Assembly: GCA_001782165.1 (NCBI GenBank)
Contig: MFNV01000009.1
Span: forward strand, 122,283-186,282
Direction of reading: 5' to 3'
Source of the DNA: Candidatus Levybacteria bacterium RIFCSPHIGHO2_01_FULL_41_15
GTDB taxonomy: Bacteria > Patescibacteriota > Microgenomatia > Levybacterales > UBA12049
Length of the DNA: 64,000 nucleotides
Part shown: in pieces, positions 1 to 64,000 of the stretch
Numbering within the stretch: the first letter of the stretch is position 1
Layout: the number at the start of each line of letters is the position of its first letter
Translations under genes and position numbers: made by a program
The notes under the pieces: model-generated
What the model saw: only the letters and a program-made list of their open reading frames with translations
What the model was told of the DNA's origin: nothing
Databases searched by the model: none

Positions 1-335
1 AATCGAATCTTGACTTTCCTTTTTTCTGTAGATACTTTTCAAAAACAAATTGTGTCTCAAACCCTGCGTGATCTGCTCCGGCAAGCCATAAGGTTGGACT
101 GCCTTTCATGCGGTGAAACCTTATAAGAATATCTTCAATAACATACATCGCGTGCCCGAAATGAAGGGGAGCATTTGCATTGGGAGGAGGAAGAATTATG
201 GAAAAAGGTTCTTTTTCTTTATCGATTGTTGACGCAAAATATCCTTTTTCTTCCCAAGTTTTATAAATCTTTTCCTCTGTTTTTTTGTGATTATAAACTT
301 TATCCACGGAGTTATTTTATCACAATTTGTCCTTT
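1..335 (-). CDS. valS: valyl-tRNA synthetase, 5' fragment (gene continues past window start)
   Basis: Minus-strand frame open from the window edge to 341. It translates ...IERTNCDKITPWIKF...LFSIILPPPNANAPLHFGHAMYVIEDILIRFHRMKGSPTLWLAGADHAGFETQFVFEKYLQKKGKSRFD. The PPPN..LHxGHA HIGH block and the G(T/A)DHAG..TQ block are ValRS-like. No in-frame ATG/GTG/TTG lies upstream; the N-terminus aligns with an ATT codon at 333-335. Confidence 0.55.
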
Positions 336-404
336 CAATATTCGAAAATTAGTTGAACAAATATTATAGGTTCGAAAATTCTTTTGAAAATGGCAGAGGA
401 AAAG

Positions 405-3080
405 TTATTTGTTAAAAACGAAATTTAAGCTTTGATCGGTTCTAATATTATCGGAAAATATAATCTCTTTTTCACTCTGTTGCACCTTGGAGGATGAGGA
501 AACAAAATTAAAAGAGGACGGATAGGAAAGCATAAAATTAAAAGGGTACTTTTCTGTTCCGGGCTGTTTAAATATCTTAAGATTGTAATTAATTACGGCT
601 CTATCCTGAGAAACTTTGGCAAGATGAACATAGGACACCTTAATACTTTTAGATTTTCTTAAAGGAACAATAGTTAAAAATCCGTAAATAGTTTTTCCTA
701 ACTCATCTTTTTTTTCTACCTCCAGCGCTTTCGGAGGCTTGAAGTTTTTTGCCTCGTAAAGTAATGGGTCTGTAACAGCGTTCACTATATTTTGAGAAAC
801 CCCATCGATGGCGATTGAGGACAGAGAAATTCCTTGGGGAAGAATTATTCTAAGATAAGTTTTATAGTCTCCTCCGGGCCATGAATCCGATTCGTTTCTA
901 AAATCCAAAGAAAGATCCGATTTAACTATCCCATCACTTTGGATCTGAGTATTTAAACTAACACTTCTTCCTATAAAAGCATTGGCCTTATTTACACCAA
1001 GATTTGCCTCATTAATACCAATAAAATCATTTATAGTCCCTTCCTTTTCTTCTCTTTCTTCCCACAAGGAAGAAGACCATCCATTGACAATTGAAATGTT
1101 CTGAATATTTGGATTCGAAAAAGCAAATATAATATGTTTTTCTTCAATAGAATCTGAAACAGATTTAAAAAGAGAGAAATAAGGAAGATTTTTTCTTTGC
1201 GAAATGTTGTTCTGAAGTGCTTTAAACAACGAATTCAAAAAATCTTTTTTTTGAGCTGAAGAAGGAAAAGAGTTTTTCTCTACATGAGATTCAGTAACTT
1301 TAAAAAAGTTTTCAGAATTGATTGTCTCATTGTAGTCGGCGACTTTAATAGGCCCCAAAACACTTATCAAATTTTTTATAAAAGAGACGTCTACTCCTAT
1401 AACGGCATCTACCTTCTTCCCTGTCTCTTCAAAAAAAAGAAAAGCAGAATCAGAAGCTGCTTTTGGGAAATCTATGTCAAAGTTACTGTCCCTTAAATAC
1501 CAGTGGACCGAAGGAAGGTATCTTCGTATCGGATAGGGGGGTTCGATGTGTCCTTTAAGTTGTCCGTCTGCATCATAAACATCATGAATGGAAAAATCCG
1601 AAAGCTTTCCTTTATCAAAAGACAGTATCCCATAAGATCCTATAAATCCGCCCGTTGGCCTTATTTCCATATTATTTTGAAATAGCACAAGATAATCTTT
1701 TTTACTACCAGGATCAATAAGATAGTAAAAAGCTTCCTGAGAATTAAATACAATATTAAAAATCGAAGAGTAGTTTCTAAGCTTTGTAAGATAATCCTTG
1801 GGGATATTTCTCTCAAGCTCTACCTCTTTAAGGACGCCAGCTGCCCTTCTAATATCCGAGAGCGAGGCTAGCAGCTCATCTTCAGGCAATTGCGATTTAC
1901 CAAGAAGAATCCTTTCCATTCCATCCGCTGCGTCCATAAATTGAGAAATCCCCTCTGATAATTTTCTTACCCCTTTTACATTATCTTTTAAATTTTCTGC
2001 TTTTGCGGAAAGTCCCAGCAATACAGTTTCTTTTTCAAGAATATAGGAACTTCCCTCTGCAAATTTTAGAAAACCACTGGAGATTAAAAGAAACTTCCTC
2101 GCCTGACTAATATTTCCTTGTTCTAAATTATTTATAAAATTGTAAAGCCCCATCCCTCCAAGCAGATAGGAAGACGCTGTTGAGACAAGTGGAAGAAGAA
2201 AAAGAAATATTAAAAGTGTGAAAAAAAATGAATGTTTTTTAAAAGAGAATTTTACTGTTTTTATCGGCAGACTCTCCAGTTGAGCATCTTTGGGAAGATC
2301 TTTTATTGCAAAACTTGCCTTTTTAAATTTTTCTTCAAGATTATATTTTTCATCAATAAGAAATTCTCCGGCTCCGGGAATTTGCGGTTCTTGGTATTTT
2401 CTTTTTTCATCAAAATCTATCGAAAGTCCCGGATCCCTTCTTTTGAGAATTTTGAACAGAGACATGAAGGTTACCGGGTTTTTTGGAAAAAGAAAAAATA
2501 CCTGAGATTTTCTTAACCCAAATATTGCTTCTATTAATCCCTTTATCGTATCCTCAAAATATATCGGGAAAACCTTCCCCAACCCATCACCGGGAATAAC
2601 TAATTTACCAGATTTAATAGTCCTTTTTATAAGCTCCTCAACGGGATTATCAAAAACAAAATTCTGATCTCCGAAGACATCTCCCAACAATACAACTTTT
2701 GCTTTTTTATAGGAATTTTTTATTTTCCCAATCAGTTCTTCGGAAAAACTTGATACATGAGAAGCAAAAATAAGAACCGAATCATCATTTTTTGCCTTCT
2801 TTAAAAAAAGCGGGAAAGATTCTCTTAAAGAAAAGTCTTCATAGTCTATTAATACTATATAAGAATAAATGTTGTCCGGTATTTCGGGAAACTTCTTATT
2901 GTATGGAACATGAATAATATTAAGGTCAGAAGAGATAGCTTGATAATTACTACTGACAAATACTACCAACAAATCCCTGGCAAGTTCTTTGGAAAGAATT
3001 TTACCTATTACGCCCTTCTTATCTACTATCAGAATAGGGTTGTTTTTCTCCTCTGAGGTAATTAGGGCAGACTTTCCCAT
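405..3080 (-). CDS. DUF4012-type membrane protein with N-terminal Rossmann-like domain
   Basis: 891-aa ORF. N-terminus ILIVDKKGVIGKIL is Rossmann-like, a central hydrophobic TM segment follows, and the C-terminal half carries the ...EIRPTGGFIGSYG... motif typical of DUF4012. Confidence 0.45.
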   Translation of the reverse strand: MGKSALITSEEKNNPILIVDKKGVIGKILSKELARDLLVVFVSSNYQAISSDLNIIHVPYNKKFPEIPDNIYSYIVLIDYEDFSLRESFPLFLKKAKNDDSVLIFASHVSSFSEELIGKIKNSYKKAKVVLLGDVFGDQNFVFDNPVEELIKRTIKSGKLVIPGDGLGKVFPIYFEDTIKGLIEAIFGLRKSQVFFLFPKNPVTFMSLFKILKRRDPGLSIDFDEKRKYQEPQIPGAGEFLIDEKYNLEEKFKKASFAIKDLPKDAQLESLPIKTVKFSFKKHSFFFTLLIFLFLLPLVSTASSYLLGGMGLYNFINNLEQGNISQARKFLLISSGFLKFAEGSSYILEKETVLLGLSAKAENLKDNVKGVRKLSEGISQFMDAADGMERILLGKSQLPEDELLASLSDIRRAAGVLKEVELERNIPKDYLTKLRNYSSIFNIVFNSQEAFYYLIDPGSKKDYLVLFQNNMEIRPTGGFIGSYGILSFDKGKLSDFSIHDVYDADGQLKGHIEPPYPIRRYLPSVHWYLRDSNFDIDFPKAASDSAFLFFEETGKKVDAVIGVDVSFIKNLISVLGPIKVADYNETINSENFFKVTESHVEKNSFPSSAQKKDFLNSLFKALQNNISQRKNLPYFSLFKSVSDSIEEKHIIFAFSNPNIQNISIVNGWSSSLWEEREEKEGTINDFIGINEANLGVNKANAFIGRSVSLNTQIQSDGIVKSDLSLDFRNESDSWPGGDYKTYLRIILPQGISLSSIAIDGVSQNIVNAVTDPLLYEAKNFKPPKALEVEKKDELGKTIYGFLTIVPLRKSKSIKVSYVHLAKVSQDRAVINYNLKIFKQPGTEKYPFNFMLSYPSSFNFVSSSSKVQQSEKEIIFSDNIRTDQSLNFVFNK

Positions 3081-3100
3081 TAGACCTATTTTAGGCTAAA

Positions 3101-3526
3101 TTATTCTTTGGTGCAAAGCGCCTTGTTGACCAACTTGTCCGCTTCCTTATTTTTTTCTCGAGGAATATAAGTATAAGCTATAGGTATATCGATTTCTCCT
3201 TCAAGTTGTCTTACAGAAAAGAGATGATCCCGAAGATTAGAATCTTTAATCTTAAAAAGACCGTTTAGCTGGGAGCACACCAAATTTGAATCAAGGAAAA
3301 AATTTATCTTGGAATAAGAGTCAAGAGTATCTAGATTTTTCCTAATCCACCTTAAAGCCTCGATAACGGCTCTGTACTCTGCTCTGTTATTGGTTGTTAT
3401 TTCTATTCTTGTCCCAAATTTTTCAACTACGCGGTTGTCCTTGTCAATAATAACTACACCTATGGCTGAAGGCCCCGGATTTCCTCTTGCGCCACCGTCT
3501 GTGTAAATACTTAAAACATTAGTCAT
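3101..3526 (-). CDS. rnhA: ribonuclease HI
   Basis: 141 aa with YTDGGARGNPGP and the conserved RNase H acidic residues. Confidence 0.85.
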   Translation of the reverse strand: MTNVLSIYTDGGARGNPGPSAIGVVIIDKDNRVVEKFGTRIEITTNNRAEYRAVIEALRWIRKNLDTLDSYSKINFFLDSNLVCSQLNGLFKIKDSNLRDHLFSVRQLEGEIDIPIAYTYIPREKNKEADKLVNKALCTKE

Positions 3527-4850
3527 ATTTTATTTTTGCAAAGTAAAGACTTAAGAAAAAAGTTAACATTAGCTGTCCTTGCTGGAGAGTTAGAAAATAA
3601 TGATCAAAAAATCCAATTATAATAATATAGAAAAAAGTTAATTTTATAAATAAGGGGGTTTTTTTATTAAAATTTTGTATTGTTTTAATAATAAACCAGA
3701 GGGAATATAAAAATCCAATAAGGCCGACCTTAAGAAAAACTAAAACAAAGATATTGTGAACAGGCTGAAGATAAAAAATATTTCCTAAGACTTTGGAATC
3801 AGTAAAATAATTATTAAGTCCGTGTCCGATTATCGGGCTTTCAAGAATTTTTTGAAAAGCTGAAACCAAAAGCTCACTTCTTAAGACAAATGATTCGTCA
3901 AAAAAAGAAGTTTCAAAAAATCTTAGGTAAAATGGTGTATAAAAAATAAAAGAAACAACTATTGAAAGTGCCAAAAGGGAGGAAATAATAATTTTCTTAA
4001 ATTTTTCTTTGTTTTTTTTAAAGGCAAAAATAGCTATAGTTAAAAGCCAAAGGATAAAAGGAAATCTTCCTAAAGACAGAAGAATCCCTAAGGACCCTAA
4101 AATTAAAGAAATTAAATAAATATTTTTTATTAATTTATTTCTTCCCTCCATATTAAATAAAATAAGCGTCATAAAAAGAAGAAGATACCCTGCCAATACA
4201 TTGGGATGGGGGAATGTGCCATAAGGCCGTAAAATTAAATCTCCTCCCAATGAGGCATTGGCTATTCCGGGAGTTTGTCCTGTAAAACTTCTTTCCCCGA
4301 ATAAATAAAAAAATCCCCCGAGTGATTTTTGATTTAGATACTGAAAAATGGAAAGGGAGGATTCAAATATTATTCCAACAGAAAAGGCAGACAAAATCTT
4401 TTCAAAACTTATTTTTTTAAGAATATTTACAGAATAAAATCCCAAGAAAACAAACTCAAAAAACTTAATTTCTCCGTAAAATCCCGCCAATACATTTTCT
4501 GAAAAGACCGAAGTGAGGGCCAAAAAAACAAAAATCAAACAAATATGCAAGATTTTATTTCTGTTTTTCCTCAGAAAATTCCCGAAATTTCTTTTTTTAA
4601 AAAAACAGAAAACAGAGATACAAAAAAGACATAAAATAAATACATCGGTTAAATAAAGAGTGGGCGATAGATAATCAACTCTGATTCCGAATAAATAAGA
4701 GAACCGAGGCCAAAAATGTCTTCCAAGCTGGGTAGGAAGAAAAAGAAGAATAAGAAAAAATAAGATTTTTCTTAGGTTAATTTTTCGGGCGGACAACCAG
4801 AGTTCTTTCTTTCCCTTCCCCGATTGATTCAGAAACAACCTCCTTATCAT
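3519..4850 (-). CDS. polytopic membrane protein, O-antigen ligase / polymerase-like (Wzy_C-like)
   Basis: 443 aa with more than 10 TM helices and a QPVHNIFVLVFLKVGLIGF loop typical of WaaL/Wzy-type proteins. The 5' 74 nt overlap jag, so the true start may be downstream. Confidence 0.4.
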   Translation of the reverse strand: MIRRLFLNQSGKGKKELWLSARKINLRKILFFLILLFLPTQLGRHFWPRFSYLFGIRVDYLSPTLYLTDVFILCLFCISVFCFFKKRNFGNFLRKNRNKILHICLIFVFLALTSVFSENVLAGFYGEIKFFEFVFLGFYSVNILKKISFEKILSAFSVGIIFESSLSIFQYLNQKSLGGFFYLFGERSFTGQTPGIANASLGGDLILRPYGTFPHPNVLAGYLLLFMTLILFNMEGRNKLIKNIYLISLILGSLGILLSLGRFPFILWLLTIAIFAFKKNKEKFKKIIISSLLALSIVVSFIFYTPFYLRFFETSFFDESFVLRSELLVSAFQKILESPIIGHGLNNYFTDSKVLGNIFYLQPVHNIFVLVFLKVGLIGFLYSLWFIIKTIQNFNKKTPLFIKLTFFYIIIIGFFDHYFLTLQQGQLMLTFFLSLYFAKIKYD

Positions 4851-5229
4851 CCTTTAAAAGAAGGTGGATAATTCTTCTTTCCCATGCTTTAAGAGCAGGA
4901 ACAATTATTTCTTTGTTTTCTGAAATAACTTTTTCTTTTGCTTCGTGTGCCATGCTCTTAAGCCATTCCTCTCTATTTTTTTTGTAATCTCCAACCTCAA
5001 GAGAGATTCTAAAAAACTTCCCCAATTTTTGAGAAATACAAAGAGATAAAATTATTTGAAGAGCTTCAAGAATATCTCCGTGTCTACCTATTACAATCCC
5101 TGAGTCCTGGGTCTGAAGGTTAATATTAAAAGACTCGTCATCGGCCTTAACTGAAACCTCTCCTTCGATTCCTAAGAGCTTGATCAGTTCTTCTGCTGTT
5201 TTTTTTACTGTTTTTTCTTCTTTTGCCAT
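4777..5229 (-). CDS. jag: Jag/KhpB RNA-binding protein (KH + R3H)
   Basis: 150 aa with GxxG KH-like IVIGRHGDILEALQ and a C-terminal R3H-like region. It sits immediately downstream of yidC, as in the rpmH-rnpA-yidD-yidC-jag operon. Confidence 0.7.
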   Translation of the reverse strand: MAKEEKTVKKTAEELIKLLGIEGEVSVKADDESFNINLQTQDSGIVIGRHGDILEALQIILSLCISQKLGKFFRISLEVGDYKKNREEWLKSMAHEAKEKVISENKEIIVPALKAWERRIIHLLLKDDKEVVSESIGEGKERTLVVRPKN

Positions 5230-6065
5230 AAACTCTCAAGGCCTCCAAGACCTGAAATTTGATATTGCTGTATGATACCAAAAACAGTAAAGGTATTCCA
5301 ATATAGAGACAGTCCAATAGGAAATTGATAAGAAAAAAAACCTATCATTAAAGGGAATATATATAGAGACTGTGACTGAAATGCAGAAGCAAAATCATCT
5401 TTTTTCTTTTTCTCCTGCCCACCCTGCTCTGCCGGAAGGCGCGTAGTAGGCAGGTTCTTTTCTCCTGAGGGAGGCGACGAGAGTGTCATCATTTTCGACT
5501 GTATAAATTGAAAAAGGGCTGTCAAAAGAGGGACCAAAAGAATCAGTGGTCCTGTCGTTGAAATCAAATGAGCAGGGTTTTGCCCCAAGGGCAGGCCAAA
5601 AAAGGAAGGGTCCCAGGTTGAAGTTAGTTTAAGAAAATCAAAATAAACTACCTTATTTATACTTGAAACAACAGACTGAGGACCAAGGGCTACGATTTGT
5701 GATAAAACCGAATAAAGCCCCCAAATTATAGGTATTTGAACTAGAACTGGAAGGCACCCAGCAGCAGGATTTACTCCGTGTTCTTTATAAAGCTTCATTG
5801 TTTCTTGCTGAAGCATCTTTGCATCATTTTTATGTTTCTCTTTTAATTTTGAAAGGTGGGGGGAAACCTCCTGCATTTTTCTTGATGCTCTAAGCTGGGA
5901 AGCGGTAAGTGGGTAAAGAATAAATCTTATAACTACAGTGAGACCTATTATTGAAAATCCTAAAGCATAGGGGGTATTAAGCAAAAAAAGAATCTTATAA
6001 ATACCTACAAGGGCATTTAAAATTGGCCAAACCAAAACAGTATTAAACAGCGATGGGTCTGTCAT
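5205..6065 (-). CDS. yidC: membrane protein insertase YidC (short form)
   Basis: 286 aa, multi-TM, YidC/Oxa1-like hydrophilic groove residues, and operon context. Confidence 0.8.
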   Translation of the reverse strand: MTDPSLFNTVLVWPILNALVGIYKILFLLNTPYALGFSIIGLTVVIRFILYPLTASQLRASRKMQEVSPHLSKLKEKHKNDAKMLQQETMKLYKEHGVNPAAGCLPVLVQIPIIWGLYSVLSQIVALGPQSVVSSINKVVYFDFLKLTSTWDPSFFGLPLGQNPAHLISTTGPLILLVPLLTALFQFIQSKMMTLSSPPSGEKNLPTTRLPAEQGGQEKKKKDDFASAFQSQSLYIFPLMIGFFSYQFPIGLSLYWNTFTVFGIIQQYQISGLGGLESLWQKKKKQ

Positions 6066-6273
6066 AAGTTTTATAGAAAGGCTGGCATTTCAAAAGTCGT
6101 CTGAGAGAAGATACCGATCCTTTTAAAATTCCTTCTTTCTCAATTGAAATCTTCGCATATTCTGAGCACGAGGGATTAAATCTGCAGGAGGATTTTATTC
6201 CCAAAACATTTTTAATAAAGATAGATAAAACATCCTGATAAAAAGTTATTAAAAAAAGAGTTAAACTCTTCAT
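6043..6273 (-). CDS. yidD: membrane protein insertion efficiency factor YidD
   Basis: 76 aa containing the CRFNPSCSEYA signature. Confidence 0.85.
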   Translation of the reverse strand: MKSLTLFLITFYQDVLSIFIKNVLGIKSSCRFNPSCSEYAKISIEKEGILKGSVSSLRRLLKCQPFYKTYDRPIAV

Positions 6274-6599
6274 TTGATAAGCCCTTCTTTCTTAAAGGAA
6301 TCTAAAACATCATTATAAATTTCACCTGTTGTTTGTCCGATAATATTTTTATTTAAAACAATCAGTAAGTCTTTTCCAGCTTTTATTTTTAGCATGTTTT
6401 TTTCTATACAACTTGCTACTTGCCTTCGTGCCCTATTTCTCAAAACAGCTCTTTTTTCTGTTTTCTTGGAAACTACTATTGAAAACCTGTCTATCTTTTG
6501 ATTGTTGTCTTTTATCTTTAAGACAAAAAAACGGGAAGAACTTTTTTTTGCGCCCTTAAAACTCACGTTCCTTGGGAGCCGGTGACCTCGAGAAAGCAT
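6270..6599 (-). CDS. rnpA: ribonuclease P protein component
   Basis: 109 aa, basic, with the RNR motif ...RNRARRQV... Confidence 0.8.
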   Translation of the reverse strand: MLSRGHRLPRNVSFKGAKKSSSRFFVLKIKDNNQKIDRFSIVVSKKTEKRAVLRNRARRQVASCIEKNMLKIKAGKDLLIVLNKNIIGQTTGEIYNDVLDSFKKEGLIK

Positions 6600-6600
6600 A

Positions 6601-6735
6601 TTATACCGTAATCCTCTTTCTTCCCTTTTTTCTTCTCCTTTTTATTATTTTTTTCCCGGAACGCGTTTTGTTTCTCTTTAAGAATCCATGCTTTCTTTTT
6701 CTCTTTAGTCTTTTTGTCTTTACCATTTTTTCCAT
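6601..6735 (-). CDS. rpmH: 50S ribosomal protein L34 (not in the ORF track, below the size cutoff)
   Basis: Minus-strand translation gives MEKMVKTKRLKRKRKHGFLKRNKTRSGKKIIKRRRKKGRKRITV*. This matches the L34 signature (KRxRxHGFRxRxxTxxGRxxxxxRRxKGRxxL). The listed ORF 6563..6757 is a different, spurious frame. Confidence 0.75.
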   Translation of the reverse strand: MEKMVKTKRLKRKRKHGFLKRNKTRSGKKIIKRRRKKGRKRITV

Positions 6736-6795
6736 ATAGATTTCTAAAGTATACCAAAAGGGAGGAATTTTTAATAGAAGGAAAAGGACATAGTT

Positions 6796-6832
6796 TTATC
6801 CACTTAATGTTCTTGACAAAAAGTTATCCACA
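6796..6832. promoter_or_regulatory. two DnaA boxes upstream of dnaA (TTATCCACT at 6796-6804, perfect TTATCCACA at 6824-6832)
   Basis: Both boxes were read directly in the 126-bp rpmH-dnaA spacer. Confidence 0.5.
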
Positions 6833-6861
6833 TAATTAAACTAGACTCCACCCCTAAATAT

Positions 6862-8208
6862 ATGATGCAGGATAATAATCAACTTTGGAAAATAATTCTT
6901 AATGAAATAGAAACGGAAGTTTCAAAAGCAAATTTTTTAACACTTTTTAAAAATACTTCTCTTTTGTCTTTTGAAGATAATGTTGCCACAATTTCAGCAC
7001 CCTCTACCATGGTGATTGATCTTCTTCAAAAAAGATTTTATCAAGTTATAAAAAAATCCCTTGATAAGCACCTAAAGGGAAATGCCAATATTATTTTTGT
7101 CCCAAAAGCTATAAACAAAAATGAGGACATTGGTATGGGCCCCCTTTTTGTGGAGGTTTCAAAAACTCCTCTTTTAATAGGACATTTACCCAAGGTCCGA
7201 AAAGACTATACTTTCGATACTCTTGCAGTATCATCAAGTAACCAACTTGCCTATGTTTCTGCTCAAAGTGTAGCCAAAAAACCCGGGTCCTCTTACAATC
7301 CTCTTTTTATATATGGTCCGGTGGGGGTTGGCAAGACCCACCTTATGCATGCCATAGCAAACCACATCTACAAAGAAACCCCTGGCAGAAAAATAGTTTA
7401 TATAACAAGCGAGGAATTTACTAACGAAGTCGTTGAGGCAATAAGAACCAATGACACGGCAAGAATGAAAAGGAAATTTAGAAACACTGATATTCTCATC
7501 ATAGACGACGTTCAGTTTCTTGCAGGAAAGGAAAAGATTCAAGAAGAACTTTTCCATACATTCAACACGCTGGTTGATAAGGAATCTCAAATTGTCTTAT
7601 CTTCCGATAGACCCCCCTCTGACATTAAAAAAATGGAGAAACGTTTATCTTCACGGTTTTCTGGAGGACTAACCGTAGACATTGAACCGCCAGACTTTGA
7701 GCTGAGAACAGCAATACTTCTTATTAAAGCAAAAAAATACAACTTTGACCTACCTATCGAAGTTGCAAAAACAATCGCCGAAAAAATTCTTGACACAAGA
7801 AGTCTTGAGGGAAATCTTTTAAGACTTATGACAGAAATGGAGGCACAAGTTTCTCCGATTGATGTGCTTTTAGATAAAATATTAAAAGGCGAAACACAAA
7901 TAGAGCCTTCCTACCATCACCCTGATGAAATTATCAAAAATCTTTGTAATTTTTACAGAATTAAACCGACCCAAATAAAAAGCCAAAAAAGGAGCGCATC
8001 TCTGGTAAGAGTAAGACAGATAGCAATGTACCTTTTAAGAAAAGAGTTGGGTCTTTCTCTTGTTGAGATAGGAAATATCCTAGGAGGAAGAGATCATACT
8101 ACCATAATGTATGGGGTTGACAAAATCGAAAATCTTTTGGTGGGGGAAGGGTTTTCTGATGAAATCAAAAAGGTTGTTCATTTTAGCAAAACAGGTCGCA
8201 CAAATTAA
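6862..8208 (+). CDS. dnaA: chromosomal replication initiator DnaA
   Basis: 448 aa with Walker A GPVGVGKTHL, the DDVQFLAGKE box, and the C-terminal DnaA DNA-binding signature. Confidence 0.95.
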   Translation: MMQDNNQLWKIILNEIETEVSKANFLTLFKNTSLLSFEDNVATISAPSTMVIDLLQKRFYQVIKKSLDKHLKGNANIIFVPKAINKNEDIGMGPLFVEVSKTPLLIGHLPKVRKDYTFDTLAVSSSNQLAYVSAQSVAKKPGSSYNPLFIYGPVGVGKTHLMHAIANHIYKETPGRKIVYITSEEFTNEVVEAIRTNDTARMKRKFRNTDILIIDDVQFLAGKEKIQEELFHTFNTLVDKESQIVLSSDRPPSDIKKMEKRLSSRFSGGLTVDIEPPDFELRTAILLIKAKKYNFDLPIEVAKTIAEKILDTRSLEGNLLRLMTEMEAQVSPIDVLLDKILKGETQIEPSYHHPDEIIKNLCNFYRIKPTQIKSQKRSASLVRVRQIAMYLLRKELGLSLVEIGNILGGRDHTTIMYGVDKIENLLVGEGFSDEIKKVVHFSKTGRTN

Positions 8209-8343
8209 CAGACCTGCGGGTTCTTAACCCTTTATCCCCCTTTTTTTCAACAGTTTTTCCACATTTTTAAACAGTCCCGTCTTGCTTTTTTCCACTTTTC
8301 CATATAGACTACTACAACTACAAATATTAATATAGTTTTAAAA
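8209..8343. promoter_or_regulatory. dnaA-dnaN spacer: candidate oriC segment
   Basis: Two DnaA-box-like 9-mers, TTTTCCACA at 8255-8263 and TTTTCCACT at 8288-8296. They are followed by an AT-rich stretch (catatagactactacaactacaaatattaatatagttttaaaa). A hairpin plus T-run after dnaA looks like a terminator. Confidence 0.4.
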
Positions 8344-9456
8344 ATGAAGGCCTCTTTCCTTTGTGAAAATGTAGACAAAAAACTTTCCTTTGTAAACCAT
8401 GCGGTTTCTCAAAGATCCCAGTTACCAATTCTTTTGAATTTTCATATTCAAGCAAAAAAAGGAAACCTTATAATCAAAGCGACCGACCTTGAAATAGGAA
8501 TTCAAGTGAGTATCCCAGCAAATGTTGAACAAGAAGGAGAAGCAACGGTTCCCGCGAGAGCTTTTTACGATCTTCTTTCAAACGTCCAGAAGGGGATAAT
8601 TTTTCTTGCGACCAAAGACAACAATCTGATTTTTGGGACGGATAAAATAAAAACCGTTTTTCAAACAACGCCCGCCGGAGAATTCCCAAAGATATATGAA
8701 GAAAAAGGGGGGAAAATTGCGACCATACCGGAGGAAACAATCGAAAAAGAATTTTCCTCCGTTGTGTTTGCCGCATCACCCGACCCCGGAAGACCTGCCC
8801 TATCGGGCGTTCTTATTAAAAAGATTAGCGGAGGAAAGGAGGGGTTTTTGATGGTAGCAACGGACGGGTTCCGCCTGTCTTTAAGGGGAACCCAGAATAA
8901 AAACACAGAGAGCGATGGGGGTTTTGTGGTTCCTGCACGAATTATAAAGGAGCTTTCCTTTATGAAAGACAACAAAGACGTAGGGGTTTATGTTTCCAAA
9001 AAAGGCAATCAAATCCTGTTTGAGCAGGAGGGGAGCATTTTGGTGGGAAGACTCATTGAGGCAAAATTCCCAAATTACCAGAAGATAATCCCCCAGGATT
9101 TTTCAACAAGAGCGGAATTTGATAAAACTGAATTTCAGTCGGCTGTTAAAACCTGCGCTGTTTTTGCAAGAGAGGCGGCAAATATTATTAAACTTTCTAT
9201 CTTAAAAAATAAGATAAAAGTCTGGGCAAGCGCACCGTCTCTTGGGGAAACAGAAATTGATGTTGACGCAGAAGTTTTAGGAGAGGAGAATGAGATTGCA
9301 TTTAATGCAAGATATCTTCTTGAATTTTTATCAAACATAGAGGGAGAGGTGATGGTCTTTGAAATGGCAGGGCCACTAAATCCCGGAGTTTTTAAATTAA
9401 AAGACGACCCCAGCTTTCTTCACATCATAATGCCCATTCGTCTGCAGGCACAATAA
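8344..9456 (+). CDS. dnaN: DNA polymerase III beta sliding clamp
   Basis: 370 aa with a three-domain clamp pattern, positioned immediately after dnaA. Confidence 0.9.
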   Translation: MKASFLCENVDKKLSFVNHAVSQRSQLPILLNFHIQAKKGNLIIKATDLEIGIQVSIPANVEQEGEATVPARAFYDLLSNVQKGIIFLATKDNNLIFGTDKIKTVFQTTPAGEFPKIYEEKGGKIATIPEETIEKEFSSVVFAASPDPGRPALSGVLIKKISGGKEGFLMVATDGFRLSLRGTQNKNTESDGGFVVPARIIKELSFMKDNKDVGVYVSKKGNQILFEQEGSILVGRLIEAKFPNYQKIIPQDFSTRAEFDKTEFQSAVKTCAVFAREAANIIKLSILKNKIKVWASAPSLGETEIDVDAEVLGEENEIAFNARYLLEFLSNIEGEVMVFEMAGPLNPGVFKLKDDPSFLHIIMPIRLQAQ

Positions 9457-9461
9457 AAGCA

Positions 9462-9962
9462 TCAGTAATTTTCACAAAAACTTAAAGTTTTCCTGGGTGG
9501 GGCAAGATAGGGGTTTGGGACATATGGAGAGGTTACTTTAACTTCTAGTTGGCAAGCTTCCTCCCTTTTTACTCCAAGCTTTGTAATAAAAGCCATCTCC
9601 GCATTCAGTCTAGTCTGTGAGGAGGAGGTTGATATATTAATTATAAATTGACTAAATCTTGTTAAGTAAGCAATTTGGAAATCTCCTTCTTTGATAAAAA
9701 GCACGTCTCCTTCACTATTGGTTTGTATGGGGCTTTTTAGGAAATTATTTGTTTTGACACCTGAAATAATTATTTTATCTGATTGGGGGATTCTAGTTCT
9801 CTCCTCTATTTTTGTCGGAGTTGGAATCTCCCCCTCTTGTCTTTTGTGTTTTGAAGGAAAGAAGAGGGAGAGGAAAAAATAAATTAACCCTAGAGCAATT
9901 AGGGTTGAAAAAAGAATGATAGCAATTCTCTTCATAGACCTATTTAAAAACTTATACCACAC
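9462..9962 (-). CDS. small bitopic secreted/membrane protein, unknown (possible VirB8-like accessory)
   Basis: 166 aa with an N-terminal TM (IAIILFSTLIALGLIYFFLSLFF) and a ~120-aa ectodomain. It is adjacent to the T4SS-like hydrolase gene. Confidence 0.35.
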   Translation of the reverse strand: MWYKFLNRSMKRIAIILFSTLIALGLIYFFLSLFFPSKHKRQEGEIPTPTKIEERTRIPQSDKIIISGVKTNNFLKSPIQTNSEGDVLFIKEGDFQIAYLTRFSQFIINISTSSSQTRLNAEMAFITKLGVKREEACQLEVKVTSPYVPNPYLAPPRKTLSFCENY

Positions 9963-11752
9963 TTAGTCAATATGTTTTTTACCGAGAGGCGATCTTCCCG
10001 ATCTGTATCCCAGACACCCCATGGTTCCCAGCTGGCCCAGTTTTCGCGTATTTCACTTGCTTTGAGTATGTTTTGGGTGGGGTTTTTCCAGTTGGACTCG
10101 CAGGCATTTCTCAAAGGAAGGCTTAAAATGTTATCGCAGGACTGATCGCCCCAGGCACCTGCCCCATATGCACCCGAGCAGTGGGCGACTGCATTTATTT
10201 GGAAAAGACCGATGCTGTAGTCGTTGGTTTGGCAATTGTCGTTTATTTTAAATGGATAACCTCCGCTCTCCGACTCGCATATCAAAGATGCGGTAAGGGC
10301 CTTTATCGGATCATTTCCAAAATAGGGCAAAAGATTGGCTACCGAGCAATAACCAGTCCCTTCGTATTGTTGTGTGCATGTGTTGCTTGATGTATTGCTT
10401 GATACAATGCACATTCCAAGTTCCTTGTCTGCCGCAACCCATCCTGGCCGTGTGTCCGTGCTTCCTGCGGGAGCAGATTCTGGATTTGGAATGTCTTTTC
10501 CCATAGAGATATGGACATGATCAATTGCGCTTGATCCAACAATTGTCCCTGAGGGATAAGACCTCCCGGGTTGCAAGCCAGTAAATCCGATGTGGCCTAG
10601 AAATAAAGTCCAGTTCTTGTTCCCTTCTAGATAACTGACAAAAACAAACTCCTTACCGCAGCTTCCATTAACTGGTTTTGTACAGTCATTTTTTTTAAGA
10701 TCAAAACGGTTAGCAAAAACCCAGTTTACACTTTTTCCTTCAATTGCTGGTAGAATTATGTTTTTTCCCTCTGTGGGGACGTCAATTGACTTTGCCCGTC
10801 TCGAGTTTGGGTCGCATTCTACTGGATAATTAGTTCCGCAGTGTCCATTCACAGTATCTGCCTGATATGAACCAAAAGAAACTGTTCCACCTGGAACAGG
10901 GCAGCTTGCAATTGATATAGCCGGATTTGGAGTAGTAGCAGGATTTGCCGACCCGCTACCACCGCCGGTTGCCACGATTATTATTATAACAAAGATAACT
11001 ATTATAAGAATAACTGCAGTAATAATCCATCCCACAGGATTTGATTCTGCAGCGACCACTCCGGTTCCGACGGCAGCTACCCCTCCTGTGGCTGCTGCAG
11101 CACCCGCTCCCGCTCCAACAGCTCCTGCTCCTGCGCCGACTGTTCCCACGCCCACAGCGGCAGTCCCTGCGCCAGCACCTGCTGCTCCGGTCCCTACTCC
11201 AGCAGCACCGACTCCTACTCCAGCTCCCATAGCTGCAGCTTCGCCAGCACCAGCGCCCACGCCTGTAGCAGCTGTGAGGCCTGTTCCTGTACCCACTTCC
11301 AAGCCAGCAGCCGCTCCCACCTCAGCACCTGTGCTAATCCCAACGCCTGCAGCTTCAGCTCCTGCACCAGCGCTAATTGCCTCAACTCCCGCTGACTCTG
11401 CTGTTGCAGTCTCAATAATTGAACCTGCCTCGGTTCCTGCAAGCGGAGCTTCCGTAGTAATTTCTGCCCCAGCGGTTTCAGCGCCAACAGAAGGTTCAAT
11501 GGCTGATTCTTCCGCAACGGCAGTTTCCCCAGGAACCGCAGCTGTTTCAGCTTCTGGGGCAGTTCGGATTTCAGAAGGTGTTTCAACTGCGGTCTCAGTG
11601 GTTTCCTTAATTTCTCCTTTGGTTTTGCCTCGCAGGCGTTTGATAAAATCTACGGCCCTTTTTAAAAACCTATATCTGTCATACCACCTGAAGCCCTTTT
11701 CTATACGACTTTCCTGTCTTTCTTCTTTTGGATTTTCCCCTGTTTTCTCCAT
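9944..11752 (-). CDS. membrane-anchored cell-wall hydrolase: M23/LytM-like + GH23 lytic transglycosylase (VirB1-like), with Ala/Gly/Thr-rich cytoplasmic tail
   Basis: 602 aa. The N-terminal ~230 aa are low-complexity (AG/TG/EA repeats), then one TM (WIITAVILIIVIFVIIIIV). An M23-like block follows (SIDVPTEGKNIILPAIEGKSV ... GHIGFTGLQPG ... HVHISM), then the SLT signature ESESGGYP...YSIGLFQIN. Confidence 0.6.
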   Translation of the reverse strand: MEKTGENPKEERQESRIEKGFRWYDRYRFLKRAVDFIKRLRGKTKGEIKETTETAVETPSEIRTAPEAETAAVPGETAVAEESAIEPSVGAETAGAEITTEAPLAGTEAGSIIETATAESAGVEAISAGAGAEAAGVGISTGAEVGAAAGLEVGTGTGLTAATGVGAGAGEAAAMGAGVGVGAAGVGTGAAGAGAGTAAVGVGTVGAGAGAVGAGAGAAAATGGVAAVGTGVVAAESNPVGWIITAVILIIVIFVIIIIVATGGGSGSANPATTPNPAISIASCPVPGGTVSFGSYQADTVNGHCGTNYPVECDPNSRRAKSIDVPTEGKNIILPAIEGKSVNWVFANRFDLKKNDCTKPVNGSCGKEFVFVSYLEGNKNWTLFLGHIGFTGLQPGRSYPSGTIVGSSAIDHVHISMGKDIPNPESAPAGSTDTRPGWVAADKELGMCIVSSNTSSNTCTQQYEGTGYCSVANLLPYFGNDPIKALTASLICESESGGYPFKINDNCQTNDYSIGLFQINAVAHCSGAYGAGAWGDQSCDNILSLPLRNACESNWKNPTQNILKASEIRENWASWEPWGVWDTDREDRLSVKNILTKCGISF

Positions 11753-11768
11753 AAGTCAATAATGTAAA

Positions 11769-13784
11769 TTAAGTTTTATTAAAAACCGGAGGGGCTTGGG
11801 GCTGCGCAGCTTGCGGTGTAGGGGAGGGAGCTTCGGGGAGAGACTCAGGAGGTGGAGGTTGTTGGGATGGCTGGGAAGGAGCTTGCTCAACAGGATTTTC
11901 CGGAGGGGAAGCAGCTTCCGCCTGCTCCTGCGATTCTTTTTGCTGGATCAATTCCTGAGGGTTTGAGGTTATTATTGTGTGCTCAAAGGGTGCTGCAATA
12001 ACTTTTATCACAACATGACTTTGTCCTGCAAAAAACAAACCTTCTCCTACATCTGATGAAAGAAGAAGCTCTTTTTCTCCTTGTGAAAGGTAAAAAACTT
12101 TTGAGATAAGATCTATTTCTGTAGGAGACTGTTTAAGAAGCATCTGTATTGATGAATTTGATAAAACTGCATTTCCGTAGTCGGTCGATAAGAAATCCTG
12201 AACATCCTGAGTTGCGGTTGTTAAAGCAAGATAATATTTTCGAGCACGTTTTGCGATTCCATAAACAAAAGACGCTGAATCTTCATATTTCATTATATAC
12301 CAGGCCTCATCTAAGACAAGAAGTCTTTTTTTAAGGCTTTTTCTGATTCTTGTCCAGACAAAATCCAAAATAATGTGCATGGCAATGGGGCGAAGTTCAT
12401 CCTCCAAAGCCTTAATTGAAAAAACGGTGAATGGGTTTGTAATATCAAAATTAGACTGCTGATTGAAAATTCCGGAGAGGCTCCCCTTTATAAATTTTTC
12501 AAGCCTTAAGGCAAGTCCTTTTGCTGTCTGATCCTCCATACCAATTAGAACTTTATATAAGTCTTCCATCAAAGGAGGCTGATTTTTTTGAGTCGAAGGA
12601 TCTGCAGTTACCCCTTTTTGTCTATAGGTTTCAACAAGAGCGCGGTCCAAGATTGCATCCTCGCCTGCAGACAGCTCTCCCATGACTATCCGCAAAAGCC
12701 CATGAAGGGAGAGTATTTTAAGCCCCAGCTCATTTTCGCCTTCCTCATAAAGGCCCGAGAGGTCAAATGGATTTATCTTAATCGGATCGGATGGAGTAAA
12801 GGATACATGTTCTCCGCCCAGTGTTTTGGAAAGAGCTTCGTATTCCCCTTCAGGGTCTATTATTATAACTTCGGTCCCAAACATAAACTGTCTTATGGCC
12901 TCAAGTTTTATCAAGTATGACTTTCCTGCACCCGATTTGCCTAATACCACTTCATTTGCGTTTTCCAAAGAATATCTGTCAAAAACTATTAGTGATCCAT
13001 TCTGCTCATTTATTCCATACATGATTCCCTTATCTTGAGTAAGAGTTGCAGATGTGAAAGGGAAAGTAGAGGCAAGAGAAGTTGTATCCATGTTCCTTGC
13101 AATGTAAAGCTTGTCAACACTTTGTGGAAGGCAAGATTTGAATCCTTCTTCCATTTGAAGTGTGGCAGGTTTTGTTATAAGAAGAATAGAGGATAAGGTT
13201 GATGTGAGTTTTTTTGAGGCCACATCAAGATCCTGTATCGTTTCTGAAAAAAGTGTTATGTAAAGACCGAACTGGAAGAATCTTTCGACTCCCTTTGCCA
13301 GTTGTTCCTGAAGCGAAAGAGCATCTTCCAAAGCTGCCTGAACCTTGGGATCAACTATCTTTCCCTCCTCTGTCTGTGACGAGATTGTTGCTTCCATCTC
13401 GGCAATCTTTCTTCGGATATCAGAAAGCACGTCATTTGAGGAAGCAGGGTAGCAAAACATCGAAACATTCATTGAATGATCAAAATCAATAAGAGGAGAA
13501 AGCCAATTGGGCGAAACAAATCTTGGATAACCTACAACAAAAAAGGTCCTGTAATAAAAATCACCTACTCTTATAAAGTTGAAATCTACTTCAACCGAAG
13601 GTGGGGCAATAATATCAAGAAGGGAGGATGTCCCCTTTTCAAGAATTTTGATTCCCTTTGCTTCTATTGTTTTTGCACCCTGCCTGTCCATTTGTCCTGA
13701 GCTCAGGGTTGAAGGACCGGCAGGCAGATCCTGCAAAGGAGTTTGATTATTGGTTTTTTGTTTTTTGAAATTTAAGAATTTCAT
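11769..13784 (-). CDS. virB4: VirB4/TrbE/CagE-family type IV secretion ATPase
   Basis: 671 aa with Walker A VVLGKSGAGKSYLIK, Walker B LLVLDEAWYIM, and an upstream CagE_TrbE_VirB-like region (RVGDFYYRTFFVVGYP). The C-terminal tail is Pro/Gln-rich. Confidence 0.85.
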   Translation of the reverse strand: MKFLNFKKQKTNNQTPLQDLPAGPSTLSSGQMDRQGAKTIEAKGIKILEKGTSSLLDIIAPPSVEVDFNFIRVGDFYYRTFFVVGYPRFVSPNWLSPLIDFDHSMNVSMFCYPASSNDVLSDIRRKIAEMEATISSQTEEGKIVDPKVQAALEDALSLQEQLAKGVERFFQFGLYITLFSETIQDLDVASKKLTSTLSSILLITKPATLQMEEGFKSCLPQSVDKLYIARNMDTTSLASTFPFTSATLTQDKGIMYGINEQNGSLIVFDRYSLENANEVVLGKSGAGKSYLIKLEAIRQFMFGTEVIIIDPEGEYEALSKTLGGEHVSFTPSDPIKINPFDLSGLYEEGENELGLKILSLHGLLRIVMGELSAGEDAILDRALVETYRQKGVTADPSTQKNQPPLMEDLYKVLIGMEDQTAKGLALRLEKFIKGSLSGIFNQQSNFDITNPFTVFSIKALEDELRPIAMHIILDFVWTRIRKSLKKRLLVLDEAWYIMKYEDSASFVYGIAKRARKYYLALTTATQDVQDFLSTDYGNAVLSNSSIQMLLKQSPTEIDLISKVFYLSQGEKELLLSSDVGEGLFFAGQSHVVIKVIAAPFEHTIITSNPQELIQQKESQEQAEAASPPENPVEQAPSQPSQQPPPPESLPEAPSPTPQAAQPQAPPVFNKT

Positions 13785-14446
13785 ACCTGACTCCCCATTT
13801 TTATAATAGGGGTTTTAAGCTCATCGGTTATTTGATTAGTTTCGATGAGGGATCCGTTGAAGATCTCATAAAAAAGTTTGACCAGCTCTTCCTTCTGAAG
13901 AGTTTTTGCGCGAAGACCTAATCTTGCAAGCTGTGAGTGAACGGAGTCTCCCTTGGAATGAAGAGCTGCCTTTGCCTCTTCAAAAAAGGAGTCTTCGGAT
14001 ATTTGACCGGGCATAGCTTTTTTGGCTGCCCCAACCCCCTTTTCAAGATAGGAATATGGAATAACAATATAAAATTTTTTGTCAAGTACCGTATTTACTT
14101 TGACCAGCTCTCTTATAAAATCCCGGTAAAGCCTTATCTGGGAAGATAAAAGCTGATTTGTTGACCCCTGAGCCTGCTCTTCCAAAAGTTTTAAATAAGA
14201 GGAGATATCAAGCTTTTTGCTTCTTATAAATATCTGAATCGGGAAAGATAGGGAATTAAGAAGAGAAGCATAGGAAAAAACTTTTGTGTCCTGTTCTTCT
14301 TTTGAAAGAAGAGAGAAATTCGTGGCATTGACCTCAATTATAAAACAGGCATTTTTACCCGATAATATAACTATGTCCTCTTCGATTCCCTCAATTTCTA
14401 TAAATTTTTGCGTTGTTGCTCTCTTTTTTTGGGCAGTTTTAGTCAT
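13781..14446 (-). CDS. cytoplasmic T4SS-associated protein, unknown (resembles a VirB4 N-terminal domain)
   Basis: 221 aa with no TM. It is translationally coupled (4-nt overlaps) between the PrgI-like gene and virB4. The segment IEIEGIEEDIVILSGKNACFIIEVNATNFSLLSKEEQDTKVFSYASLLNSL resembles the N-terminal region of VirB4/TraC proteins. Confidence 0.35.
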   Translation of the reverse strand: MTKTAQKKRATTQKFIEIEGIEEDIVILSGKNACFIIEVNATNFSLLSKEEQDTKVFSYASLLNSLSFPIQIFIRSKKLDISSYLKLLEEQAQGSTNQLLSSQIRLYRDFIRELVKVNTVLDKKFYIVIPYSYLEKGVGAAKKAMPGQISEDSFFEEAKAALHSKGDSVHSQLARLGLRAKTLQKEELVKLFYEIFNGSLIETNQITDELKTPIIKMGSQV

Positions 14447-15654
14447 GATTTTTGAACGGGATTAAATAATTCTCTTCTAAGTTCTTCTCTTTTGTCAATT
14501 GAAATTATTTCAAGAGGCATTAAAACTTCACCTCTGGCTTCTATCTCAATAGTATCAAATTTATGTTCTCCCTTGGGATCTTCAAAAAATATAGTGTAAA
14601 CTCCGTTACCTAAGGGGGTTGCCGAAGCAAATTGACCTAAGACATTTGTTTTGAATGCTCTTACAGGATTTCCTTCCTCGTCTTTCACCTCAACAAGTAT
14701 ATTAGGAAGAGGATTATTTCTTGAGTCTTTTGCTATTCCCATAACCAAGTTTGGAACATCGGGAATAAAAGGGAGTCCTGCAGTTTTACTCAATTCTCTC
14801 GGAATTCTTCTTGCATGTTTTGTTTCAGGCTTGGGAGTTATAGTTGAGGGACTATAAATATTTTTTCCCTGCATCTTAAGTTTTTTTCTAAGCTCTATTA
14901 TTTGATTCTCCAAAATTTGTTTTTGTGAAGTCACCTCGCTTAAGACCTTTTCAATCTCAAGAATTTTTTGGTGGGCCATTTGGTATTGTTCTCCCGTCTC
15001 CTGTTTTTTTTCCAGATCCTTGGCTTCCTCAAGCTCTTTCTTGAGAACATCAGCCTTTTTGTCAAGCTCTTTTTCTTCCTCTTTTTTTTTGCCTTCGTCT
15101 GTTAAATTTACATTCTCTCTGATCTGATCTTCAAATATCTTTTCATAACCTCCCAAATTCTCCGATATGTCAGTTGGGGATCCTTTGCTCAAAGAAAGAA
15201 GAGAATTTAAAAAATTAAGCTCTTTTTCATCCAATTTATCTTTTGGTTTTTGGGGAAGATTTTTTAAAAACTCTTTAAGTTTTTGGGTGGAATCGGATGA
15301 AGTCATAAGCTTAGATACTGTTTGTACTTGACTTTCCTTGGGTGGCTTGGGGAACCACATATGACCACCTATTTTCTGATATATATACTGAGTTGGATTA
15401 AATAAAGCTTTTATGTAATTTGAAATCATAAGATCAAACGGCCGACCCTCAATAGGAACAAACGCCGCTCCCACCCCCAGGCCTACAAAAAGAAGAACGA
15501 GGGGGATTTTTATAAGGATAAAAATCGGGAGCGCAAAAGTTATCCAGCCTAGGACAACTCCTGTCGCAAGATAGGCAAATTGCTTAATGGTCATGTCCCC
15601 TATCAGCTTAAACTGAAAACCTGTAATATCTTGGGGAATAGGATGATTTTCCAT
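14443..15654 (-). CDS. PrgI/VirB3-like membrane protein fused to coiled-coil and C-terminal beta-sandwich domain
   Basis: 403 aa. N-terminal region (MTIKQFAYLATGVVLGWITFALP... then a second TM) resembles PrgI/VirB3-type small T4SS membrane components located directly upstream of VirB4. A K/E-rich coiled coil follows, and the C-terminus looks like a carboxypeptidase-regulatory-like fold. The true start is probably the Met at MTIKQ. Confidence 0.4.
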   Translation of the reverse strand: MENHPIPQDITGFQFKLIGDMTIKQFAYLATGVVLGWITFALPIFILIKIPLVLLFVGLGVGAAFVPIEGRPFDLMISNYIKALFNPTQYIYQKIGGHMWFPKPPKESQVQTVSKLMTSSDSTQKLKEFLKNLPQKPKDKLDEKELNFLNSLLSLSKGSPTDISENLGGYEKIFEDQIRENVNLTDEGKKKEEEKELDKKADVLKKELEEAKDLEKKQETGEQYQMAHQKILEIEKVLSEVTSQKQILENQIIELRKKLKMQGKNIYSPSTITPKPETKHARRIPRELSKTAGLPFIPDVPNLVMGIAKDSRNNPLPNILVEVKDEEGNPVRAFKTNVLGQFASATPLGNGVYTIFFEDPKGEHKFDTIEIEARGEVLMPLEIISIDKREELRRELFNPVQKS

Positions 15655-15964
15655 AATTTGAAAAGCAACTAGTTCCTAACCACTAGCGGCTAGTTGCTAT
15701 TTTTAACAGTGTATAACGTGAAAAAAATGCTTTCAAGACAGTCAAAATAGATCAAAAAAGAAAAAAAAGAGGCTAGTGTGAAAACTGAATAGTAAATCAC
15801 AAACTCTAAATAACAAATCCTAAATAATATTTAATTTCAAATGCTCAAAATCCAAAAAATTATTATATTCGAATTTTATACTTTGAATTTATCCTTCGAC
15901 GCTACTCAGGATGGTGAGCTTGTCGAACCATTTGGAGCTTGTAATTTTGGATTTAAGATTTAGT

Positions 15965-16342
15965 CTAATTGCAGTTTCCGAAGCCGAATTGTTTTATGCA
16001 GGAGACGCCAGTCAAAGCGCTTATAAAGTTTATTATTGCAAATGAAAGGAGAATTACAACAAGACCGATAATCGCATACGTAAGAGTTTCCCTTGCTTCT
16101 TTTACTTTATCCTCTGTTCCGCCTGACCTTATGTATTTGATTCCCGACCAGATGATGAAAAAAAGAGCTACTATTCCTCCTCCGACAAGCGCCCAGTTAA
16201 TAACATTCTGAAACACAGTCGGAATACACTGAAGAGTTGCGACGCTGTCTTTTACGCAATCTCCCCAGTCAACACCGGGAATGGTAATTCCGCCCCCTCC
16301 TCCGCCTGGAGGCGGAGGCAGTTTGGCAAGAAGTTTATCCAT
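15965..16342 (-). CDS. VirB2/TrbC-like T4SS pilin paralog 1
   Basis: 125 aa with two TM helices flanking IWSGIKYIRSGGTEDKVKEARETLTYAIIGL, a motif shared by all four paralogs. The N-terminus has a PPPPGGGGGG run. Confidence 0.6.
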   Translation of the reverse strand: MDKLLAKLPPPPGGGGGGITIPGVDWGDCVKDSVATLQCIPTVFQNVINWALVGGGIVALFFIIWSGIKYIRSGGTEDKVKEARETLTYAIIGLVVILLSFAIINFISALTGVSCIKQFGFGNCN

Positions 16343-16401
16343 AGTTTTAGATTAGCAAGAAAATTTTAAAAAAACAAGGAAAGATAGAGAAACTCTAAAT
16401 T

Positions 16402-16800
16402 TTACTGGAGCTTTAATGTGGGAAGAGTGAAGGTGGTTATGGTTTTACCGAGGAAGAATCCGACGACAAGATTCAAAATGAAGTATGCCAAAAAGACTAT
16501 TACAAGGCCGACGACTGCGGCAACAATCGTGTTTCTTGCAGCTTCGACATTAGTTTTATCTCCACCCGACAGAATCCACTTAATCCCTCCCCAAATTAAG
16601 AACCCTAATGCAATAAGAACCGCAAGTATGAAAAGAAGGGTAATAACATTTCCGACTACGTTCCCAAAATTACTTGATGTGAGTTTGCAAAGACCGGCGA
16701 AGTCGCCTGTGGGACAAGTGTCAACTGTATCAGCAAAAGCCAAAGCTGGGGAGAGAAGATAAGATGAAAATGCGGCTGTTGTAGCAATTAATTTTTTCAT
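16402..16800 (-). CDS. VirB2/TrbC-like T4SS pilin paralog 2 (with signal peptide)
   Basis: 132 aa with signal peptide MKKLIATTAAFSSYLLSPALAFA and the pilin core LIWGGIKWILSGGDKTNVEAARNTIVAAVVGL. Confidence 0.65.
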   Translation of the reverse strand: MKKLIATTAAFSSYLLSPALAFADTVDTCPTGDFAGLCKLTSSNFGNVVGNVITLLFILAVLIALGFLIWGGIKWILSGGDKTNVEAARNTIVAAVVGLVIVFLAYFILNLVVGFFLGKTITTFTLPTLKLQ

Positions 16801-16887
16801 CTTTAATTAAATGCTATATAGATTTTCACAGTTTGTCAAGCCCCGATTTAACAATTGAGCAATGGAACAATAGAGCAATTGGATTTT

Positions 16888-17196
16888 CTAGAAAATCCTT
16901 ATATTAAAGAATCCGAAAATAAAGTTTATCATAAAAAATGAAAAAAAAGCAATAATCAAACCTACAACAGAATAAGTCAGTCTAAGTCTTGCCTGTTCAA
17001 TTCTTTGTTTATCTCCGCCTGATGTTATCCATTGAATTCCTGCCTGAATCATATAAAAAAGAGCAAGAAAAATCGCCGCAAGAAGAAGCAAAGTAACTCC
17101 TCCCTGAATGATTTTTGAAATGTTCCCTCCTGTTGGAACCTCGCTAGGCGGCTCAATTTCCCGCCCTCCTATTGTAATAGCTATTTTATTTAACAT
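16888..17196 (-). CDS. VirB2/TrbC-like T4SS pilin paralog 3
   Basis: 102 aa with core MIQAGIQWITSGGDKQRIEQARLRLTYSVVGL. Confidence 0.6.
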   Translation of the reverse strand: MLNKIAITIGGREIEPPSEVPTGGNISKIIQGGVTLLLLAAIFLALFYMIQAGIQWITSGGDKQRIEQARLRLTYSVVGLIIAFFSFFMINFIFGFFNIRIF

Positions 17197-17250
17197 TTCT
17201 TATTTATCATTGATCATTAAAATCGTAAATTATAAATCATCAATCACGTT

Positions 17251-18180
17251 TTATTTTATAAAGTCTGGAATGCGTAAAATGTTAAATCCGATTACTTGAA
17301 GAATCACAAAGGAGAATATTATAAAAACAAGCCCTATTATCGCGGCAATTAGCTGATCCCGCGCTGCCTCCAAAGCTTCAGGTTTGCCCCGCGCTGCTAT
17401 AAGCTGATATCCCGAATAGATTATGAGAAGAAGTGCCAGTCCTCCTGAAAGAGAAAGAATAATACCAAAGATTGATTTTATAAGACCCGATGGATCTGTG
17501 CCAATATCTATTCCAAGGCCGGTTGTTACAGAAGTGCAGATTTTTATTTGTTTTTCATCTGTGGTTAAATTCCCTTCTTTATCAAATCCCTTGGAACAGG
17601 GTGGAGGAGGGGGGCTGGGATCAGGTTCTTCGGGTTTTGGCTTATCTGACTGAGGAGAGCAAATTGTATCATATTTCTCAATTTCCAACGTCCATGTCTG
17701 CAGAATTGTTTTTTTAAACTTATCCTTATCAAGGTTGGCTACTAACCCGCATGAATAAACCTTACACTCAGAATTAGCTGGATCGCAGAGTTGGGAATAA
17801 AGACATCTGTCATTATCAGTTAAACCAGAATCATCTCCGCATTTGCCATCAGAAGATATAGGAGGAAGACATCTATACACTCCGTCATTTTCCCTGCAGT
17901 TAAATTCCTGACATCCTGCATCTGTGCAGGGCTGGGTTGACAGGCAAAACGGCGAATTTTCATCGTTGCATTCTATAGGGGAGTTATAAGGATTCGTTTG
18001 GGGGGCAGGGCCTCCGCCTGTATCTCCTGTCTCTACTGCCAAAGAGGGCGGGGGTTTGAAAATTAAAATAAGGAGAATTATTACAACAACTCTTAGAATT
18101 TGTCCCACAATTTTATAGTAGACAAGTTGAGAATACTTTGCAAGAGCCGTCAAGCTATGCTTGGAATTTTCAATTTTCAA
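17251..18180 (-). CDS. Cys-rich ectodomain fused to C-terminal VirB2/TrbC-like pilin domain
   Basis: 309 aa. An N-terminal TM anchor is followed by a ~170-aa domain with ~22 Cys and a PPPPP linker. The C-terminal 70 aa are a pilin core (IIYSGYQLIAARGKPEALEAARDQLIAAIIGL). The start is a TTG embedded in a 7-nt x4 tandem repeat, so the 5' boundary is uncertain. Confidence 0.55.
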   Translation of the reverse strand: MKIENSKHSLTALAKYSQLVYYKIVGQILRVVVIILLILIFKPPPSLAVETGDTGGGPAPQTNPYNSPIECNDENSPFCLSTQPCTDAGCQEFNCRENDGVYRCLPPISSDGKCGDDSGLTDNDRCLYSQLCDPANSECKVYSCGLVANLDKDKFKKTILQTWTLEIEKYDTICSPQSDKPKPEEPDPSPPPPPCSKGFDKEGNLTTDEKQIKICTSVTTGLGIDIGTDPSGLIKSIFGIILSLSGGLALLLIIYSGYQLIAARGKPEALEAARDQLIAAIIGLVFIIFSFVILQVIGFNILRIPDFIK

Positions 18181-18266
18181 TTTTCAATTTTCAATGAATT
18201 TTTAATGTTTCAAGCTTTAAATTTTAAAAACTTAGATTTGATTTCAAATTTCAAATTTAAAATTAT

Positions 18267-19619
18267 TTATGGTGTAAATTTTATTCCTCTTCCCTTAATT
18301 GTTTGCAAGTGAGATGGATTATTGGGGTCGTCTTCTATTTTTTTTCGAAGGCGAAAGATTAGCTGATCCAGAGCTTGATCGGTTACTCCTTCTGTTGATT
18401 TTGAATTTTTCCACACGGCGTTTATTACTTCCTCCCTTTCTACAATTTTATCTTTATTCTCAATCAGGAACTTAAGGAGCTTAAATTCGGAAGAGGTCAG
18501 AATATCAGAAAGGATACTATCTCCCTTTTTTATCTCGTTGGTGATAGGGTCAAACGAAATGACTTGATTACCCAATTGTTCGATTACCGTGATGAATTTT
18601 TCAAAAAGGGGAATTGAGATTTTACTGTTTTCTATTAATCCAACGTTTTGTAAATAGCCACTAGAAATTAGTTGGTTAGCAATTAGTGATTTCTGTTCGG
18701 AAGGTGTTAAGGAATACAAAATCTCATAAAGAGAACCTCTTATCGTTTTTTGCTCAAGCAAAAAACTCTGTAACCCTATTCTGGTTGCTAGTTGCCAATT
18801 GCTAGTCGCTAATCTTGTCTCAAGACAAAGCCTTGTTAATTTTCCGTGGCCTGCGGTTAGTGAAATTATTTTGTTAGTTAGTTTTTCGTTTATTCTTTTA
18901 CCGCTTACTTTTTCAAGGTATGAGATTCGGAAATCAAGACCGGGCTTGTCAAATAGCGGTAAATAAACGATGTTTCCTGCCAAAAATTCATAAAAATCCG
19001 AGAAAAGCATTGGTTCTATCAAATCCTCAAGGGGTCTATTAAGAGAAAAAACAACAGAGAATCTGTATTTTGCCCTGTTTCTCAAGATTCTAAGATTGGC
19101 AAAAAATTCAGATGAGAGCATTGGTACATATTCTTCAAATCTGTCAAACAGAAAGACTACTGTAAGTTCTTTCTCAATACAAAGGTAATCAATTGCTTTT
19201 TTAAGGCCCCCAAACAAAACCATCTCGTCATTGGTCAGAAGCGATTCTTTGAAAATCTTATCCATGGTTTCATGTTCCTGCATTTTTCTTTCTCTTAATG
19301 AATCAACAAGTGAAAGGAAGATGAATTTTGTTGCCTCAAATAAGGGCTTTTTTCTAATCTCCGAAAAATTTAAGAGGACAAAATGAAACCATTTCTGGTC
19401 TTCTCCTAAATGTTTTAACCGGACAGTGCGGTTATAAGATAAAAGACCCAAAAGATTTGATCTTCCAACCCCGGGAAGACCAATAAGCTGAGCCGATTTT
19501 CCTTCCTTTGCAAACCTTAAGATTTTTTCTATTTCATCAAATCTTGAATTTTCAGGGTATAATGATTCGAAATGAGCCAGTTCACTACCATCGACCATTG
19601 ATGATTTATTATTTACCAT
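18267..19619 (-). CDS. putative transcriptional regulator: N-terminal P-loop NTPase-like (STAND/AAA-like) + C-terminal OmpR/PhoB-type winged helix
   Basis: 450 aa. A degenerate Walker A (LIGLPGVGRSNLLGLL) and hhhhD (VVFLFDRFEE) sit at the N-terminus. The C-terminal ~95 aa (SSEFKLLKFLIENKDKIVEREEVINAVWKN...ALDQLIFRLRKKIEDDP...LQTIKGRGIKF) is a clear trans_reg_C wHTH. Confidence 0.55.
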   Translation of the reverse strand: MVNNKSSMVDGSELAHFESLYPENSRFDEIEKILRFAKEGKSAQLIGLPGVGRSNLLGLLSYNRTVRLKHLGEDQKWFHFVLLNFSEIRKKPLFEATKFIFLSLVDSLRERKMQEHETMDKIFKESLLTNDEMVLFGGLKKAIDYLCIEKELTVVFLFDRFEEYVPMLSSEFFANLRILRNRAKYRFSVVFSLNRPLEDLIEPMLFSDFYEFLAGNIVYLPLFDKPGLDFRISYLEKVSGKRINEKLTNKIISLTAGHGKLTRLCLETRLATSNWQLATRIGLQSFLLEQKTIRGSLYEILYSLTPSEQKSLIANQLISSGYLQNVGLIENSKISIPLFEKFITVIEQLGNQVISFDPITNEIKKGDSILSDILTSSEFKLLKFLIENKDKIVEREEVINAVWKNSKSTEGVTDQALDQLIFRLRKKIEDDPNNPSHLQTIKGRGIKFTP

Positions 19620-19694
19620 GTTTGTTAAATTACAAATTCAAAATTACAAATAACAAATAATTGCAAAGTTATAAATACAAAATTCAAAACAACT

Positions 19695-20057
19695 TTATCT
19701 ACTTTTTTCTAAGATTGCAGCAAAAATTTTAACAAGCTCGGTAGTTTCTTGCAATAGTGGAGTAATCTTATTCTTGAGTTCCGGGTTTGCCTCTTCGATC
19801 AATTGTAACCAGTAAATTGTTTCTTTTCCTTCTTTTCTGCAGATTCTAATTCTAAATGAGAAATCTTTCTTTGTTTCTGTTTCATTTGCTTCTCGATAGT
19901 TAGCACCCATAGAAGTTCCGGAACGAATAACTTGATCGCACAAATTAAAGTTAATTGTGTTTTTCGGCAAGTCTTTAGCTAAGTGAATAATTTTTTTTCC
20001 AAATTCAAGCGTTCTATCTTCTAAATCGTACTTTTTATTATTTTGGTTATTTGACAT
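19695..20057 (-). CDS. four-helix-bundle protein (23S rRNA intervening-sequence protein family)
   Basis: 120 aa; the motif ...QVIRSGTSMGANYREANETETKKDFSFRIRICRKEGKETIYWLQL... is typical of the PF05635/TIGR02436 family. Confidence 0.6.
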   Translation of the reverse strand: MSNNQNNKKYDLEDRTLEFGKKIIHLAKDLPKNTINFNLCDQVIRSGTSMGANYREANETETKKDFSFRIRICRKEGKETIYWLQLIEEANPELKNKITPLLQETTELVKIFAAILEKSR

Positions 20058-20180
20058 TTTAATTTATTTGGAACTTGTAATTTTGTACTTGTAATTTTCC
20101 TTACTACGTAAGGATATTGTAATCTTCTTGAAAGCTAATTATCAAGCGCTTCGGCTTCGCTAAGTGTAAACTTCCCTCGT

Positions 20181-22961
20181 ATGAAAGAGTTTGATTTGAC
20201 AGGCAGAGCTAATCGCCCTACACTTGAAGTGAAGGGAGATATTTTTATGTCAGAACCCGGACAAAGAGAACAGCCGCCAAAACAGCTCGAACCTGCCTCT
20301 GGAGCTGGTGGAGGATCTCCGCCAGAAAAACCACCAATCACTACATCCGGAGAAGCAAATGGCAATGGGGAAGATTCTGGTGAACAGGCGCCAAATATAA
20401 AGACCGGCCCTGCGAAATGGAAAAACAAAGATAATGATCAGCCTATTGTTGTTACAGAGTATGCAGGTAAAGGTCCAGACGGTAAAGATTATGTCAATAT
20501 TGAAGGAAGCGAAACCAGTGTTCCTCTTGATGAAATAGAATATCCACAAGAAGAAATTCCAGCTGCAGGCGCAGGCGGAGGAGAGCCTCCCGAAGAACCC
20601 CCAGAGGTAGTAACTGCAGAAGAACCTGGGGAGAGTGACGGTGGTGAGGATCGTGGGGAAATTAAAGAATATATAAAGGCATTAAATAAGTTATTGTCAG
20701 ATGAAGAAGTAAGAAGGGTATTGATTTCGGATAACCCAGACTTTGATCAGCTCCCTCAGCTAGAAGAATTTATAAGAAAGTACATGAGTCCTGCAGACAG
20801 GAGCGGAAAGATAGGCCATTTTGCTAGATTTGTTACCGGAAAAGATAATGATTTTTCTTCTACATCAAAGAAGCTTATATTCGAGCGTTTACTTGAAAAA
20901 ATTATAGGCATGACAGATAAAACTCCCGATAGGCCATATCATGCTGATTCGGGCAATATATATGTTTCATCCAACTTACAAGAGCTACTTGAAGTAGCAA
21001 GGGCAAATTTGGCTGAAGATTTTCCATATTTCGGAAACCTTGCTTATGTAAGAGAAGTTGCTCATGAATTGAATAGAAATCTTAAATACGGGGAGCAATA
21101 CAAAAAATATGTAACAGAAAGTTTGCGTACCGGGGGACTTAATTTTATGCATAATAGAATTGCAGGTGTAAGTGCAGTTATAAGAGAGTATGAAAGAATA
21201 AGTTCATACAGAATAAGACAAGTAAAAACCTGGTTTTCAGAAAAGGATATAAGGGCAATAGACAGTGAGGTAGAAGAGATGATAAAAGATCATTCGAGAG
21301 AAGAAATGAAGATAGGTAATAGGAAATTATCAGATTGGGAGATTGAAAGGGCTTTAAAAATAGGTAAAATTCTCTTTGCAGGAAGCCAAAGACTGGCCGC
21401 GTATGCTGCTGCAGGGGATCTTCCTCACGACGCGTTGCTTACTGGACGATTTGGATCTGTTCCCTATGAATATATAGCAAGATCTTTATTTCCATTCAAA
21501 ATGACTTCCCCAAGGTTTTTTGCTGGAGCAGGAGGTTCAAGAAGATACATGGAGAGAATATTTGAAGAACAAAAGAAAGATAGCCCGTGGTTTGATGAGA
21601 AAGAAAAAAAATCAAAGCTTTATTCTCTCTTTGGACTTGATGAAAGAACCATCCTTATGGATAGTTGCGGAGCTATGGATTCTCAGACTCAGGCATGGAG
21701 AGCGGAAATGATGTTTTTGGGAGCCATTACGATGAACATAGACGGAGAACACGTTAACTTACTGGATTACTTGAATGAGTTTGCTGTTCTACACGGTGGA
21801 AAATCAGGAGATCCTAAGGATCAGATTCTGGGTGGAAGGGGCGTTGATGAGAAGGAAAGACCAAATTTTTCAAAAGACGTTAGAAATGTAGTAATGGGTC
21901 AAAGATTATATTTATCTAATCTTGCTCGATACGGAAATTTTGATGACGTCCTAAAAGCGGATATCTGGCAAAAAATTAGTCTTCTTACTCCATCAACAAT
22001 AGCATCTGTGGTTCCCAGAGCCATCGGCAAAGAAGATGAGAAAATATGGGAGCAGATGCGATATAAACTATATGCCGCTGAGAATAAAAGAATAAACAAT
22101 GATTCAGTAAGGTACAGGAAAGGGTTAACAAATGATGATTTAAAGGGCGAAAATGAAAAATTCAGTAAGGTTTTAGAAACTGTAAAAAAAGATGTTTGGA
22201 CAGAAGGAGATTTTGATACAATTTTGGAATATATGGGGATGGGAGAGCTGAAGCTAGAGATAGATGAGAAGAAATTACTGAAAAAAATAATAACAGCTGG
22301 TATAGAAGAGTCAGAGAAGCTTGGTAGGGCAAAACTTCCCTTTGCGTTTGCGATTGTCGATGCGCCTGAAGTAGCATGGTCTAAAACAGAGGATGGGACT
22401 GGAGGACTTGAGGATGAAGATTTGCTAAGGATACTTTTAAGTGATCAGGAATCATTTTCCAAGGCATGGACAGAAATGAACGGTCTAATAGAAAACCCAA
22501 CCGCAGGTTTACGAGAACATACAGCAAAAGCAGTTGAAGGAATAGGAATGGTAATAGGCAGAAAAAGCGCACAGGAAATAATTCGCCCATTTATAATAGC
22601 TTATATTAAGATGGCATCTACTACGCCTTCTTCAGAATGGATAGGCGATTTTCAAAAACTTCTTAGGCAAGCTACGTCAGAAATGGAAAGGTATTATAGA
22701 AATTCCCACATATCGTGGGATGCTAAAGAGAGAGAAATAACTCTTGAAGGAATGTCTCAAGATGGCTCAATCTCTGATGATATTTCTGAAGGAAATATAT
22801 CTGATCTAGATAAAGTTAAGAAGAAAACAAAATCGACCAGAAGAGCAACTTTTCTTAGAATGGCAAGATTAATAATTATGTTACTAGGTCCGGAGGCAGG
22901 TATATCATTTCTTAAACTTTTTGTGCCACAAGATTTACTAAACTCTTTACAAAAAAAATAA
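20181..22961 (+). CDS. large cytoplasmic protein of unknown function with disordered repeat-containing N-terminus
   Basis: 926 aa with no TM and no recognisable catalytic motif. The N-terminal 170 aa are acidic/Pro-Gly rich with a duplicated AGAGGG(S/E)PPE(K/E)PP unit. The start is possibly the downstream Met (MSEPGQ). Confidence 0.45.
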   Translation: MKEFDLTGRANRPTLEVKGDIFMSEPGQREQPPKQLEPASGAGGGSPPEKPPITTSGEANGNGEDSGEQAPNIKTGPAKWKNKDNDQPIVVTEYAGKGPDGKDYVNIEGSETSVPLDEIEYPQEEIPAAGAGGGEPPEEPPEVVTAEEPGESDGGEDRGEIKEYIKALNKLLSDEEVRRVLISDNPDFDQLPQLEEFIRKYMSPADRSGKIGHFARFVTGKDNDFSSTSKKLIFERLLEKIIGMTDKTPDRPYHADSGNIYVSSNLQELLEVARANLAEDFPYFGNLAYVREVAHELNRNLKYGEQYKKYVTESLRTGGLNFMHNRIAGVSAVIREYERISSYRIRQVKTWFSEKDIRAIDSEVEEMIKDHSREEMKIGNRKLSDWEIERALKIGKILFAGSQRLAAYAAAGDLPHDALLTGRFGSVPYEYIARSLFPFKMTSPRFFAGAGGSRRYMERIFEEQKKDSPWFDEKEKKSKLYSLFGLDERTILMDSCGAMDSQTQAWRAEMMFLGAITMNIDGEHVNLLDYLNEFAVLHGGKSGDPKDQILGGRGVDEKERPNFSKDVRNVVMGQRLYLSNLARYGNFDDVLKADIWQKISLLTPSTIASVVPRAIGKEDEKIWEQMRYKLYAAENKRINNDSVRYRKGLTNDDLKGENEKFSKVLETVKKDVWTEGDFDTILEYMGMGELKLEIDEKKLLKKIITAGIEESEKLGRAKLPFAFAIVDAPEVAWSKTEDGTGGLEDEDLLRILLSDQESFSKAWTEMNGLIENPTAGLREHTAKAVEGIGMVIGRKSAQEIIRPFIIAYIKMASTTPSSEWIGDFQKLLRQATSEMERYYRNSHISWDAKEREITLEGMSQDGSISDDISEGNISDLDKVKKKTKSTRRATFLRMARLIIMLLGPEAGISFLKLFVPQDLLNSLQKK

Positions 22962-22963
22962 AA

Positions 22964-24694
22964 TTATCCTACGCCGAATCTTCGACCGAATGCTCGTAGT
23001 TTTCCGACTTTGCCGTAACTTACCCTTCCTGTTGCTTGATCATAACCTGCCAATCTATATTCCTCAGAACCGGCTATAGTTTGACCTACACCCTTAGCTA
23101 CAGAAATTGGGTAACCTGCTCCCGCTCCAACTGCGGCACCGATTGAGGAGAGGTCGATTTTGGGTGCCTTGAGAGCTTCTCTTAATGTTGTTACAATTCT
23201 TGGCGCAGTCAATATGATTCCAAGGGCAATTATTGCGCCGAAACGCTCTCCATTGGGGTTTCCTATAAAAGGCGGCACGAACATGTCTCCCCCTCCTGCA
23301 TCAAAAAGATGCATAAAAGTCTCTCCCAGAAGGAAAAGAACAAGAGTTGCCGGGAAAGCCGCAAGGTTTGAAATAAGACTTCTGAGCCAGGAGGTAAAGC
23401 TGATTGTACTTCCCGGGAAAAGTCCTGCGACAATCCAGAAAGGCGCAAATACTATGTCTATGAGAATCATTATATAGGCCTGAAGAAGGATAAACCAGAG
23501 TCTAAACAGCGCCCAGAGAATTGCAATAAGAATCACCAGAAATGCAATTATACCGGCCAACCCTCCGATTACGATCTTCCCAGCATAGTTTGTAAGGTCG
23601 CACGCTCCTCCTCCAAATAACCCAAAACCAGAAGTTATAAAATTGAGGGCTCCGCTTAAAAAACCTCCCACAACAGGAAGACTTTCAAAAATCGCACAAG
23701 TACTCCCCGCAACCGCACCAATAGGCCCGGCAAGTATGAAACCAAGTACTGCGGTTATAATACTGCCTAAATAAGTAGTAAAAAGACCTGGGGTGAGACT
23801 GGCTATTATATTACCCACACTATAAGAAGCATTAAACGCAACTGTAAAAATATTAAATGTATCATGCGCAACACTAAAAGGAGAAGTATATAGCCGCGGA
23901 ACATCGTGTTCAAAGATATTTAGGATCAAATATAGGGCGACATACATAAGGTCAATAAGAAAAGCTGCAATTGCAAGAGAGAATGTCACAAGAAGTATCC
24001 CTATAATTAATTTGGGTATTTGGTTCTGCAAAGTCATGACAGTTCGCGGATCTATTTTTACCCTAAGCATTATTGCAACTCCTATAATCACAAAGACAAG
24101 GACAAACAGAAGATATACAATGTCTCTGAATTTACTCCAAAGAGGAATAAGAGGAGAGACTCTGGAGACGCCAAGTCCTGTATTCTGGGCATAAGTACTT
24201 TTTGCTATCCCAAAATTTTGAGCAAGATCTTTCATATAGTCTGCCGCGTGAACAGGAGCCGTATAGAGCATACCGATCATGCCTCCCATAAAACCCACTG
24301 CTCCTCCACCGCCTTCAACAAAGCCGATACTTCCGGTCTTAGGATCAACACCGAGGCATTTTTGTGAGACATTTGTCGGATCAATTCCCGAAAGCTGGCA
24401 GACAAGAGCGGACATTACTTCTATCATCACACTTTGGGTATAAGTATGAAGGTTTTTTGGGACATCAGGATTTGTGTTGGGGGCAGCGTAGGGATTGGTT
24501 TGGTTATTTTGGTAATTGGGTAGATTGGAGTTCGGAATGCTTACTGTCTGAGCAAAAGTTGGGGATTTAAAAATTAAGAATGAAAAAATAAAAAATAAAA
24601 AAACCAAAATAAGATACGGGCCCCACTTCGTTAAAACTTCCACCGTCGCTAAGGCTTTGGCGGACAAGTCGCGGGGCAAGGCAGGAAGTCTCAT
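22964..24694 (-). CDS. polytopic membrane protein, VirB6/TrbL-like candidate
   Basis: 576 aa with a signal/TM start and then ~8-10 TM helices with Gly-rich loops. Its size and topology fit the VirB6/PrgH-class channel subunits usually encoded with VirB4 systems. Confidence 0.4.
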   Translation of the reverse strand: MRLPALPRDLSAKALATVEVLTKWGPYLILVFLFFIFSFLIFKSPTFAQTVSIPNSNLPNYQNNQTNPYAAPNTNPDVPKNLHTYTQSVMIEVMSALVCQLSGIDPTNVSQKCLGVDPKTGSIGFVEGGGGAVGFMGGMIGMLYTAPVHAADYMKDLAQNFGIAKSTYAQNTGLGVSRVSPLIPLWSKFRDIVYLLFVLVFVIIGVAIMLRVKIDPRTVMTLQNQIPKLIIGILLVTFSLAIAAFLIDLMYVALYLILNIFEHDVPRLYTSPFSVAHDTFNIFTVAFNASYSVGNIIASLTPGLFTTYLGSIITAVLGFILAGPIGAVAGSTCAIFESLPVVGGFLSGALNFITSGFGLFGGGACDLTNYAGKIVIGGLAGIIAFLVILIAILWALFRLWFILLQAYIMILIDIVFAPFWIVAGLFPGSTISFTSWLRSLISNLAAFPATLVLFLLGETFMHLFDAGGGDMFVPPFIGNPNGERFGAIIALGIILTAPRIVTTLREALKAPKIDLSSIGAAVGAGAGYPISVAKGVGQTIAGSEEYRLAGYDQATGRVSYGKVGKLRAFGRRFGVG

Positions 24695-24773
24695 CTTATT
24701 TGAGTTTGATATATTAATTAAGAATTGTCAAGAAAGGGAAGCAAATTGCTGGATTGTTAGATTGTTGGAGAAG

Positions 24774-24861
24774 TGCGGAGGAGAGGAGATTCGAACTCCT
24801 GATACGGTTGCCCGTAAACCTGCTCTCCAAGCAAGCGCCATAGGCCACTAGGCGACTCCTC
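24774..24861 (-). tRNA. tRNA-Ser (anticodon GGA)
   Basis: Manual fold: acceptor GGAGGAG/CTCCTCC, anticodon loop TTGGAGA, long variable arm, T-loop TTCGAAT. CCA is not encoded. Confidence 0.8.
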
Positions 24862-24965
24862 CAAAATTAAATTCCAAAATTCGAAATCTTGAATCCTAAA
24901 TAAATCCTAAACCCAAAATTACAAATTTCAAACGATTGGACAATTTAGCAGTCCTTATTATATCA

Positions 24966-25382
24966 TCAGATCAATTTTCTTGCGTTTTGCCAAACTTGCC
25001 TGTCAGATTTATATGTAAGTCTTTCTTCAACTTTTTCAAGAGGGATCCATTCAACGTTCTGCATTTCCCAGTCATGCTCTTTGGTGTCTCCTGACCCGTG
25101 CTCCATAAGAAAATAATAAACAGTTTTTTTAATCTTTTGACCTTGAAAATTATACCAGTATGTAACAGGCTGTAAAGCTTTAATTATTTTCCCATTTATC
25201 CCTGTTTCTTCCTTAACTTCTCTTATTGCAGTTTCTTCTTTACTTTCTTTCTTTTTATGGTCACCGATTACCCCTTTAGGAAATACCCATCCGTGATGGC
25301 CTGAATGCTGAGCGACAAGAATAAATATCTTATCTTTAGATTTTTTATATACTATTCCACCGGCAGAGAACTCGAATTTCAT
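24966..25382 (-). CDS. NUDIX hydrolase
   Basis: 138 aa with the Nudix box GWVFPKGVIGDHKKKESKEETAIREVKEETG. Confidence 0.85.
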   Translation of the reverse strand: MKFEFSAGGIVYKKSKDKIFILVAQHSGHHGWVFPKGVIGDHKKKESKEETAIREVKEETGINGKIIKALQPVTYWYNFQGQKIKKTVYYFLMEHGSGDTKEHDWEMQNVEWIPLEKVEERLTYKSDRQVWQNARKLI

Positions 25383-25496
25383 TTCTTACCCCTCTGTTAA
25401 TATTGGTTTAGTCCACGCTTGTCTTCGCTGACGCTTCGCAAGCGAGCTCCGTCGCTTCGCCCCGTACCAGTCTGGTACAGGGCTTCGCTCGTCCGC

Positions 25497-25522
25497 TCCA
25501 CCTGCAGAAAATTCAAACTTCA
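25497..25522. repeat. direct repeat copy 1 (ccacctgcagaaaattcaaacttcat); on the minus strand it encodes MKFEFSAGG
   Basis: 25/26 identical to the copy at 26056-26081. Both re-encode the first 9 residues of the adjacent NUDIX gene with different synonymous codons. Confidence 0.6.
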
Positions 25523-25529
25523 TGATACA

Positions 25530-25763
25530 TTAGTCTTTCAATAATTTAATAAACTCATCTCTGCCCACCCGTAGATCTCTCTTTATTATTTTTGTTAATA
25601 ATCCGATACCGATCACTTGCGCAGGATGGATTGGAATAGTAGTTCTTCTTCCGTCAGGATGCATATAAATTGCGTGGCTTCCGCTTTGATCGCGAAAAGT
25701 AAATCCAAGTCTTAACACTACCTTAACTAATTCTCTTGCTTTGACTTGAGGAAGTTTTGGCAT
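25530..25763 (-). CDS. hicA: HicA mRNA interferase toxin
   Basis: 77 aa; ...GFTFRDQSGSHAIYMHPDGRRTTIPIHP... matches the HicA/YcfA family. Confidence 0.75.
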   Translation of the reverse strand: MPKLPQVKARELVKVVLRLGFTFRDQSGSHAIYMHPDGRRTTIPIHPAQVIGIGLLTKIIKRDLRVGRDEFIKLLKD

Positions 25764-26014
25764 TAGATAGATACTTCAAGCGAAGTCATACTTACGGGTT
25801 CAACTTTTGGAATATCCTGATGTTCTTTGCGAAGAACCTTTAAATGCAGTTTGATTGCGTCGCGAATATTAGTAATTGCCTGTTCAAGTGTTTTTCCTTG
25901 CGTATGACATCCTGCAAGATCTGGGCAGTCTGCCACAAAAAATCCATCCTCATCCTTTTCAATGATAACCGGAAATTTATAGGTAGTAGTTTTTATTTTT
26001 TGCATTTTTCCCAT
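25763..26014 (-). CDS. hicB: HicB antitoxin (UPF0150 family)
   Basis: 83 aa; KFPVIIEKDEDGFFVADCPDLAGCHTQGKTLEQAITNIRDAIKLHL. Its stop overlaps the hicA start. Confidence 0.7.
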   Translation of the reverse strand: MGKMQKIKTTTYKFPVIIEKDEDGFFVADCPDLAGCHTQGKTLEQAITNIRDAIKLHLKVLRKEHQDIPKVEPVSMTSLEVSI

Positions 26015-26055
26015 ATACTTATTATAACATTTTTAGTTCTTTCCTGCCGACAACT

Positions 26056-26081
26056 CCGCCTGCAGAAAATTCAAACTTCAT
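26056..26081. repeat. direct repeat copy 2 (ccgcctgcagaaaattcaaacttcat), abutting the 3' end of tRNA-Ser(CGA)
   Basis: Read directly; on the minus strand it opens a 19-codon mini-ORF MKFEFSAGGVVGRKELKML*. Confidence 0.6.
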
Positions 26082-26082
26082 G

Positions 26083-26166
26083 CGGAGGGTACAGGATTCG
26101 AACCTGTGAGGGATTACTCCCACGAGTTTTCGAAACTCGCGCCTTAAACCGCTCGGCCAACCCTCC
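26083..26166 (-). tRNA. tRNA-Ser (anticodon CGA)
   Basis: Acceptor GGAGGGT/ACCCTCC, anticodon loop TTCGAAA, long variable arm, T-loop TTCGAAT, discriminator G. Confidence 0.8.
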
Positions 26167-26181
26167 AATTTTATTAAATTG

Positions 26182-26255
26182 CACCCTCGAAAGGATTCGA
26201 ACCTTCGACCTCGACGTCCGCAACGTCGCGCTCTATCCAACTGAGCTACGAGGGC
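26182..26255 (-). tRNA. tRNA-Arg (anticodon GCG)
   Basis: Manual fold: acceptor GCCCTCG/CGAGGGT (G1-U72), D-arm GCTCAGTTGGATAGAGC, anticodon stem-loop CGACG-TTGCGGA-CGTCG, 5-nt variable loop, T-loop TTCGAAT. Confidence 0.6.
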
Positions 26256-26341
26256 ATCCTCTAACCGTCCCGCCAGAGGCGGGATGCTACTATCCGTTGA
26301 ACTACGGGCACAAAGTGGTTTTTATTCTATCTAATTTTAGA

Positions 26342-26953
26342 TTATGAAGCAACTTTTGTGTTCTCAAGAGGAAAATTTTTGGAAAGAAAATTTCCTGCAT
26401 TTTCCATAAAAGTAGGTTTTATCACCTCTCTATAGGGAAGATACGGTAGGAGAACAGATCTTACGTGCTCTACGTCAAGGTTGCCAAGCGGAACAGTCAA
26501 AACACCCGGAATAAAAGCATGCGTTCTCACATGAAGAACTTCTATTCCTTCCACCCTTTTAAAATAAAAATCATAAAGCTCCTGCCATAAAAAGAAATGA
26601 TCTTCAATTGTTATGCCCTCTGTTGAGATCCGATAATGAAAATTATGAGGGGGGACAATGGCAAGTGCAAAGGCAACAAAAACAAGAGACAGGACTACAA
26701 GCATCAAAAGATATTGGGAGAATAAAAATAAAATAACTTGGACAAGAAGCATTATAAGAAGGCTAGTTAGAAAGTATTGCTTAGTTCTTTTCTTGTACGG
26801 TCTTCCGGGAGCGGTCCAGGACAAAAGGGTTTTTATATGGGGATATTGCGTTTCCGCCTGAAGTTCTAAAGGCTCTTTGGGAAGGTCTGCCTTGCCGGCA
26901 GGCAGGTCTCTGGCTTCTTTGGGAAATAATTTTTCCTCTTTTTGGGCAGCCAT
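26342..26953 (-). CDS. membrane protein of unknown function
   Basis: 203 aa with two central TM helices and a ~100-aa C-terminal domain. Confidence 0.4.
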   Translation of the reverse strand: MAAQKEEKLFPKEARDLPAGKADLPKEPLELQAETQYPHIKTLLSWTAPGRPYKKRTKQYFLTSLLIMLLVQVILFLFSQYLLMLVVLSLVFVAFALAIVPPHNFHYRISTEGITIEDHFFLWQELYDFYFKRVEGIEVLHVRTHAFIPGVLTVPLGNLDVEHVRSVLLPYLPYREVIKPTFMENAGNFLSKNFPLENTKVAS

Positions 26954-27000
26954 AAGTTTAATTTATAGGATTAGGAGGAATTAGTCAATGGCGAATAGAA

Positions 27001-27327
27001 CTAGATTCTGGCAGCGTAATTGAAGGCGTAAAAGTATTTTTTAAAAGAGCTATCAGTGGAAAGATATTGATTGTCTAAATACCAGTCAACAAGAACCTCT
27101 CGCATACGGCATAGTTCTTTGAGCCGCATGCGGTTTTTTGGGTCTTTTAGAGTTAGATCAATTAGCTCCAATGCCCGCTCGAATGCCAATTTTTGATATT
27201 GTTTATTACCTTTATTCTTCCAGATTATAGTCCGCTCAACTTCACTACCTATATTAGCCATTTGTTCTACGAGCCTCATATTAAACCAGTGTTTTTTGGA
27301 TAAATTTTTATGATAGATAAGATTCAT
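27001..27327 (-). CDS. small hypothetical protein (downstream member of an overlapping two-gene module)
   Basis: 108 aa, predicted helical. Its start overlaps the upstream 113-aa ORF by 4 nt (ATGA). Confidence 0.35.
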   Translation of the reverse strand: MNLIYHKNLSKKHWFNMRLVEQMANIGSEVERTIIWKNKGNKQYQKLAFERALELIDLTLKDPKNRMRLKELCRMREVLVDWYLDNQYLSTDSSFKKYFYAFNYAARI

Positions 27328-27665
27328 CTTTGAACTAACTTATTTATTATTTGAATTATTTTTTTTTGAATTTTCGGATCATCAACACCACGAGAGTAAT
27401 TGTCTTGTGATGGCTTAAGATTGATCATTGAATCAAATTCGATAAAATCATCGCCCTTTTTTTCTGGATAGAGATTAATACCCCATAAATCTTCCTGCTT
27501 AGATCCACGCTGCAATAAATATTGCTCTTCGTCGGCATGCAGTTCGGCGTTGATCACCATTATTTCTTTTTTAACATCAATAACTGCCTTGACCAAAATA
27601 CCAAACATTCTTTTGGCCATTCTTTTAATTTCTAGAATACTGATTTTTTTTTCAACAACTTTCAT
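27324..27665 (-). CDS. small hypothetical protein (upstream member of an overlapping two-gene module)
   Basis: 113 aa, translationally coupled to the 108-aa ORF. Architecture is toxin-antitoxin-like, but no family was recognised. Confidence 0.35.
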   Translation of the reverse strand: MKVVEKKISILEIKRMAKRMFGILVKAVIDVKKEIMVINAELHADEEQYLLQRGSKQEDLWGINLYPEKKGDDFIEFDSMINLKPSQDNYSRGVDDPKIQKKIIQIINKLVQR

Positions 27666-27892
27666 AAAACCATTCTAACATGCCAAAGATATTGCTTCAA
27701 TGATTTGATCCCGGGGATCATGGCAGAGGAGTATTATTTTCTGTTGGAGTTTAAGATTTTTTCTAGTCGATTTCTTATGTTTACCAACTGGCGGTGGGAG
27801 TGAGATTCACTTCGGCTCCGCTCAGTGTAAACTTCTCATCCCATTTACACTTCGCCAATCTCAGAACATAAAGTCCTGAGCTTGTCGAAGGG

Positions 27893-27979
27893 CGGTGGGA
27901 GTGAGATTCGAACTCACGGCGGCATTGCTGCCACAATGGTTTTCAAGACCATCCGGATAAACCACTCCCGCATCCCACC
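27893..27979 (-). tRNA. tRNA-Ser (anticodon TGA)
   Basis: Acceptor GGTGGGA/TCCCACC, anticodon stem-loop ATGGT-CTTGAAA-ACCAT, long variable arm, T-loop TTCGAAT. Confidence 0.8.
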
Positions 27980-27984
27980 AAATG

Positions 27985-28072
27985 CGGAGAGGGTGGGATT
28001 CGAACCCACGCGAGCCTTGCGGCTCAGGGGATTAGCAATCCCCCGCAATGGACCAAACTATGCGACCTCTCC
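27985..28072 (-). tRNA. tRNA-Ser (anticodon GCT)
   Basis: Acceptor GGAGAGG/CCTCTCC, anticodon stem-loop GGGGA-TTGCTAA-TCCCC, long variable arm, T-loop TTCGAAT. Confidence 0.8.
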
Positions 28073-28152
28073 AAAATCAGCCGTTAGCAATTAGCCACTA
28101 GCTGTTAGCAGTATTATACCATCAAAACTCTAATTTTTGCTACACTGATATT

Positions 28153-28848
28153 GTGGATTTCTTAGATATCTTTTTCCCAAAATATTGCGTAAATTGTAAA
28201 AAATTGGGCGATTATATTTGCTCTGACTGTTTTTCCTTTCTGTCTTTTGATGTGGAGAAGATTTGCGCTGTTTGTAACCTCCCTACTTTTAATAACCTGA
28301 CTCACCCAAGGTGCAGGAAAAGATATACGATTGACGGAGTTTTTTCAAGTATTTCCTATAAGGGGACAGCCAAAAAACTGATCTATAACTTCAAATATAA
28401 CCCCTATGTTTCGGATTTGGAAAAACTTTTGACGGACATTTTTTACGAAGGACTTATCCAAAAAGAGGAGTTTCACAAAGTTTTAAATTCTCAAAAAGTA
28501 GTTTTGGTGCCAATTCCGCTCTATCATTTAAGAGAAAGAAAAAGGGGATACAACCATGCTTCTATTTTAGCTGAGCAAATTTCAAAGAAATTAAATATCC
28601 CTGTTTGTAAAGTTTTAGAGCGCATAAAAAACACAAAAACACAAGTAAATTTAGACAAGGAGGAGAGGAAAAAAAATTTAAAAAATGCTTTTGTGATTGC
28701 CCCTGAGTTCAAAAATAAACTTAAAGGCAGAGAGGTTTTTCTAGTGGATGATGTATTTACCACTGGCTCAACCCTTTTGGAGGCGGCAAATACTTTAAAA
28801 AGAAGCGGAGTAAAAAAGGTCTTCGGTTTGACTTTAGCGAGGGGTTGA
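28153..28848 (+). CDS. comFC: ComF-family protein (double zinc-ribbon + phosphoribosyltransferase domain)
   Basis: 231 aa with an N-terminal CxxC...CxxC pair and C-terminal PRTase motif VFLVDDVFTTGSTL. Confidence 0.75.
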   Translation: MDFLDIFFPKYCVNCKKLGDYICSDCFSFLSFDVEKICAVCNLPTFNNLTHPRCRKRYTIDGVFSSISYKGTAKKLIYNFKYNPYVSDLEKLLTDIFYEGLIQKEEFHKVLNSQKVVLVPIPLYHLRERKRGYNHASILAEQISKKLNIPVCKVLERIKNTKTQVNLDKEERKKNLKNAFVIAPEFKNKLKGREVFLVDDVFTTGSTLLEAANTLKRSGVKKVFGLTLARG

Positions 28849-28866
28849 GATATAATACGCCTACTT

Positions 28867-29266
28867 GGGGATGCATTGCATCGACAGGAAAGCACATTAA
28901 AAACTGCAAGCCGACTTTGATGACAGTCGTCCCGCTGATAGTTTTCAGTCGGGATCCCGCCATCGGCGGTGATAAAACAGGGTCAAAAAATAAATGCTAA
29001 CGATCAAAAGTTAGCGTACGCATTTGCTTATAATTAAGTAATTTCGTACTGTTCATTAAATCTTTTCTCAACGAGATTTTATGGGCATAAATAAAGTTGA
29101 GATATAAATAAAAAGTTGGTTGGCTTTTTATCCGAAAATTTCAACCTTTGCTTTGTTTGTTTCCTTCCGATTTGGAGAAAATAAAGCGAGACTTAAAAAT
29201 CGGATAAGCTTGTAGATGTTTTTGGTTCGGCTTTCTTGGACTCGAGCTCACAGCTCGACATCTCCA
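28867..29266 (+). ncRNA. ssrA: tmRNA (transfer-messenger RNA)
   Basis: 5' GGGGAUG...AUCGACAGG tRNA-like start. 3' T-stem-loop TCGAG-CTCACAG-CTCGA, then CATCTCC-A, giving a G3-U70 wobble and A73 discriminator (tRNA-Ala identity). The internal AAAAAAUAAAU-GCU AAC GAU... block parallels E. coli AAAAAAUAGUC-GCA AAC GAC. Predicted tag reading frame 28996-29037 encodes (A)NDQKLAYAFAYN*. The element sits in a 490-bp ORF-free gap 1.0 kb from smpB. Confidence 0.65.
28931..28978 (+). repeat. 48-nt double-hairpin element, copy A (inside the tmRNA pseudoknot-1 region)
   Basis: gtcccgctgatagttttcagtcgggatcccgccatcggcggtgat has two stem-loops. A second copy lies at 53656-53703 with compensatory changes. 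Confidence 0.5.
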
Positions 29267-29341
29267 CACTACGCCCACGATTTCATAGGGGCTCCGCGTG
29301 GTAAACCACACTTTAATCTTTTGTTCCCATTCTTTTAATGC

Positions 29342-29626
29342 ATGCGAAGTGTGTGCCGCGAAACTTCAGTGAAGTGGTACAATTTATCTGTGTATTACGT
29401 TTACATTCTAAGACTCAACGACAGATCATATTATCATGGTTACTCTACGGATCTTAAAAAAAGACTAAAGTACCACAGACAAGGGTTAATTCCATCAACA
29501 AAGAACTTCCGTCCAGTAAAACTAATTTTTTATTCTGCTTTTGAATCAAAAACTAAAGCTCTTGAGTTTGAAAAATACTTAAAATCCAGCTCGGGTTTTG
29601 CTTTTCGAAACAAACATCTAATTTAA
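29342..29626 (+). CDS. GIY-YIG nuclease-domain protein (YhbQ/UPF0213-like)
   Basis: 94 aa; YYVYILRLNDRSYYHGYSTDLKKRLKYHRQG...TKNFRPVKLIFYSAFESKTKALEFEKYLKSSSG. Confidence 0.7.
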   Translation: MRSVCRETSVKWYNLSVYYVYILRLNDRSYYHGYSTDLKKRLKYHRQGLIPSTKNFRPVKLIFYSAFESKTKALEFEKYLKSSSGFAFRNKHLI

Positions 29627-29696
29627 ATATTTCATCATATCCACAAATTAACCTATAATAATTGCTTTTAACTTCTATTTTTGATACAATTCCGCA

Positions 29697-30251
29697 ATGG
29701 TAACAACTGAGCTCCAAAGAAAGTTGCATGCGAACGACTATCCTCATGCTGAAGAATTGAGGGGAAGATTGGTCCCAGTTTATCACATAACTGACAAGGA
29801 CGCCTTACCTTCCATAATGCAAACTGGATTATCTGCCTCTAGAGACAAGAGCAGAAGCGCAAAAATGTATAAGGAAGAGAGAAGAATAGTCGATGGGATA
29901 ATTGATAGGTTCGTTTTTAAACTTTGGCCGGGATTCTCAAGAACCGATGCTATTTACGCTGATCTTGAACCAGCAATCCGCATTGTGCCTTTTAGATGGC
30001 AAACAACAAATTTAGAAGTGATGGTTGACCCCAGTAAAGTTTTGGTTGTTGATCAATGGTATTATGATGAGACAAGAGGAGCTCTTCAACGGCATAAATT
30101 AAGGGAAGTAGTTTGGAATGCAAGGCAATACTGGAAGACAGCAGTAACGCTTCAAGAATATAGAGCTCGGGGTGGGGGATTATTTGCTATACCAGAAGTT
30201 ATTATACCCAACCCGGTTGGCATAGGAAGACTAAGAGTATTAAATGATTGA
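29697..30251 (+). CDS. hypothetical protein with ADP-ribosyltransferase-fold-like N-terminus (DarT/DUF4433-like or Tpt1-like), orphan
   Basis: 184 aa. VPVYHITDKDALPSIMQTGLSAS ... ERR ... IDRFVFKLWPGFSR resembles the YHITH..NL.SIL..G.L / ...VPFYFCP blocks of DarT-type ARTs. No DarG/macrodomain partner is nearby. This is a memory-based motif match only. Confidence 0.3.
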   Translation: MVTTELQRKLHANDYPHAEELRGRLVPVYHITDKDALPSIMQTGLSASRDKSRSAKMYKEERRIVDGIIDRFVFKLWPGFSRTDAIYADLEPAIRIVPFRWQTTNLEVMVDPSKVLVVDQWYYDETRGALQRHKLREVVWNARQYWKTAVTLQEYRARGGGLFAIPEVIIPNPVGIGRLRVLND

Positions 30252-30257
30252 AGAAGA

Positions 30258-30689
30258 TTAGGCTAACTCCCGCTCGACATCGCGCTCTATATCCTTCTTC
30301 TTCTTTGCTTCTTTTTTCTCAAATTCTTTCTTTCCTTTTCCCAAACCAAGCGCTACTTTTATAAAATTTTTGGTTGTGTAAATCGAAAGAGGGATAATGG
30401 ATAGATTGGAACCTTCAGTTCTGCCTTTTAGAGCTATTATCTCTTTTTTGTGAAGAAGTAGTTTTCTTGTTCTTCTTTCATCATACCCCTCCGGTCTTGC
30501 GTATTGATAGGGGAAAATTTTCGCATTTATTAAATACGCCTCGCTTCCAATTATTTTAACAAAACTTCCTTTTAAATCTGCCATCCCAAGTCTTACAGCT
30601 TTTACTTCTGCGCCTATCAGATTTATACCGGCCTCAACTTTTTCAAGAACTTGATAATCAAAAAATGCTTTTTTATTTACTATTTTCAT
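30258..30689 (-). CDS. smpB: SsrA-binding protein SmpB
   Basis: 143 aa; KKAFFDYQVLEKVEAGINLIGAEVKAVRLG... and a basic C-terminal tail. Confidence 0.9.
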   Translation of the reverse strand: MKIVNKKAFFDYQVLEKVEAGINLIGAEVKAVRLGMADLKGSFVKIIGSEAYLINAKIFPYQYARPEGYDERRTRKLLLHKKEIIALKGRTEGSNLSIIPLSIYTTKNFIKVALGLGKGKKEFEKKEAKKKKDIERDVERELA

Positions 30690-30763
30690 CCTTCGGCGAG
30701 CTCAGGACAAGTTACTTCGCTTTGCTCAGTTCAATAATAGAGGATAAGAAAGTAAAAGTAAAT

Positions 30764-32500
30764 TTACTTTAAATCTATTTGGTAGATTTTATTGCCAGAT
30801 AATATATAGATTTTTTTGCCAGCTTCTTTTACTTCAAAATCTTTTGCATTTTTTAAGAGATTTGTTTGATATTGCGACTTGTAGCCGCCGTTTTTATCAG
30901 ACACTACAATCCGCAAGTTTCCGTTATCAAGTATATAAACATTATCAGAATCAGCATCTGTAAAAATTCTTGAAGGATTTGAGAGGGGCTTATCGAGTCC
31001 TGAAATATTCAGGTTGTCTGATTTGCCCTTCGTGTATTTACTTATTGATCCATCAGAAGAAAGAATCCAAATCGAGCCGTCAATTGCAATACTTTGAGCT
31101 TTCGAAAGATTAGGAGATGAATCTTTTGGGAAATAATTAGTTTTGGAATATTCCTCCTCAGATTCAACGAACTTATAAATTTGACCACTATCTTTATCAA
31201 GAATATAGAAATTCCCAAAATATACACCAAAGCCCCCAATATTTTTGGGAAGCTCTGAGATTTTTATTAATATTTCCTGGTTTTCTCCATTAAGATCTTC
31301 CGAAACTACCCCATCTTTTTTAAGAAAATAAATTTTCTCGTCACTCTTTACAAAGTAAGAAGAGCTGGGGTTTTTAAGCTCTGAGGAGAGCAGGGGACTT
31401 GAGGATTCATTTACTTCTTTGGCCTCTGCTGATTCTATTCCCGATGCTTGCAAAAGTGCCTTAGAGGTTTTATCAAAAAGAGAAAGAATTTGTTTTTCCT
31501 CTTTTGAGTCTTTTGGAAATTTTGATTTATTTTCATTTAAAGTATTGTAAGCCTCCTTGAAGCTGTCTCTTGCAAGATTTTTGTTAAGAGATAAAAGACT
31601 TTGTCCTTCATCATATTTCTTAGAAGCGTTTGGATAGACGCTTTCAAAAAGAGCTCGTACTTTGGCATCGTTTCTGCTTTTAATAGAAAGATAAATTGTT
31701 GATATTAAAACTAGGGCAACAACAATTGTTATAGTCAAAAATAACCTTCTTGTATGGGGAATTTTCCTGAAGCTTGATATATTAATCCTGCTTCTGATAG
31801 ACGCCAGAAAGTTTTTAAGATTAATTGAAAATCTCTTTTGGGAAGATAAAGAGGTGCCATCCGTTATTTTTTCCAAGATCAAGGGCTCCTCTTCAGCAAA
31901 TTTAAGCTCAAAAATTATTGCAGAAGCACCTCCTTGTCCTTCCTCCCCATGGATAATAGGAGCAATAGTTTCAGCAATATCGGAGGCAGATTGGTGGTCC
32001 AAAGATGAAATAAGAATTTTTGAGGAAACAAGATCCTTAAATCCTCGTGTCTGAAGTATCAATAAATCTTCGTTTTTTATCATTCCCGATATCGCAGAAA
32101 TTTTGCCTTCCTCGTCTTCTTCAAGAAGTGTTCCCAATTCATCTGCTCTTTTGATATTTACTCGGCAGGGACCTTGGGAAAAAATATAAATTACATTTTT
32201 GACAATGGAGGCAACTACAAATGAGATAGATAGATCCTCTGGGATTTTCTTAGTTGTCGCTTCGAAGGCAGTTTTTATAGAAGGGAGATCCTTTGTTTCA
32301 AGAGTAAAAAATTCCTGTTCAAGACCCTCAATTATTTCTTTACCCTGCGTACTTAAATAATCCTCTCTTTTTTCTTCGGGAGATTTTTTTTCAAGAGACA
32401 AAACTGCAAATAGTTTGCCTGCATTGTAGGCCTGCGACCAGGAGGACGCGGTTGGGTTGGCAACGACCTTTGCAACAGAGATACTTATCTCATCGGCCAT
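30764..32500 (-). CDS. bitopic membrane protein: cytoplasmic N-terminal domain, one TM, extracellular repeat-rich domain; unknown function
   Basis: 578 aa with TM at LFLTITIVVALVLISTIYL. The ectodomain has repeated YIL/WIL beta-strand-like units (possibly a propeller). The N-domain vaguely resembles a degenerate PP2C-like fold. Confidence 0.35.
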   Translation of the reverse strand: MADEISISVAKVVANPTASSWSQAYNAGKLFAVLSLEKKSPEEKREDYLSTQGKEIIEGLEQEFFTLETKDLPSIKTAFEATTKKIPEDLSISFVVASIVKNVIYIFSQGPCRVNIKRADELGTLLEEDEEGKISAISGMIKNEDLLILQTRGFKDLVSSKILISSLDHQSASDIAETIAPIIHGEEGQGGASAIIFELKFAEEEPLILEKITDGTSLSSQKRFSINLKNFLASIRSRINISSFRKIPHTRRLFLTITIVVALVLISTIYLSIKSRNDAKVRALFESVYPNASKKYDEGQSLLSLNKNLARDSFKEAYNTLNENKSKFPKDSKEEKQILSLFDKTSKALLQASGIESAEAKEVNESSSPLLSSELKNPSSSYFVKSDEKIYFLKKDGVVSEDLNGENQEILIKISELPKNIGGFGVYFGNFYILDKDSGQIYKFVESEEEYSKTNYFPKDSSPNLSKAQSIAIDGSIWILSSDGSISKYTKGKSDNLNISGLDKPLSNPSRIFTDADSDNVYILDNGNLRIVVSDKNGGYKSQYQTNLLKNAKDFEVKEAGKKIYILSGNKIYQIDLK

Positions 32501-32503
32501 AAT

Positions 32504-32728
32504 TTATAGTATAACAACTGCTGCAATAAAAAGCGAAATCGCCAAAAGAAGATTGATAACTGTAACGCCTGTCAATACTTGCGAGGAGGGAGGAATGTGA
32601 ATTATTTTATTCATTGTTATTGTTTGAATTAATATAACAACCGTAAAGATAATATAACCGAAAATAAGAATAAGACCTGAAATCTTTATGAAAAAGGCAA
32701 GATTTGGAAGTTGAACAATGTTATCCAC
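32504..32728 (-). CDS. small two-TM membrane protein
   Basis: 74 aa with two hydrophobic helices. Confidence 0.3.
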   Translation of the reverse strand: MDNIVQLPNLAFFIKISGLILIFGYIIFTVVILIQTITMNKIIHIPPSSQVLTGVTVINLLLAISLFIAAVVIL

Positions 32729-33356
32729 TTGTGCCCCCTTTTCCTATACTCTCGCCAATGATTCTTGCGGCTTCTGCGGGATTAGGCACGGCCAATGCCT
32801 CAAGATTCTCTTTTCCTCCTGCCGTTTGAACGAAGAGATCGCCGTAGTTTAAAAGCGATCTTATGAAACCTACTTTGGTATAATTTACGTCCTCGATTAA
32901 ATTCAAATTTGTCATTGCTACATCGTGATAAACAATGTTTGAATAATCAATGTCAACAACCCCCCTATCAGTAATAAGAGTTATATTATAAAACCAGTCC
33001 ATAAAACTGATTAATATATAGGAGAGAATAATAAGATAATAAAAAAGGGCTGAAAAAAATAGAAGTCCATTGGGCAAAAATGGGAAAAGATTGGCAAAAT
33101 CGTTTGAGACAGATATAAAGATAGGAAAGGCAATAATGAGAACTGCAGATATTAATAACCAACTTAAATTGGTTATGAAATGCCGTCTTAAGAGAAGAAT
33201 TATCTTTTCATCCTGTTTCTGATGCTGAAAAGTTATTTTTTCTGGGTCCCTTGTGAATCTCAAATGTAGCCGATTAATCTTCCTTATTCCATCGGACTTT
33301 TTATCTATATGTGTCTGCGTTTTGACTTTGCTATTTGCAATAAAAATGTCAGGCAT
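32721..33356 (-). CDS. membrane-flanked bacterial PH-domain protein (YdbS/YdbT-like, bPH_2)
   Basis: 211 aa with two TMs then ITDRGVVDIDYSNIVYHD...DLFVQTAGG...EALAVPNPAEAARIIGE. Confidence 0.5.
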   Translation of the reverse strand: MPDIFIANSKVKTQTHIDKKSDGIRKINRLHLRFTRDPEKITFQHQKQDEKIILLLRRHFITNLSWLLISAVLIIAFPIFISVSNDFANLFPFLPNGLLFFSALFYYLIILSYILISFMDWFYNITLITDRGVVDIDYSNIVYHDVAMTNLNLIEDVNYTKVGFIRSLLNYGDLFVQTAGGKENLEALAVPNPAEAARIIGESIGKGGTSG

Positions 33357-33408
33357 GATAATAAATTAAAAATTAAAAGTGAAAATTTAAAAATTTACGA
33401 AACTTAGA

Positions 33409-35136
33409 TTAGTTCCGCTCTACATTATATAACGGACCGACAATTTGGATATTTGCAGGAGCTCTCAAATTGAACCAGTCTTTAAATTCTGCTCCTTGGA
33501 AGGTAACTGTCCCGGCATCCCCGGACAGATTTATTGATGTTGTTCTTCCTGACCCAAAGTCTGCTCCAATAGAAACGCTTGATATCCTGCCATAAGGAGT
33601 TATATTTCTTGATTGAAGCTCACTTTTTACACGATCCTCATTCCAAATTTCTCCTCCATAAGGATGAGGCTTGTCTGTCTGGTAAAGTTTTTCCTTTGTC
33701 GAAGAATCTGCCCGCGCTAAAAGAATTATGTTTACAATATCTGCAATTTCCTCCTCTTTTAGCCAAGCTGTTTTATTGTATTGTGTTCTTGATCCCCAAT
33801 CGCAATAGAACCACGGAGAATCACGATCATATGCGCTTCCATTAAGATCGCTAAAGCTTCCTGCATTTCCCGTTGTTGTGTCGGTTGCATGTTTTGTCCA
33901 GGAAGTTTCGGACCATCCGGGTAGTTCACTTGTTGCTAAGATATATCCTCCATGAGTCGATGAATACCATGCCTTAATTGGTGATCCGCCTTGAATCATA
34001 ACCCAACCTCTTGTATCATTTACAGCCTGTTCCCAAGCTCCTCCTTTAGGATCGGGTTTAAAGACCTGACATTTTTCGGTTGTACAAATAGAATTCGCGC
34101 CGTTATTGGTATACGAAAGTGCATACGATCTTGCAGCTATTGCTTGAGCCTTTAAGGCTTCTGGGTGGAAACTATTGGGCATCTCATAAATCCTTTTAAC
34201 GTAGTCTTCAATGTTATACCCGCCATAACCCTCAACGTTTATTGTAATTGCGGTATCATAATCTTTTTTAAGTTCATAATTTGTATAGTAAGCTAATAAA
34301 ATCTGTTCCGCATTCTGTGCTGCGTTTGCTCTTCCATTTGCCCCATACTGGTTGAGTCCAGTTCTGTTTGGGACTCCGTAGGTAAAAAAGGCAAACCTTG
34401 GCCCAAAACCCGGATCTTTACCTCTGTCATCAACGCAGGCTGGCGCTCCGGTTCCTGCAGATCTTGGAATTCCTAAGGCAGAAAGTCTTTGGCCTAAAAT
34501 TTCCTGTTGTCTTTGGGAAAGCTGGGCTATCTGGCTTGATAGACTTGCCTGATAAGACTTTGCTCCTTTGACGACTTGGTCAAGTTTTTCAGATTGAAGG
34601 TCAAGGTCTGCCTTTAGCATTGCTAGCTGTTTTTTCTCCTTCTCAAGATTCTTCTTTTTTGTCTCAAGGTCATTAATAGATAAAGCAATGTTTGTAATAA
34701 TAGCCTTATCTTGATCTGTTGCCGCTTTCTGATATGCAAGAATCTGGGTAATATCAGAGACAGAGGAAGAGGAAAGAAAAACCAAAAAAGGAGTATTATA
34801 ATAAGATTTAATATAGAAATCCCTAATCGTCTGGTTTAAAATTTTCTCTTGTTTTTCAAGATTTTTATACCCCTCATTTATACTTTTTTCTTTATTTTCG
34901 ATGTCATTTTCAATAATGGTCAGTCTAGTTTTGATCCCGAGAACCTGGTTCTGAAGATTTGTAAGCTGTGATTCAAGAGGCTGTGTAGCTTTGATTGAGT
35001 CGTTGAGGGCAGAAGTTAAGTCCTGAATTTGACGGGTAATATCGGAAAGCTCATCAGATAATGTTTTGGGAGCAAAAACAAAAAAAACCCCAAATAGCAA
35101 ATAAAAAATGAGAAAACAAGAGAGGATCTTTTTCAT
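33409..35136 (-). CDS. SpoIID/LytB-domain protein with N-terminal coiled coil
   Basis: 575 aa with a signal/TM and a ~230-aa coiled coil. The C-terminal PEALKAQAIAARSYALSYTNNG...CTTEKCQVFK is the SpoIID/LytB signature. Confidence 0.65.
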   Translation of the reverse strand: MKKILSCFLIFYLLFGVFFVFAPKTLSDELSDITRQIQDLTSALNDSIKATQPLESQLTNLQNQVLGIKTRLTIIENDIENKEKSINEGYKNLEKQEKILNQTIRDFYIKSYYNTPFLVFLSSSSVSDITQILAYQKAATDQDKAIITNIALSINDLETKKKNLEKEKKQLAMLKADLDLQSEKLDQVVKGAKSYQASLSSQIAQLSQRQQEILGQRLSALGIPRSAGTGAPACVDDRGKDPGFGPRFAFFTYGVPNRTGLNQYGANGRANAAQNAEQILLAYYTNYELKKDYDTAITINVEGYGGYNIEDYVKRIYEMPNSFHPEALKAQAIAARSYALSYTNNGANSICTTEKCQVFKPDPKGGAWEQAVNDTRGWVMIQGGSPIKAWYSSTHGGYILATSELPGWSETSWTKHATDTTTGNAGSFSDLNGSAYDRDSPWFYCDWGSRTQYNKTAWLKEEEIADIVNIILLARADSSTKEKLYQTDKPHPYGGEIWNEDRVKSELQSRNITPYGRISSVSIGADFGSGRTTSINLSGDAGTVTFQGAEFKDWFNLRAPANIQIVGPLYNVERN

Positions 35137-35182
35137 GCAATTGTTATTATATCAAATTGAACCTTGCTAAATTGAAACTTAT

Positions 35183-35788
35183 GTGATAATATTCGGCTTA
35201 AGATTTATGGAAGAGAATCCATTTCCGACCCCAGCGATAAATAAATCTGCCCGAAACCCCAAAAGATTCCTGTTTTTGCTAGCCGGATTTGCTCTTCTTT
35301 TAATAATTATTTTTGCAGGGACAAGGCTTATTGGGGGAGATAAGGAAAAAAATATAGCTCCTACCCCCACCCCAACCGAGTTTTTAATCCCCACTGATAC
35401 TCCTGTCCCTTCGGAGGAGGAAGCGACTCCTACCCCAAAACCTAAGAGTACTTCCACTCCCACCCCGAAGGCTTCTGTATCACCAATCGATCCTGCAACA
35501 GGTCTTGATAGAAGCAAGTTATCTGTTGAGGTGCAAAATGGAAGCGGTGTGGAGGGAGTTGCGGGAAAAGCAGCGGATCTTCTGAAAAATTTAGGTTATA
35601 GTATAGCTTCTACGGGAAATGCGGATAATTTCGACTACTCAAATGCTACGATCCAAGTAAAAAGTTCGAAAGCATCGTATCTTCCTCTTCTTAAAACTGA
35701 TTTGAGTTCTGACTATAATATTGGAGCAAGTTCTTCTGATCTCTCTGCAACTTCCTCTGCCGACGCCCTGGTTATTATCGGCAAGTAA
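35183..35788 (+). CDS. LytR_C (cell-envelope-related attenuator C-terminal) domain membrane protein
   Basis: 201 aa with a TM, a Pro/Thr-rich linker, then LSVEVQNGSGVEGVAGKAADLLKNLGY...IQVK (LytR_C). The start is likely the Met at 35207. Confidence 0.55.
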   Translation: MIIFGLRFMEENPFPTPAINKSARNPKRFLFLLAGFALLLIIIFAGTRLIGGDKEKNIAPTPTPTEFLIPTDTPVPSEEEATPTPKPKSTSTPTPKASVSPIDPATGLDRSKLSVEVQNGSGVEGVAGKAADLLKNLGYSIASTGNADNFDYSNATIQVKSSKASYLPLLKTDLSSDYNIGASSSDLSATSSADALVIIGK

Positions 35789-35833
35789 TTGACCCCGATT
35801 GACCCTCTAGCCCCTTTCCTGTAGTATATTTTT

Positions 35834-36781
35834 ATGGACTTCTTCGATGTGGTAACAGTCGGAAAAGCGACCCTCGATATCTTTCTTTTTTCAAAGGAGT
35901 CAAACAAACATTTTCGCCTAGACAGGGAGACGCATGAGATTTGTATTAAGTCAGGAGATAAGGCTATCGTAGACAGTTCTTACTTTCTTACCGGAGGAAA
36001 CGCAAATAATGTTGCGATTGGACTCTCAAGAATGGGTTTTAAGGCAGCTATAATTGCCGAGATTGGCGCTGACGAGTTCTCTCAGAAAATCATAAATACT
36101 CTAAAGAAAGAGGGAGTTTCTACCTCTTTTCTTAAGCAAACGCCTCATCAGCCTTCTTCTTTTTCTGTAATCTTAAATGTTCAAGGCGATAGAACGATTT
36201 TTGAGGAAAATATAGTAAGAGAACATGATTTTTCTTTTGAAGGAGTTAATACTAAATGGATATATCTTACATCGATGGAAAATAAATGGCAGAAAGCTTA
36301 CGAGAAAACTTTAGATTTTGTAAAGAAAAATAATGTTAAGCTTGCCTTTAATCCCGGTACGACTCAATTGGATGATGATTTAAGTCAAATAGAAGAGACA
36401 ATTGCACTTTCTGAAATTCTTTTTGTAAATAAAGAAGAGGCGGCAAGAATCTGCGGGTTTGAAATTACAAATGATGAAAGTTTTGTCCCCCATCTTTTGT
36501 CTCAAGTTAAAAGTAAAGGTGCAAAGACGGTCGTTATAACAGACGGAGCAAGAGGAGCTTTTATGATTGACAGTCTAGGGACTGTCCATTTTGGTGAACC
36601 TTCGGAGGCCTCCGTTCTCGAGAGAACTGGTGCTGGGGATGCTTTTGCAAGCGGATTTTTAAGCGCAGTTTTGGCAAGTTTGTCAGGAGAAGATGCCATG
36701 AAGTGGGGTTCTAAGAATGCAAGTTCGGTTATAGGTAAAATCGGGGCCCAGGAAGGTTTGTTAAAAAAAGATAGTATTTAA
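35834..36781 (+). CDS. PfkB-family carbohydrate kinase
   Basis: 315 aa with N-terminal GG motif (FLTGGNANNVAIGLSRMGF) and C-terminal TGAGDAFASGFL. Confidence 0.8.
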   Translation: MDFFDVVTVGKATLDIFLFSKESNKHFRLDRETHEICIKSGDKAIVDSSYFLTGGNANNVAIGLSRMGFKAAIIAEIGADEFSQKIINTLKKEGVSTSFLKQTPHQPSSFSVILNVQGDRTIFEENIVREHDFSFEGVNTKWIYLTSMENKWQKAYEKTLDFVKKNNVKLAFNPGTTQLDDDLSQIEETIALSEILFVNKEEAARICGFEITNDESFVPHLLSQVKSKGAKTVVITDGARGAFMIDSLGTVHFGEPSEASVLERTGAGDAFASGFLSAVLASLSGEDAMKWGSKNASSVIGKIGAQEGLLKKDSI

Positions 36782-36782
36782 T

Positions 36783-37709
36783 ATGACTAAAGATCTTGGA
36801 TATAATAAATTTCTTTTTATTCTTCCCTTTGATCATAGGTCTTCATTTGAAAAAGGGATGTTCGGAGTTGAGGAACAAGGCTTGACTCCTGAGATTATCG
36901 AAAAAATTAAAGAGGAAAAACAAATAATCTATGCAGGATTTAAAAAGGCAGTTTCAGAAAAGATTCCAAAAGGACTTGCAGCAATTTTGGTGGATGAACA
37001 ATTCGGAGATGAAATATTAAAAAATGCGATAAAAGAAAGTTATGTTACTTTACTGACAACAGAAAAAAGTGGGCAAGATGAATTTGTTTTTGAATATGGT
37101 GATCAATTTGGTGAACATATTAAAAAATACAATCCTGTTTTTGCCAAGGCATTAGTGCGTTATAACCCAGAAGATAAGCAAGATTTAAAAAATAGACAGA
37201 GAGCAAGCCTTAAGAAGTTGAGTGATTTTTGTCATAGTAACGATTATAAGTTTTTACTCGAGGTGTTAATTGAGGCTCTGGAAAATCAGCTCTTAAGAGT
37301 CAATGGAAATAAAAAAAGATACGATAAAGAATTAAGACCTCATCTTGCAGTCGAGGTCGTAAAAGAGCTTCAAGAAGAGGCAATTGAACCAGACGTTTGG
37401 AAAATGGAGGGAATGGAAACAGAAGAAGATTATAAAGCGCTTGTCAATCAAGCAAGAACTAATGGGCGGAAAGGTGTTGGCGTTGTGGTCTTAGGACGTG
37501 GAGCTGAAAAAGAAGAAGTTGAAAAGTGGATAGTAAATGGAGCAAAAGTTGAAGGAGTCATAGGTTTTGCGGTAGGAAGAACAATATTTTGGAATCCCTT
37601 GGCCGATTTTACAAACGGAAAAACAACAGAGGATGACGCGGTAGACCGGATAAGCAAAAATTATGAATATTACTGTGATTTATTTTTAAGACAAAAAGGG
37701 ATCTTATGA
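36783..37709 (+). CDS. DUF2090-like protein (putative sugar-phosphate aldolase partner of the PfkB kinase)
   Basis: 308 aa; FILPFDHRSSFEKGMFG N-terminus. The family is frequently fused or adjacent to PfkB kinases in inositol/sugar pathways. Confidence 0.4.
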   Translation: MTKDLGYNKFLFILPFDHRSSFEKGMFGVEEQGLTPEIIEKIKEEKQIIYAGFKKAVSEKIPKGLAAILVDEQFGDEILKNAIKESYVTLLTTEKSGQDEFVFEYGDQFGEHIKKYNPVFAKALVRYNPEDKQDLKNRQRASLKKLSDFCHSNDYKFLLEVLIEALENQLLRVNGNKKRYDKELRPHLAVEVVKELQEEAIEPDVWKMEGMETEEDYKALVNQARTNGRKGVGVVVLGRGAEKEEVEKWIVNGAKVEGVIGFAVGRTIFWNPLADFTNGKTTEDDAVDRISKNYEYYCDLFLRQKGIL

Positions 37710-38170
37710 AGGTTTATTTGGGAGCTGACCATAGGGGGTTTAATCTTAAAGGAAAAATTAAGAATTGGCTTTCAGAAAATAAATTTTCAACAGATGACTT
37801 AGGCGCATTTTCTTACGATCCAAATGACGATTACCCTCTCTTTGCAGAAAAAGTCGCAAATTCTGTTTCCTCTGATATTAATAAGGGGCTTGAATCAAGG
37901 GGAATTGTAATTTGTGGATCCGGAGTCGGAGTTGATATTGTCGCAAATAAATTTAAACATATCAGAAGCGGCCTCGCCTTAAACCTAAAACAGGTCGCGC
38001 AAGCGCGAAAAGATGATGACATCAATGTGCTTTCAATTCCCTCCGACTTTATGTCAGAAGAAGCAAAAGAGATTGTCAAAATTTTTCTTGCGACCCCTTT
38101 TTCCAAAGAAGAGAAAAAGATTAGAAGACTCAAGGAAATTGACGAAATAGAAAATGCAAAAAAGTTTTAA
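37706..38170 (+). CDS. rpiB: ribose-5-phosphate isomerase B (RpiB/LacA/LacB family)
   Basis: 154 aa; GADHRGF...IVICGSGVGVDIVANK. Confidence 0.85.
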   Translation: MKVYLGADHRGFNLKGKIKNWLSENKFSTDDLGAFSYDPNDDYPLFAEKVANSVSSDINKGLESRGIVICGSGVGVDIVANKFKHIRSGLALNLKQVAQARKDDDINVLSIPSDFMSEEAKEIVKIFLATPFSKEEKKIRRLKEIDEIENAKKF

Positions 38171-38807
38171 TCTCATAATTCCAGGGATTCTTGAAAAGGA
38201 TTGGGAAGAAATTGAGAAAAAAATTCAACTTGTTCTTCCTTTTGCAAAAGCAATACATATAGATATTATTGACGGGAAATTTGCTCCAAACTCTACCTTC
38301 ATGGATCCCGGCCCTTTTAAAAAATACACAAAAGATATTCAATTTGAACTTCATATGATGGTCGAGGAGCCAATAAACTTTTTAAAGCCTTGGGCTGATG
38401 CTGGATTTGTGAGATTTATCGGACAGATTGAGAAGATGTCCGATCAGATAAAGTTTGTTGCTAAGGCTCAATTATTAGGAGAAGTAGGACTTGCAATTGA
38501 TGGTCCAACCGAGATAGAAAAAATAGAAGCTCCATTTGATGATTTAGATGTAATACTTTTTATGACTATTAAGGCAGGAGCCTCTGGCCAACAATTTGTT
38601 CCAGAGAATTTGGAAAAAGTGAGAAAAATTAGAGGAAAGACGTCTATTCCTATTGAGGTTGATGGTGGAATTAATGATCCAACAATTATTCAAGCCAAAG
38701 AATGTGGCGTGAATCGTTTTGTCACCACATCGTTTCTTTTTAATGGGGATCCCTCGGAAAATTATAGAAAGCTTAAGGCTCTTATTGATTGGGAGGTGAT
38801 AATATGA
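38154..38807 (+). CDS. rpe: ribulose-phosphate 3-epimerase
   Basis: 217 aa; IHIDIIDGKFAPN...HMMV...VDGGIN. Confidence 0.85.
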   Translation: MQKSFNLIIPGILEKDWEEIEKKIQLVLPFAKAIHIDIIDGKFAPNSTFMDPGPFKKYTKDIQFELHMMVEEPINFLKPWADAGFVRFIGQIEKMSDQIKFVAKAQLLGEVGLAIDGPTEIEKIEAPFDDLDVILFMTIKAGASGQQFVPENLEKVRKIRGKTSIPIEVDGGINDPTIIQAKECGVNRFVTTSFLFNGDPSENYRKLKALIDWEVII

Positions 38808-38983
38808 CTGATGGAAAAGGAGGAAAAGAAAAACTTTTGGAGGTTTCAGGAATCATTGCTATTGTGTATGGAATAGGAACTTATCTTGTTGAAAGTTTGA
38901 GCTGGCCAGTTTATGGAGCTTTTATAGCAGGCGGGATGATCCTTGTTTTTTTAGCATGGGCAAAAAGATCGATGCAAGAATAA
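38789..38983 (+). CDS. small membrane protein
   Basis: 64 aa with two hydrophobic helices, overlapping the rpe stop. Confidence 0.3.
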   Translation: MGGDNMTDGKGGKEKLLEVSGIIAIVYGIGTYLVESLSWPVYGAFIAGGMILVFLAWAKRSMQE

Positions 38984-38986
38984 TAA

Positions 38987-41197
38987 TTAAGGCGTCTTTT
39001 GTGGTGATGGGGATGGTCTTTTGAAAGCACAGTTTACAAAATTTTCCGTCCCTTTTATGAAATATTCATTACGACTAAGACACTGTTTCTGGACAATATC
39101 AGATGGGATAGAATACTTTTCATCCTTCTTGGAAGACAAAAGATTTTCCATTATCCTATGCCAAATCGGAGCGGCACCTGTAATTCCCGATGCTAAACTC
39201 TGATTCATCGGACTATTGTCGTTGTTTCCCACCCAGACAGCCACCAGATAGGAAGGAGTGTATCCGATTGTCCAATTGTCTCTCTTATTATCAGAGGTTC
39301 CTGTCTTTACTGAAACCGTTCGACCCTTAATGACAAGAGGAGAATTTGTGCCAAATTCCATTTCTCTTGCCTTATTGTCCGATAAAATATCTGAAATCAT
39401 AAATGTTACTCCCTCGTCCAATACTTTTATTTTTTCATTCCCTTTTTTCTCAAGAGCGTGACCCTTGGAGTCGGTTACCTCCAAGATAGGATTTAGATCA
39501 ACTCTATACCCCTGATTTGCAAGTACCCCATAAACAGTTGCCATATCAATCATTCGGACTTCTGCTCCGCCGAGTGTTATTGAGAGTCCATAGTCTTTTG
39601 GATCTTTCCATGTAGTTATTCCCATTTTCTTTCCCAGCTCAAGCATAGCCGGGATTCCTATTGCATTTAAGATTTTAACAGCAGGAATATTTACAGAATT
39701 CGAAAGAGCCTGTCTTATTGTCAAAGGTCCATGGAATCTCCCGTCATAATTAACCGGTGAGTAGGAGGGGCCACCATTTTGGGTAAAAGTTATAGGAGCG
39801 TCTTCTACAATTGTTGCTGCTGTAAAGCCTTTTTGAAGAGCGGCTGAATAAGTGACTGCTTTAATACTTGATCCAGGCTGTCTTAAAGCAAGCGTTACAT
39901 TATAGTTTCCGCCTTCTAGGTCCGAGTAGTCCTTGCTTCCTACCATTGCCAAGACATCTCCCGTCAAGGGTGCAGTTACCAGAGACGCACCGTTTGTGAG
40001 GGCAAGATATAAAGATTTTTCAATCTCCTCCTTTGTAATTTTTTCTGCCATTCCCTGTATTTTTAAGTCAAGAGATGTCCTGACCATGAGGCCACCTTTT
40101 TCTACAATGGGCAGTCCGTACTTCTTAATTAGAAGATCTTTAATATACATCACGAAGTGGGGAGCACGAATAGGATCTAAAGTTCTTTGAAAATTAAATT
40201 CAATTTTATTTGCTTCATCTGCTTGCTTCTTACTTATGAATTTCTGCTCAACCATTTTTTTGAGTACCTCTTCTCTTCTTTTTTTCCAAAGATTCGGATT
40301 GTTTCCATAAGGAGAGTAAACAGTTGGAGCATTGGGAAGGCCGGCTAAAAAGGCTGACTCGGACAAATTAAGATCTTTTGCACGCTTTCCAAAATATGTT
40401 TGCGAAGCCGCTTCAACTCCCCAGGCGGTCCCTCCATAAGGAATCTGATTAAGATACATCTCAAAAATTTCTTCCTTTTTGTAAATTTTTTCAGCCCAGA
40501 AAGCCAATATTATCTCCTTTATTTTTCTGGTAATACTTTTTTCAGGATTAAGAAGTTTTGATTTAATAAGCTGTTGTGTGATGGTTGATCCTCCCTGAAG
40601 AGGTTTTCCCGAAAGGTTTGAGAGTAAGGACCGTGCAATTGCTTCTATATTAAATCCGGGATTTGAATAAAAATCATTATCCTCGATTGCAATCGTTGCC
40701 TCCCTAAGATATTTGGGCGTATCTGATAGCGGAATTTGGGTTCTGTTTTCTGTTGCATAAATCTGGTACAAAAGATTTCCGTTCCTGTCATAAATTTTAG
40801 TTGTTAGTGCATTATCTGACAAAGCGAGAATTTTTGGATTGGGAAGGTCCTGGATAAAAATGAAAGAAAGAAGAGGGATGAATATAAAGATAGACGAGAA
40901 TAAGAATCCAACAAGGAAAAATTTCATTTTTACAGACAATGGAACAGGGAAAATTGAGATTTTCTTGGTCTTTGTTTTTGGGTAAAATCTTAATGTTCTT
41001 ATAAAGAATGAAAATCGATTGCCAAAAACTCTAAGAGAGTCTTTAACGGAAGACAGAAGAGCAGAAGATCCTGAAGGAACCCATTCCGAAGTTTTTCTTA
41101 TAAATTTTATAATTTTTTCAAAAAGGAATAGAGTTATATCTCCTATCCTGATAAGAATTTTTACAATCAGAATGACGATGCTTGATAAGACTTTCAT
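38987..41197 (-). CDS. class A penicillin-binding protein (glycosyltransferase GT51 + transpeptidase), paralog 1
   Basis: 736 aa with GT51 motifs EDNDFYSNPGFN, GGSTITQQLIK and transpeptidase SxxK/SxN/KTG blocks. The likely true start is the Met at 40927 (MKFFLVGFLF). Confidence 0.85.
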   Translation of the reverse strand: MKVLSSIVILIVKILIRIGDITLFLFEKIIKFIRKTSEWVPSGSSALLSSVKDSLRVFGNRFSFFIRTLRFYPKTKTKKISIFPVPLSVKMKFFLVGFLFSSIFIFIPLLSFIFIQDLPNPKILALSDNALTTKIYDRNGNLLYQIYATENRTQIPLSDTPKYLREATIAIEDNDFYSNPGFNIEAIARSLLSNLSGKPLQGGSTITQQLIKSKLLNPEKSITRKIKEIILAFWAEKIYKKEEIFEMYLNQIPYGGTAWGVEAASQTYFGKRAKDLNLSESAFLAGLPNAPTVYSPYGNNPNLWKKRREEVLKKMVEQKFISKKQADEANKIEFNFQRTLDPIRAPHFVMYIKDLLIKKYGLPIVEKGGLMVRTSLDLKIQGMAEKITKEEIEKSLYLALTNGASLVTAPLTGDVLAMVGSKDYSDLEGGNYNVTLALRQPGSSIKAVTYSAALQKGFTAATIVEDAPITFTQNGGPSYSPVNYDGRFHGPLTIRQALSNSVNIPAVKILNAIGIPAMLELGKKMGITTWKDPKDYGLSITLGGAEVRMIDMATVYGVLANQGYRVDLNPILEVTDSKGHALEKKGNEKIKVLDEGVTFMISDILSDNKAREMEFGTNSPLVIKGRTVSVKTGTSDNKRDNWTIGYTPSYLVAVWVGNNDNSPMNQSLASGITGAAPIWHRIMENLLSSKKDEKYSIPSDIVQKQCLSRNEYFIKGTENFVNCAFKRPSPSPQKTP

Positions 41198-41261
41198 ATC
41201 CTAAGAGCAGAGAAAAGCAGAGGAATTATACTATAGGCGATAGCTATTTTAAAGAGGCATT

Positions 41262-43433
41262 TTAAGGACTGGGGGACGGAGAAGGAGATGGATGTGCGCA
41301 ACTCAGGCAATAAGCGTCTCCGGTTGGGTCTTTAATAATAGTTTGTTTTTTAACTTCTGTATTGGCGTCTCCCTCCTTTGCCATCTCCTGAGTATCTTTA
41401 TTTACCCATACATCTTGATTGGTGATACTTATGCCTCCCTTAAACTCCGTTCCAAGGATGAAATACTCAAACCGGGTCTTACAAGAGTTTCCCTTCCCTG
41501 GAATAGAGCCGGTATCTTCACATACTGCTTTTTGTATTATTCCTCCCGGTCTTTGGAATGGTTCAGGAGGTTTTCCCTTAAGAAGATTTTCCATTATATC
41601 ATGCCAGATTGGCGCTGCTCCAGTTATTCCTGATACAAGGCCGCCCATGGGGCTCCCGTCATTATTTCCAACCCATATGGCAACAACATAGGAAGGAGTA
41701 AAACCTATTGTCCAGTTGTCTTTGAAATCATTTGTGGTTCCAGTTTTTACAGCAACGGGAAGGTTACCGATCCTAAGAGGTGAATTTGCACCAAATGCCA
41801 TTTCTCTTGCCCTATTGTCGGAGAGAATGTCGGATATTATAAATGCTACCCCTTCAGGAATTACCTTTTTGCCAAAGATTGGCGAAGAAGGAGGTTTATA
41901 TTCCTCAAGAACTTTCCCTTTCCCATCAACGACCTTAAGAATTGGATGCAAAGGAATTTTGTATCCTCCGTTTGCAAAAACTCCAAAAGCCTGTGCCATA
42001 TCAACCATGGTAACTTCTCCCCCCCCCAACGTTAGAGAAAGACCATATCTGTCAGGACTTTCAAATGTACTAATTCCCATAGCAGATGCTGTTTCTATCA
42101 TTGTCTCAAGTCCGTTGAGCTTAAGCATTTTAACGGCAGGTATATTTATAGAATTTGCAAGAGCAAATCTCATTTGCATTACACCATGAAATCTTCCGTC
42201 ATAATTAACAGGACAATAAGGACGCTGTCCCGGATTAGGGAAACATATCCTCTGATCAATAAAAGGAGTTGCGGCAGTGTACCCCTTTATAAGTCCTGTT
42301 GCGTAATTTATTGGTTTAATACTTGATCCAGGCTGTCTTTCCGCCAAAGTTACATTAACATTTCCGTCATTTTCGGTATCAAAATAATCTCGGCTTCCAA
42401 CCATTGCGAGTATTTCTCCTGTTCCTGGTCTTGTAACCAAACCTGCCCCGTTATTCGCATTTGCATATTTTATTCTTTTCACTTCCGCAGAAATAGTTGC
42501 TTGTGCCATTGCCTGAATCTTTAGGTCAAGACTTGTTGTAACCTTAAGCCCTCCCTCCTCAACAGTCTTTTCCCCATACTTTTTGACCAGAAGATCCTTG
42601 ACATAGAGAACAAAGTGAGGAGCTTTTATAGTATTTGACAGATTTTTATATTTCAGAGGTTCTCTTAAAGCTTTATCAAACTCCCTTTTGCTGATATGTT
42701 TCTGCTCATACGTCCTTCTTAAAACTTCCTCCTGTCTTTTTTTGGCAAGTTCAGGATGGGCTCCAAAAGGAGAATAAGTGGTCGGAGCCTCAGGGAGCGC
42801 AGCAAGAAGAGAACTCTCTGAGAGAGTAAGATCTTTTGCACGCTTTCCAAAATATGTTTGCGAAGCCGCTTCAACTCCCCAGGCGGTCCCTCCATATGGG
42901 GTTTGGTTAAGATACATTTCAAGTATTTTGTTCTTAGGATAAAGAGCTTCTGTTGCAAAAGAAAGAAGAACTTCCTTGACTTTCCTTTTGATAGTTCTTT
43001 CCTGAGTAAGAAGGCTGTTTTTCACAAGCTGCTGAGTGATGGTTGATCCTCCTTGGAGCCTGCCATAAAAAATTATAGAAATTGCCGATCTGACAATCCC
43101 TTTTATATCAATAGGCCCATGCTCATAGAAATCCTTATCCTCTATTGCTATTGTGGCTTCTTGCATGTGTTTGGGAATAGAAGAAAGAGGCACAAAGGTT
43201 TGGTTTTTCTTTCCGTAAATTGTAAAGAGAAGCTCCCCGTTCCTGTCATAAATTTGGGACGAGTAAGATGCGCTGTTTACCGAAAGGCGGGTTGGAGAAG
43301 GGAGGTCTTTTAATATAGATATGTAAAACATAACGAACCCCAAAAAGATAAAAATAATCGGGAGGGCATATCTTTTTTTAATAAGTTTCTTAACAAAATC
43401 TTTAACTTTCTTGGTATACTTATCTTCTGGCAT
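41262..43433 (-). CDS. class A penicillin-binding protein, paralog 2
   Basis: 723 aa; EDKDFYEHGPID, GGSTITQQLVK, transpeptidase motifs, and a C-terminal PSPSPSP tail. Confidence 0.85.
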   Translation of the reverse strand: MPEDKYTKKVKDFVKKLIKKRYALPIIFIFLGFVMFYISILKDLPSPTRLSVNSASYSSQIYDRNGELLFTIYGKKNQTFVPLSSIPKHMQEATIAIEDKDFYEHGPIDIKGIVRSAISIIFYGRLQGGSTITQQLVKNSLLTQERTIKRKVKEVLLSFATEALYPKNKILEMYLNQTPYGGTAWGVEAASQTYFGKRAKDLTLSESSLLAALPEAPTTYSPFGAHPELAKKRQEEVLRRTYEQKHISKREFDKALREPLKYKNLSNTIKAPHFVLYVKDLLVKKYGEKTVEEGGLKVTTSLDLKIQAMAQATISAEVKRIKYANANNGAGLVTRPGTGEILAMVGSRDYFDTENDGNVNVTLAERQPGSSIKPINYATGLIKGYTAATPFIDQRICFPNPGQRPYCPVNYDGRFHGVMQMRFALANSINIPAVKMLKLNGLETMIETASAMGISTFESPDRYGLSLTLGGGEVTMVDMAQAFGVFANGGYKIPLHPILKVVDGKGKVLEEYKPPSSPIFGKKVIPEGVAFIISDILSDNRAREMAFGANSPLRIGNLPVAVKTGTTNDFKDNWTIGFTPSYVVAIWVGNNDGSPMGGLVSGITGAAPIWHDIMENLLKGKPPEPFQRPGGIIQKAVCEDTGSIPGKGNSCKTRFEYFILGTEFKGGISITNQDVWVNKDTQEMAKEGDANTEVKKQTIIKDPTGDAYCLSCAHPSPSPSPSP

Positions 43434-43481
43434 AGCCTATATGATACCATTTAAAATAATACCAATACAATTGTTCTCTGT

Positions 43482-44516
43482 ATGAATTTTGCAAATTTTT
43501 TAGAATCTTTCTTAAACACCTTTTCTCTTTCGGGTCTTAATCTAAACTGGGTTGATTTTGCCATCATTGTCGGGCTTATATTTTACGCAGTTGAGGGATA
43601 TTCCTTGGGTTTTGCGGCAGCTGCCCTTGATCTTATTAGTTTTGTAATTTCATTTGTTTTCGGACTTAAAACCTATTCAATAGTAGGAAATTTTCTTAAA
43701 ACAACTTTTTCTATATCTTCGGGATTTTCAAATGCATTGGGTTTTTTAATAGCAGCCTCTTTTTTGGAAATAATCCTTGGGATTGCCTTAAGAAAAATTG
43801 TTTACGGAAAATACTTTGACAGATTTACCTTAAAAGGGAGTTTTTTTAAAAATTCAGATAAGGCACTCGGCACTTTTTTTGGCCTTCTTTCAGGTCTTAT
43901 TCTTTTTGCGTTTCTTCTTACAGTAGTAATTGCCCTTCCCGTATCCCCTTTTCTTAAACATTCAGTTTCAGACTCAAGAATCGGAAGCTTATTGGTTTCA
44001 CGGACTCAGGGTTTTGAAAAAGAATTCAATAATATTTTTGGGGGAGCGGTAAATGAAACACTGAACTTTCTGACAGTTGAACCGAGGGGAAATGAGAAAG
44101 TTGATTTAAGATTCAGAACCCAAAAACTTTCGATTGATGGAAAAGCAGAGACAGAAATGCTTAATTTAGTAAACAAAGAAAGAACATCGAGGGGTTTAAG
44201 ACCTGTTTTGGCGGATAATCTCTTAAGAGAGGTTGGGAGAAACCACTGCAAAGACATGTTTGAAAGGGGATATTTTTCGCACTACACCCCGGAAGGATTA
44301 TCGCCTTTTGATAGAATGGCAGAGGCTGATGTAATCTTTAATTATGCGGGGGAAAATTTAGCGCTTGCCCCAAACGTTACTGTTGCAATGCAGGGATTAA
44401 TGCAAAGTCCTGGGCATAAAGCAAATATTTTATCTCCGAATTTTGGTAGAATTGGAGTCGGAGTAATCGATGGAGGAATTTATGGAGAAATGTTCTGTCA
44501 GGAGTTCGCGAACTAA
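43482..44516 (+). CDS. CvpA-family membrane domain fused to secreted CAP/SCP (PR-1-like, YkwD-like) domain
   Basis: 344 aa with an N-terminal 4-TM CvpA-like region and a C-terminal NHCKDMFERGYFSHYTPEG...GENLA...SPGHKANIL CAP signature. Confidence 0.6.
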   Translation: MNFANFLESFLNTFSLSGLNLNWVDFAIIVGLIFYAVEGYSLGFAAAALDLISFVISFVFGLKTYSIVGNFLKTTFSISSGFSNALGFLIAASFLEIILGIALRKIVYGKYFDRFTLKGSFFKNSDKALGTFFGLLSGLILFAFLLTVVIALPVSPFLKHSVSDSRIGSLLVSRTQGFEKEFNNIFGGAVNETLNFLTVEPRGNEKVDLRFRTQKLSIDGKAETEMLNLVNKERTSRGLRPVLADNLLREVGRNHCKDMFERGYFSHYTPEGLSPFDRMAEADVIFNYAGENLALAPNVTVAMQGLMQSPGHKANILSPNFGRIGVGVIDGGIYGEMFCQEFAN

Positions 44517-44596
44517 AGAAGTTAGTTCGAAGTTTGGTTATTGGTTATTCGTAAAAAAACGAAGAGCGAACTAGCAAACTAACTAATAACTGTCAA

Positions 44597-45739
44597 ATGA
44601 TTAAACTTCCGAATTTAAGAAATGCAGATGTAAAAGGTAAGAGAGTATTTCTCCGATTGGATTTAGATGTTCCACTCACGCAACACTTAACAATTGCAGA
44701 TGATACAAGGCTTAAGGATAGCCTTGAGACGCTGAACTTTCTTCTTGAAAATGGAGCAACTGTAATTATTGGAGGTCATCTTGGGAGACCTGATCATAAA
44801 TTCAAAAGTCAAAAGTCAAAATTCAAAATTGAAGAAAACAAATTTTCTTTAAAACCTGTTGCACAGTGGTTTGGAAAAGAATTTAAAATTGAGAATTTAA
44901 AATTGAAAATTGAAAATTTTGAAGGGCTAAGGGGTTGGAGAATTACAGACAGTTTATTTTTGCTCGAAAATCTAAGGTTTGATCCGGGAGAGGAGGCAAA
45001 CCCTTCGACAAGTCCTTTGACCATGAGCTCAGGGTTGAATGACTCAGGGCAAGTTTTTGCAAAAAAACTTGCAAGCCTTGCGGATATTTATGTTAATGAT
45101 GCTTTTGCATCTTCACATCGTGCCCATGCATCAATTGTTGGAACTGCAAAACTTCTGCCTCATTTTGCCGGTTTACAACTTGCACGAGAAATAGAAACCC
45201 TCTCTTATCTTTTGGAAAACCCAAAAAGACCATTGGTTGTGATAATAGGTGGCGCAAAAATAGAAACAAAACTTCCCTTAGTTTCGAAGATGCATAAGTT
45301 CGCAGACTATGTTTTGGTCGGGGGAAAAATTGCGGAAGAGACTCGAGTTTTGCTTAAAGTTCAACACGAAAAAGTGGAAAACCGAAAATCAGCTCTTTTG
45401 GTTGCGGATTTGAATAATGAGCAAACTGATGTTACCCCAAAAGACGTTGAGAATTTTGTACAGATAGTTAATCTTTCCCAAACTGTAGTTTGGAATGGTC
45501 CAATCGGGGTTACTGAAGGAAAAGAGGGCAATTATGAAATAGCATCTTACAAACTTGCGAAAGGAATCATCGACGTAGGAGCTTATTCTGTAGTCGGAGG
45601 AGGGGATACCATTGGATACCTTAAAAAGGTGGGATTATTAAACAAATTTTCTTTTGTTTCAACAGGCGGCGGCGCCATGCTCGAATTTCTTTCAGGAGAA
45701 AATTTACCGGGGATCGAAGCTCTGATTGAAAAAAGTTAA
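44597..45739 (+). CDS. pgk: phosphoglycerate kinase
   Basis: 380 aa with PGK N- and C-domain motifs (RLDLDVPL, ...GGGA.LE). It contains a low-complexity insert KFKSQKSKFKIEENKF...KIENLKLKIENFEG, which is encoded by the genome-wide aaattcaaaat repeat. Confidence 0.85.
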   Translation: MIKLPNLRNADVKGKRVFLRLDLDVPLTQHLTIADDTRLKDSLETLNFLLENGATVIIGGHLGRPDHKFKSQKSKFKIEENKFSLKPVAQWFGKEFKIENLKLKIENFEGLRGWRITDSLFLLENLRFDPGEEANPSTSPLTMSSGLNDSGQVFAKKLASLADIYVNDAFASSHRAHASIVGTAKLLPHFAGLQLAREIETLSYLLENPKRPLVVIIGGAKIETKLPLVSKMHKFADYVLVGGKIAEETRVLLKVQHEKVENRKSALLVADLNNEQTDVTPKDVENFVQIVNLSQTVVWNGPIGVTEGKEGNYEIASYKLAKGIIDVGAYSVVGGGDTIGYLKKVGLLNKFSFVSTGGGAMLEFLSGENLPGIEALIEKS

Positions 45740-46248
45740 TCTCTAAGTTTATCTTCGATGTGTCCGACAGAAACTTGAATGCTCGGATATTTGGTCCCGT
45801 ACATCTCAGTAAACGCACCTTCTACAAATCTTACATCCCCGATTGCTACAGGAAGCTCGTCGTGAGAGAATCCAAATAAATATGCCGCAACATCTATAGC
45901 CATAAGTCCTTCGCTTTTGGGATCTTTAATTCCTAACACATTTTGACCAGTCTGCTTAAATCCATAAGAATCAGTTACCTTTCTATCGAACTGAACCCAT
46001 ACATCCCCAAATTTCAAAGGCGCATATACTGGCTCAAATCTCCTCCACAAATCCACAGCCTCAAAGCATGCAAGGGGTCTAAGACTCATTAATGTGAATC
46101 GAACCAGATCTAAACCAGTGATAAAATACCTGTACGCTTTAAGATAAGTATCTTTTTCGCCTAATGAAAGCCTTTGTGACAAGTGAACATTTACAGGAAT
46201 ATCAAATGTCGGAAGAGATCTTCCACCTTCTAGTTTTCTGTTCGGCAT
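45736..46248 (-). CDS. hypothetical protein
   Basis: 170 aa with no recognised motif. Its start overlaps the pgk stop on the opposite strand. Confidence 0.35.
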   Translation of the reverse strand: MPNRKLEGGRSLPTFDIPVNVHLSQRLSLGEKDTYLKAYRYFITGLDLVRFTLMSLRPLACFEAVDLWRRFEPVYAPLKFGDVWVQFDRKVTDSYGFKQTGQNVLGIKDPKSEGLMAIDVAAYLFGFSHDELPVAIGDVRFVEGAFTEMYGTKYPSIQVSVGHIEDKLRD

Positions 46249-46293
46249 AATCCGAGTATTATAGGATAAAAAAAAGAGGAAATCAAGATATGA

Positions 46294-47979
46294 TTACCAG
46301 CTTGTCCTAAGGTGGTTCATGGCGTAGTTTAGGTCGCCGGAGACTTTTTTGCGGGGGTTGAAGATATTTTGGGGGTCGAAGATTTTTTTTGTTTCCTCAA
46401 AAAGCTTTACAATTTCTTCTCCATACATTTGCTTAAGATACGGAGTTCGTATCAATCCATCATTGTGCTCTCCGGTTGTTGACCCCTTATACTTTGCGAC
46501 AATTTTATAAACCTGGTTTGAAATCTGGGGAATTGCTTCTCGGACATTTGGATTATTAATATCAACCAGAGGAATGATATGAAAGTTTCCATCTCCCACA
46601 TGCCCTGCGACAGTGAAGATGAATTCCGGATGTTTTTTCAGGATATCAGTCACTTGGGGTACTACTTCTGTAATATATTCAGGTTTAATAACAAAGTCAT
46701 CTATAAAAGGTGCTGTGTGTTTATCTCGAATTTTCTTGCGAAGCAGATTGAAACTCTCGCGCCGGACAAGCCAATATCTTTTCTCCTGTCCTTCCAAAGC
46801 TGTCTGGGTTGTGGGATGAAGCGGTTTGAGTTTTTCCCGAAGTGTCGCCACTTTTCCCTTAACCTCCGAAAGATCGTCGCTTGTAAAATCAACTTGAAGA
46901 ACCAGTTTGGGAAGACTTCTTCCGGTAAACAAATCAAAAAAAGCTGGCAAAAATGCAATGCCTGCTTCAATTGATCCTAGAAAACCTAATTGTTTTGTAA
47001 ATTCCGGAAAATATTTAAGCGCGAGTTTTAATGTATTGTCATCATACGATTCAAAACTTTCCGGCTCAAGATCAAGAACCTCTTTTATAATCTGTCCAAG
47101 GGCAGACATGTCATGAAGAAAAATTATTAACATATCACGATGCTTATGAATGGGTACAAGTCCCAAGTCTCCTTCTAAAAACATTCCCAGAGTTCCTTGC
47201 GCTCCGACAAAAAGTCTAGTAAGATCAAATATTTTTTTGTCTTTGTCCCATACATTCCAAAGATAGTAGCCTGCGGAGTTTTTTGAAACCTGTGGCTTTG
47301 CTTTCAATAACAGTTCGTAGTTATTAGTTATTAGTTCATAGATTTTTTTATAGATTTCTCCTTCGTAATCTTTTTGTTTTAATTTTTGCTCGAGTTCCTT
47401 TTCATTTAGCGGCCTAAACTCGTATTCGTTTCCATCAGATAGAACAACTTTTAATCTTCTTACATAATTTTCGGTCTTTCCATACTTAAGGGATTTTTCT
47501 CCTCCCGCATTGTTGTTGAAGATTCCTCCCATTGCGCATAATTCCCTAGATGCAGGATATGAGGGGAAAATTAGATTATATTTAAGAGTCTCCTTTTCAA
47601 AATCCCTGTAAAAAACTCCCGGTTGAGTTGTCGCTATATTTCCGTTTACGGCCGGGGTTTTATTAAAGTATTTGCCAAAAGCAACGATAATAGATTCATT
47701 AATTGATCCGCCTCCCATGTCTGTCCCTGCGGCGCGTGCGGTAAGGGAAAGAGTGGGATTATTTTTTTTATTATCATTAACAAACTTAACCAGAGCTTTC
47801 ACATCTTCGTCATCTTTTGGGAAAACTACAGCTTGAGGCTTTACTTCAAAAAGCGAAGCATCGTGGGAGTAGTCGGAGAGGGTTTGATTATCGGTTATAA
47901 CGTCACCTTTAATCAATGTCTTAAGTTTATCGAGTAATTCTTGATCCATAAATTCCAAATCCAAAATCTCAAATAACAA
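46294..47979 (-). CDS. FAD-linked oxidase (GlcD / D-lactate dehydrogenase-like)
   Basis: 561 aa with FAD_binding_4 (ARAAGTDMGGGS) and a C-terminal HVGDGNFHI block. Confidence 0.75.
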   Translation of the reverse strand: MLFEILDLEFMDQELLDKLKTLIKGDVITDNQTLSDYSHDASLFEVKPQAVVFPKDDEDVKALVKFVNDNKKNNPTLSLTARAAGTDMGGGSINESIIVAFGKYFNKTPAVNGNIATTQPGVFYRDFEKETLKYNLIFPSYPASRELCAMGGIFNNNAGGEKSLKYGKTENYVRRLKVVLSDGNEYEFRPLNEKELEQKLKQKDYEGEIYKKIYELITNNYELLLKAKPQVSKNSAGYYLWNVWDKDKKIFDLTRLFVGAQGTLGMFLEGDLGLVPIHKHRDMLIIFLHDMSALGQIIKEVLDLEPESFESYDDNTLKLALKYFPEFTKQLGFLGSIEAGIAFLPAFFDLFTGRSLPKLVLQVDFTSDDLSEVKGKVATLREKLKPLHPTTQTALEGQEKRYWLVRRESFNLLRKKIRDKHTAPFIDDFVIKPEYITEVVPQVTDILKKHPEFIFTVAGHVGDGNFHIIPLVDINNPNVREAIPQISNQVYKIVAKYKGSTTGEHNDGLIRTPYLKQMYGEEIVKLFEETKKIFDPQNIFNPRKKVSGDLNYAMNHLRTSW

Positions 47980-48078
47980 ATAAATTCAAAGCTACAATTT
48001 CCAAAATCGAAAACGATCTTGAATTTTGAGATTAGAATTTAGATATTATTTAGGATTTGGTGCTTTGAATTTGTAATT

Positions 48079-49068
48079 TTATTTCCTTGCTATCACTTTT
48101 TTCACAGCCTCAATTATTGAGGGTGCGTCCATTTTGTATTTTGCCATGAGTTCTTTTGGAGTTCCGGATTCTGCAAAAGTATCCTGAAGGCCGACAAATT
48201 CCATAGGAGTAGGATTATTTTTTGCCAGAACTTCTGCGATTGCACCTCCCAAGCCTCCCATAACTTGATGATCTTCAACTGTTACGATAGTTCCGGTTTT
48301 TTTTGAAAGCTCAATAATCGATTTTTCATCGATTGGTTTAACTGTTGAAACATTTGCGACTAGAACATGGACATTTTCTTTTTCGAGTTCTTTTGCCGCC
48401 AAGAGAGCATTATAAAGAATATGCCCTGTTGCAAAAATAACTGTTTGAGGATTCTCAGAGTCCCAAAATGTTTGGATTTTTCCTACTTCAAAATGAGTTT
48501 CGTCGGTGGTAATTACAGGTGTCTTATCTCTCGTAAATCTCAAATAAACAGGACCTTCAATTTCGGCAGATTTAATTGTTGCTTTTTTTGCCTCAATTGC
48601 ATCACAGGGAACAAAAATTGTAAGACCCGGCCAGGCGCGAGTTATTGCAATATCCTCTGTTGCCTGATGAGTTGCTCCGTCAGGACCAGTCACGACTCCG
48701 GAGTGATGTCCTGCGATTTTTACATTAGACTGGTTATATATAATAGTAGTGCGAATCGTTTCCCAGTTTTTGCCGGGAGAAAAAGTTGCGTAAGAAGATA
48801 TGAAAGGAATTTTGCCGCTTATTCCAAGCCCTGCTGCAATAGCCGCCATGTTTTGCTCGGCGACTCCACATTCAAAAAATCTATCAGGAAATTTTTTCTC
48901 AAATTTTTCTGTCTGTGTTGATTCTGACAAGTCTGCTGTTAAAACCACAACATTTGGATTTTTTTCTCCAAGTTCAACCAAACCCTCCCCATAACCTGTC
49001 CTTGTTGCCTTCTGCTCTACATTTTCATCAAATATTTTTGGGCTTAGCTTAAGGTATAGATTTAACAT
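48079..49068 (-). CDS. transketolase, C-terminal subunit (pyrimidine-binding + C-terminal domain)
   Basis: 329 aa, split-transketolase architecture. Confidence 0.85.
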   Translation of the reverse strand: MLNLYLKLSPKIFDENVEQKATRTGYGEGLVELGEKNPNVVVLTADLSESTQTEKFEKKFPDRFFECGVAEQNMAAIAAGLGISGKIPFISSYATFSPGKNWETIRTTIIYNQSNVKIAGHHSGVVTGPDGATHQATEDIAITRAWPGLTIFVPCDAIEAKKATIKSAEIEGPVYLRFTRDKTPVITTDETHFEVGKIQTFWDSENPQTVIFATGHILYNALLAAKELEKENVHVLVANVSTVKPIDEKSIIELSKKTGTIVTVEDHQVMGGLGGAIAEVLAKNNPTPMEFVGLQDTFAESGTPKELMAKYKMDAPSIIEAVKKVIARK

Positions 49069-49160
49069 AACAATTCAAAATTCATAATTTAGAGTTCAGA
49101 ATTTAAATTTAAAGTTTAGGATTCTCTTAATTCTTAATTCTGCATTCTAGATTCTAAATT

Positions 49161-50024
49161 CTATTGGTGTTCGCTTCTTATTTTTCCCTGTAAAGTCCTA
49201 AGTTCGTCGAGGGCTTTTTTTGCCTCCTCTTTGTTCGGCGGTTTTCCGTGCCAGTGAAAGTCTTTTTCCATAAAATCAACACCTTTTCCCGGAATTGTGT
49301 GGGCAATAATAACTGTTGGTTTTTCAAAGACAGCCCGAGCTTCTTTTACGGAATCTATAAAAGCTCTGATATTATTTCCATCAACTTCTAGGACTTTCCA
49401 ATTAAATGTTTCATACTTTTGCCTTAAAGGTTCAAGAGGCATTACATCTTCTGTGAAGCCATCGATCTGGATGTTATTTCTGTCTATTACAACTGTTAAA
49501 TTATTTAACCTATGTTTTCCTGCAAACATTGCCGCCTCCCAAGCGTTTCCTTCCTGATGTTCGCCGTCTGATGTTATGCAATAAATATGATACTTTTTAT
49601 TATCAAGACTTGCGGCAAGTGCCATACCGATTGACTGAGAAATACCTTCTCCCAAAGGACCTGATGTCGTCTCGACTCCGGGAAGTGAGGTTCTATGAGG
49701 ATGTCCCTGAAGACGGGAATTTATTTTTCTTAAGGTTTTTAATTCCTCCAATGGAAAATAACCAGCAAGTGCCATGGTGACATAGCGAACCGGACAAATA
49801 TGTCCGTTTGAGAGAATTAGTCTGTCACGATCTTCCCAGTCGGGATTTTTCGGATCGTGATTTAGAATATGAAAATAAAAGGCTGTGAAGATATCCGCCA
49901 TTCCTAAAGGGCCTGCAGAATGTCCGGAGCCTGCTTCCAAGAGAGTTTCTATTATAAGCTCCCGGGTCCGGACTGCTTTTAATTCAAGTTCTTTAAGTTT
50001 TTTTTCGTGAAGTTCGGGAATCAT
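49161..50024 (-). CDS. transketolase, N-terminal subunit (TPP-binding)
   Basis: 287 aa; GHSAGPLGMADI... and GDGE..EG motifs. Confidence 0.85.
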   Translation of the reverse strand: MIPELHEKKLKELELKAVRTRELIIETLLEAGSGHSAGPLGMADIFTAFYFHILNHDPKNPDWEDRDRLILSNGHICPVRYVTMALAGYFPLEELKTLRKINSRLQGHPHRTSLPGVETTSGPLGEGISQSIGMALAASLDNKKYHIYCITSDGEHQEGNAWEAAMFAGKHRLNNLTVVIDRNNIQIDGFTEDVMPLEPLRQKYETFNWKVLEVDGNNIRAFIDSVKEARAVFEKPTVIIAHTIPGKGVDFMEKDFHWHGKPPNKEEAKKALDELRTLQGKIRSEHQ

Positions 50025-50281
50025 CCTAATTCTATATTACAGTTTATTTATTAGGCTTTGCAAACAGTTTCATCTTCTTTTCTGCCGAGAAAGCCTATTC
50101 TGTACTTTTGTACCGGCAAAAGTACCAAAAACTCTCGACAAGCCTCCTCTCGTGCTTTCAGATTAAAACTCACTTAACGTGGGAACCCTCCCGTTAGGGA
50201 ATCCCACAGTTGCGCTCATTTAATCCTTCATGCACTCGACGCCAGATTGTCAATTAATAACTGTGGAATGGCAAAATAAAA

Positions 50282-51556
50282 CTAGTCTTTTAAAACAATC
50301 ATGAGGTCCGAGACGTTTGAGGGAAGGCGGCCGGTTTCAATTCCGTCTCCTGTTTTTTGGAAAAATTCTAAACTATTGTTATTGTCCAAAAATTCTTGCG
50401 GATTTAAGTTTAATTTTTTTGCTTTTTCTAAGGTCTCAATGTCTCCGATAGCTCCGGCAAAAGGAGAGTTATCCCAACCATCTGAGTCAAAAGAGCAAAT
50501 TACAGTTTTGTCATCTATATTTGAAAGTGCGCCGAGAACTACTTCCTGATTTCTACCGCCTTTTCCAGAACCTGTTACCTTTACAGTTGTCTCGCCCCCA
50601 ATAAGAAGAATAGAGCTTGGAGTAGTTTTACTTACAAGGTCCGACCCTGTATTTCTTGCTTCACCCTGGAATTTATCGCTTAGAATTTCTGCTTTAAAAC
50701 CTAGCTCTTCCGCTTTTTTCTTCATTGCCTCAAGAGCTGTTAAATTGCTTAAAATTAAAATATTTGAAATTTTTTCAAAATATTTATCCTCCTTAGGAGT
50801 TTCTGTTAAATAGTCCTTGGTAACAAGGTCCGACCTTGTTAAGCTTGTTGAGATTGAAAGAGCGTCATCAATAGTTGTCGGGTCTTTAACAGTTGGTCCT
50901 GAAGATATGACAGAAAGATCATTGCCGGGGACATCAGATGCGATTATACTTACAATGGTTGCGGGGTAAAGATGCTTAGCAAGTCCTCCTCCTTTTACAC
51001 TTGATAAATGTTTTCTTACTGTATTCATTTCTTTGATATTTGCACCTGATTTAAGAAGGGCATCATTAATTTGTATTAGTTTTTCAAGATCAACACGGTA
51101 TGGTTTTTCAAATAGGGCAGAACCTCCTCCTGTTATTACTACTATTACCAAGTCTTTTCTTGTAGGATTAATTTCAGTAAATCTCTTTATCAAACTGTCG
51201 GTAAAATCAACATTAGTTTGTGAGGGGAGGGGATGGGTGCCTTGGGTAAATTTTATTTTTTTAAAATCTTCAGAGTTTGTGTCTATAACATAACTCTCAA
51301 CCAGTCTGTTCCCTAACTTTTCCTTAATTAGTCTTGAGTTTTTCGCCGACCCTTTCCCAAAACCTATTAAAAATATTCTCTCAAAGCCTCCTAAGTCAAA
51401 TGACTTATCACTAATTCCTAAAATATTGTTTTCTAATTTAATACTATTATTAATAACATTTTCCGGCTGAATTGATGAAAGAGCAGTTTCTACAAGCTCC
51501 AAGACAATCTTCCTCTGTGGTCTTGTCGCAATCTTCTCAAAATTCCTAATAAACAT
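50282..51556 (-). CDS. glycerate kinase (MOFRL family)
   Basis: 424 aa with MOFRL family domain architecture (DUF4147-like N, MOFRL C). Confidence 0.65.
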   Translation of the reverse strand: MFIRNFEKIATRPQRKIVLELVETALSSIQPENVINNSIKLENNILGISDKSFDLGGFERIFLIGFGKGSAKNSRLIKEKLGNRLVESYVIDTNSEDFKKIKFTQGTHPLPSQTNVDFTDSLIKRFTEINPTRKDLVIVVITGGGSALFEKPYRVDLEKLIQINDALLKSGANIKEMNTVRKHLSSVKGGGLAKHLYPATIVSIIASDVPGNDLSVISSGPTVKDPTTIDDALSISTSLTRSDLVTKDYLTETPKEDKYFEKISNILILSNLTALEAMKKKAEELGFKAEILSDKFQGEARNTGSDLVSKTTPSSILLIGGETTVKVTGSGKGGRNQEVVLGALSNIDDKTVICSFDSDGWDNSPFAGAIGDIETLEKAKKLNLNPQEFLDNNNSLEFFQKTGDGIETGRLPSNVSDLMIVLKD

Positions 51557-51728
51557 TTGATTTTAGTTTATATTTATCCCAAGCTATTGACAACAGCTTA
51601 TAGTTATGAAAATTCTTGTCATTATACCAATGTTATAACGTTGTTATAACATAATATTCTTGACAGGAATTTATAATGGGCATACTATATTTATATAATA
51701 GTTTTTATATAGTCTTGGCAGACATCCT

Positions 51729-52436
51729 ATGAGCGTTGAAGGCGCCCGGGTTCTTCATTTCTTTGATAGATACAGGAGGTTTAGCCCCCAAGTCCCCCCT
51801 CCCGCAAAAGCAGAAATAGTTTCCATCTCTGATATAAGAATCAAAAGAGAGGAAAGAGTTTTAAAAGAACAGATAGCAAGATTTGTAGAGGAGTTTGGCT
51901 TTCATAGAGAGTTGGATATGTCAGAGGAGGATTACTGCGCCTCTTTCCCAAAACCAGCCCAAAAGCCAGAGGAATATAGTGCTAGATTTGATATTACTCT
52001 TCCTATTGACCCTAGAATTCCGCTACAAACCTTGCATAGACTTGCGGGAATTTATGACTATTATTTTGAAGCACTAAATGTTGTAGACCTAAAACACCCT
52101 CCTACTAGAAAACCTTATATTATTTATCTTAGAAGCGAGACTCATGCCCTCAATTCAATAGAAGAGGGAATGGCAAGTCTTAAAGAAGATGAGGGAGATC
52201 CCACGTGGCGTGAAGTTGTCCTTTTCTATCTATTGCATTATAGAGAGCATCCTGAACCTCATTCTATTGTCCGATCGTTTAGGGCAGCAAGTTCGCGTCT
52301 TATAATTGAGGACGGAGAATTAGTACCCGTTCTTGAAATGTACCACGATAAGCCAATAGCCCGAGGCAGGACTATTGATTCTTTCTATCCACATAGGGCT
52401 TTAATTCGTGGAAATATAATAAATGTTGCTGCTTAA
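51729..52436 (+). CDS. hypothetical protein
   Basis: 235 aa with no recognised motif. Its GC content appears higher than surrounding genes. Confidence 0.35.
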   Translation: MSVEGARVLHFFDRYRRFSPQVPPPAKAEIVSISDIRIKREERVLKEQIARFVEEFGFHRELDMSEEDYCASFPKPAQKPEEYSARFDITLPIDPRIPLQTLHRLAGIYDYYFEALNVVDLKHPPTRKPYIIYLRSETHALNSIEEGMASLKEDEGDPTWREVVLFYLLHYREHPEPHSIVRSFRAASSRLIIEDGELVPVLEMYHDKPIARGRTIDSFYPHRALIRGNIINVAA

Positions 52437-52489
52437 GTTTCTTCTTTCTGCCTCTTGATGTAATTTTTCCTGTCTCCTATACTAATTGT

Positions 52490-53569
52490 ATGATTCGCGT
52501 TGCTATAAATGGATATGGAAGAATAGGGAGAGTAGCTCATAGAGTAATTCTTGAGAAATATCTTTCGGAGATCGATGTTGTTGCGATAAATGCAGGCTCT
52601 TCAACTGATATAAAAGGGTGGATGTACCTGCTAAAGTACGATTCTTCATATGGACCATTAAGTTCAGAGTTCAGAGTTCAGAGTTCAGAGTTGAATGATT
52701 CAGAAAAAACAGGAATACTAAAAGATTGCATCGGTTATTTAATTATTAATGATAAAGAAATTCCGGTTTTTTCCCAGAAGGATCCAAGTCTTTTGCCATG
52801 GAAAGACTTAAATGTTGATGTAGTTATTGAATCAACAGGAGCTTTTACAAAAGAGGAAAAACTTAAGCATCATCTTGATGCAGGTGCAAAATCAGTAGTT
52901 TTATCAGCTCCTGCCAAAGATGGTGACGTTCCCACATATGTAATTTCAGTAAATTCCAAAGATTACAAAGGCGAAAAACTTATAAATAACGCTTCTTGCA
53001 CAACTAATTGCATAACACCGGTTGCAAAAGTAATTGTTGATAATTTTGGCGTCGAGAAGGCTATGATGACGACAATCCACGGATATACATCTGATCAGAG
53101 ACTTCAGGATGGCGGACATAAAGATTATAGACGCGCCCGAGCGGCAGCAGAAAATATAGTGCCAACATCAACCGGTGCCACAATTGCCGCTTCGCAAGCT
53201 CTGCCAGAACTTCAAGGATTATTCAGCGGACTTGCAATAAGAGTTCCTGTTGCGGTTGGGTCTTTATCGGATTTCACTTTTCTTTTAAAAAGGGAGACTT
53301 CAAAAGAAGAAGTAAATGAGATTTTTAGAAAGGCATCAACGGATCCCATATATAAAGGTATACTAGAGGTGACAGAAGATCCTATTGTATCATCTGATAT
53401 TATTGGGAATCCCCATTCCGCAATTGTAGATTTATCTCTGACGCAGGTAGTAGGAGGAAACATGCTTAAGGTAATTGCCTGGTACGACAATGAATACGGA
53501 TATTGCAATCGACTCGTTGAAGAAGTACTACTCGTTGGAAAATCACAAATACAAAGCACCAAATCCTAA
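52490..53569 (+). CDS. gap: glyceraldehyde-3-phosphate dehydrogenase, type I
   Basis: 359 aa with NGYGRIGR and ASCTTNC active site. A 7-nt (agttcag) x4 tandem repeat at 52661-52688 encodes the atypical insert SEFRVQSSEL. Confidence 0.9.
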   Translation: MIRVAINGYGRIGRVAHRVILEKYLSEIDVVAINAGSSTDIKGWMYLLKYDSSYGPLSSEFRVQSSELNDSEKTGILKDCIGYLIINDKEIPVFSQKDPSLLPWKDLNVDVVIESTGAFTKEEKLKHHLDAGAKSVVLSAPAKDGDVPTYVISVNSKDYKGEKLINNASCTTNCITPVAKVIVDNFGVEKAMMTTIHGYTSDQRLQDGGHKDYRRARAAAENIVPTSTGATIAASQALPELQGLFSGLAIRVPVAVGSLSDFTFLLKRETSKEEVNEIFRKASTDPIYKGILEVTEDPIVSSDIIGNPHSAIVDLSLTQVVGGNMLKVIAWYDNEYGYCNRLVEEVLLVGKSQIQSTKS

Positions 53570-53655
53570 ATAATAATTTAATTAAGTCCAAATGTCCAAA
53601 ATCCAAAACAGTTTTGGTATTAGAATTTTTTATTTTGTATTTATTTGTGATTTGT

Positions 53656-53703
53656 CCCGCTGGTAGTTTCCAGCCGGGATCCCGCAATTGCGGTGAGAAT
53701 TTT
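53656..53703 (+). repeat. 48-nt double-hairpin element, copy B
   Basis: gtcccgctggtagtttccagccgggatcccgcaattgcggtgag. Same two stem-loops as copy A with compensatory substitutions (ctga/tcag to ctgg/ccag; ccgcc/ggcgg to ccgca/tgcgg). It lies 87 nt after the gap stop; copy A lies 83 nt after the comF stop. Confidence 0.5.
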
Positions 53704-53758
53704 AGATTTAGAATTTGATTAAATTAATTAGTTTAATTAGAATAATTAGAAATTCACA

Positions 53759-54334
53759 ATGGTTGGTCTGCTAAATATTAAAAATATCACAATCTCGGGG
53801 AGAATTGGGTCTGGTGCAACAACTCTTGCTAAAAAACTTTCAAAAATTCTGGGTTGGGAGATGATTGAGGGAGGAGCGATAATGAGACGTACTCAACAGG
53901 AAGTAGGAGCCAGCATAATTGAGACAGACAAAAGACCGGATCATTTCGACCTTGAATACGAGGAAATGGTAAGGAAAATTTTAAAAGAAGAAGAGCACCG
54001 GATTGTCCAAAGCCATCTTGCAGGATTTGATGCAAAGAGGATAGATGGAGTTTTTAAAATCCTTCTTGTTTGTGATGATGAAAAAGGGCGTGATAAAAAA
54101 GAAATCCGTGTAGATAGACTCGTAAATAGAGATGGTATATCAGTTAAGAATGCAAAATTTGAAATTAACGAGCGGGAAAAAAGAAATTTGGATAAATGGA
54201 GAAGACTTTATGCGCAGGGCGATGAGGCTTGGGTTTACTGGGACAAAAAATACTATGATTTAGTCATTAACACATATTCTCACAATAAGGACGAAACACT
54301 AAGGATCGCATTAGATGCTATCGGATACAGATAA
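53759..54334 (+). CDS. cytidylate kinase-like family P-loop NMP kinase
   Basis: 191 aa with P-loop ISGRIGSGATTLAKKL, resembling the CMP-kinase-like family PF13189. Confidence 0.55.
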   Translation: MVGLLNIKNITISGRIGSGATTLAKKLSKILGWEMIEGGAIMRRTQQEVGASIIETDKRPDHFDLEYEEMVRKILKEEEHRIVQSHLAGFDAKRIDGVFKILLVCDDEKGRDKKEIRVDRLVNRDGISVKNAKFEINEREKRNLDKWRRLYAQGDEAWVYWDKKYYDLVINTYSHNKDETLRIALDAIGYR

Positions 54335-54428
54335 ATTTATTATTTTCTTCTTACCCCTACGCCCTATTGACTTTTAAAATCGAATAATATAAGATTATGT
54401 CCATTTACTAGAAACTCAGGTATAAGTA

Positions 54429-55220
54429 TTGTTTAAATATATCGAGTTTATTATATATATGGGAGGTCTAGAATTAAGAGTCGAAGGAAAGCATGGAGTG
54501 CCCAACGGTGTCAACGCCAAAGGGGAAAAACTTAGAAACGGCAATATTGAGGTAAGATTTGCTGATCTAGAGAAAGATGCTAAGGGTATCGTAGAGATTT
54601 GGAATCAGCCTTCTGTAATAGAGCATCTTGCAGGGGTCGGTCCTGCGAAAACTCCTCCAGAAGTTGATCTTAAAAGATATAGAAGACATCATCCATCTCC
54701 ACCTAATACACCTATTCTTATTGCAGTGCCGGATGAGATTAGAGGATCTTTCGAAAACAACCCCAGTATCACAACTATTGTAGCAATAGATAAGTCCTCA
54801 AATAGACTAGTTGGAACTATTCAGGTGGGGTTTGCCACAGGGCGGGGTATTACTGTGGCTTCTGTAGAAAGATTAGCTGTTTCCGAGGAAGCTCGGGGGA
54901 AAGGTATTGGCAAGAGGCTTTTAAGAACAGCTCATGCACTTATTTATACAGTAACAGATAAAGAAAAGCAGTACGTCTATACAGGTATTCGTGCAGGAAT
55001 TATAAATAATGCAAAAGGAGCAGATGCAGCATGGATGTTGTTTAAGGGTGCTGGATATGATCTTATCGGACAGCAAAAAAGTATTTGCGTAAGTTGGGAT
55101 AATGATGAGAGAAGGTTTGTTGCAAGAGATACATGGATAGTAGGAACAGGAAATATCCCTCCCTGGCGCAGAGTAGAGTTGCTTAAGTTTCTTCCCAAAG
55201 AGACTTCCCAGACCTCGTAA
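54429..55220 (+). CDS. GNAT-family N-acetyltransferase
   Basis: 263 aa with motif A RLAVSEEARGKGIGKRLL. The start is possibly the Met at 54459. Confidence 0.55.
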   Translation: MFKYIEFIIYMGGLELRVEGKHGVPNGVNAKGEKLRNGNIEVRFADLEKDAKGIVEIWNQPSVIEHLAGVGPAKTPPEVDLKRYRRHHPSPPNTPILIAVPDEIRGSFENNPSITTIVAIDKSSNRLVGTIQVGFATGRGITVASVERLAVSEEARGKGIGKRLLRTAHALIYTVTDKEKQYVYTGIRAGIINNAKGADAAWMLFKGAGYDLIGQQKSICVSWDNDERRFVARDTWIVGTGNIPPWRRVELLKFLPKETSQTS

Positions 55221-55264
55221 AACCTATTGATATTTACCAAACTTAGTGTTAAAGTAAAGGCGCT

Positions 55265-55852
55265 TTGGCAATGAGTAAATATTTGGACTTCTTTAAAACT
55301 GTCGGAAAATCGAAAAAACTTCCTCGTACCGGGTGGATTAGAGAAAAAATCAAAAACCCCGAAAGTGCTGCGGAACATTCCTTTAGAGTCGGAGTATTAT
55401 CTATGATTCTTGCAGAAAAACTGGAAGTTGAAAAAGATAAGCTTATGAAAATGGCCCTAATCCATGATTTGGGAGAAGCAGTTACAGGAGATCTAGTATG
55501 GATAAGATGGGGCGTGGTGGATTTAAAAGCAAGAGGAAAGAAAGAGGAGCAAGAAATAAGAGGAGTTATAAAACTTTTTAGCGGCATCGAAGAAGGAAAA
55601 AAATATATAAAGATTTTTGAAGAAATGATTCTCCGTTCTACAAAAGAGGCAAGACTTTTCTGGCAAATTGATAAATTAGAAATGGCTCTACAGGCTTTGG
55701 AGTATGAAGAGGAGCAAGGGAAAAATCTGGATGAGTTCTTTGCTACAGCTGATTTGTATGTTAAGCATCCGGTTTTAAGAGAAATATTTGATGAAATTTT
55801 AAGCCAGAGACCTGCTGCTAAGCAGAGGAAGATAGGATATGAAAGTAGCTGA
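55265..55852 (+). CDS. HD-domain phosphohydrolase (YfbR-like 5'-deoxynucleotidase family)
   Basis: 195 aa; AEHSFRVGVL...IHDLGEAVTGD. Confidence 0.7.
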   Translation: MAMSKYLDFFKTVGKSKKLPRTGWIREKIKNPESAAEHSFRVGVLSMILAEKLEVEKDKLMKMALIHDLGEAVTGDLVWIRWGVVDLKARGKKEEQEIRGVIKLFSGIEEGKKYIKIFEEMILRSTKEARLFWQIDKLEMALQALEYEEEQGKNLDEFFATADLYVKHPVLREIFDEILSQRPAAKQRKIGYESS

Positions 55853-57089
55853 TGTGATGTCAACAACCTTGGATTGGGTGGCTACGGATACAAAAATTAG
55901 AGAGGTTTCAAGACTTATTTTTGGCCGAGGCATCAACGGAGTACCTGTCTGTAGAGGAAGAAAAGTAATAGGCTTTATTTCAGAAAAAGACATTCTCTCC
56001 AAGTTTTACCCCTCAATGAGGGAATATACGGAGGACCCTTTTCGTGAAGGAAATTTTGAGGAAATGGAGGAGAAAGTCGATCAAATATTTGCTCTCACGG
56101 CAGAAAAGATAATGAGCAGAAATCCGACAACTGTTACCCCTGACACCCCTCTTCTTAAAGCCCAGTCCTTAATGTTTATTCATAAAGTCGGAAGACTTCC
56201 GGTTGTGGATAAAAGTGGGAACTTAATTGGAATGATAACTAAAGGGGATATCTTTAGAGCATCAGTAGGAGATAGGCTGCCCTTAACAGATGAAGAAGAG
56301 TATCACGACTGGCAGGCAAAACACTACGATATAATAACTGACTGGAAACAAAGACTCCAAAACGAAATCCCGGATTTATCGGCTCTTTTTAGGAAACATA
56401 AAGTAAAAGATGTGATAGATATTGGTTTCGGCACAGGCGAACATGATATTGCTCTGGCAAAAGAAGGATTTAATGTTTTGGGAATTGAAAGCAGCCAATT
56501 AATGGCCAGAGAGGCCAAGAAAAAGGCAGATAAACTACCGCAGGATGTTAAAAAGAGATTAAACTTTATTTTCGGGGACTATTCAAAAATACTTTCGCAG
56601 GAAGAAAAAAAGTACAGAGCAGCAATTTTTATGGGAAACGCGTTTCTTCATCTTGTCCCACAGTACAAAAAAGTCCTAGATGCGATTTCCAACTCTCTTT
56701 TATCTCACGGGTCTGTTATTGTTCTTCAGATTACAAATCTTGAGAGAATTTTCAAAGTCAAAAACAGGGTTTTTGATGTTACCTTCGGACGTTCTAAGCA
56801 TGGAGTTCCTTCGGAACACGCATTCTTCAGATTTTATGATCCGAAAGACAAGAATGGTTACCTTACCCTTAATACCGCAATCTTTGATCATGACGAGAGA
56901 AGATGGAAGTTTAGGACAATGAACTCCGCACCAATTGTTAATCTTAATAAAAATAGTGTAAGAAATTTGCTTAAAAAGAAGGGGTTTGGTAAAATTTCAT
57001 TTTATGGAGGGAAATTTCTTGGGAGGCTTTTTAGAGAACCATTTAAGCCCTCTGAGAGCGATTGGCTAAATGTAATTGCCGTAAGATAA
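55839..57089 (+). CDS. CBS-pair domain fused to class I SAM-dependent methyltransferase
   Basis: 416 aa with two CBS repeats at the N-terminus, then VIDIGFGTGEHDIALAKEGFNVLGIE. Confidence 0.6.
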   Translation: MKVADVMSTTLDWVATDTKIREVSRLIFGRGINGVPVCRGRKVIGFISEKDILSKFYPSMREYTEDPFREGNFEEMEEKVDQIFALTAEKIMSRNPTTVTPDTPLLKAQSLMFIHKVGRLPVVDKSGNLIGMITKGDIFRASVGDRLPLTDEEEYHDWQAKHYDIITDWKQRLQNEIPDLSALFRKHKVKDVIDIGFGTGEHDIALAKEGFNVLGIESSQLMAREAKKKADKLPQDVKKRLNFIFGDYSKILSQEEKKYRAAIFMGNAFLHLVPQYKKVLDAISNSLLSHGSVIVLQITNLERIFKVKNRVFDVTFGRSKHGVPSEHAFFRFYDPKDKNGYLTLNTAIFDHDERRWKFRTMNSAPIVNLNKNSVRNLLKKKGFGKISFYGGKFLGRLFREPFKPSESDWLNVIAVR

Positions 57090-57092
57090 GTT

Positions 57093-57641
57093 ATGAAAAA
57101 ATTATTATTTGCGGTTTTAATTTTTCTTTTTGTCTTAAATCCGAATTCCTCTTTTGCTCAGGATTCTTCCGCAACCTCCTCAGGAAAAAGCAAAAAAGTT
57201 GAGTATACTCTTCCTTATCCCGGAATTCTTCCAGATAGTCCTCTTTATCCTTTTAAGGCCCTGCGAGACAGAATTGTTTCATTTCTTATGTCAGATCCTG
57301 CAAAGAAAGCCGAGTTTAATCTGCTTTCGGCAGACAAACGTTTAAATGCGGGAGTATACTTGTTTGCAAAAGGGGAGAGTAAACAAAAGCTTGCACACTC
57401 TACCATTTCAAAAGGAGCAAATTACTTTGAGCAGGGAATTTCCCAGCTTGAACTTTTAAAAAAGCAAAACTACCCCTTGGATAGTTTGATACAGAAATAT
57501 CAACTGGCTTCGTATAAACATCAGGAGGTACTAAGAGAGCTGATAAGAAAATCAAAGGGGGATATTCAAAAGGGCCTCTCCGCCACAGAAGAAAGGATTG
57601 AAAATTTTCAAAATAGGCTAAATAAGCTTAGATCTCCATAA
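57093..57641 (+). CDS. secreted DUF5667-like protein
   Basis: 182 aa with a signal peptide, then LPYPGILPDSPLYPFKALRDR, typical of a family common in CPR genomes. Confidence 0.4.
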   Translation: MKKLLFAVLIFLFVLNPNSSFAQDSSATSSGKSKKVEYTLPYPGILPDSPLYPFKALRDRIVSFLMSDPAKKAEFNLLSADKRLNAGVYLFAKGESKQKLAHSTISKGANYFEQGISQLELLKKQNYPLDSLIQKYQLASYKHQEVLRELIRKSKGDIQKGLSATEERIENFQNRLNKLRSP

Positions 57642-57848
57642 TAAGATAAACAAAATATAACGAGTAAATTTTGTCAGTTCCTCTAAATTTGCTTTTTTAT
57701 CCTTTCAAAAATTAGCAGAATTTTTTTACCCGTTTTAAACTCCAAATTTTGCCTTTTGCAAAACCCGAGGCTAAAAAAAGGCTTGACACTATTTGATATT
57801 GTTATTGATAGTTGACACGGCAGATTTAGTGTAATACCATCCTTCTTA

Positions 57849-57864
57849 GCACTATTAGTAGTGT
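57849..57864. promoter_or_regulatory. candidate NrdR box (gCACTAttagTAGTGt) in the nrdR leader
   Basis: Palindromic arms CACTA/TAGTG match the 16-bp NrdR operator consensus (acaCwAtATaTwGtgt) at 12/16. A weaker half-match lies at 57786-57801, and two TTGACA -35-like hexamers at 57784 and 57819. Confidence 0.35.
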
Positions 57865-57996
57865 TTCTGTCTGTCGGCAGACAGGTTCCGCCAGAGACGG
57901 ATTAAGTACATTGATAATTTGCCAAGACCCCTGTCCGAACGTGCAAGTTGATGTGAAGCAAATTAAAATGAATTTATCTAATGCAAGAATTTATTT

Positions 57997-58446
57997 ATGA
58001 AGTGTCCATACTGCGGATCCAAAGAAACTGAAGTTGTAGAAACAAGGGACAGCGAGGATCTTGAGACTATCAGAAGAAGAAGATCTTGTTTGACTTGTGA
58101 CAAGAGATTCACGACATATGAAAGAGTAGAGAATATAAGCTTGGTAGTAATTAAAAAAGACGGCAGACGGGAACAGTTTAACAGAGACAAATTAAGGTCA
58201 GGAATAATAAGGTCATGTGAGAAAACAAAAGTATCGATGGAGGACATCGAAAGAATAGTTACGGAGACGGAAAGAGAATTGAGAAATGCCGATTCGGTTG
58301 AGGTAGATAGCAAAAAAATAGGACAGATGGTTGCAGCAAGACTTAAAAAAATTGACAAGGTTGCTTATATAAGATTTTCAAGTGTATTTAAGAGATTTGT
58401 AGATGTTGAAGACTTCGAAAAAGAAGTCAAAAGATTAATAAAATGA
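57997..58446 (+). CDS. nrdR: transcriptional repressor NrdR
   Basis: 149 aa with an N-terminal zinc ribbon CPYCGS...CLTCDKRF and an ATP-cone. Confidence 0.9.
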   Translation: MKCPYCGSKETEVVETRDSEDLETIRRRRSCLTCDKRFTTYERVENISLVVIKKDGRREQFNRDKLRSGIIRSCEKTKVSMEDIERIVTETERELRNADSVEVDSKKIGQMVAARLKKIDKVAYIRFSSVFKRFVDVEDFEKEVKRLIK

Positions 58447-58862
58447 AACAATTAAAAACAGAAATTATCGCACTTTGCGATTACGCAAGTATTTCGAGAG
58501 AAGGAAAACTAAATATTAATGGAATTTTTGATGAATTAAGAGTTCAACAATTTCCCGGCGGTTTAGCGCGTGCGTTTTTTGTTGCAACTATTTCTGGTAC
58601 ACCAAACACCTCTTATAAATTAAATCTAAAAATAGAACCATCCGAGGGATTTGCAGGTGAAAAAAGCAGCTTTGATCTTGATACTTCTACCGGGCCTAAT
58701 GGCAAAAATAATTTGGTAGTAGAGCTTATGGGCCTAGCTTTTAAAGAGGAGGGGGACTATAAATTCATATTAAATGAGAAGAAGAAAGAAGTTGGATCAA
58801 CAACACTGAAGGTTTTAGATCAAAGAAAATATAGCATTAAGGACACAAAATTACCAAATTAA
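58443..58862 (+). CDS. hypothetical protein in the nrdR-nrdJ operon
   Basis: 139 aa, translationally coupled to the nrdR stop (ATGA overlap). Confidence 0.4.
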   Translation: MKQLKTEIIALCDYASISREGKLNINGIFDELRVQQFPGGLARAFFVATISGTPNTSYKLNLKIEPSEGFAGEKSSFDLDTSTGPNGKNNLVVELMGLAFKEEGDYKFILNEKKKEVGSTTLKVLDQRKYSIKDTKLPN

Positions 58863-58864
58863 AT

Positions 58865-59410
58865 ATGAATAAAGATTTTGCTAATAATTTAGTTAATACC
58901 CCAGATTACGAGCATGAACCTTTCGATATGAGTGAACTAAAACCTTTAACTGTTTATCCTAATGCAATGAATTCTGGCGCAGCTATTTATCCAGCAACTA
59001 TAGTTGAAGGACCGATAGATAATTTCGGAACAGCAGTTGCTCAAGGCAATATGGGTCAAGATTTTTATCCTACTACGGTTAGCGGGACTACCTCTGTTTA
59101 TTCAAATTCTAATATTAATTCATGCACTTCGGTCTCGTTAAGGACTATTTCAGAGGGCTTTCATAAAGGAGATGGACATAATCTAGGAGAATTGTCGGGG
59201 TCAACCTTTCTAGCTAAGCCCACCACAGAGCAATATCAAACCAAAGATAAAAGCTGTACAAATAGTAAATCTAATTTTTATAAAATAGAAATTAAATATG
59301 ACCTTGCCAAAAAGCCTAACTACAAAAACGCAGATCAAATTGCAAAAGTGGATTTACACAAATTTCTTAGATACAGCCACGTGCAGTTTCTAGCTGAATA
59401 TTATTTATGA
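58865..59410 (+). CDS. hypothetical protein in the nrdR-nrdJ operon
   Basis: 181 aa, rich in Ser/Thr/Asn; its stop overlaps the nrdJ start. Confidence 0.4.
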   Translation: MNKDFANNLVNTPDYEHEPFDMSELKPLTVYPNAMNSGAAIYPATIVEGPIDNFGTAVAQGNMGQDFYPTTVSGTTSVYSNSNINSCTSVSLRTISEGFHKGDGHNLGELSGSTFLAKPTTEQYQTKDKSCTNSKSNFYKIEIKYDLAKKPNYKNADQIAKVDLHKFLRYSHVQFLAEYYL

Positions 59411-61959
59411 AACTTGATGGAATAAGAAATAAAGTGTTTTTGGACAGATATGCTTTAAAGGGCGAAAAGGGCGAACTTCTTGAACAAACCCCAGAGCAAA
59501 TGTGGACAAGAGTTGCCCATGGCATTGCAGGCAATGAGAAGACCAAAGACAGAAAGCATTGGGAGAAAAAATTCTACGATGTAATGAAGGATTTTAAATT
59601 TGTTCCCGGAGGAAGAATCTTATCAGGAGGAGGAACAGACTATCAAGTAACCTACTTTAATTGTTTTGTAATACCGTCTCCAAAGGATTCAAGAGAAGGA
59701 ATCTTAGAATCCTTAAAACAGCTTGTTGAAATTCAATCAAGATCAGGTGGAGTAGGTCTTAGTCTTTCTTCTTTAAGACCTCGGGGAGCAAGAGTTAAGA
59801 AAGTAAACGGAACATCCTCAGGCCCTGTTACGTGGGCAGGACTCTTTTCCTATGCAACTCATGATGTGGTTCAGCAGGGAGGAACCCGACGCGGTGCGAC
59901 AATGCTCATGCTTTGGGATTGGCATCCTGATATCGAAGAGTTTATTACCGTAAAACAGGACCTTTCCAGGATAAATGGGGCAAACCTTTCGGTATGTATT
60001 TCAGACGCCTTTATGGAAGCAGTCAAAAAAGATGCAGATTGGGATTTGGTTTATCCTGACCTTGATGACCTAAGATATGATGAAAAATGGAACGGAGAGA
60101 TAGATCAATGGAAAAAAATGGGCGGCAAAGTGAAAATCTACAAAACCGTAAAGGCAAGGTATCTATGGAATCTTATTTGTGAAGCCGCCTGGGGATCTGC
60201 TGAGCCGGGGTTGCATTTTCTTGAGCGGAGCAACAAAAGAAGCAACACTTGGTATTTTGAAAGGCTTGTTGCGACAAACCCTTGCGGAGAGCAGCCTTTG
60301 GGACCATGGGCGGTATGCAACCTTGGGGCAATGAATTTGGCATCTTATGTAAAAGTGGATAGCCAGTTTGATTACAAACAGTTAGGAGAAGATGTAAAGG
60401 TTGCGATAAGATTTTTAGACAATGTTATTGATAAGACTTATTACTTTTTCAAAGAGAACAAAAAATGTGCCAAAGATATAAGAAGGACAGGTCTTGGGAT
60501 AATGGGACTTGGAGACGCTCTTATAAAGATGAAAGTTCGTTATGGTTTGGATGAATCTCTTAAAATTATTGATAAAATATTCGAGACCCTTAGAAACAGC
60601 GCCTATGAGGCATCCTCAGAAATTGCCAAAGAGAAAGGCCCTTTCCCTAAATTTGATAAAACTAAATATCTTAAGGGGTATCATATAAAAGAATTGCCCG
60701 CCGCTATCCGAAAAAAGATAAGTCGGTACGGGATAAGAAATGCCGTTCTTCTTACAATTGCTCCAACAGGTACTACTTCTCTTCTTGCGGGAGTGACCTC
60801 GGGAATCGAACCCGTGTATGAATTTACATTTATAAGAAGGGACAGGACAGGCGAGCATGTTATGTATCATCCACTCTTTGAGGAATGGAAAAAAGAAAAC
60901 GCTGGCAAAGAAAAATCCTTCGACTCCGCTCAGGACAGGCCTGATTACTTCGTTTCGGCAAATGATCTGACTCCTCTTGAGCATGCCCAAGTTCAGGCAG
61001 TTGCCCAAAAATATATTGATGCATCAATTTCAAAAACAGTGAATGCACCAAGCTCCCATACAGTCGAGGATGTAAAAACCCTGTACATGGCAGCATATGA
61101 CTTAGGACTTAAAGGAGTAACATACATGAGAGAGGGGTCAAGAGAAGGAGTTTTATCAAGAGTGGATGAAAAGAAAGATAAAGAAAAGGTTGATAAATCA
61201 CAAAGACCAACTGCTCCACGACCCATACAGCTTGAAGGAGTAACTTACAGGGTAGAAACTCCTTTAGGCAAGACTTACATAACTATAAATCATGATGAAA
61301 ATAGAGAACCGTTTGAAGTGTTCATTACTATAGGAAAAACCGGATCAGATATTTCCGCAATGGCAGATGCCTTGGGTAGATTAATTTCCGTAAATTTAAG
61401 ACTCTCAGGCGGACTCTCTCCAAGAGAAAGAATAAGACAGATAGTTGCTCAGCTTGCGGGGATTGGAGGAGCAAGAAGTGTCGGATTTGGAAAAGATAGG
61501 GTAAGATCTTTGCCCGATGCGGTCTCAAAAATTCTTGCAATGCATTTTGGTTTTGCAGTTAATGGTCTTGTAGAGGATAAAAACCTGTCTTTGGGCCCGC
61601 TTCGCAGCGAGGCGAGCAAGGCAGAAATTGAACAGAATGGACAATTGAGTGGAGTTTTGGCAAATGGAGTAGACGGAAGAGTCCGCCTGCCCTCTGATCC
61701 TCATCTTACTGCCGAAGGACTTGGCAGGGATAGGGAAATAGCAAATGGGGAAATCGAAGTAAGAAAGGACGAGGAAAAAGAGGAAGAGGTAATTAAGATG
61801 CAGCAACTTGCCCTGGTAGGTAAAGCCTCAGGAGTTAATCAAGAATTTTCTGATTCCGGAACAGGGCTTTATGATATTTGCCCTGAGTGTGGAGGAGGAA
61901 GCTTAGCGTACGAAGAAGGCTGCCGCAAATGTTATAGCTGCGGTTATGCCGAATGCTAA
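59407..61959 (+). CDS. nrdJ: adenosylcobalamin-dependent ribonucleotide reductase (class II)
   Basis: 850 aa with class II RNR motifs (GGTRRGATM, NPCGEQPL, thiyl-radical Cys) and a C-terminal Zn-ribbon CPECGG...CRKCYSCG. Confidence 0.85.
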   Translation: MKLDGIRNKVFLDRYALKGEKGELLEQTPEQMWTRVAHGIAGNEKTKDRKHWEKKFYDVMKDFKFVPGGRILSGGGTDYQVTYFNCFVIPSPKDSREGILESLKQLVEIQSRSGGVGLSLSSLRPRGARVKKVNGTSSGPVTWAGLFSYATHDVVQQGGTRRGATMLMLWDWHPDIEEFITVKQDLSRINGANLSVCISDAFMEAVKKDADWDLVYPDLDDLRYDEKWNGEIDQWKKMGGKVKIYKTVKARYLWNLICEAAWGSAEPGLHFLERSNKRSNTWYFERLVATNPCGEQPLGPWAVCNLGAMNLASYVKVDSQFDYKQLGEDVKVAIRFLDNVIDKTYYFFKENKKCAKDIRRTGLGIMGLGDALIKMKVRYGLDESLKIIDKIFETLRNSAYEASSEIAKEKGPFPKFDKTKYLKGYHIKELPAAIRKKISRYGIRNAVLLTIAPTGTTSLLAGVTSGIEPVYEFTFIRRDRTGEHVMYHPLFEEWKKENAGKEKSFDSAQDRPDYFVSANDLTPLEHAQVQAVAQKYIDASISKTVNAPSSHTVEDVKTLYMAAYDLGLKGVTYMREGSREGVLSRVDEKKDKEKVDKSQRPTAPRPIQLEGVTYRVETPLGKTYITINHDENREPFEVFITIGKTGSDISAMADALGRLISVNLRLSGGLSPRERIRQIVAQLAGIGGARSVGFGKDRVRSLPDAVSKILAMHFGFAVNGLVEDKNLSLGPLRSEASKAEIEQNGQLSGVLANGVDGRVRLPSDPHLTAEGLGRDREIANGEIEVRKDEEKEEEVIKMQQLALVGKASGVNQEFSDSGTGLYDICPECGGGSLAYEEGCRKCYSCGYAEC

Positions 61960-62147
61960 ATTAAATAATTGTGTAATGGGCAATCGCCGTGAAAATCGGT
62001 GGCAGTGCCGCTACTGTTAAAGTCAGAAAACCATTACATACTAAATTTCCCGAGCAGGAAAATTTTATCCTTCTAGGGAAACCAGAAGGATTTTTATATA
62101 AATCTTTATTTTTTTATTTTTTACATTTAATTTTTTGTTTTACTACC

Positions 62148-62681
62148 ATGCCGATTTATACCAAAACAGGAGACAAAGGACAAACAGGACTTTTTTCTGG
62201 AAAAAGAGTTTCAAAAGCAAGCCTTCGGATAGAGGCAATTGGTACTGTTGACGAGTTAAATAGCGTAATAGGGCTCGTGATCTCGCAAATTCAAAATTCA
62301 AAATCACAAATTACAAATGAATTGATTGAGATTCAAAAAGATTTATTTGAAATAGGCGCTGCACTGGCAAATCCCCGCCAAGCATTGAATCTTTCAAAAA
62401 GGGTAAAGGAATTTGAGAAAACAATTGATAAAATGACCAAAGAATTGCCGCCGCTTTTTAACTTTATTCTTCCCGGAGGAGGAGTGGCGGGTTCAACTTT
62501 GCATATTGCAAGAACAGTTTGCCGGCGAACTGAAAGAAGAATAGTTGAGCTTTCAAAAAAGGAAAAAGTTCAAAGCGACGTCATCGTTTATATAAACAGA
62601 CTCTCAGATCTTTTTTTAACTGTGTCGCGTTTTATAAATCAAAAAGAAAAACAAAAAGAAGTTATTTGGACCAGTAAGTAA
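62148..62681 (+). CDS. PduO-type ATP:cob(I)alamin adenosyltransferase
   Basis: Starts at MPIYTKTGDKGQTGL...RIEAIGTVDELNS. It contains a low-complexity insert QIQNSKSQITNE encoded by the caaaattcaaaat repeat. The ORF track entry begins earlier at 61989. Confidence 0.75.
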   Translation: MPIYTKTGDKGQTGLFSGKRVSKASLRIEAIGTVDELNSVIGLVISQIQNSKSQITNELIEIQKDLFEIGAALANPRQALNLSKRVKEFEKTIDKMTKELPPLFNFILPGGGVAGSTLHIARTVCRRTERRIVELSKKEKVQSDVIVYINRLSDLFLTVSRFINQKEKQKEVIWTSK

Positions 62682-62691
62682 CAAGTTTTTT

Positions 62692-63813
62692 ATGAGAATA
62701 GAAGCATATACAGTAGGTTTTGATCCACGAAATTATCATGCGCCAATTCCTAGTGGTTATTCAAAAGACGAAATTACTCGAAGAAGAGAGGGAAATATTA
62801 GGGATAATATAATTAGATATTTAGGGGAATATAGGTTGGGAGTTAAATTTGATGAGATTCGTTATTCAGTTAAAACAAATAATGCCGGAGAAACTTATCT
62901 AGAATCCCCCCATGCCGATCCAGGCCCCATATTAAATGTTTACAAAAAAGCAATTGCCTATAGGCAAGAAAGAGGACTTTCTGTACATAGAGAGGTTGCA
63001 GAATGCCTGGGATTTCAAAAATTGCAGGATAAACTCGTCAATGCACCAGTAGGAACAATGGCAATGTGGGTTAGTCGTCCAGGATCTAAGGAGGACGGGT
63101 ATGGAACGCATAGTTTTACATTCCTTATCCAAGTTGTGGAAGATCCAGGAGAAGGAAAAAGTTTAAGAGTAATCCCTTACAGAAACGAGCAGAGTATAGA
63201 AGAACAGAAAAGCAATTTAATATACTTTGATAAGAACGCCCAAAACTACAATACAGATGTAGATTTATTAGCAAATCCATCTATCATAAATCAGTCCGAC
63301 GCTTTTCAAACACTTGATGACATAATTTCTTTTATAGGAGAAACTGAAAAGTTTAATATCCAGTGGCGTAATAAGCTTACCCCTTTAATAATGCCTTTGA
63401 TAGGAGGATTTATACAGCTTGTTAGAGAAAAAGCATCAGACGAAAATTTACAAAAAGCAAGATATGCAATTGAAAATTTTCTATTAGCGAAGAAAGATTA
63501 CATTTTGGGAAAGGATAGAAACCCTCAGTTAGTTTTTGAAAACCAACCTCGGGTAATTTTTGAAAGATATGGAAATACTACTCCACCAATTGTTGGCGGA
63601 AGCTGTGGGGCTAGCGCAAACGGAGAGAGCAGCAACACATTTAATAATGTTTTTCTTGAAGATAAGTATGGATCAAGAATTTTTAGTTGTCCGGAATGTG
63701 GAAAGACCAATATAAGACCCGAAAACGAACTCCTTTCCAACTGTCAGCATTGCGGCAGCGATAAGGTTTCCTGCTGTGATGTTGATAGATCTTCTTTTGT
63801 TCTTGTTGCATAA
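62692..63813 (+). CDS. hypothetical protein with C-terminal zinc ribbon
   Basis: 373 aa with no recognised catalytic motif. The C-terminus has CPECGKTN...CQHCGS...CC. Confidence 0.4.
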   Translation: MRIEAYTVGFDPRNYHAPIPSGYSKDEITRRREGNIRDNIIRYLGEYRLGVKFDEIRYSVKTNNAGETYLESPHADPGPILNVYKKAIAYRQERGLSVHREVAECLGFQKLQDKLVNAPVGTMAMWVSRPGSKEDGYGTHSFTFLIQVVEDPGEGKSLRVIPYRNEQSIEEQKSNLIYFDKNAQNYNTDVDLLANPSIINQSDAFQTLDDIISFIGETEKFNIQWRNKLTPLIMPLIGGFIQLVREKASDENLQKARYAIENFLLAKKDYILGKDRNPQLVFENQPRVIFERYGNTTPPIVGGSCGASANGESSNTFNNVFLEDKYGSRIFSCPECGKTNIRPENELLSNCQHCGSDKVSCCDVDRSSFVLVA

Positions 63814-64000
63814 AGAACTTGTTAGGCAAATATAATGACACGCCTTACATTTCATGGTATCATGAATCTGATATGGATTTGAATAAAGATCAAAAAACAA
63901 CCGGACAAACATCTACAGGACAACAGGATGCAAATCCTTTAGCTCCTGTGGGTGGTGTTCAAAAAGAACAGGAACCCTCCGGTGCTTCTTTGATGAGATC

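Follow-up and report, generated by a model that had tools for sequence, protein, structure and literature searches.

The REG locus and its conservation

The DNA analyzed here is a stretch of 64,000 nt (hereafter the window) from Candidatus Levybacteria bacterium RIFCSPHIGHO2_01_FULL_41_15 (GTDB lineage Bacteria; Patescibacteriota; Microgenomatia; Levybacterales; UBA12049), corresponding to positions 122,283 to 186,282 on the forward strand of contig MFNV01000009.1 (GCA_001782165.1). The regulator gene at 18267–19619, referred to as REG, lies on the reverse strand and encodes a protein of 450 residues, as delimited from the ORF list, homologs, and a structure model; ATG 19598 is an alternative start. 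The genes and promoter elements given with coordinates below lie on the same strand. Downstream of REG are an array of four VirB2-like T4SS_pilin genes (15965–18180; PF18895 match in all four ORFs) and a set of type IV secretion system (T4SS) machinery genes (9462–15654), assigned by Pfam matches and synteny across loci. The latter encode a PrgI-like protein (403 residues), orf221, a VirB4/TraG-type ATPase (671 residues), an SLT_3 lysozyme-like protein (602 residues), and orf166. On the side opposite to the pilin genes, REG is flanked by mem576 (22964–24694), which encodes a polytopic membrane protein of 576 residues. This protein gave no Pfam match and is a candidate divergent VirB6; its gene sits beside REG in 42 of 49 loci and has a conserved promoter of its own, P_mem (TTGACA-17-CAAACT). 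The window holds no paralog of REG.

Between REG and its promoter-like element, P_reg, an IVP gene (19695–20057; 23S rRNA IVP/four-helix-bundle family, PF05635, Pfam E-value 7.8e-17) has been inserted. It is flanked by imperfect inverted repeats at 19627–19692 and 20032–20097, the repeat at this cassette (I1) being 66 nt long and 71% complementary. In loci that lack the insertion, P_reg is found 30 to 110 bp from the REG start.

The original prediction placed REG immediately upstream of the pilin array and took it for a likely dedicated regulator. The co-occurrence analysis bears out the adjacency, since a pilin array is present within 3.5 kb of REG in 42 of the 43 species-level loci with sufficient flanking sequence; in 37 of these 42, REG and the pilin genes are codirectional, and in the other five REG is inverted yet still in place. 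Such conserved synteny makes a role dedicated to this locus plausible, whereas direct control of the pilin genes has found no support, as detailed below.

Domain architecture and fold of REG

The structure model and homolog alignment confirm that the N-terminal part of REG is P-loop NTPase-like, with an Arg in its Walker A motif. The protein has the P-loop core, helical domain, and winged-helix domain typical of STAND/AAA+ proteins: an NTPase core with five parallel strands (residues 17–222; 18954–19571) is followed, in the structure model, by a helical lid and a winged-helix domain (residues 223–345; 18585–18953). The lid carries a conserved GGHGKLT motif, in which H258 is invariant in the homolog alignment. 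Residues 1–350 remain below every Pfam threshold, AAA_35 being carried by one close homolog only, and in a sequence search of solved structures the matches listed cover only the C-terminal domain and none the N-terminal module. A structural alignment with the archaeal protein PABY2304 (2qen) covers 289 residues and reveals the same three-part build. PABY2304 and SSO1545 (2fna), both archaeal Walker-type ATPases of the Pfam family ATPase_2, are 13 to 16% identical to REG; unlike REG, they have a canonical Walker A motif and lack an OmpR-type output domain.

The C-terminal domain (residues 350–450; 18270–18572) is an OmpR/PhoB-type winged helix–turn–helix (wHTH), as had been predicted with the reservation that a missing Trans_reg_C match would speak against it. 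The match to Trans_reg_C (PF00486) reaches 67.9 bits (curated cut-off, 26.2; E-value 8.3e-19) and spans residues 374–447, that is, positions 6–76 of the 77 in the model. The fold consists of an N-terminal β-sheet, three helices with a long α2–α3 loop, and a C-terminal β-hairpin wing, and the best NCBIfam and PDB matches are RpaB, PhoB, DrrB, RegX3, and KdpE. The recognition helix, GVTDQALDQLIFRLRKKIE, is nearly invariant across orthologs, which conserved target sites would lead one to expect.

Pfam profile searches of REG gave no match to a receiver domain (Response_reg) or to BTAD, and NCBIfam response-regulator models match only the C-terminal 80 to 125 residues, with scores far below the family cut-offs and best stretches that begin at residues 324 to 380. 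Neither the profiles nor the structure model revealed a repeat or sensor domain, for which 450 residues leave no room. A role in an anti-phage STAND system (Avs and similar) was rejected because comparison of REG, orf926, IVP, mem576, orf221, and orf166 with the PADLOC defense models gave no credible match; the sole listing, of orf926 as MkoB (E-value 0.0089, 13 bits), contained no qualifying stretch.

The nucleotide pocket

The Walker A motif of REG, GLPGVGRS (residues 47–54; 19458–19481), aligns to the GxxGxGKSN segment of the wider family described below but does not conform to the canonical pattern GxxxxGK[ST], because Arg53 occupies the position of the canonical Lys. Among the 121 top matches, this position is Arg in 111 and Lys in 10; across 50 orthologs, Lys (in about one third), Arg, and Gln (once) all occur, and the residue flips between Lys and Arg several times on the ortholog tree. 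The predicted Lys-to-Arg replacement thus holds for the protein in the window but is not fixed in the clade. Several orthologs have Ala, Asn, Tyr, or Thr in place of the following Ser54.

The Walker B segment, VVFLFDRFEE (residues 154–163; 19131–19160), has the extended form hhhhD-x-x-E-E and aligns to an lfD-x-F-D segment in the wider family. At the end of strand 4, the sequence SLNRP (residues 192–196; 19032–19046) would, judged by analogy with the motif order of STAND/NACHT proteins, correspond to sensor 1; the structure model has a strand at residues 187–193. We take the Walker B and sensor 1 segments to resemble the extended NACHT Walker B motif (hhhhDGxDE) and the TSRP motif, respectively, which is a lead. 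G50, G52, R160, and E162 are invariant in REG homologs, and P49, S54, N55, D159, E163, and R195 are conserved in at least 90%. Hence, the description of the NTPase as degenerate applies to Walker A and not to Walker B, where both the hhhhD stretch and the acidic residues are present, nor to the Arg-Pro of sensor 1, all of which are near-invariant. The idea that the catalytic Glu of Walker B had been lost (D-R instead of D-E) was dropped, because the residue following the Asp can be Q, E, R, H, or S among members of the wider family and because a conserved acidic pair sits at +3/+4 (E162 and E163).

In P-loop enzymes, replacement of the Walker A Lys by Arg normally abolishes hydrolysis and often spares binding. 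The interchange of Lys, Arg, and Gln in Walker A, combined with the invariance of other pocket residues, leads us to predict that the module binds nucleotide and switches rather than hydrolyzes. A catalytically active regulator resembling MalT and other STAND proteins, in which Arg53 supports hydrolysis and an ATP/ADP cycle resets the switch, would account for the intact and near-invariant remainder of the pocket (GxPGxG, S54, D159, E162/E163, and R195) and for the Lys that is kept in about a third of the orthologs and in essentially all distant relatives. If catalysis were required, however, neither the repeated Lys/Arg alternation and the single Gln nor the substitutions of the Mg-coordinating Ser54 would be expected, and the usual effect of the Lys-to-Arg replacement also argues against this explanation, which we consider fairly unlikely. 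The natural alternation at position 53 offers a test of whether switches of this kind need hydrolysis at all.

Relationship to known regulator families

A phmmer search with the N-terminal 350 residues of REG against 1.84 billion representative sequences yielded 512 clusters. The distant clusters mostly contain proteins of 420 to 480 residues with a GxxGxGKS motif and a C-terminal wHTH. Scanning of 77 distant cluster representatives gave a C-terminal Trans_reg_C match in 66, AAA_16 in 55, nSTAND1 in 47, and NACHT in 13, and the REG family aligns end to end with this wider family in hhalign (probability 100%, 434 columns). An ATPase followed by a wHTH is therefore the standard order in a large, uncharacterized family of nSTAND1/AAA_16 plus Trans_reg_C proteins. 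The inverted architecture put forward in the original prediction is unusual when compared with SARP/AfsR and CadC/ToxR proteins but is common among the distant relatives of REG.

Members of the wider family share with REG their length, domain order, GGHxxL lid motif, and C-terminal wHTH, at 22 to 31% sequence identity. They differ in having the canonical GxxGxGKS and a Walker B strand that is usually followed by D-Q or D-E, and in their genomic contexts, which are varied and not T4SS-related; the linkage between REG and the T4SS is thus specific to the clade. A literature search revealed no functional study of these proteins, and no work on the REG architecture or on a T4SS regulator in Levybacteria; it returned only papers on Streptomyces SARPs and on STAND defense proteins.

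Among characterized systems, MalT and other LAL regulators have the same order as REG, with a STAND ATPase preceding the DNA-binding domain. The output domain of MalT is, however, an HTH of the LuxR type (GerE/LuxR) rather than an OmpR-type wHTH (Trans_reg_C), and a large C-terminal sensor arm (SUPR/TPR-like) binds maltotriose, whereas REG has no sensor domain, is at most half the size of MalT, and has a noncanonical Walker A motif. REG thus falls outside the MalT/LAL family as defined by a STAND ATPase, a sensor repeat arm, and a LuxR-type HTH. SARP/AfsR and CadC/ToxR proteins do share the OmpR/PhoB-type wHTH (Trans_reg_C) with REG, and AfsR-type proteins, like REG, join it to a STAND (NB-ARC) ATPase. 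In these proteins the wHTH is N-terminal, being followed by BTAD in SARPs and by a membrane anchor in CadC/ToxR, whereas that of REG is C-terminal, and REG lacks the N-terminal wHTH plus BTAD combination that defines the SARP/AfsR family. The wHTH of OmpR/PhoB response regulators is likewise C-terminal and belongs to the same family as that of REG, and these proteins bind direct repeats phased at 10 to 11 bp at or near promoters, a geometry also seen at P_reg and at P_prgI (see below). In place of their receiver with its phospho-acceptor Asp, REG has a P-loop NTPase module, and it is accordingly not a two-component response regulator in the sense of a protein with an N-terminal receiver.

Promoter elements and candidate operators

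P_reg (20111–20150) was identified with a position weight matrix (PWM) and by its conservation among orthologs. It reads TTGATA-18-TACAAT, with the hexamers at 20145–20116, and contains two heptamers, CTTTCAA and ATTACAA, in an 11-bp phase within its spacer and −10 region; the conserved form of these heptamers is CTnACAA. The PWM, built from 25 ortholog sites, has one match in the 64-kb window (score 38, the next best being below 8), and in 39 of 50 loci it finds a single site, which precedes REG; a generic promoter scan recovers the element too. Within the spacer, the positions CCTnACA are conserved and the flanks are not, and self-similarity peaks at an offset of 11 (0.54, compared with 0.21–0.37 elsewhere). 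The same build, CTTGAC-N5-CCTAACAA-N3-GCTAACAA, is found upstream of a Curtissbacteria ortholog that is 37% identical to REG. Based on these sequence features, P_reg is a candidate auto-operator of REG.

Searching a metagenome collection for the exact P_reg pattern gave 25 matches, 17 of which are linked to REG. The remaining eight, comprising seven near-identical copies and one in L086, each precede a small HTH gene, and the motif is thus not strictly exclusive to REG. In the seven-copy group, a sigma-like gene follows the small HTH gene (checked in L096 and L102). A second copy of P_reg occurs before mem576 in L009 and, in L025, before a tRNA gene about 1 kb upstream of mem576. In loci with an inverted REG, P_reg has been lost (L024, L027, L035, and L043) or left in the old orientation (L013 and L106), which indicates that autoregulation through P_reg is not indispensable. 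Comparison of recognition-helix variants (LIF versus IIY) with half-sites (CTTACAA versus CT[ACT]ACAA) gave a hint of covariation that is not decisive.

Direct-repeat operators were sought in two spacers, with opposite outcomes. The spacer upstream of prgI (15655–15964) contains a conserved, 10-bp-phased element, P_prgI (approximately 15711–15767), which is found in 17 to 18 loci and is unique in the window. It consists of the TTTGA-type heptamers TTTGATC, TTTGACT, and CTTGAAA at a phase of about 10 bp, followed by TTTTTCACGTTATAC; a distal copy of the heptamer, TTTTCAC, lies near 15790, and self-similarity peaks at an offset of 10. Judged from this arrangement, P_prgI is a candidate activator site. 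A known RNA family or structure in the conserved prgI leader was rejected, as there was no Rfam match at an E-value of 1 or lower and no structure signal (fold z-score −0.49). CTTACAA at P_reg and TTTGAyA at P_prgI are different half-sites, and one protein may therefore not bind both.

In the spacer between REG and the pilin genes (18181–18266), only generic AT-rich repeats were found. The 7-bp tandem repeats at 18165–18264 (GAAAATT ×4 and AAATTTG ×3, detected with TRF) have counterparts in at least ten other spacers of the window, at positions that include 17220, 19627, 33363, 44798, 44880, 49072, 49125, 52661, and 62287, and such arrays flank the mobile-looking IVP cassettes. Most orthologous REG–pilin spacers lack an array of this type, and the repeats were rejected as an operator, being generic in the window and unconserved between genomes. 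The first pilin gene has a promoter, P_pil (18106–18143), that is alike in about 30 orthologous loci, where it directly follows the REG stop codon. It reads TTGCAA-17-TACTAT, followed by 6 nt and a GTG (18108–18106) that is probably the true start of this gene; a leaderless pilin transcript is accordingly predicted. No repeat site is visible at P_pil, and with a conserved promoter of this kind direct control of the pilin genes by REG is unsupported. A scan of the window with the repeat-pair submatrix likewise gave no P_reg-type site scoring at least 15 upstream of the pilin genes, prgI, or mem576.

REG could be an autoregulated transcription factor that is not dedicated to the T4SS and has its targets elsewhere, its position reflecting a frozen, origin-proximal gene order in the small genomes of Levybacteria. 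Within 10 kb on either side of REG, no strong site of the P_reg type occurs except at its own promoter, P_pil and P_mem resemble plain promoters, and the region comprising dnaA, dnaN, and the T4SS genes is syntenic as a whole across loci, all of which fit this explanation. Passive retention accounts less well for the five loci in which REG alone is inverted and still stays between mem576 and the pilin array, or for the turnover of variable genes, namely IVP cassettes and a large opposite-strand ORF, around a fixed REG. Moreover, the Curtissbacteria ortholog still adjoins a VirB4 operon, and not a pilin array, and the unrelated contexts of the distant family show that the linkage is specific to this clade. 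We regard such a non-dedicated role as quite unlikely.

Discussion

REG belongs to an uncharacterized family of small STAND-like regulators that are built from a P-loop NTPase core, a helical lid, a winged helix, and a C-terminal OmpR/PhoB-type wHTH, with no sensor repeats. On balance, the data favor a role for REG as a lineage-specific transcription factor for the T4SS/pilin locus of Levybacteria. In the mechanism that we propose, the NTPase module would act as an oligomerization switch that depends on nucleotide binding, or on another ligand, with little or no hydrolysis. In the oligomer, the wHTH domains would come to lie in a head-to-tail row along the phased repeats, an arrangement known from OmpR/PhoB domains. 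By occupying P_reg in its spacer and −10 region, REG would repress its own gene, and by binding at P_prgI, where the repeats overlap a −35 element with poor spacing, it would switch on the machinery operon. REG would reach the pilin genes indirectly, through read-through from P_reg or via another putative site.

An inability to make their own nucleotides is reported as a general trait of Patescibacteria and probably applies to this epibiont. A speculative and rather remote extension of the proposed mechanism is that the NTPase module, being catalytically disabled, is a sensor of the nucleotide pool, which reads cellular NTP/NDP levels by binding alone and switches the T4SS/pilus on or off via P_reg and P_prgI. 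With the T4SS/pilus presumed to serve host contact or the acquisition of DNA and nutrients, such a sensor would tie nucleotide supply to the acquisition machine in a minimal feedback loop made of a single protein. It is very improbable that REG instead handles DNA for the secretion machine, as a factor that recognizes or recruits substrate DNA and takes the place of the relaxase or coupling protein reported missing from Patescibacteria T4SSs. Its DNA-binding domain is of the canonical OmpR/PhoB effector type, which to our knowledge functions only in transcription factors, its fold is not FtsK/VirD4-like, and the conserved repeats have promoter geometry.

T4SS genes and pilin arrays are widespread and origin-proximal in Patescibacteria and are reported to be essential for epibiotic growth in Saccharimonadia; the survey that describes them names no regulator (PMC12102498). 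Our literature search found no Patescibacteria T4SS regulator elsewhere. For the Levybacteria, an order-level lineage with no cultured member, REG is a candidate for such a dedicated regulator. Given its conservation, its position in the T4SS locus, and the phased repeats, REG can be tested as a candidate controller of the locus, and three to four conserved promoters and two phased-repeat candidate operators are available as parts for experiments.

Beyond this lineage, REG draws attention to a large and uncharacterized family of transcription factors that join a minimal STAND-type build to an OmpR-type output domain. Full-length examples of the nSTAND1/AAA_16 plus Trans_reg_C proteins occur in genomes of Anaerolineae and Caldilineaceae (L050/L051).

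Domain architecture and family of REG

The regulator REG is a protein of 450 residues encoded on the minus strand at 18267–19619. A domain profile search identified residues 374–447 as a Trans_reg_C domain (Pfam; E = 8.3e-19, 67.9 bits against a cut-off of 26.2), as expected from the original prediction of a C-terminal OmpR-type winged helix–turn–helix (wHTH), and NCBIfam and PDB sequence searches matched OmpR/PhoB-family proteins (RpaB, PhoB, DrrB, and RegX3 among them) in their DNA-binding half alone. The N-terminal ~345 residues, which had no Pfam match, contain the motifs GLPGVGRS (residues 47–54) and VVFLFDRFEE (residues 154–163). A confident AlphaFold2 model based on 72 homologs (pLDDT 89.7, pTM 0.87) starts with a P-loop core of five strands, continues through a helical lid and a winged-helix domain, and ends in a canonical OmpR-type effector domain, whose recognition helix (GVTDQALDQLIFRLRKKIE) is almost invariant. 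The fold and the Walker B motif are those of a P-loop NTPase but the Walker A motif is not canonical, in agreement with the predicted P-loop-like N terminus carrying Arg in this motif.

Close relatives of REG are numerous (>1,200 matches, the top 120 at 59–100% identity), and those with names belong to Levybacteria or Patescibacteria. Scanning one genome per species yielded 49 full-length loci, 48 of the Levybacteria type (46–72% identity) and one from Curtissbacteria (37%); two further full-length relatives occur in Chloroflexi (Anaerolineae, Caldilineaceae; 22–24%). When the N-terminal 350 residues were used as the query, an exhaustive phmmer search returned 512 clusters, the distant members of which share 22–31% identity with REG, are nearly all 420–480 residues long, and have a canonical GxxGxGKS motif and the wHTH at the end. 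Among 77 distant relatives scanned, Trans_reg_C was found in 66, AAA_16 in 55, nSTAND1 in 47, and AAA_35 and NACHT in 13 each. Alignments of REG and of the distant family are homologous over 434 columns (probability 100%), and the distant relatives are found in unrelated gene neighborhoods.

The architecture had been called inverted, and it is indeed opposite to the order in SARP/AfsR and CadC/ToxR. Since distant members share the ATPase-then-wHTH order, however, this is the fixed architecture of a sizeable uncharacterized family and not a one-off inversion. In MalT/LAL regulators, too, a STAND ATPase comes first and the DNA-binding domain is C-terminal; REG is like a miniature version of these proteins, with an OmpR/PhoB output replacing the LuxR HTH and without the sensor arm. 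Its wHTH belongs to the Trans_reg_C family. The lack of a receiver domain excludes REG from the response regulators, the lack of a BTAD together with the differing domain order excludes it from the SARPs, and the lack of a PADLOC match excludes it from the defense STAND proteins. A literature search for an ATPase with a C-terminal wHTH found no paper, and the family is labeled in databases solely as “helix-turn-helix domain-containing protein.”

Walker A variation and the nucleotide pocket

Position 53 is Arg in 111 and Lys in 10 of the top 121 database matches. In the 50 orthologous loci examined (the window and one from each species genome), Lys occurs commonly at this position, one ortholog has Gln, and several have Ala, Asn, Tyr, or Thr instead of Ser54. 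Lys and Arg are interleaved on a neighbor-joining tree, which indicates several switches between them. The description of the P-loop as degenerate thus holds for Arg53 but not for the rest of the pocket, where P49, G50, G52, N55, D159, R160, E162, E163, R195, and H258 are invariant or ≥90% conserved. We infer from this conservation pattern that the pocket still serves nucleotide or phosphate binding and that selection for hydrolysis is relaxed or gone. An active ATPase cycle would be compatible with the Lys-containing orthologs but less so with Arg53, and we consider it unlikely. D159–R160 was considered as the site of a lost catalytic Glu and rejected, as the +1 position is variable in the wider family and a conserved acidic pair stands at +3/+4. 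In this arrangement the segment resembles the extended form of Walker B seen in NACHT NTPases, whose sensor-1 motif in turn resembles SLNRP; both resemblances are leads.

REG is linked to a T4SS locus

The start of the window is close to the replication origin; dnaA lies at 6862 and dnaN at 8344. The minus-strand gene order is SLT_3 lysozyme-like, VirB4/TraG-type ATPase, orf221, PrgI-like, four T4SS_pilin genes, REG, and the small 23S-rRNA-IVP-family gene (IVP), beyond which lie a large unannotated plus-strand ORF and, on the minus strand, a polytopic membrane protein of 576 residues. An MPF-FATA-like T4SS of Patescibacteria, with VirB2 arrays near dnaA, has been described previously (PMC12102498), and this locus is that system; the description mentions no regulator.

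As noted originally, REG adjoins the pilin array, and this association recurs in related genomes. Of 49 Levybacteria-type loci including the window, 43 had sufficient flank, and in 42 of these the array lies ≤3.5 kb from REG; the two are co-directional in 37, and in five REG is inverted with its slot kept. The Curtissbacteria ortholog abuts a VirB4 operon. The linkage has withstood local rearrangements and protein divergence to ~50% identity, which favors a functional tie between REG and the T4SS/pilin locus. The proposed dedicated role is supported to this extent, but no repeat element is visible at the pilin promoter; a regulator not dedicated to the T4SS would accord with the latter and sits poorly with the linkage, and we regard it as quite improbable. 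In six loci (L013, L024, L027, L035, L043, and L106), REG alone, sometimes with IVP, is inverted relative to both flanks.

The membrane protein gene, mem576 (22964–24694, minus strand), has no Pfam match, is conserved next to REG in 42 of 49 loci, and is preceded by a plain, conserved promoter of its own (TTGACA-17-CAAACT). The scarcity of VirB6 homologs in Microgenomatia has been put down to extreme sequence divergence (PMC12102498), and mem576 is a candidate VirB6 homolog. Between REG and mem576, on the opposite strand, lies a 926-residue ORF (20181–22961, plus strand) without a Pfam family and with an internal N-terminal duplication (..GAGGGSPPEKPP.. and ..GAGGGEPPEEPP..). ORFs of 1,000–1,250 residues occupy this slot in other genomes with only 19–24% similarity; the gene evolves fast, its slot in the T4SS locus is fixed, and its product is possibly a substrate or surface protein.

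Promoter elements at REG, prgI, and the pilin array

The element at REG's own promoter, P_reg (20111–20150, minus strand), has the consensus CTTGATAT-N3-CCTTACAA-N4/5-ATTACAAT. It reads TTGATA-18-TACAAT; a pair of CTnACAA heptamers, set 11 bp apart, fills the spacer and -10 region. Conservation is limited to the -35, heptamers, and -10 and is absent from the flanks, and self-similarity peaks sharply at offset 11 (0.54 versus 0.21–0.37). A matrix built from 25 sites gave a single match in the 64-kb window, with a score of 38 where no other position exceeded 8, and across 50 loci it matched once per locus in 39, always upstream of REG. The Curtissbacteria ortholog has the same upstream build. 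IVP is inserted between P_reg and REG in the window and in about 15 other loci. Where REG is inverted, the motif is lost or stranded; in L013 and L106 it keeps its original orientation and would, as the sequence reads, drive transcription antisense to REG.

A metagenome-wide search with the exact degenerate pattern found 25 stretches, 17 linked to REG and eight not, so the motif is not confined strictly to REG loci. The eight comprise seven near-identical copies plus L086, which precede a small HTH gene in the three flanks examined, and represent an unrelated element of similar promoter build; we estimate that their number is about that expected by chance among real promoters. These contigs (L089–L091, L096–L098, L102, and L086) are GC-richer, lack REG, and carry the motif as CTTGATATTAACCTTACAGGAACTTTACAAT. 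In L096, L102, and L086, a second promoter-like site comes next, ahead of the small HTH protein gene (..TLQEWADYLGVNRNTVLARLKKY..), after which a sigma-70-like gene was seen in the seven-copy group (L096, L102).

Of the two spacers in which direct-repeat operators had been anticipated, that at 15655–15964 contains a candidate. P_prgI, the element upstream of prgI (about 15711–15767, minus strand), has a TTTGA-type heptamer repeated three times with a phase of roughly 10 bp, an invariant TTTTCACGTTATAC after the heptamers, and a distal TTTTCAC copy upstream. Its third heptamer also serves as a -35, only about 15 bp from the -10. It is kept in 17–18 loci, is unique within the window, has a self-similarity peak at offset 10, and showed neither a known RNA family nor an RNA structure signal. 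The prgI leader (15655–15700) has a CTAG-rich hairpin with a 9-bp stem (GCAACTAG..CTAGTTGC), and CTAG-rich repeats like ctagtcgctagtggctagttgc occur in REG or mem576 leaders of other genomes (5′ leaders of L002, L003, and L004).

The other spacer, 18181–18266, has perfect heptamer tandem repeats (GAAAATT ×4 and others), which we rejected as operators because similar arrays are scattered through the window's spacers and the repeats are not conserved here in other genomes. In most genomes the pilin promoter, P_pil, directly follows the REG stop codon as TTGCAA-17-TACGAT, 6–8 nt before the GTG/ATG of the first pilin gene. In the window (18143–18115, minus strand) it consists of TTGCAA (18143–18138) and TACTAT (18120–18115), 6 nt before GTG 18108. 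The conserved promoter position and about 30 orthologs indicate that this GTG is probably the start and that the listed TTG 18180 is too far upstream. With so short a distance from the -10, the pilin mRNA is predicted to be leaderless or nearly so.

A model for REG function

Taken as a whole, the data are best explained, with fair though incomplete confidence, by REG being a STAND-like transcription factor of the Levybacteria T4SS/pilin locus. The STAND-like module would drive nucleotide- or ligand-dependent oligomerization, hydrolysis not being needed. OmpR/PhoB domains arrange head to tail on phased repeats, and oligomerized REG could by analogy line up its wHTH domains in the same manner along the phased heptamers. 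REG would repress its own promoter by covering the P_reg spacer and -10 region, and may activate the poorly spaced prgI promoter. Pilin control, if any, might use an undetected site or read-through from P_reg, which is possible because no convincing terminator follows REG. Weak points are that the half-sites of P_reg and P_prgI differ, that the P_reg motif is lost or stranded in inverted loci, and that a few copies lie outside REG loci. A role of REG as a non-transcriptional DNA-handling accessory is, set beside the conserved promoter elements, highly improbable. REG as a transcription factor is no conceptual surprise; it offers a concrete, testable handle on how a machine regarded as central to epibiotic life is regulated. 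For the family's link to the Patescibacteria T4SS, the K/R interchange, and the conserved promoter and operator set, our search turned up no earlier report.

The IVP cassette and neighboring features

The IVP gene (PF05635, four-helix bundle; 19695–20057) is bracketed by 66-nt imperfect inverted repeats (19627–20097) made of 7/14-bp AT-rich units. Homologous cassettes (L001–L005, L018, L019, L023, L024, L026, L030, L036, and L038) sit at sites that differ by genome: before REG, after REG, between pilin genes, or before prgI. IVP has the appearance of a small mobile cassette, with heptamer repeats left behind as scars. AT-rich arrays of 7-bp period, with units such as AATTTTC, AAATTCA, AATTGAA, and AGTTCAG, are found at 17220–17246, 18165–18264, 19627–19689, 33363–33395, 44798–44918, 49072–49163, 52661–52692, and 62287–62317. 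The array at 44798–44918 lies inside a listed 380-residue ORF (44597–45739), which may therefore be mis-called.

GC content reaches 0.50 at 10001–12000 against a background of 0.33–0.42, a stretch covering the 602-residue SLT_3 lysozyme-like gene (9944–11752). Of five nearby tRNA genes (24775–24862, 26082–26255, and 27890–28072), four are tRNA-Ser genes that differ in anticodon and the fifth is a tRNA-Arg gene; the mem576 promoter is immediately preceded by one of the tRNA-Ser genes. L025 has a P_reg-like motif ahead of a tRNA gene that lies ~1 kb upstream of mem576.

Follow-up and report, generated by a model that had tools for sequence, protein, structure and literature searches.

[quoted passage not shown] The protein is the founding member of the family for the present work; the family appears to be T4SS-dedicated and restricted to the Levybacteria/Microgenomates lineage, and finds no mention in the accessible portions of published descriptions of the patescibacterial T4SS locus (PMC12102498, PMC10633639). 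The protein evolves as a host-interface or cargo protein would, and unlike a machine subunit; we tentatively read it as a variable substrate or host-interaction protein that engages the T4SS. Three observations incline us towards a role that is variable and either host-facing or translocated: no other gene in the locus evolves as fast, the distances of this gene do not follow those of the machine genes, and both ends of the protein are conserved. A machine adaptor would account just as well for the strict single-copy synteny with a VirB6-like gene.

The locus and the gene family

The stretch of DNA analyzed here (64,000 nucleotides, hereafter the window) contains a dnaA-proximal patescibacterial T4SS locus of Levybacteria/Microgenomates that adjoins dnaA/dnaN. 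The T4SS core block (9944..15654, all genes on the - strand) comprises a VirB1-like SLT_3 hydrolase (9944-11752), VirB4 (11769-13784), a TrsD/TraC-like gene (13781-14446) and a PrgI/VirB3-like gene (14443-15654). These are accompanied by an array of four VirB2-like T4SS_pilin genes (15965..18180, -), a 450-residue regulator with a C-terminal winged helix (Trans_reg_C; 18267..19619, -) and a 23S_rRNA_IVP / bAvd-like four-helix-bundle gene (19695..20057, -) that is divergent from the target gene. On the other side, only 2 nt from the target stop codon, lies a convergent VirB6/TrbL-like gene of 576 residues (22964..24694, -). The position given by the first-pass annotation, between the regulator side of the pilus cluster and a VirB6-like gene, is therefore correct, with the regulator and four pilin genes to one side and a 576-residue polytopic membrane protein to the other. 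This neighbor has at least eight hydrophobic segments and more than 780 homologs; its own Pfam scan returned nothing at E<=1, and its VirB6-like character is suggested by two relatives (52-53% identity) that carry precomputed PF04610 assignments. A VirB6/TrbL-like gene thus appears to be present in a class, Microgenomatia, where the accessible parts of earlier surveys describe VirB6 as 'scarce' (Quinonero-Coronel et al. 2025, PMC12102498; Wang et al. 2023, PMC10633639). Neither a relaxase nor a coupling protein was found nearby, in the 64-kb window.

The target reading frame, described earlier as a large N-terminally repeated ORF of 926 residues, is found at 20181..22961 on the + strand exactly as described, with an ATG start. 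The antisense ORFs within this region that had been dismissed as artefacts (20135-20428 and 20250-20549, <100 residues each) are indeed unsupported; the + frame is conserved among homologs down to ~20% identity. The intergenic region upstream (20058..20180) holds TGTAA direct repeats and a TATCAAG element, which are conserved upstream of homologs. A repeat, TGTAATTTTG-N4-TTGTAA, occurs here at 20076-20094, with a second copy (19630..19648, -) directly upstream of the regulator gene; there are three matches in the window against 0.78 expected.

One part of the first-pass annotation, the description of the protein as an orphan, proved wrong: an exhaustive profile search recovered 213 family representatives (50% clustering), mostly of 850-1150 residues, and the same position is kept in all 12 loci examined. 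The exhaustive search was needed to see the family, as two word-indexed homolog searches gave only 7-8 relatives; a scan of a genome collection found one locus, in a Levybacteria MAG. When the target and 15 distant or long relatives were searched against Pfam, NCBIfam, PHROGs and PADLOC there was no accepted match, with hits to MkoB (E=0.009, 13 bits, no stretch passing) and HD_assoc_2 (E=0.087) dismissed as noise. Matches to PDB sequences, obtained with the single protein and with a 65-sequence profile, were low-complexity artefacts only (TBP poly-Q, huntingtin). The annotation had named a confident match to a housekeeping enzyme family as contrary to its view; no such match appeared, and the sequence and fold searches were all negative. 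A mobile-element origin was also rejected, since there are no plasmid or phage homologs (none by tblastn, and none in PHROGs or BFVD) and the rest of the window is chromosomal housekeeping (dnaA, dnaN, PBPs, PGK, RNR).

The arrangement is uniform across the loci examined. In 12 of 12 loci, including two picked from the VirB6-like side and the one from the Levybacteria MAG, a family member lies tail-to-tail with a VirB6/TrbL-like gene of 538-609 residues, at a spacing of 0-21 nt or with a 4-nt overlap. The winged-helix regulator and the VirB2-like pilin array are found beside target homologs (the regulator is conserved in loci L004, L007 and L011-L016), and a 23S_rRNA_IVP-like copy adjoins the target homolog in most loci. 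In locus L001 the target and VirB6-like genes stay paired although ~5 kb of unrelated genes part them from a pilin and an M23 peptidase, the only other T4SS genes that the contig shows. Housekeeping genes on the flanks differ between loci, and the T4SS linkage holds to ~20% target identity.

Architecture of the protein

The protein has three parts: an N-terminal peptide of ~35 residues, a variable acidic linker, and an all-alpha core of ~770 residues. The AF2 model is confident (pLDDT 87.9, pTM 0.81), and the remote-homology and structure checks suggested earlier, once run, yielded no fold or profile match to set beside it: there is no significant sequence or fold similarity to any PDB chain, and a BFVD Foldseek search with the model gave no match at E<=1e-3. 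The predicted fold is therefore confidently modeled and has no known relatives in the searches made. The protein is acidic, with a net charge of -25 (the family median for the whole protein is -17). Its earlier characterization as large, soluble and free of recognizable motifs stands, as it has no signal peptide, canonical TM helix or curated-family match.

Export by Sec/Tat and a membrane anchor were judged by the presence of a signal peptide and of a TM helix of ~18 or more uninterrupted hydrophobic residues, respectively, and the target has neither; its N-terminus is polar and disordered by both AF2 and composition. Outside the C-terminus a hydrophobic segment was seen in just one of 126 full-length family sequences, where it is weak, and none of the 126 shows a fusion to a VirB6-like membrane domain. 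Nor is the target itself polytopic or a Pfam match to TrbL/VirB6 (PF04610) at E<=1. Lacking both a Sec/Tat signal and a canonical TM helix, the protein is presumably made in the cytoplasm. It contains one cysteine in 926 residues, and 69 of the 126 relatives contain none, while the 309-residue pilin-domain protein and the SLT_3 hydrolase, which are Sec-exported T4SS proteins of the same genome, contain 14 each. This fits a cytoplasmic or unfolded-translocated protein and not Sec export; as evidence of secretion, cysteine depletion is weak, because the cytoplasmic proteins of this genome are likewise poor in cysteine.

The conserved N-terminal peptide (residues 1-35; 20181..20285, +) has the form MKE..LT-x(6-16)-G-x-IFM-x-E-x-G and is modeled with pLDDT <45. 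M1, L6, T7, M23 and P33 are 88-97% conserved in a 65-sequence alignment, and we regard the peptide (LT..G.IFM.E) as a candidate docking or recognition element. A six-frame translation of 297 kb contains 14 occurrences of the motif, each at the N-terminus of a family member, and zero on non-family proteins; this confinement to the family argues against a signal common to several proteins or substrates. A type IV prepilin-like signal (G|F..E) was also rejected, as no hydrophobic helix follows the motif. We know of no precedent for an N-terminal T4SS signal.

Residues 1-170 carry a net charge of -19 and are 14% Gly and 12% Pro, with AF2 pLDDT <50 over residues 1-67 and 125-152, in agreement with the disordered, acidic N-terminus described from the first. 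The duplicated GAGGG-PPE-PP unit reported in this region is real: aligned with each other, the two ~45-residue units reach a BLOSUM62 local score of 100, compared with 33.8 +/- 6.3 in 2000 composition-preserving shuffles, of which the maximum was 59 and none reached 100. The first motif copy, GAGGGSPPEKPP, occupies residues 41-52 (20301..20336, +), and the second, GAGGGEPPEEPP, lies directly before the folded core at residues 130-141 (20568..20603, +). The codons for the identical residues of the two copies differ synonymously in 7 of 10 cases; rather than a recent repeat of the DNA, the unit is therefore an ancient duplication maintained in the protein sequence. About 10% of full-length family members, distant ones included, carry the GGGEPPEEPP motif in their linker as well; within the window it is found only in the target protein. 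The linker also accommodates an optional insert, a small beta module of three strands (residues ~66-122; 20376..20546, +; AF2 pLDDT ~92), which is present in only six representatives at 57-74% identity, a level above that of the cores of these proteins. The N-terminal region thus offers two defined peptides, the LT..G.IFM.E motif and the GGGEPPEEPP motif.

The all-alpha globular core (residues ~155-926; 20643..22958, +) is predicted to contain about 35 helices. In the 65-sequence alignment 61 of its positions are at least 80% conserved; G329, R404, D727, R750 and D755 are invariant, and H295, E387, R390, E430, R445, R507, K629 and E696 are conserved at 90% or above. No repeats are detectable in the core, and an ARM/HEAT-type solenoid was rejected. 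The core ends in a basic C-terminal tail (residues 876-926; 22806..22958, +), predicted by AF2 to be helical (pLDDT 77-93), with a conserved helix-Gly-Pro-helix hydrophobic hairpin (RLIIMLLGPEAGISFLK). The sole strongly hydrophobic stretch of the target lies within the last ~40 residues (KD19 = 1.86). When run length was measured as stretches free of D, E, K, R, N, Q and H, the longest in the last 70 residues did not exceed 16 residues in any family member, with a median of 11; these runs are too short for a canonical TM helix, and a C-terminal transmembrane anchor was rejected. The search for a C-terminal T4SS-substrate signal found a net charge of +9 over the last 51 residues (the family median over the last 50 is +4), but in a tail that is helical by AF2; we know of no validated secretion-signal model for monoderm T4SSs.

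Divergence and candidate roles

The target is the most divergent of the syntenic genes, with a mean identity of 30% compared with 80% for VirB4. Across the same loci, identities to the window are 75-83% for VirB4, 58-74% for TrsD, 49-74% for the regulator, 49-64% for PrgI, 39-73% for the pilins and 38-64% for the VirB6-like gene (of the six non-pilin locus genes in the comparison, only the target diverges more), and fall to 22-59% for the target, for which BLASTP in locus L009 is not significant. The machine genes co-vary (Spearman 0.71-0.89), and the VirB6-like distances track them and not the target. None of the machine genes is correlated with the target core (Spearman -0.11 to 0.32; 0.22 for the VirB6-like gene), although most target pairs, at 23-35% identity, are near saturation, which by itself depresses these correlations. 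Target sequences group into discrete types that do not respect VirB4 relationships: for W, o4 and o7, VirB4 is 84% identical throughout, whereas the target is 60% identical between W and o7 and 32% between W and o4.

A T4SS-engaged variable substrate or host-interaction protein is favored by this divergence and decoupling together with membership of the locus, the N-terminal peptide, the basic tail, the scarcity of cysteine and the gap in the literature. In the mechanism we envisage, the conserved termini would dock the protein onto a conserved part of the machine, either VirB4/TrsD or the VirB6-like channel, and the fast-diversifying core would then be presented to, or passed through, that channel. 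In this way the protein may serve the system as a variable substrate of its own, a translocator or a host-interaction factor, and may contribute to the host specificity of the epibiont; docking via the termini, channel engagement and export are steps that we infer. A narrower version, in which the family is a dedicated cargo or translocator that is recognized by its conserved N-terminal peptide and basic C-terminal tail, passes through the VirB6-like channel and is delivered onto or into the host, with the core setting host range, seems to us unlikely; if true, the target would be the first identified substrate of a patescibacterial T4SS. Single copy, fixed position, constant size and a conserved core all weigh against the substrate reading, being more typical of a machine subunit, as do a window with no coupling protein to recruit a substrate and an N-terminal motif confined to this family in the 297 kb searched.

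These same features would suit a cytoplasmic adaptor or scaffold, the main rival and a somewhat less probable reading, in which the target binds the cytoplasmic face of the VirB6-like protein and/or, by its N-terminal peptide, VirB4/TrsD, and serves as a platform, gate or assembly factor. By analogy, it might then be the functional counterpart, as a separate gene, of the hydrophilic helical domains in extended VirB6 proteins. Pairing with the VirB6-like gene in every locus, L001 included, argues for such a role, as do the single copy, the constant size, a core conserved over its full length, and the lack of a signal peptide or TM helix. Subunits in tight contact as a rule co-evolve, however, and the target is the most divergent protein of the locus, beyond even the extracellular pilins, with distances unrelated to those of the proteins it would bind; in addition, no VirB6-like fusion is seen among the 126 full-length sequences. 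In favor of an adaptor, the accessible portion of the S. epibionticum data describes an essential T4SS cluster with two ~1000-residue membrane proteins bearing C-terminal ARM-like domains, whereas the VirB6-like protein here has 576 residues (PMC10633639).

Discrete target types incongruent with VirB4, and tight linkage to a VirB6-like gene that is itself the runner-up in divergence, could also be explained if the target were a specificity or exclusion determinant, that is, a cytoplasmic partner of the VirB6-like protein whose variation sets self/non-self or host-range specificity and which is not cargo. The analogy is with the exclusion pairs of the SXT/R391 and F-type systems, in which TraG, an extended VirB6, is matched with Eex. 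We consider this improbable: the exclusion proteins known to us are small membrane proteins or lipoproteins, unlike a 926-residue protein with no TM helix, the VirB6-like distances follow the machine genes and correlate with the target at a Spearman coefficient of only 0.22, and the idea presupposes a need for exclusion in these bacteria. It is also improbable that the target is an enzyme or other cytoplasmic protein that is unrelated to secretion and linked to the locus only genomically. The invariant R404, D727, R750 and D755, along with the polar positions conserved at 90% or above, could form an active site, but there is no match to an enzyme family in sequence or fold, the linkage to the T4SS is kept to ~20% identity while the flanking housekeeping genes change, and such extreme divergence is unusual in housekeeping enzymes.

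Comparison with known systems

CagA is a large, mainly helical protein with a relative-less fold and a disordered C-terminal region carrying repeated short motifs, and it evolves fast. Effectors of this type resemble the target in size class, helical fold without relatives, disordered repeats, encoding within a T4SS locus and fast diversification. There is no sequence or fold similarity between CagA and the target, whose disorder is N-terminal and not C-terminal; moreover, the target's system is monoderm and has no nearby coupling protein. The type IV coupling proteins (VirD4/TraG/TcpA), being cytoplasmic with a membrane-proximal end, offer a parallel in that the target would fill the role of the missing receptor. 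Coupling proteins, however, have a P-loop, N-terminal TM helices and a RecA-like fold, whereas the target is all-alpha, with no Pfam or NCBIfam match to them and no GxxxxGK[ST] in its sequence.

The extended VirB6 proteins (SEML1_0011 and SEML1_0013 of S. epibionticum, the Rickettsiales paralogs and F-plasmid TraG) share with the target a large helical non-membrane module tied to VirB6. According to the accessible Table S2 of PMC10633639, SEML1_0011 (top fold match a 'type IV secretion system protein') and SEML1_0013 (top fold match TrbL/VirB6) are both membrane proteins of ~1000 residues with C-terminal ARM-like helical domains, and in Saccharibacteria such ARM-like-annotated modules belong to essential T4SS proteins, as far as the consulted sections report (PMC10633639, PMC12857230). 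The target module differs in that it has its own gene, on the strand opposite to the VirB6-like gene, is roughly three times as large (770 residues compared with ~250-280) and contains no detectable repeats, and in that none of the 126 full-length relatives shows a fusion to a membrane domain, the SEML1 proteins being compared by annotation only. A preprint of 2026 on how hosts defend themselves against Saccharibacteria deals with the Esx system of the host and has no bearing on the target.

The closest parallel to the whole locus is the MPF-FATA-like T4SS of CPR bacteria. The consulted portions of the literature describe patescibacterial T4SS loci as generally lacking a relaxase or a nearby coupling protein, with the substrate unknown, and report that the system is essential in S. 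epibionticum, the one species tested (PMC12102498, PMC10633639, PMC12857230). The locus described here matches this type in its VirB4, TrsD, PrgI/VirB3, VirB1-like hydrolase and VirB2-like pilins, in its position adjacent to dnaA/dnaN, and in having no relaxase or coupling protein nearby (PMC12102498, PMC10633639). It is set apart by its VirB6/TrbL-like gene and, always alongside it, an extra soluble protein of ~900 residues.

The gene and its surroundings

The window, a chromosomal segment of low GC content beginning close to dnaA and dnaN, carries a T4SS locus of the type known from Patescibacteria. The minus strand of this locus holds genes for a VirB1-like SLT_3 hydrolase (9944-11752), VirB4 (11769-13784), a TrsD/TraC-like protein (13781-14446), a PrgI/VirB3-like protein (14443-15654), four T4SS_pilin proteins (15965-18180), a Trans_reg_C regulator (18267-19619) and a 23S_rRNA_IVP-family protein (19695-20057). 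Next comes the target gene on the plus strand (20181-22961), an ATG-initiated ORF of 926 codons exactly as the first-pass annotation described it, and then the gene for a VirB6-like 576-aa polytopic membrane protein (22964-24694, minus strand), which ends 2 nt past the target stop codon. The antisense ORFs within the target had been dismissed as artefacts, and rightly: they are short and have no support of any kind, and it is the plus frame that is conserved across homologues down to ~20% identity.

Several neighbouring genes have features of their own. The N-terminal ~230 residues of the SLT_3 protein are Ala/Gly/Thr/Glu low-complexity sequence, which explains the local GC of 0.50 (versus ~0.38 elsewhere) at 9944-11752; one TM helix and a Cys-rich hydrolase part (14 Cys) follow. 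Cysteine is unusually plentiful in the Sec-exported T4SS proteins of this genome, including also a 309-aa pilin-domain protein (17251-18180, minus strand; 14 Cys) and a 125-aa pilin (15965-16342, minus strand; 4 Cys), against 0-0.5% in cytoplasmic proteins, which suggests disulfide-stabilised extracellular components. In the 450-aa regulator, a long N-terminal region with a Walker-A-like GLPGVGRSNLLG precedes a C-terminal winged helix, so the protein may be a transcription factor coupled to an NTPase rather than a classical response regulator. Small genes for 23S_rRNA_IVP / bAvd-like four-helix bundles (PF05635, in some cases also a weak PF22296 match) are scattered through these T4SS loci in one to three copies, as seen in the window (19695-20057, minus strand) and in L001, L004, L007, L009, L011, L012, L013 and L015 (L-numbers denote other loci holding target homologues), and one usually lies directly upstream of the target homologue, divergently oriented.

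The direct repeat TGTAATTTTG-N4-TTGTAA is found ahead of the target (20076-20094, plus strand) and, identically spaced, immediately ahead of the regulator gene (19630-19648, minus strand); the window has three matches versus 0.78 expected. Upstream of target homologues (L001, L004/5, L007, L009, L011, L012 and L013), TGTAA repeats followed by TATCAAG recur ~45-55 nt before the ATG. The repeats are candidate operators for the neighbouring Trans_reg_C regulator. An alternative reading of part of the pattern is a sigma-70-like promoter (TTGATA-18-TACAAT, 20145-20116) on the minus strand that would serve the divergent gene.

A sizeable family paired with a VirB6-like gene

The target had been called an orphan, a description that does not survive profile searching. 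Word-indexed searches returned only 7-8 relatives; when these were made into a profile, exhaustive HMMER searching recovered 213 family representatives (clustered at 50% identity) at E≤1e-3, 91 of them at E≤1e-30, mostly of 850-1150 aa and matched over their full length. We inspected the neighbourhoods of homologues at 59%, 43%, 27% and ~20-25% identity, of two loci reached via the VirB6-like neighbour, and of one Levybacteria MAG. In 12 of 12 loci (the window counted) the family member is convergent with a VirB6-like gene of 538-609 aa, with 0-21 nt between stop codons or, in L011, a 4-nt overlap. The two proteins found via the neighbour match the family profile at 3e-46 and 9e-240. On every contig that extends far enough, the pair adjoins the regulator and the pilin array. 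In L001 the pair is intact with ~5 kb of unrelated genes between it and the contig's other visible T4SS genes (one for a pilin, one for an M23 peptidase), so that what is conserved as a unit is the target together with the VirB6-like gene. The target is a real gene, and its sizeable family is linked, in a specific lineage, to the VirB6-like gene of a T4SS locus that is already known.

The VirB6-like neighbour belongs to a family too divergent for standard profiles. It has >780 homologues, and since two of these, at 52-53% identity, carry PF04610 (TrbL/VirB6), the label is a reasonable one. The named relatives and the single genome match are Candidatus Levybacteria (Microgenomates group), and we know of no cultivated Microgenomates member. 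This VirB6/TrbL-like gene is present in Levybacteria-type genomes; VirB6 is given as scarce in Microgenomatia in the part consulted of a recent survey (PMC12102498). Tight junctions were seen in the window (22959-22966) and in L001, L004, L007, L009, L011, L012, L013 and L014. Scanning for terminators gave no site between the stop codons of the pair. A gap of 0-21 nt is too short to hold an intergenic terminator, so the 3' ends of the two transcripts probably overlap.

Predicted architecture of the target

An AF2 model built from a 65-sequence alignment (mean pLDDT 87.9, pTM 0.81) predicts disorder at residues 1-67 and 125-152, a confident three-stranded beta module at residues ~70-120, and an all-alpha globule of ~35 helices at residues 155-926, with pLDDT mostly above 90. 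Residues 1-170 are Gly- and Pro-rich with a net charge of -19, so that the disordered, acidic N-terminus noted in the first-pass annotation is borne out except at the small beta module. The repeated unit noted there is equally real: the ~45-residue units around GAGGGSPPEKPP (residues 41-52) and GAGGGEPPEEPP (residues 130-141) give a BLOSUM62 local score of 100, compared with 33.8 ± 6.3 in 2000 composition-preserving shuffles, all of which scored below 100. Most synonymous positions differ between the motif copies, which marks them as an old duplication kept by peptide-level selection and not a recent DNA repeat.

Within the disordered region the N-terminal ~35 residues are conserved family-wide, following the pattern MKE…LT-x(6-16)-G-x-IFM-x-E-x-G (M1, L6, T7, M23 and P33 at 88-97%). 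In a six-frame translation of 297 kb (the window and 16 loci) this motif occurs 14 times, always at the N-terminus of a family member. The linker that follows varies from tens of residues to ~640, and in ~10% of full-length members, distant ones included, it contains a GGGEPPEEPP motif, usually directly before the all-alpha core; in the window this motif was not found outside the target. The beta module (20376-20546, aa ~66-122, between the two proline-rich motifs; consensus ATWKNKDxDQPIVVTGYxGKGxDGRDYVSIEGSxTGIPLDEIEFP) is optional: only six representatives have it. They share 57-74% identity across the module, more than across their cores, which points to an insert that has been shuffled or is under strong constraint.

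The core has 61 positions conserved at ≥80%, with G329, R404, D727, R750 and D755 invariant, and no detectable internal repeats. The C-terminal ~50 residues are basic (+9 in the target, family median +4), the remainder of the protein being acidic, and include a hydrophobic helix-Gly-Pro-helix hairpin that is conserved. A canonical TM helix would not fit in this hairpin, where stretches lacking charged and strongly polar residues have a median length of 11 and a maximum of 16. The target has no signal peptide, export signal, membrane anchor or P-loop. Neither Pfam, NCBIfam, PHROGs and PADLOC (target plus 15 relatives), PDB sequences (single protein and profile), Foldseek of the model against BFVD, nor tblastn against plasmids and phages gave a match. 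Across PDB sequences and BFVD, the confidently predicted all-alpha fold is without a known relative, solved T4SS components included.

Divergence and possible roles

The most informative new result is the evolutionary behaviour of the target, which is hypervariable and decoupled from the machine genes. Computed gene by gene within the same loci, identity to the window is 75-83% for VirB4, 58-74% for TrsD, 49-74% for the regulator, 49-64% for PrgI, 38-64% for the VirB6-like protein, 39-73% for the pilins and 22-59% for the target, for which BLASTP is not significant in L009. All-against-all means over nine loci fall from 80% (VirB4) through 67% (TrsD), 58% (regulator), 50% (PrgI) and 48% (VirB6-like) to 30% for the target core. 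Over these nine loci the machine genes co-vary (Spearman 0.71-0.89) and the target does not correlate with them (-0.11 to 0.32), most target pairs being near saturation, which weakens rank correlations. A contrast independent of saturation comes from the window, L004 and L007: VirB4 is 84% identical in every pair, and for the target the window shares 60% with L007 versus 32% with L004. Target sequences form discrete types ({window, L007, L001}, {L009, L011, L012}, {L004, L013}) that cut across VirB4 relationships.

The first-pass annotation proposed a secreted substrate/effector or a scaffold, and both stay among the readings. We tentatively rank highest a variable protein engaged by the T4SS as cargo, translocator or host-interaction factor, which would explain the rate of change, the incongruence with machine genes, the conserved peptide in a disordered region, the basic tail and the lack of Sec signals. 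Contact with the conserved machine would run through its conserved termini, and host pressure would drive the diversification of its core. Such a protein would also fit the patescibacterial T4SS as a system without a known substrate (PMC10633639, PMC12857230). Ranked behind it, and itself a serious contender, is a role in the cytoplasm as adaptor or scaffold for the VirB6-like channel; this would account for the strict pairing, single copy and constant size, but accounts less well for a divergence faster than that of the pilins and independent of the presumed partners. In function, such an adaptor would resemble the hydrophilic helical domains fused to SEML1_0011 and SEML1_0013, two large membrane proteins (~1000 aa) of the S. 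epibionticum T4SS cluster (PMC10633639). It seems unlikely that the target is an exclusion or specificity determinant, and slightly more so that it is an unrelated enzyme.

The type of T4SS locus is already known; the target component has no family assignment or structural relative and is not described in the portions of the literature consulted, those of the patescibacterial T4SS account included (PMC12102498). It offers, on grounds that for function are wholly inferential, a concrete and testable candidate for what the patescibacterial T4SS does. Its setting is that of an established system: as described in the sections consulted of the same account, patescibacterial T4SS loci are MPF-FATA-like, lie near dnaA and contain pilin arrays and TrsD without a relaxase or nearby coupling protein, and the layout of the window locus matches this description (PMC12102498).

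Follow-up and report, generated by a model that had tools for sequence, protein, structure and literature searches.

The RtT repeats behind the tyrosine tRNA genes of E. coli (the 178-bp repeats of the tyrT-tyrV operon; RF00391; rttR, tpr) have long been unexplained. At the tyrT/tyrV locus of E. coli K-12 the 19-nt sequence AATCCTTCCCCCACCACCA occurs six times, and in the Rfam RtT consensus (GgGaaGGAUGAGAAcCUUCGA...CCCGaAGggCGAgG...UaAUCCuuCcCccaCCACCA) an antisense arm and a tRNA copy form the outer helix. REP and Rickettsia palindromic element (RPE) families are lineage-specific. Integrase-mediated insertion at a tRNA gene displaces its 3' fragment, att sites carry no tRNA-tailored antisense arm, and direct repeats from the T-loop to the 3' end are said, in work by Williams from 2002, to be the usual identity block of tRNA-targeting islands. 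It has been reviewed that RPEs insert in frame into protein genes (PMC10969869), and the part of PMC3318445 that cites Bosl and Kersten (1991) gives E. coli rtT RNA as a processed, stable transcript.

The DNA analysed here comes from the genome of a Candidatus Levybacteria bacterium (CPR), an uncultured groundwater organism; the whole stretch of 64,000 nucleotides is called the window. A first-pass annotation had described all four tRNA-Ser isoacceptors and tRNA-Arg(GCG) as clustered, interleaved with hicAB, a membrane protein and an overlapping small-ORF pair, and had read the cluster as a hotspot of integrase-mediated insertion. The cluster was confirmed, the five tRNAs (all on the minus strand) being found by both ARAGORN and the Rfam tRNA model (50-65 bits), and the interleaved genes are present as judged by coordinates and Pfam (HicA, HicB, DUF5674). 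The best explanation overall, with a probability of about 0.6, is an ancestral tRNA array carrying an RtT-like unit, a tRNA-Arg remnant and an acquired hicAB, without a resident integrase. The array and the genes within it are as follows.

24775-24862, minus strand, tRNA-Ser(GGA) (ARAGORN and Rfam tRNA model)
24966-25382, minus strand, Nudix hydrolase gene, a backbone gene (Pfam NUDIX, E=1e-18)
26082-26166, minus strand, tRNA-Ser(CGA) (ARAGORN and Rfam tRNA model)
26181-26255, minus strand, functional tRNA-Arg(GCG) of the L033/L034 sequence type (ARAGORN, Rfam tRNA model and sequence comparison)
26342-26953, minus strand, 203-aa membrane protein, a backbone gene (no Pfam match; orthologues in relatives)
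27001-27327, minus strand, 108-aa ORF overlapping the DUF5674 gene
27324-27665, minus strand, DUF5674 gene (Pfam DUF5674, E=3e-32)
27890-27980, minus strand, tRNA-Ser(TGA) with the unusual acceptor stem GGTGGGA/TCCCACC (ARAGORN and Rfam tRNA model)
27984-28072, minus strand, tRNA-Ser(GCT), adjoining ComF as in relatives (ARAGORN, Rfam and synteny)

The recurring order is P926, 576-aa gene, Ser-GGA, Nudix, [Arg-CCG], Ser-CGA, Arg-GCG, membrane protein, ..., Ser-TGA, Ser-GCT, ComF; it is present in whole or in part in eight relatives (L022, L023, L027, L029, L033, L034, L036 and L037), whose ComF proteins are 46-58% identical. The Ser/Arg tRNA cluster and most of its neighbour genes are kept across the class. 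Clustering of the four Ser isoacceptors with Arg is an ancestral, conserved backbone of Levybacteria and therefore was not assembled by mobile elements. In relatives that carry it, the Nudix gene sits between Ser-CGA/Arg-CCG and Ser-GGA (synteny in L022, L023, L027, L034, L036 and L037; L029 and L033 likewise have the gene), and orthologues of the membrane protein (56-68% identity) lie beside tRNA-Arg(GCG) or within the cluster in 10 relatives. The membrane protein, the Nudix gene and the downstream 576-aa and 926-aa genes are syntenic backbone, not cargo.

The spaces between the tRNAs differ among relatives, some holding GIY-YIG nuclease genes, transporters or glycosyltransferases. They are empty in L021, whose gene map also lacks the variable pair of 108-aa ORF and DUF5674 gene; relative L241 has a 108-aa ORF at the same position, a likeness of length and place that does not imply homology. 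Among the relatives compared, only this species has hicAB between these tRNAs. L007, a contig of the same population, parts from the others precisely at the tRNA-Ser(GGA) 3' end (24775), which is a strain-level breakpoint, and contigs L005 and L017 end at 24792, inside the same gene. Over all 4 kb of the region, 19 fetched loci (ENA, JGI and NCBI records) are 99.5-100% identical, some of them being one contig fetched twice; all of these loci, and every contig with the exact arrangement of the window, come from a single aquifer population.

Upstream of the complete tRNA-Arg(GCG) gene two further features were located.

26256-26311, minus strand, truncated tRNA-Arg(GCG) pseudogene, positions 1-53 (alignment to L240)
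26324-26352, minus strand, putative promoter of the Arg-Ser tRNA operon: TTGCTT, 17-nt spacer, TAGAAT (conservation)

A tRNA-like remnant had been placed at 26256-26335. The remnant is real, but it ends at 26311; 26312-26352 is the conserved putative promoter region, without tRNA-like sequence. It aligns to the intact tRNA-Arg(GCG) that stands behind the same promoter in L240, its anticodon arm is replaced by a perfect GC hairpin (TCCCGCC-TCT-GGCGGGA), and it is broken off in the T-arm, just before the T-loop. That it lacks a full cloverleaf held up: a complete third tRNA was looked for, and neither ARAGORN nor Rfam (E<=1) called any tRNA there. A homologous remnant is present in L022. It is the 5' part of an older tRNA-Arg(GCG) gene ahead of the second, complete one, and after the break at the T-arm it now serves as the 5' leader of the working gene. 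The segment 26324-26352 was assigned as a probable promoter from conservation, with identical hexamers and spacing before tRNA-Arg(GCG) in L022, L023, L027, L029, L033, L034, L036 and L240; it was absent from the list given by a consensus promoter scan.

The 19-nt sequence GGCGGTGGGAGTGAGATTC occurs exactly twice in the window, at 27891-27909 and at 27790-27808, with a gap of 82 nt. The first-pass annotation was right in calling the distal one a perfect copy of the tRNA-Ser(TGA) 3' end, but its coordinates (27786-27804) were off by 4, and the copy does not lie about 90 nt past the tRNA. In 100 shuffles no copy of the 19-mer was found, even with 3 mismatches allowed, and the duplicate is reproduced across ENA, JGI and NCBI assemblies, all of the one aquifer population. 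The parts of the unit are as follows.

27790-27808, minus strand, distal 19-nt copy of the tRNA-Ser(TGA) 3' end, 3' arm of helix P1 (repeat search, pair counts)
27809-27834, minus strand, conserved module AAGTTTACACTGAGCGGAGCCGAAG plus T, hairpin P2 (metagenome pattern matches)
27835-27843, minus strand, TGGGAT antisense arm plus invariant GAG junction (alignment, pair counts)
27844-27890, minus strand, left part of the 82-nt insert: CTTCGACAAGCTCAGGAC motif, small hairpin, GTGTAAA (fold z-score -4.1)

The 3' arm is the tRNA copy, which begins at G57 in the T-loop and ends with the discriminator and CC; the base after that completes CCA. The 5' arm is an antisense sequence tailored to tRNA positions 59-67; six base pairs, one of them G-U, join its TGGGAT to AUCUCA in the copy. 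Its pairing includes loop positions 59-60 and acceptor positions 66-67, so the arm complements the 3' region of the tRNA and does not copy the T-stem 5' strand. Between the arms lies a conserved GC-rich module, GAG-AAGUUUAC-(hairpin CNCU/AGNG), and G57 of the copy takes part in the last pair of P2. Of 77 distinct instances, 72 have every pair of P2 formed, with C:G, A:T and G:T variants; the sequences fall into essentially two states, which might reflect two clonal lineages instead of compensation that arose repeatedly. In the left part, CTTCGACAAGCTCAGGAC is the inverted partner of the module and GTGTAAA pairs with TTTACAC; homologous left parts are found in L149, L193, L158 and L022, and an 18-mer of it is present in 72 viral contigs. 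When the structure was tested over 13 pairs, 84% of cells were paired and 9 pairs varied on both sides; the observed pairing score was reached by 0 of 500 shuffles, and slid controls were 34-55% paired. A covariance model built here (R1) scores 67 bits on the unit of the window. These data show that the 82 nt and the 19-nt copy form a hairpin element, probably one unit of an RtT-like tRNA-trailer element.

The same structure stands behind the tRNA-Ser(TGA) of L022 (tRNA, insert of about 88 nt, 19-nt copy), where the copy fits the acceptor stem of L022 (CCTCTCC), not that of the window (TCCCACC). The pattern AAGTTTACNCTNAGCGNAGNCGAAG matched more than 118 metagenome stretches, and the tRNA-copy architecture was seen in 23 of 77 distinct instances; as the search fixed most module positions, the apparent invariance of the module is partly ascertainment. 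Among the scanned loci, 17 have an intact tRNA immediately upstream. Many genomes have the same hairpin architecture, which follows at least 11 tRNA species (Ser-tga, Ser-cga, Leu, Gln, Asp, Lys, Trp, Arg-cct, Arg-tct, Met and Tyr), each element carrying a 3'-end copy of the tRNA that hosts it, and is sometimes in tandem (units of 60-100 nt in L120, L142, L166, L187 and L193). In L182 and L187 the repeat extends past the tRNA end, and in L119, L140 and L157 units lie next to decayed or absent tRNAs with no intact tRNA upstream, so the structure may have arisen by more than one route. Behind tRNA-Ser(TGA) the unit is present in only 2 of about 12 Levybacteria loci, and elsewhere different tRNAs carry it. 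Copies of the module and of its partner motif are also seen inside hairpin loops, immediately before tRNAs and, in frame, within protein genes. Near 80 related loci, no transposase, integrase or reverse transcriptase was found to recur. Judged from sequence, then, the "duplicated tRNA end" appears to be a unit of a widespread repeat resembling RtT, not a phage-integration scar.

The hicAB genes are bracketed by repeats of a different kind, which the first-pass annotation did not mention.

25355-25383, minus strand, repeat copy A, the working Nudix start, resident sequence type (repeat search)
25384-25495, minus strand, 112-nt GC-rich, CGAAG-rich structured insert between copies B and A (fold z-score -3.65)
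25496-25524, minus strand, repeat copy B, donor type (97% identical to copy C)
25530-25763, minus strand, HicA (Pfam HicA)
25763-26014, minus strand, HicB (Pfam HicB)
26037-26082, minus strand, copy C, a dead 5' fragment (about 45 nt) of a donor-type Nudix gene (MKFEFSAGGVVGRKE), abutting tRNA-Ser(CGA)

The region around the Nudix start codon recurs as a 29-nt direct repeat in three copies (25355-25383, 25496-25524 and 26054-26082), which bracket hicAB and the 112-nt insert; copy A differs from copies B and C at synonymous positions only. The DNA of hicAB is 92.9% identical to that of L240, a sympatric relative, versus 72.7% for the adjacent Nudix gene. Copy B is contiguous with hicAB within this match, and over 33 nt copy C matches the Nudix start of L240 at 97% identity. 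Across Microgenomates, HicB homologues show 75-95% identity, a promoter-like match at 26021-26050 is hicAB's own, and the relatives fetched through ComF lack hicAB at this site. By these identities hicAB is demonstrably a foreign cassette that was acquired laterally; its entry may have been by recombination anchored in conserved tRNA and Nudix sequences of the incoming DNA. The 112-nt insert, missing from all relatives compared, provides the GAGGGG ribosome-binding site of the Nudix gene and holds 3 of the window's 11 GCGAAGC heptamers.

An integrase hotspot, with the 19-nt repeats as attL/attR of a tyrosine-integrase element in tRNA-Ser(TGA) decayed to 82 nt and with the remnant and hicAB as further scars, is quite unlikely. 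Part of the case for it stands: the repeat spans the T-loop to the tRNA 3' end like the usual identity block of islands, between-tRNA content differs between species, the contig of the same population breaks exactly at the tRNA-Ser(GGA) 3' end, and 29-nt repeats flank the foreign hicAB. However, the clustering is ancestral, and the search for a cognate integrase detected no tyrosine recombinase within 64 kb, nor is one recurrent near the 80 related loci. The repeats enclose only 82 nt, and an identical G57 junction occurs behind at least 11 tRNA species, each with its own 3' end; one insert with eleven different tRNA ends therefore cannot be explained by a single integrase and attP. Unlike att sites, the insert has an antisense arm tailored to each tRNA, and decay of an island would not be expected to leave 60-100-nt units in tandem arrays. 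The remnant, moreover, is a 5' tRNA fragment, whereas integration displaces the 3' fragment.

A functional, vertically evolving structured RNA, a regulatory or processing tRNA trailer whose arms are kept matched by selection without mobility, is rather doubtful. It always points the same way as the tRNA, its helices covary, nucleotides that stay unpaired are conserved from phylum to phylum, G-U pairs fall on the tRNA-sense strand, the copy follows different acceptor stems in the window and L022, and E. coli rtT RNA is processed and stable as cited above; but its sporadic distribution, its tandem arrays, its persistence beside decayed or absent tRNAs, and the occurrence of module and partner motif in loops, before tRNAs and in frame in genes are the behaviour of selfish DNA. 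That the 19-nt repeat and the remnant are coincidental, or mis-assembled at repetitive tRNA sequence, is highly improbable: L005 and L017 do break inside tRNA-Ser(GGA), where assemblers struggle, but the shuffles gave no 19-mer match, assemblies from different assemblers at ENA, JGI and NCBI agree, and the architecture recurs in unrelated projects and in the finished E. coli K-12 genome.

In the preferred reading, the ancestral Levybacteria array (Arg-GCG, Ser-CGA, Ser-GGA, Ser-TGA, Ser-GCT) would have gathered three kinds of small scars, the RtT-like unit, the tRNA-Arg remnant and hicAB, none of them made by a resident integrase. The module may be a non-autonomous GC-rich palindromic element joined specifically to T-loops, and its insertions would survive only when the tRNA 3' end is duplicated alongside, because duplication would keep the tRNA intact. 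The antisense arm might be a product of templated synthesis, fold-back or quasi-palindrome, and the direct repeats would let units expand, contract or excise by recombination. The unit is predicted to be co-transcribed with the tRNA; by analogy with E. coli rtT RNA, tRNA 3' processing could free a small hairpin RNA with a tRNA-like 3' tail.

Compared with known systems, the hicAB cassette shares with HicAB type II toxin-antitoxin cassettes the Pfam pair HicA_toxin and HicB_lk_antitox, a one-base gene overlap, an own promoter-like site and a patchy distribution; its proteins are ordinary, and it differs in being bracketed by repeats of the first 27-45 nt of a neighbour gene. With tRNA-targeting islands and prophages (tyrosine integrase, att core from T-loop to tRNA 3' end) the unit shares a direct repeat of the 3' part of the tRNA from the T-loop and a complete tRNA kept on one side, whereas the small span between repeats, the lack of an integrase, the one insert family for many tRNAs, the tRNA-specific antisense arm and the tandem arrays set it apart. 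REP/REPIN, MITEs and RPE resemble it in GC-rich hairpins with inverted termini (CTTCGAC..GCTCAG / CTGAGC..GNCGAAG), in units that nest within each other's loops and in mostly intergenic and tRNA-flanking positions; as in RPE, the partner motif here inserts in frame into protein genes. In contrast to REP and RPE, the same 18-25-nt sequences here are shared across phyla and by DNA of 0.28 to 0.71 GC content; no RAYT or transposase was found with them, and flanking duplications are long (18-45 nt).

The Rfam RtT model matched neither the window (E<=1) nor any of 14 related loci (E<=10), and model R1 did not match the E. coli RtT units; neither model bridges the families, and kinship with RtT therefore rests on architecture and short motifs. 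In both, the units lie on the same strand immediately 3' of the tRNA and can be tandem, and each closes with a 19-nt copy of the tRNA 3' end beginning in the T-loop. In both, the outer helix is formed by the upstream arm, which is exactly antisense to nucleotides of the T-loop, T-stem and acceptor, an AUGAGAA(G/C) junction follows this arm (GGAUGAGAAG in the E. coli RtT/tyrT repeats too), and the interior is rich in CUUCGAC, CGAAGG and GCGAAGCG motifs. The interior here is about 30 nt (module AAGUUUACNCUGAGCGNAGNCGAAG) versus about 100 nt in RtT, the copy begins at G57 versus A58, and the CCA end is not always encoded. RtT stands behind tRNA-Tyr of enterobacteria, whereas the element described here stands behind many tRNA species in CPR and other uncultured lineages.

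The first-pass annotation had read a 19-nt copy of the tRNA-Ser(TGA) 3' end, together with a tRNA-like remnant near tRNA-Arg, as the mark of integrase-mediated insertion at tRNA genes. The copy itself holds up: the repeat is exact and unique in the window (27790-27808 is identical to 27891-27909, with no match in shuffled sequence), and only its placing needs correction, the coordinates having been 4 nt off and the gap being 82 nt. Across 19 loci fetched from the same population, in some cases one contig twice, the 4-kb region that contains it is 99.5-100% identical. Since the repeat is identical across the ENA, JGI and NCBI records, it is not an accident of assembly, and the duplicate is thus reproduced in independent assemblies of one population. 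The 82-nt insert folds with an energy of -29.3 kcal/mol (z = -4.1 against shuffles) and is bounded, as MITE/REP-like elements are, by inverted repeats, CTTCGACAAGCTCAG at its start and CTGAGCGGAGCCGAAG at its end; none of the Rfam families, ribozymes included, matched it. In the orientation of the tRNA, the unit runs tRNA ... GUGAG-UUCGAAU-CUCAC-UCCCACC-G-CC, then CUUCGACAAGCUCAGGAC, a small hairpin, ... GUGUAAA, UGGGAU, GAG, AAGUUUACACUGAGCGGAGCCGAAG-U, GAAUCUCACUCCCACCGCC(A). Behind the tRNA-Ser(TGA) of the Levybacteria relative L022 the arrangement is the same, and there the copy has the acceptor sequence of L022, CCTCTCC, not the TCCCACC of the window.

The conserved GC-rich sequence inside the unit (27809-27834) is called the module here, and its inverted counterpart at the left end of the insert the partner motif. 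A metagenome scan with a conserved 25-mer gave more than 118 stretches, and results were returned from 80 loci. They contain 77 distinct module instances, 23 of them with the full architecture, and an intact tRNA was found by ARAGORN directly upstream in 17 of the loci scanned. The tRNA species bearing the unit are Ser-tga, Ser-cga, Leu-tag, Gln-ctg, Asp-gtc, Lys-ctt, Trp-cca, Arg-cct, Arg-tct, Met-cat and Tyr-gta. Without exception, a single base separates the module from a copy of the tRNA in question, and the copy begins at T-loop G57. Units stand in tandem at L120, L142, L166, L187 and L193, and the upstream tRNA is decayed or missing at L119, L140 and L157. Two of the loci, L120 (1 kb) and L151 (3.3 kb), are dense arrays of about 12-20 tRNA genes ending in tandem RtT-like units behind tRNA-Leu(TAG). 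Within the 64-kb window there are a single full unit, a single module fragment (20146-20174) and a single in-frame partner motif (60918-60933). The fragment, on the minus strand, is a partial module, GAAGTTTACACTTAGCGAAGCCGAAG, that directly precedes the 926-aa gene's start codon and scores 22.8 bits with R1, the covariance model made in this analysis. Module matches in the phage and plasmid collections were partial and unannotated only, and no published literature was found on the motif sequence or on tRNA-targeting MITEs.

Helix support was drawn from an ungapped alignment of 23 units. In helix P1, positions 59-67 of the copied tRNA pair with the stretch just 5' of GAG; the second helix, P2, is a hairpin of 4 bp within the module, with G57 in its last pair. 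P1 and P2 together are paired in 84% of cells, with changes on both sides in 9 of 13 pairs, and helix 1 in 77%, with such changes in 8 of 9. The observed pairing score was reached by 0 of 500 shuffles, and slid controls were 34-55% paired. The 5' arm pairs with T-loop nucleotides 59-60, U:A becoming C:G where the loop is GAGUC instead of GAAUC, and also with acceptor nucleotides 66-67; in L172 its complementarity is perfect at a point where the T-stem of the tRNA itself has a G-U pair. Rather than duplicating the T-stem 5' strand, the 5' arm is therefore antisense to the tRNA 3' region. Of the 77 instances, 72 have P2 intact, among them C:G, A:T and two G:T variants. The GAG junction is invariant in 23 of 23 units, which were selected on GAG, and the invariance of the module is partly by design because the search pattern fixed most of its positions.

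These data bear on several ways in which the unit could have arisen. Duplication of a whole T-arm, with the module dropped into the loop, is weakened because positions 59-60 and 66-67 are complemented by the 5' arm but not by the T-stem 5' strand. Derivation of the copy from cDNA of the mature tRNA is rejected, since the repeat runs well past the tRNA end in L182 and L187. As for an integrase, the direct repeat of a tRNA 3' part that an island would leave is present, but it bounds 82 nt only. An attachment site (attP) would link one family with one tRNA, but the same module stands behind 11 tRNA species, each time with the 3' end of that tRNA. A XerC/D-like probe (phmmer, E<=10) had no match in 64 window ORFs; no integrase family was among the 25 families listed of the 87 matched in Pfam by 56 window proteins, and no transposase was seen. 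All-against-all clustering of the ORFs of the 80 loci gave housekeeping families only, with no recurrent transposase, integrase or reverse transcriptase. With an antisense arm, 11 tRNA hosts and no linked recombinase detected, the 19-nt copy does not serve as an integrase signature, and we put the probability that the unit is RtT-like, and not an integrase scar, at about 0.75. Short tRNA 3'-end copies are routinely called integrase att scars in island detection, which can mislead, at least in these genomes.

The remnant, at 26256-26311 on the minus strand, does not hold as an integrase signature either. A sympatric relative (L239-L242) was reached through HicB homologues. Its intact tRNA-Arg(GCG), in L240, with the promoter TTGCTT, 17-nt spacer and TAGAAT as in the window, reads GTGCCCGTAGTTCAAAGGATAGAACACCTGGTTGCGGTCCAGGCGGTTGGAGGTTCGACTCCTCTCGGGCACGC, and window 26311-26258 aligns to positions 1-53 of this ordinary tRNA, colinearly, at the same genomic position and with a homologous promoter ahead. 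The anticodon arm of the remnant is replaced by a perfect GC hairpin, TCCCGCC-TCT-GGCGGGA. The remnant ends just before the T-loop, its missing 3' part is absent from the window, and a complete tRNA-Arg(GCG) of another sequence type (L033/L034) starts two bases on. A homologous remnant, with a similar hairpin at a different position, is present in L022. From the alignment and the truncation, the remnant is a truncated pseudogene, now a 5' leader. A split or armless tRNA was rejected because the complementary 3' strand is absent from the window and the sequence aligns to the ordinary tRNA-Arg of L240; tRNA-Arg(TCT), suggested by the TCT in the loop, was rejected because a perfect 7-bp stem with a 3-nt loop replaces the anticodon arm CCTGG-TTGCGGT-CCAGG. 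The breakpoints are alike, the remnant being cut, and the Ser-TGA copy begun, in the T-arm.

NCBI assembly GCA_001783985.1 (contig MFOS01000001.1), from the Rifle aquifer, matches the window; this Candidatus Levybacteria genome (Microgenomates/CPR) has a GC content of 38%. Five minus-strand tRNAs in the array are called by both ARAGORN and Rfam (Ser-GGA, Ser-CGA, Arg-GCG, Ser-TGA and Ser-GCT), so that the Ser/Arg cluster first noticed is confirmed; the interleaved NUDIX, HicA, HicB and DUF5674 genes were confirmed in Pfam, where the 203-aa and 108-aa proteins had no family. With ComF as anchor, 25 loci from species-level genomes were obtained. The backbone order is 926-aa protein, 576-aa membrane protein, Ser-GGA, Nudix, [Arg-CCG], Ser-CGA, Arg-GCG, 203-aa membrane protein, a variable stretch, Ser-TGA, Ser-GCT and ComF, and it recurs, wholly or partly, in Levybacteria with ComF only 46-58% identical. 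Since the order is kept in such distant relatives, the four Ser isoacceptors and Arg were not brought together by insertion, and neither the membrane protein, which had been taken for accessory cargo, nor the Nudix gene is cargo.

Four gaps vary, namely behind Ser-GGA, from Ser-CGA/Arg-CCG to Nudix, from Ser-TGA to the membrane protein, and from Ser-GCT to Ser-TGA; in relatives they contain GIY-YIG nuclease genes, an EamA transporter, a glycosyltransferase-like protein or nothing. The tRNA-Arg(CCG) of L022, L023, L027 and L037 is missing from the window. L007, a contig of the same population, departs from the window exactly at the last base of tRNA-Ser(GGA). Two small ORFs (L007 5006-5530), one with a weak RHH match and one without a Pfam match, there replace the 576-aa/T4SS-like neighbourhood found in the window at 24775 and below; the far end of this variant is off the contig. 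Window 405-24694, adjoining the array, has a T4SS-like set (four T4SS_pilin genes, PrgI, TraG P-loop and DUF4012) and dnaA (6862-8208). The two genes closest to the tRNA, at the least, are conserved in relatives, and that part is therefore backbone, not island. In L002 the 4-kb region has one gap and the 576-aa ORF a shorter call (487 aa). ARAGORN also placed a tRNA-Ser with anticodon ACT beside tRNA-Ser(GCT) in three Levybacteria (L029 9209-9294, L036 9203-9288, L038 9203-9288) and, at the equivalent place in L033 (7662-7753), a tRNA with a long, Ser-type variable arm and anticodon TCT; these could be pseudogenes or unusual decoders.

A HicB-like antitoxin (PF15919, E=1e-13) adjacent to a HicA toxin (PF07927, E=1e-16) forms a HicAB toxin-antitoxin pair, around which a 29-nt repeat of the Nudix start is present in three copies. 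Copy C adjoins tRNA-Ser(CGA), at the place of the Nudix start in relatives, and runs on as a dead Nudix fragment of about 45 nt; then follow hicB-hicA with a promoter-like site, copy B, a 112-nt CGAAG-rich structured insert (fold z = -3.65), and copy A with the working Nudix gene. Copies B and C are one base apart, and copy A departs from both at seven positions, each of them synonymous. The block of hicAB and copy B is 92.9% identical to L240 over 547 nt, whereas the Nudix genes are only 72.7% identical; in L240, hicAB lies directly ahead of that organism's Nudix, and HicB homologues of 75-95% identity occur across several Microgenomates classes. The difference between block and Nudix, with the spread of HicB, indicates that hicAB was laterally acquired together with donor-type Nudix starts. 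It may have entered on incoming DNA that recombined at conserved tRNA/Nudix sequence and was closed by an illegitimate second join, or else through site-specific recombination by an enzyme encoded elsewhere. This CPR locus documents lateral transfer of a toxin-antitoxin system and partial gene duplications, with breakpoints clustered at T-loops and gene starts. What survives of the proposed integration hotspot is the variable gaps, the foreign hicAB and the strain breakpoint; both signatures on which it relied, the 19-nt copy and the remnant, are lost to it.

The 18-mer CTTCGACAAGCTCAGGAC, which makes up the left end of the insert, is the inverted counterpart of the module core and occurs in 72 viral contigs of widely differing GC. 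In low-GC viral contigs (L050 7399-7416, L074 178-195, L104 9053-9070) this 18-mer lies within the first few codons after the ATG of apparent ORFs (e.g. M-N-E-I-LRQAQD-K; compare the L037 Nudix). The partner motif is in frame in the Nudix gene twice in L022 (PSTGSGQ) and once in L023 (PSAGSGQ), and in L027 and L037 it stands, as LRQAQD, directly behind MKFEFSAGGIV. The Nudix orthologues with the in-frame motif are:

L022, 5133-5612
L023, 5143-5574
L027, 292-774
L037, 5493-5924

As a 21-24-nt motif, CCCTTCGACA(A/G)GCTCAGG(G/A)CAAG, it occupies three in-frame Nudix positions in two reading frames (PSTGSGQ/PSAGSGQ; LRQAQD), and so acts like miniature Rickettsia palindromic elements. At window 60918-60933 (plus strand), within the ribonucleotide reductase gene (59407-61959), an in-frame TCCTTCGACTCCGCTCAGGACAGG of the same family as the insert's left end is read SFDSAQDR. 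Module-like hairpins adjoin tRNA 5' ends in L126, L181 and L029, one occupies the entire Ser-CGA/Arg-CCG spacer of L022, and modules are nested within CTTCGAC|GCTCAG motifs and other GC hairpins. Other GC-rich sequences in the window are one of roughly 48 nt with two hairpins, GTCCCGCTG.TAGTTT.CAG.CGGGATCCCGC.AT..GCGGTGA, just downstream of gene ends at both 28928-28975 and 53653-53702; a palindromic patch (24615-24700) forming the apparent N-terminus of the 576-aa ORF; and another (26869-26930, CTGCCTTGCCGGCAGGCAGG) in frame within the N-terminal part of the 203-aa membrane protein. In the Sphingomonas parapaucimobilis plasmid NZ_CP155752.1 (L236 1486-1935), a small GIY-YIG gene lies between inverted CTGAGCGAAGTCGAAG copies and overlaps an RNA methyltransferase gene, its annotated C-terminus being translated motif. 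GIY-YIG genes lie between tRNAs in L022, L023, L024 and L129, and most GIY-YIG genes have no module nearby; a GIY-YIG nuclease as the cognate enzyme of the module is only suggestive, a lead and not a result.

The way in which we propose that the unit is generated is tentative, somewhat short of even odds. A specific process would join the module to T-loops, and the insertion would be tolerated only where the tRNA 3' end (at Nudix, the gene start) is duplicated, leaving one intact copy. The antisense arm may come from templated fold-back or from quasi-palindrome correction, and the direct repeats would drive expansion, contraction and precise loss of units. The unit would be part of the tRNA transcript and be released from it as a hairpin RNA bearing a tRNA-like tail. 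The composite picture of the locus, that is the RtT-like unit, the remnant and the hicAB scars with this proposed generation, seems to us somewhat favoured on balance. Bolder, and in our view unlikely as a whole, is the suggestion that RtT-like units are a widespread, undescribed tRNA-linked class from CPR to E. coli, in which a templated (fold-back or guide-like) mechanism would join the module at T-loop 57 of almost any tRNA gene, writing the antisense arm and duplicating the 3' end. Its products would be small RNAs whose 3' tail resembles a tRNA; the same machinery would spread the related 18-24-nt motif (CCCTTCGACAAGCTCAGGRCAAG), also in frame into protein genes, and the small GIY-YIG nucleases recurring in these tRNA clusters would be a candidate enzyme. 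The most interesting result, which goes beyond the first-pass annotation, is a widespread RtT-like tRNA-trailer element, accompanied by a related family of GC-rich motifs that enters coding sequences as well.

Knowledge of the repeats that follow the E. coli tyrT tRNA genes, each of which closes with the final 19 nt of the tRNA, goes back to about 1980. In the K-12 tyrT-tyrV region, the last 19 nt of tRNA-Tyr (AATCCTTCCCCCACCACCA) are present six times, and Rfam gives four RtT units at 133-138 bits. According to Bosl and Kersten (1991), as cited in PMC3318445 and bioRxiv 10.1101/2024.07.17.603846, rtT RNA is a discrete stable RNA freed from the primary tRNA transcript; it corresponds to one repeat unit of the tyrT operon (PMC3318445), and it has no established mode of action, its function still being described as unknown (bioRxiv 10.1101/2024.07.17.603846). 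The RtT consensus is GgGaaGGAU-GAGAAc-CUUCGAcc ... CCCGaAGggCGAgG ... Ua-AUCCuuCcC-ccaCCACCA, and in the Rfam structure line its outer helix pairs GGGGAAGGAU with AUCCUUCCCC. The RtT model (RF00391, gathering threshold 45 bits) had no match in window 24000-28600 at E<=1, nor in 14 related loci at E<=10, and R1 did not match the E. coli RtT units. As neither model bridges both groups, the element is filed as built like RtT and presumably working like it, and not as a member of RF00391. With an RtT architecture recurring behind many tRNAs in lineages that are distant and mostly uncultured, what was a curiosity of one locus becomes a family, which opens the comparison of conserved nucleotides, of the tRNAs affected and of co-occurring genes. 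The parallel is architectural: like the RtT unit, the window unit stands immediately 3' of a tRNA gene, in the same orientation, and closes with an approximately 19-nt tRNA 3'-end copy begun in the T-loop, and window-type units share with RtT the tailored antisense arm that reaches the acceptor strand and forms an outer helix with the tRNA copy, the AUGAGAA(G/C) junction, the CUUCGAC and CGAAGG motifs, and tandem repetition.
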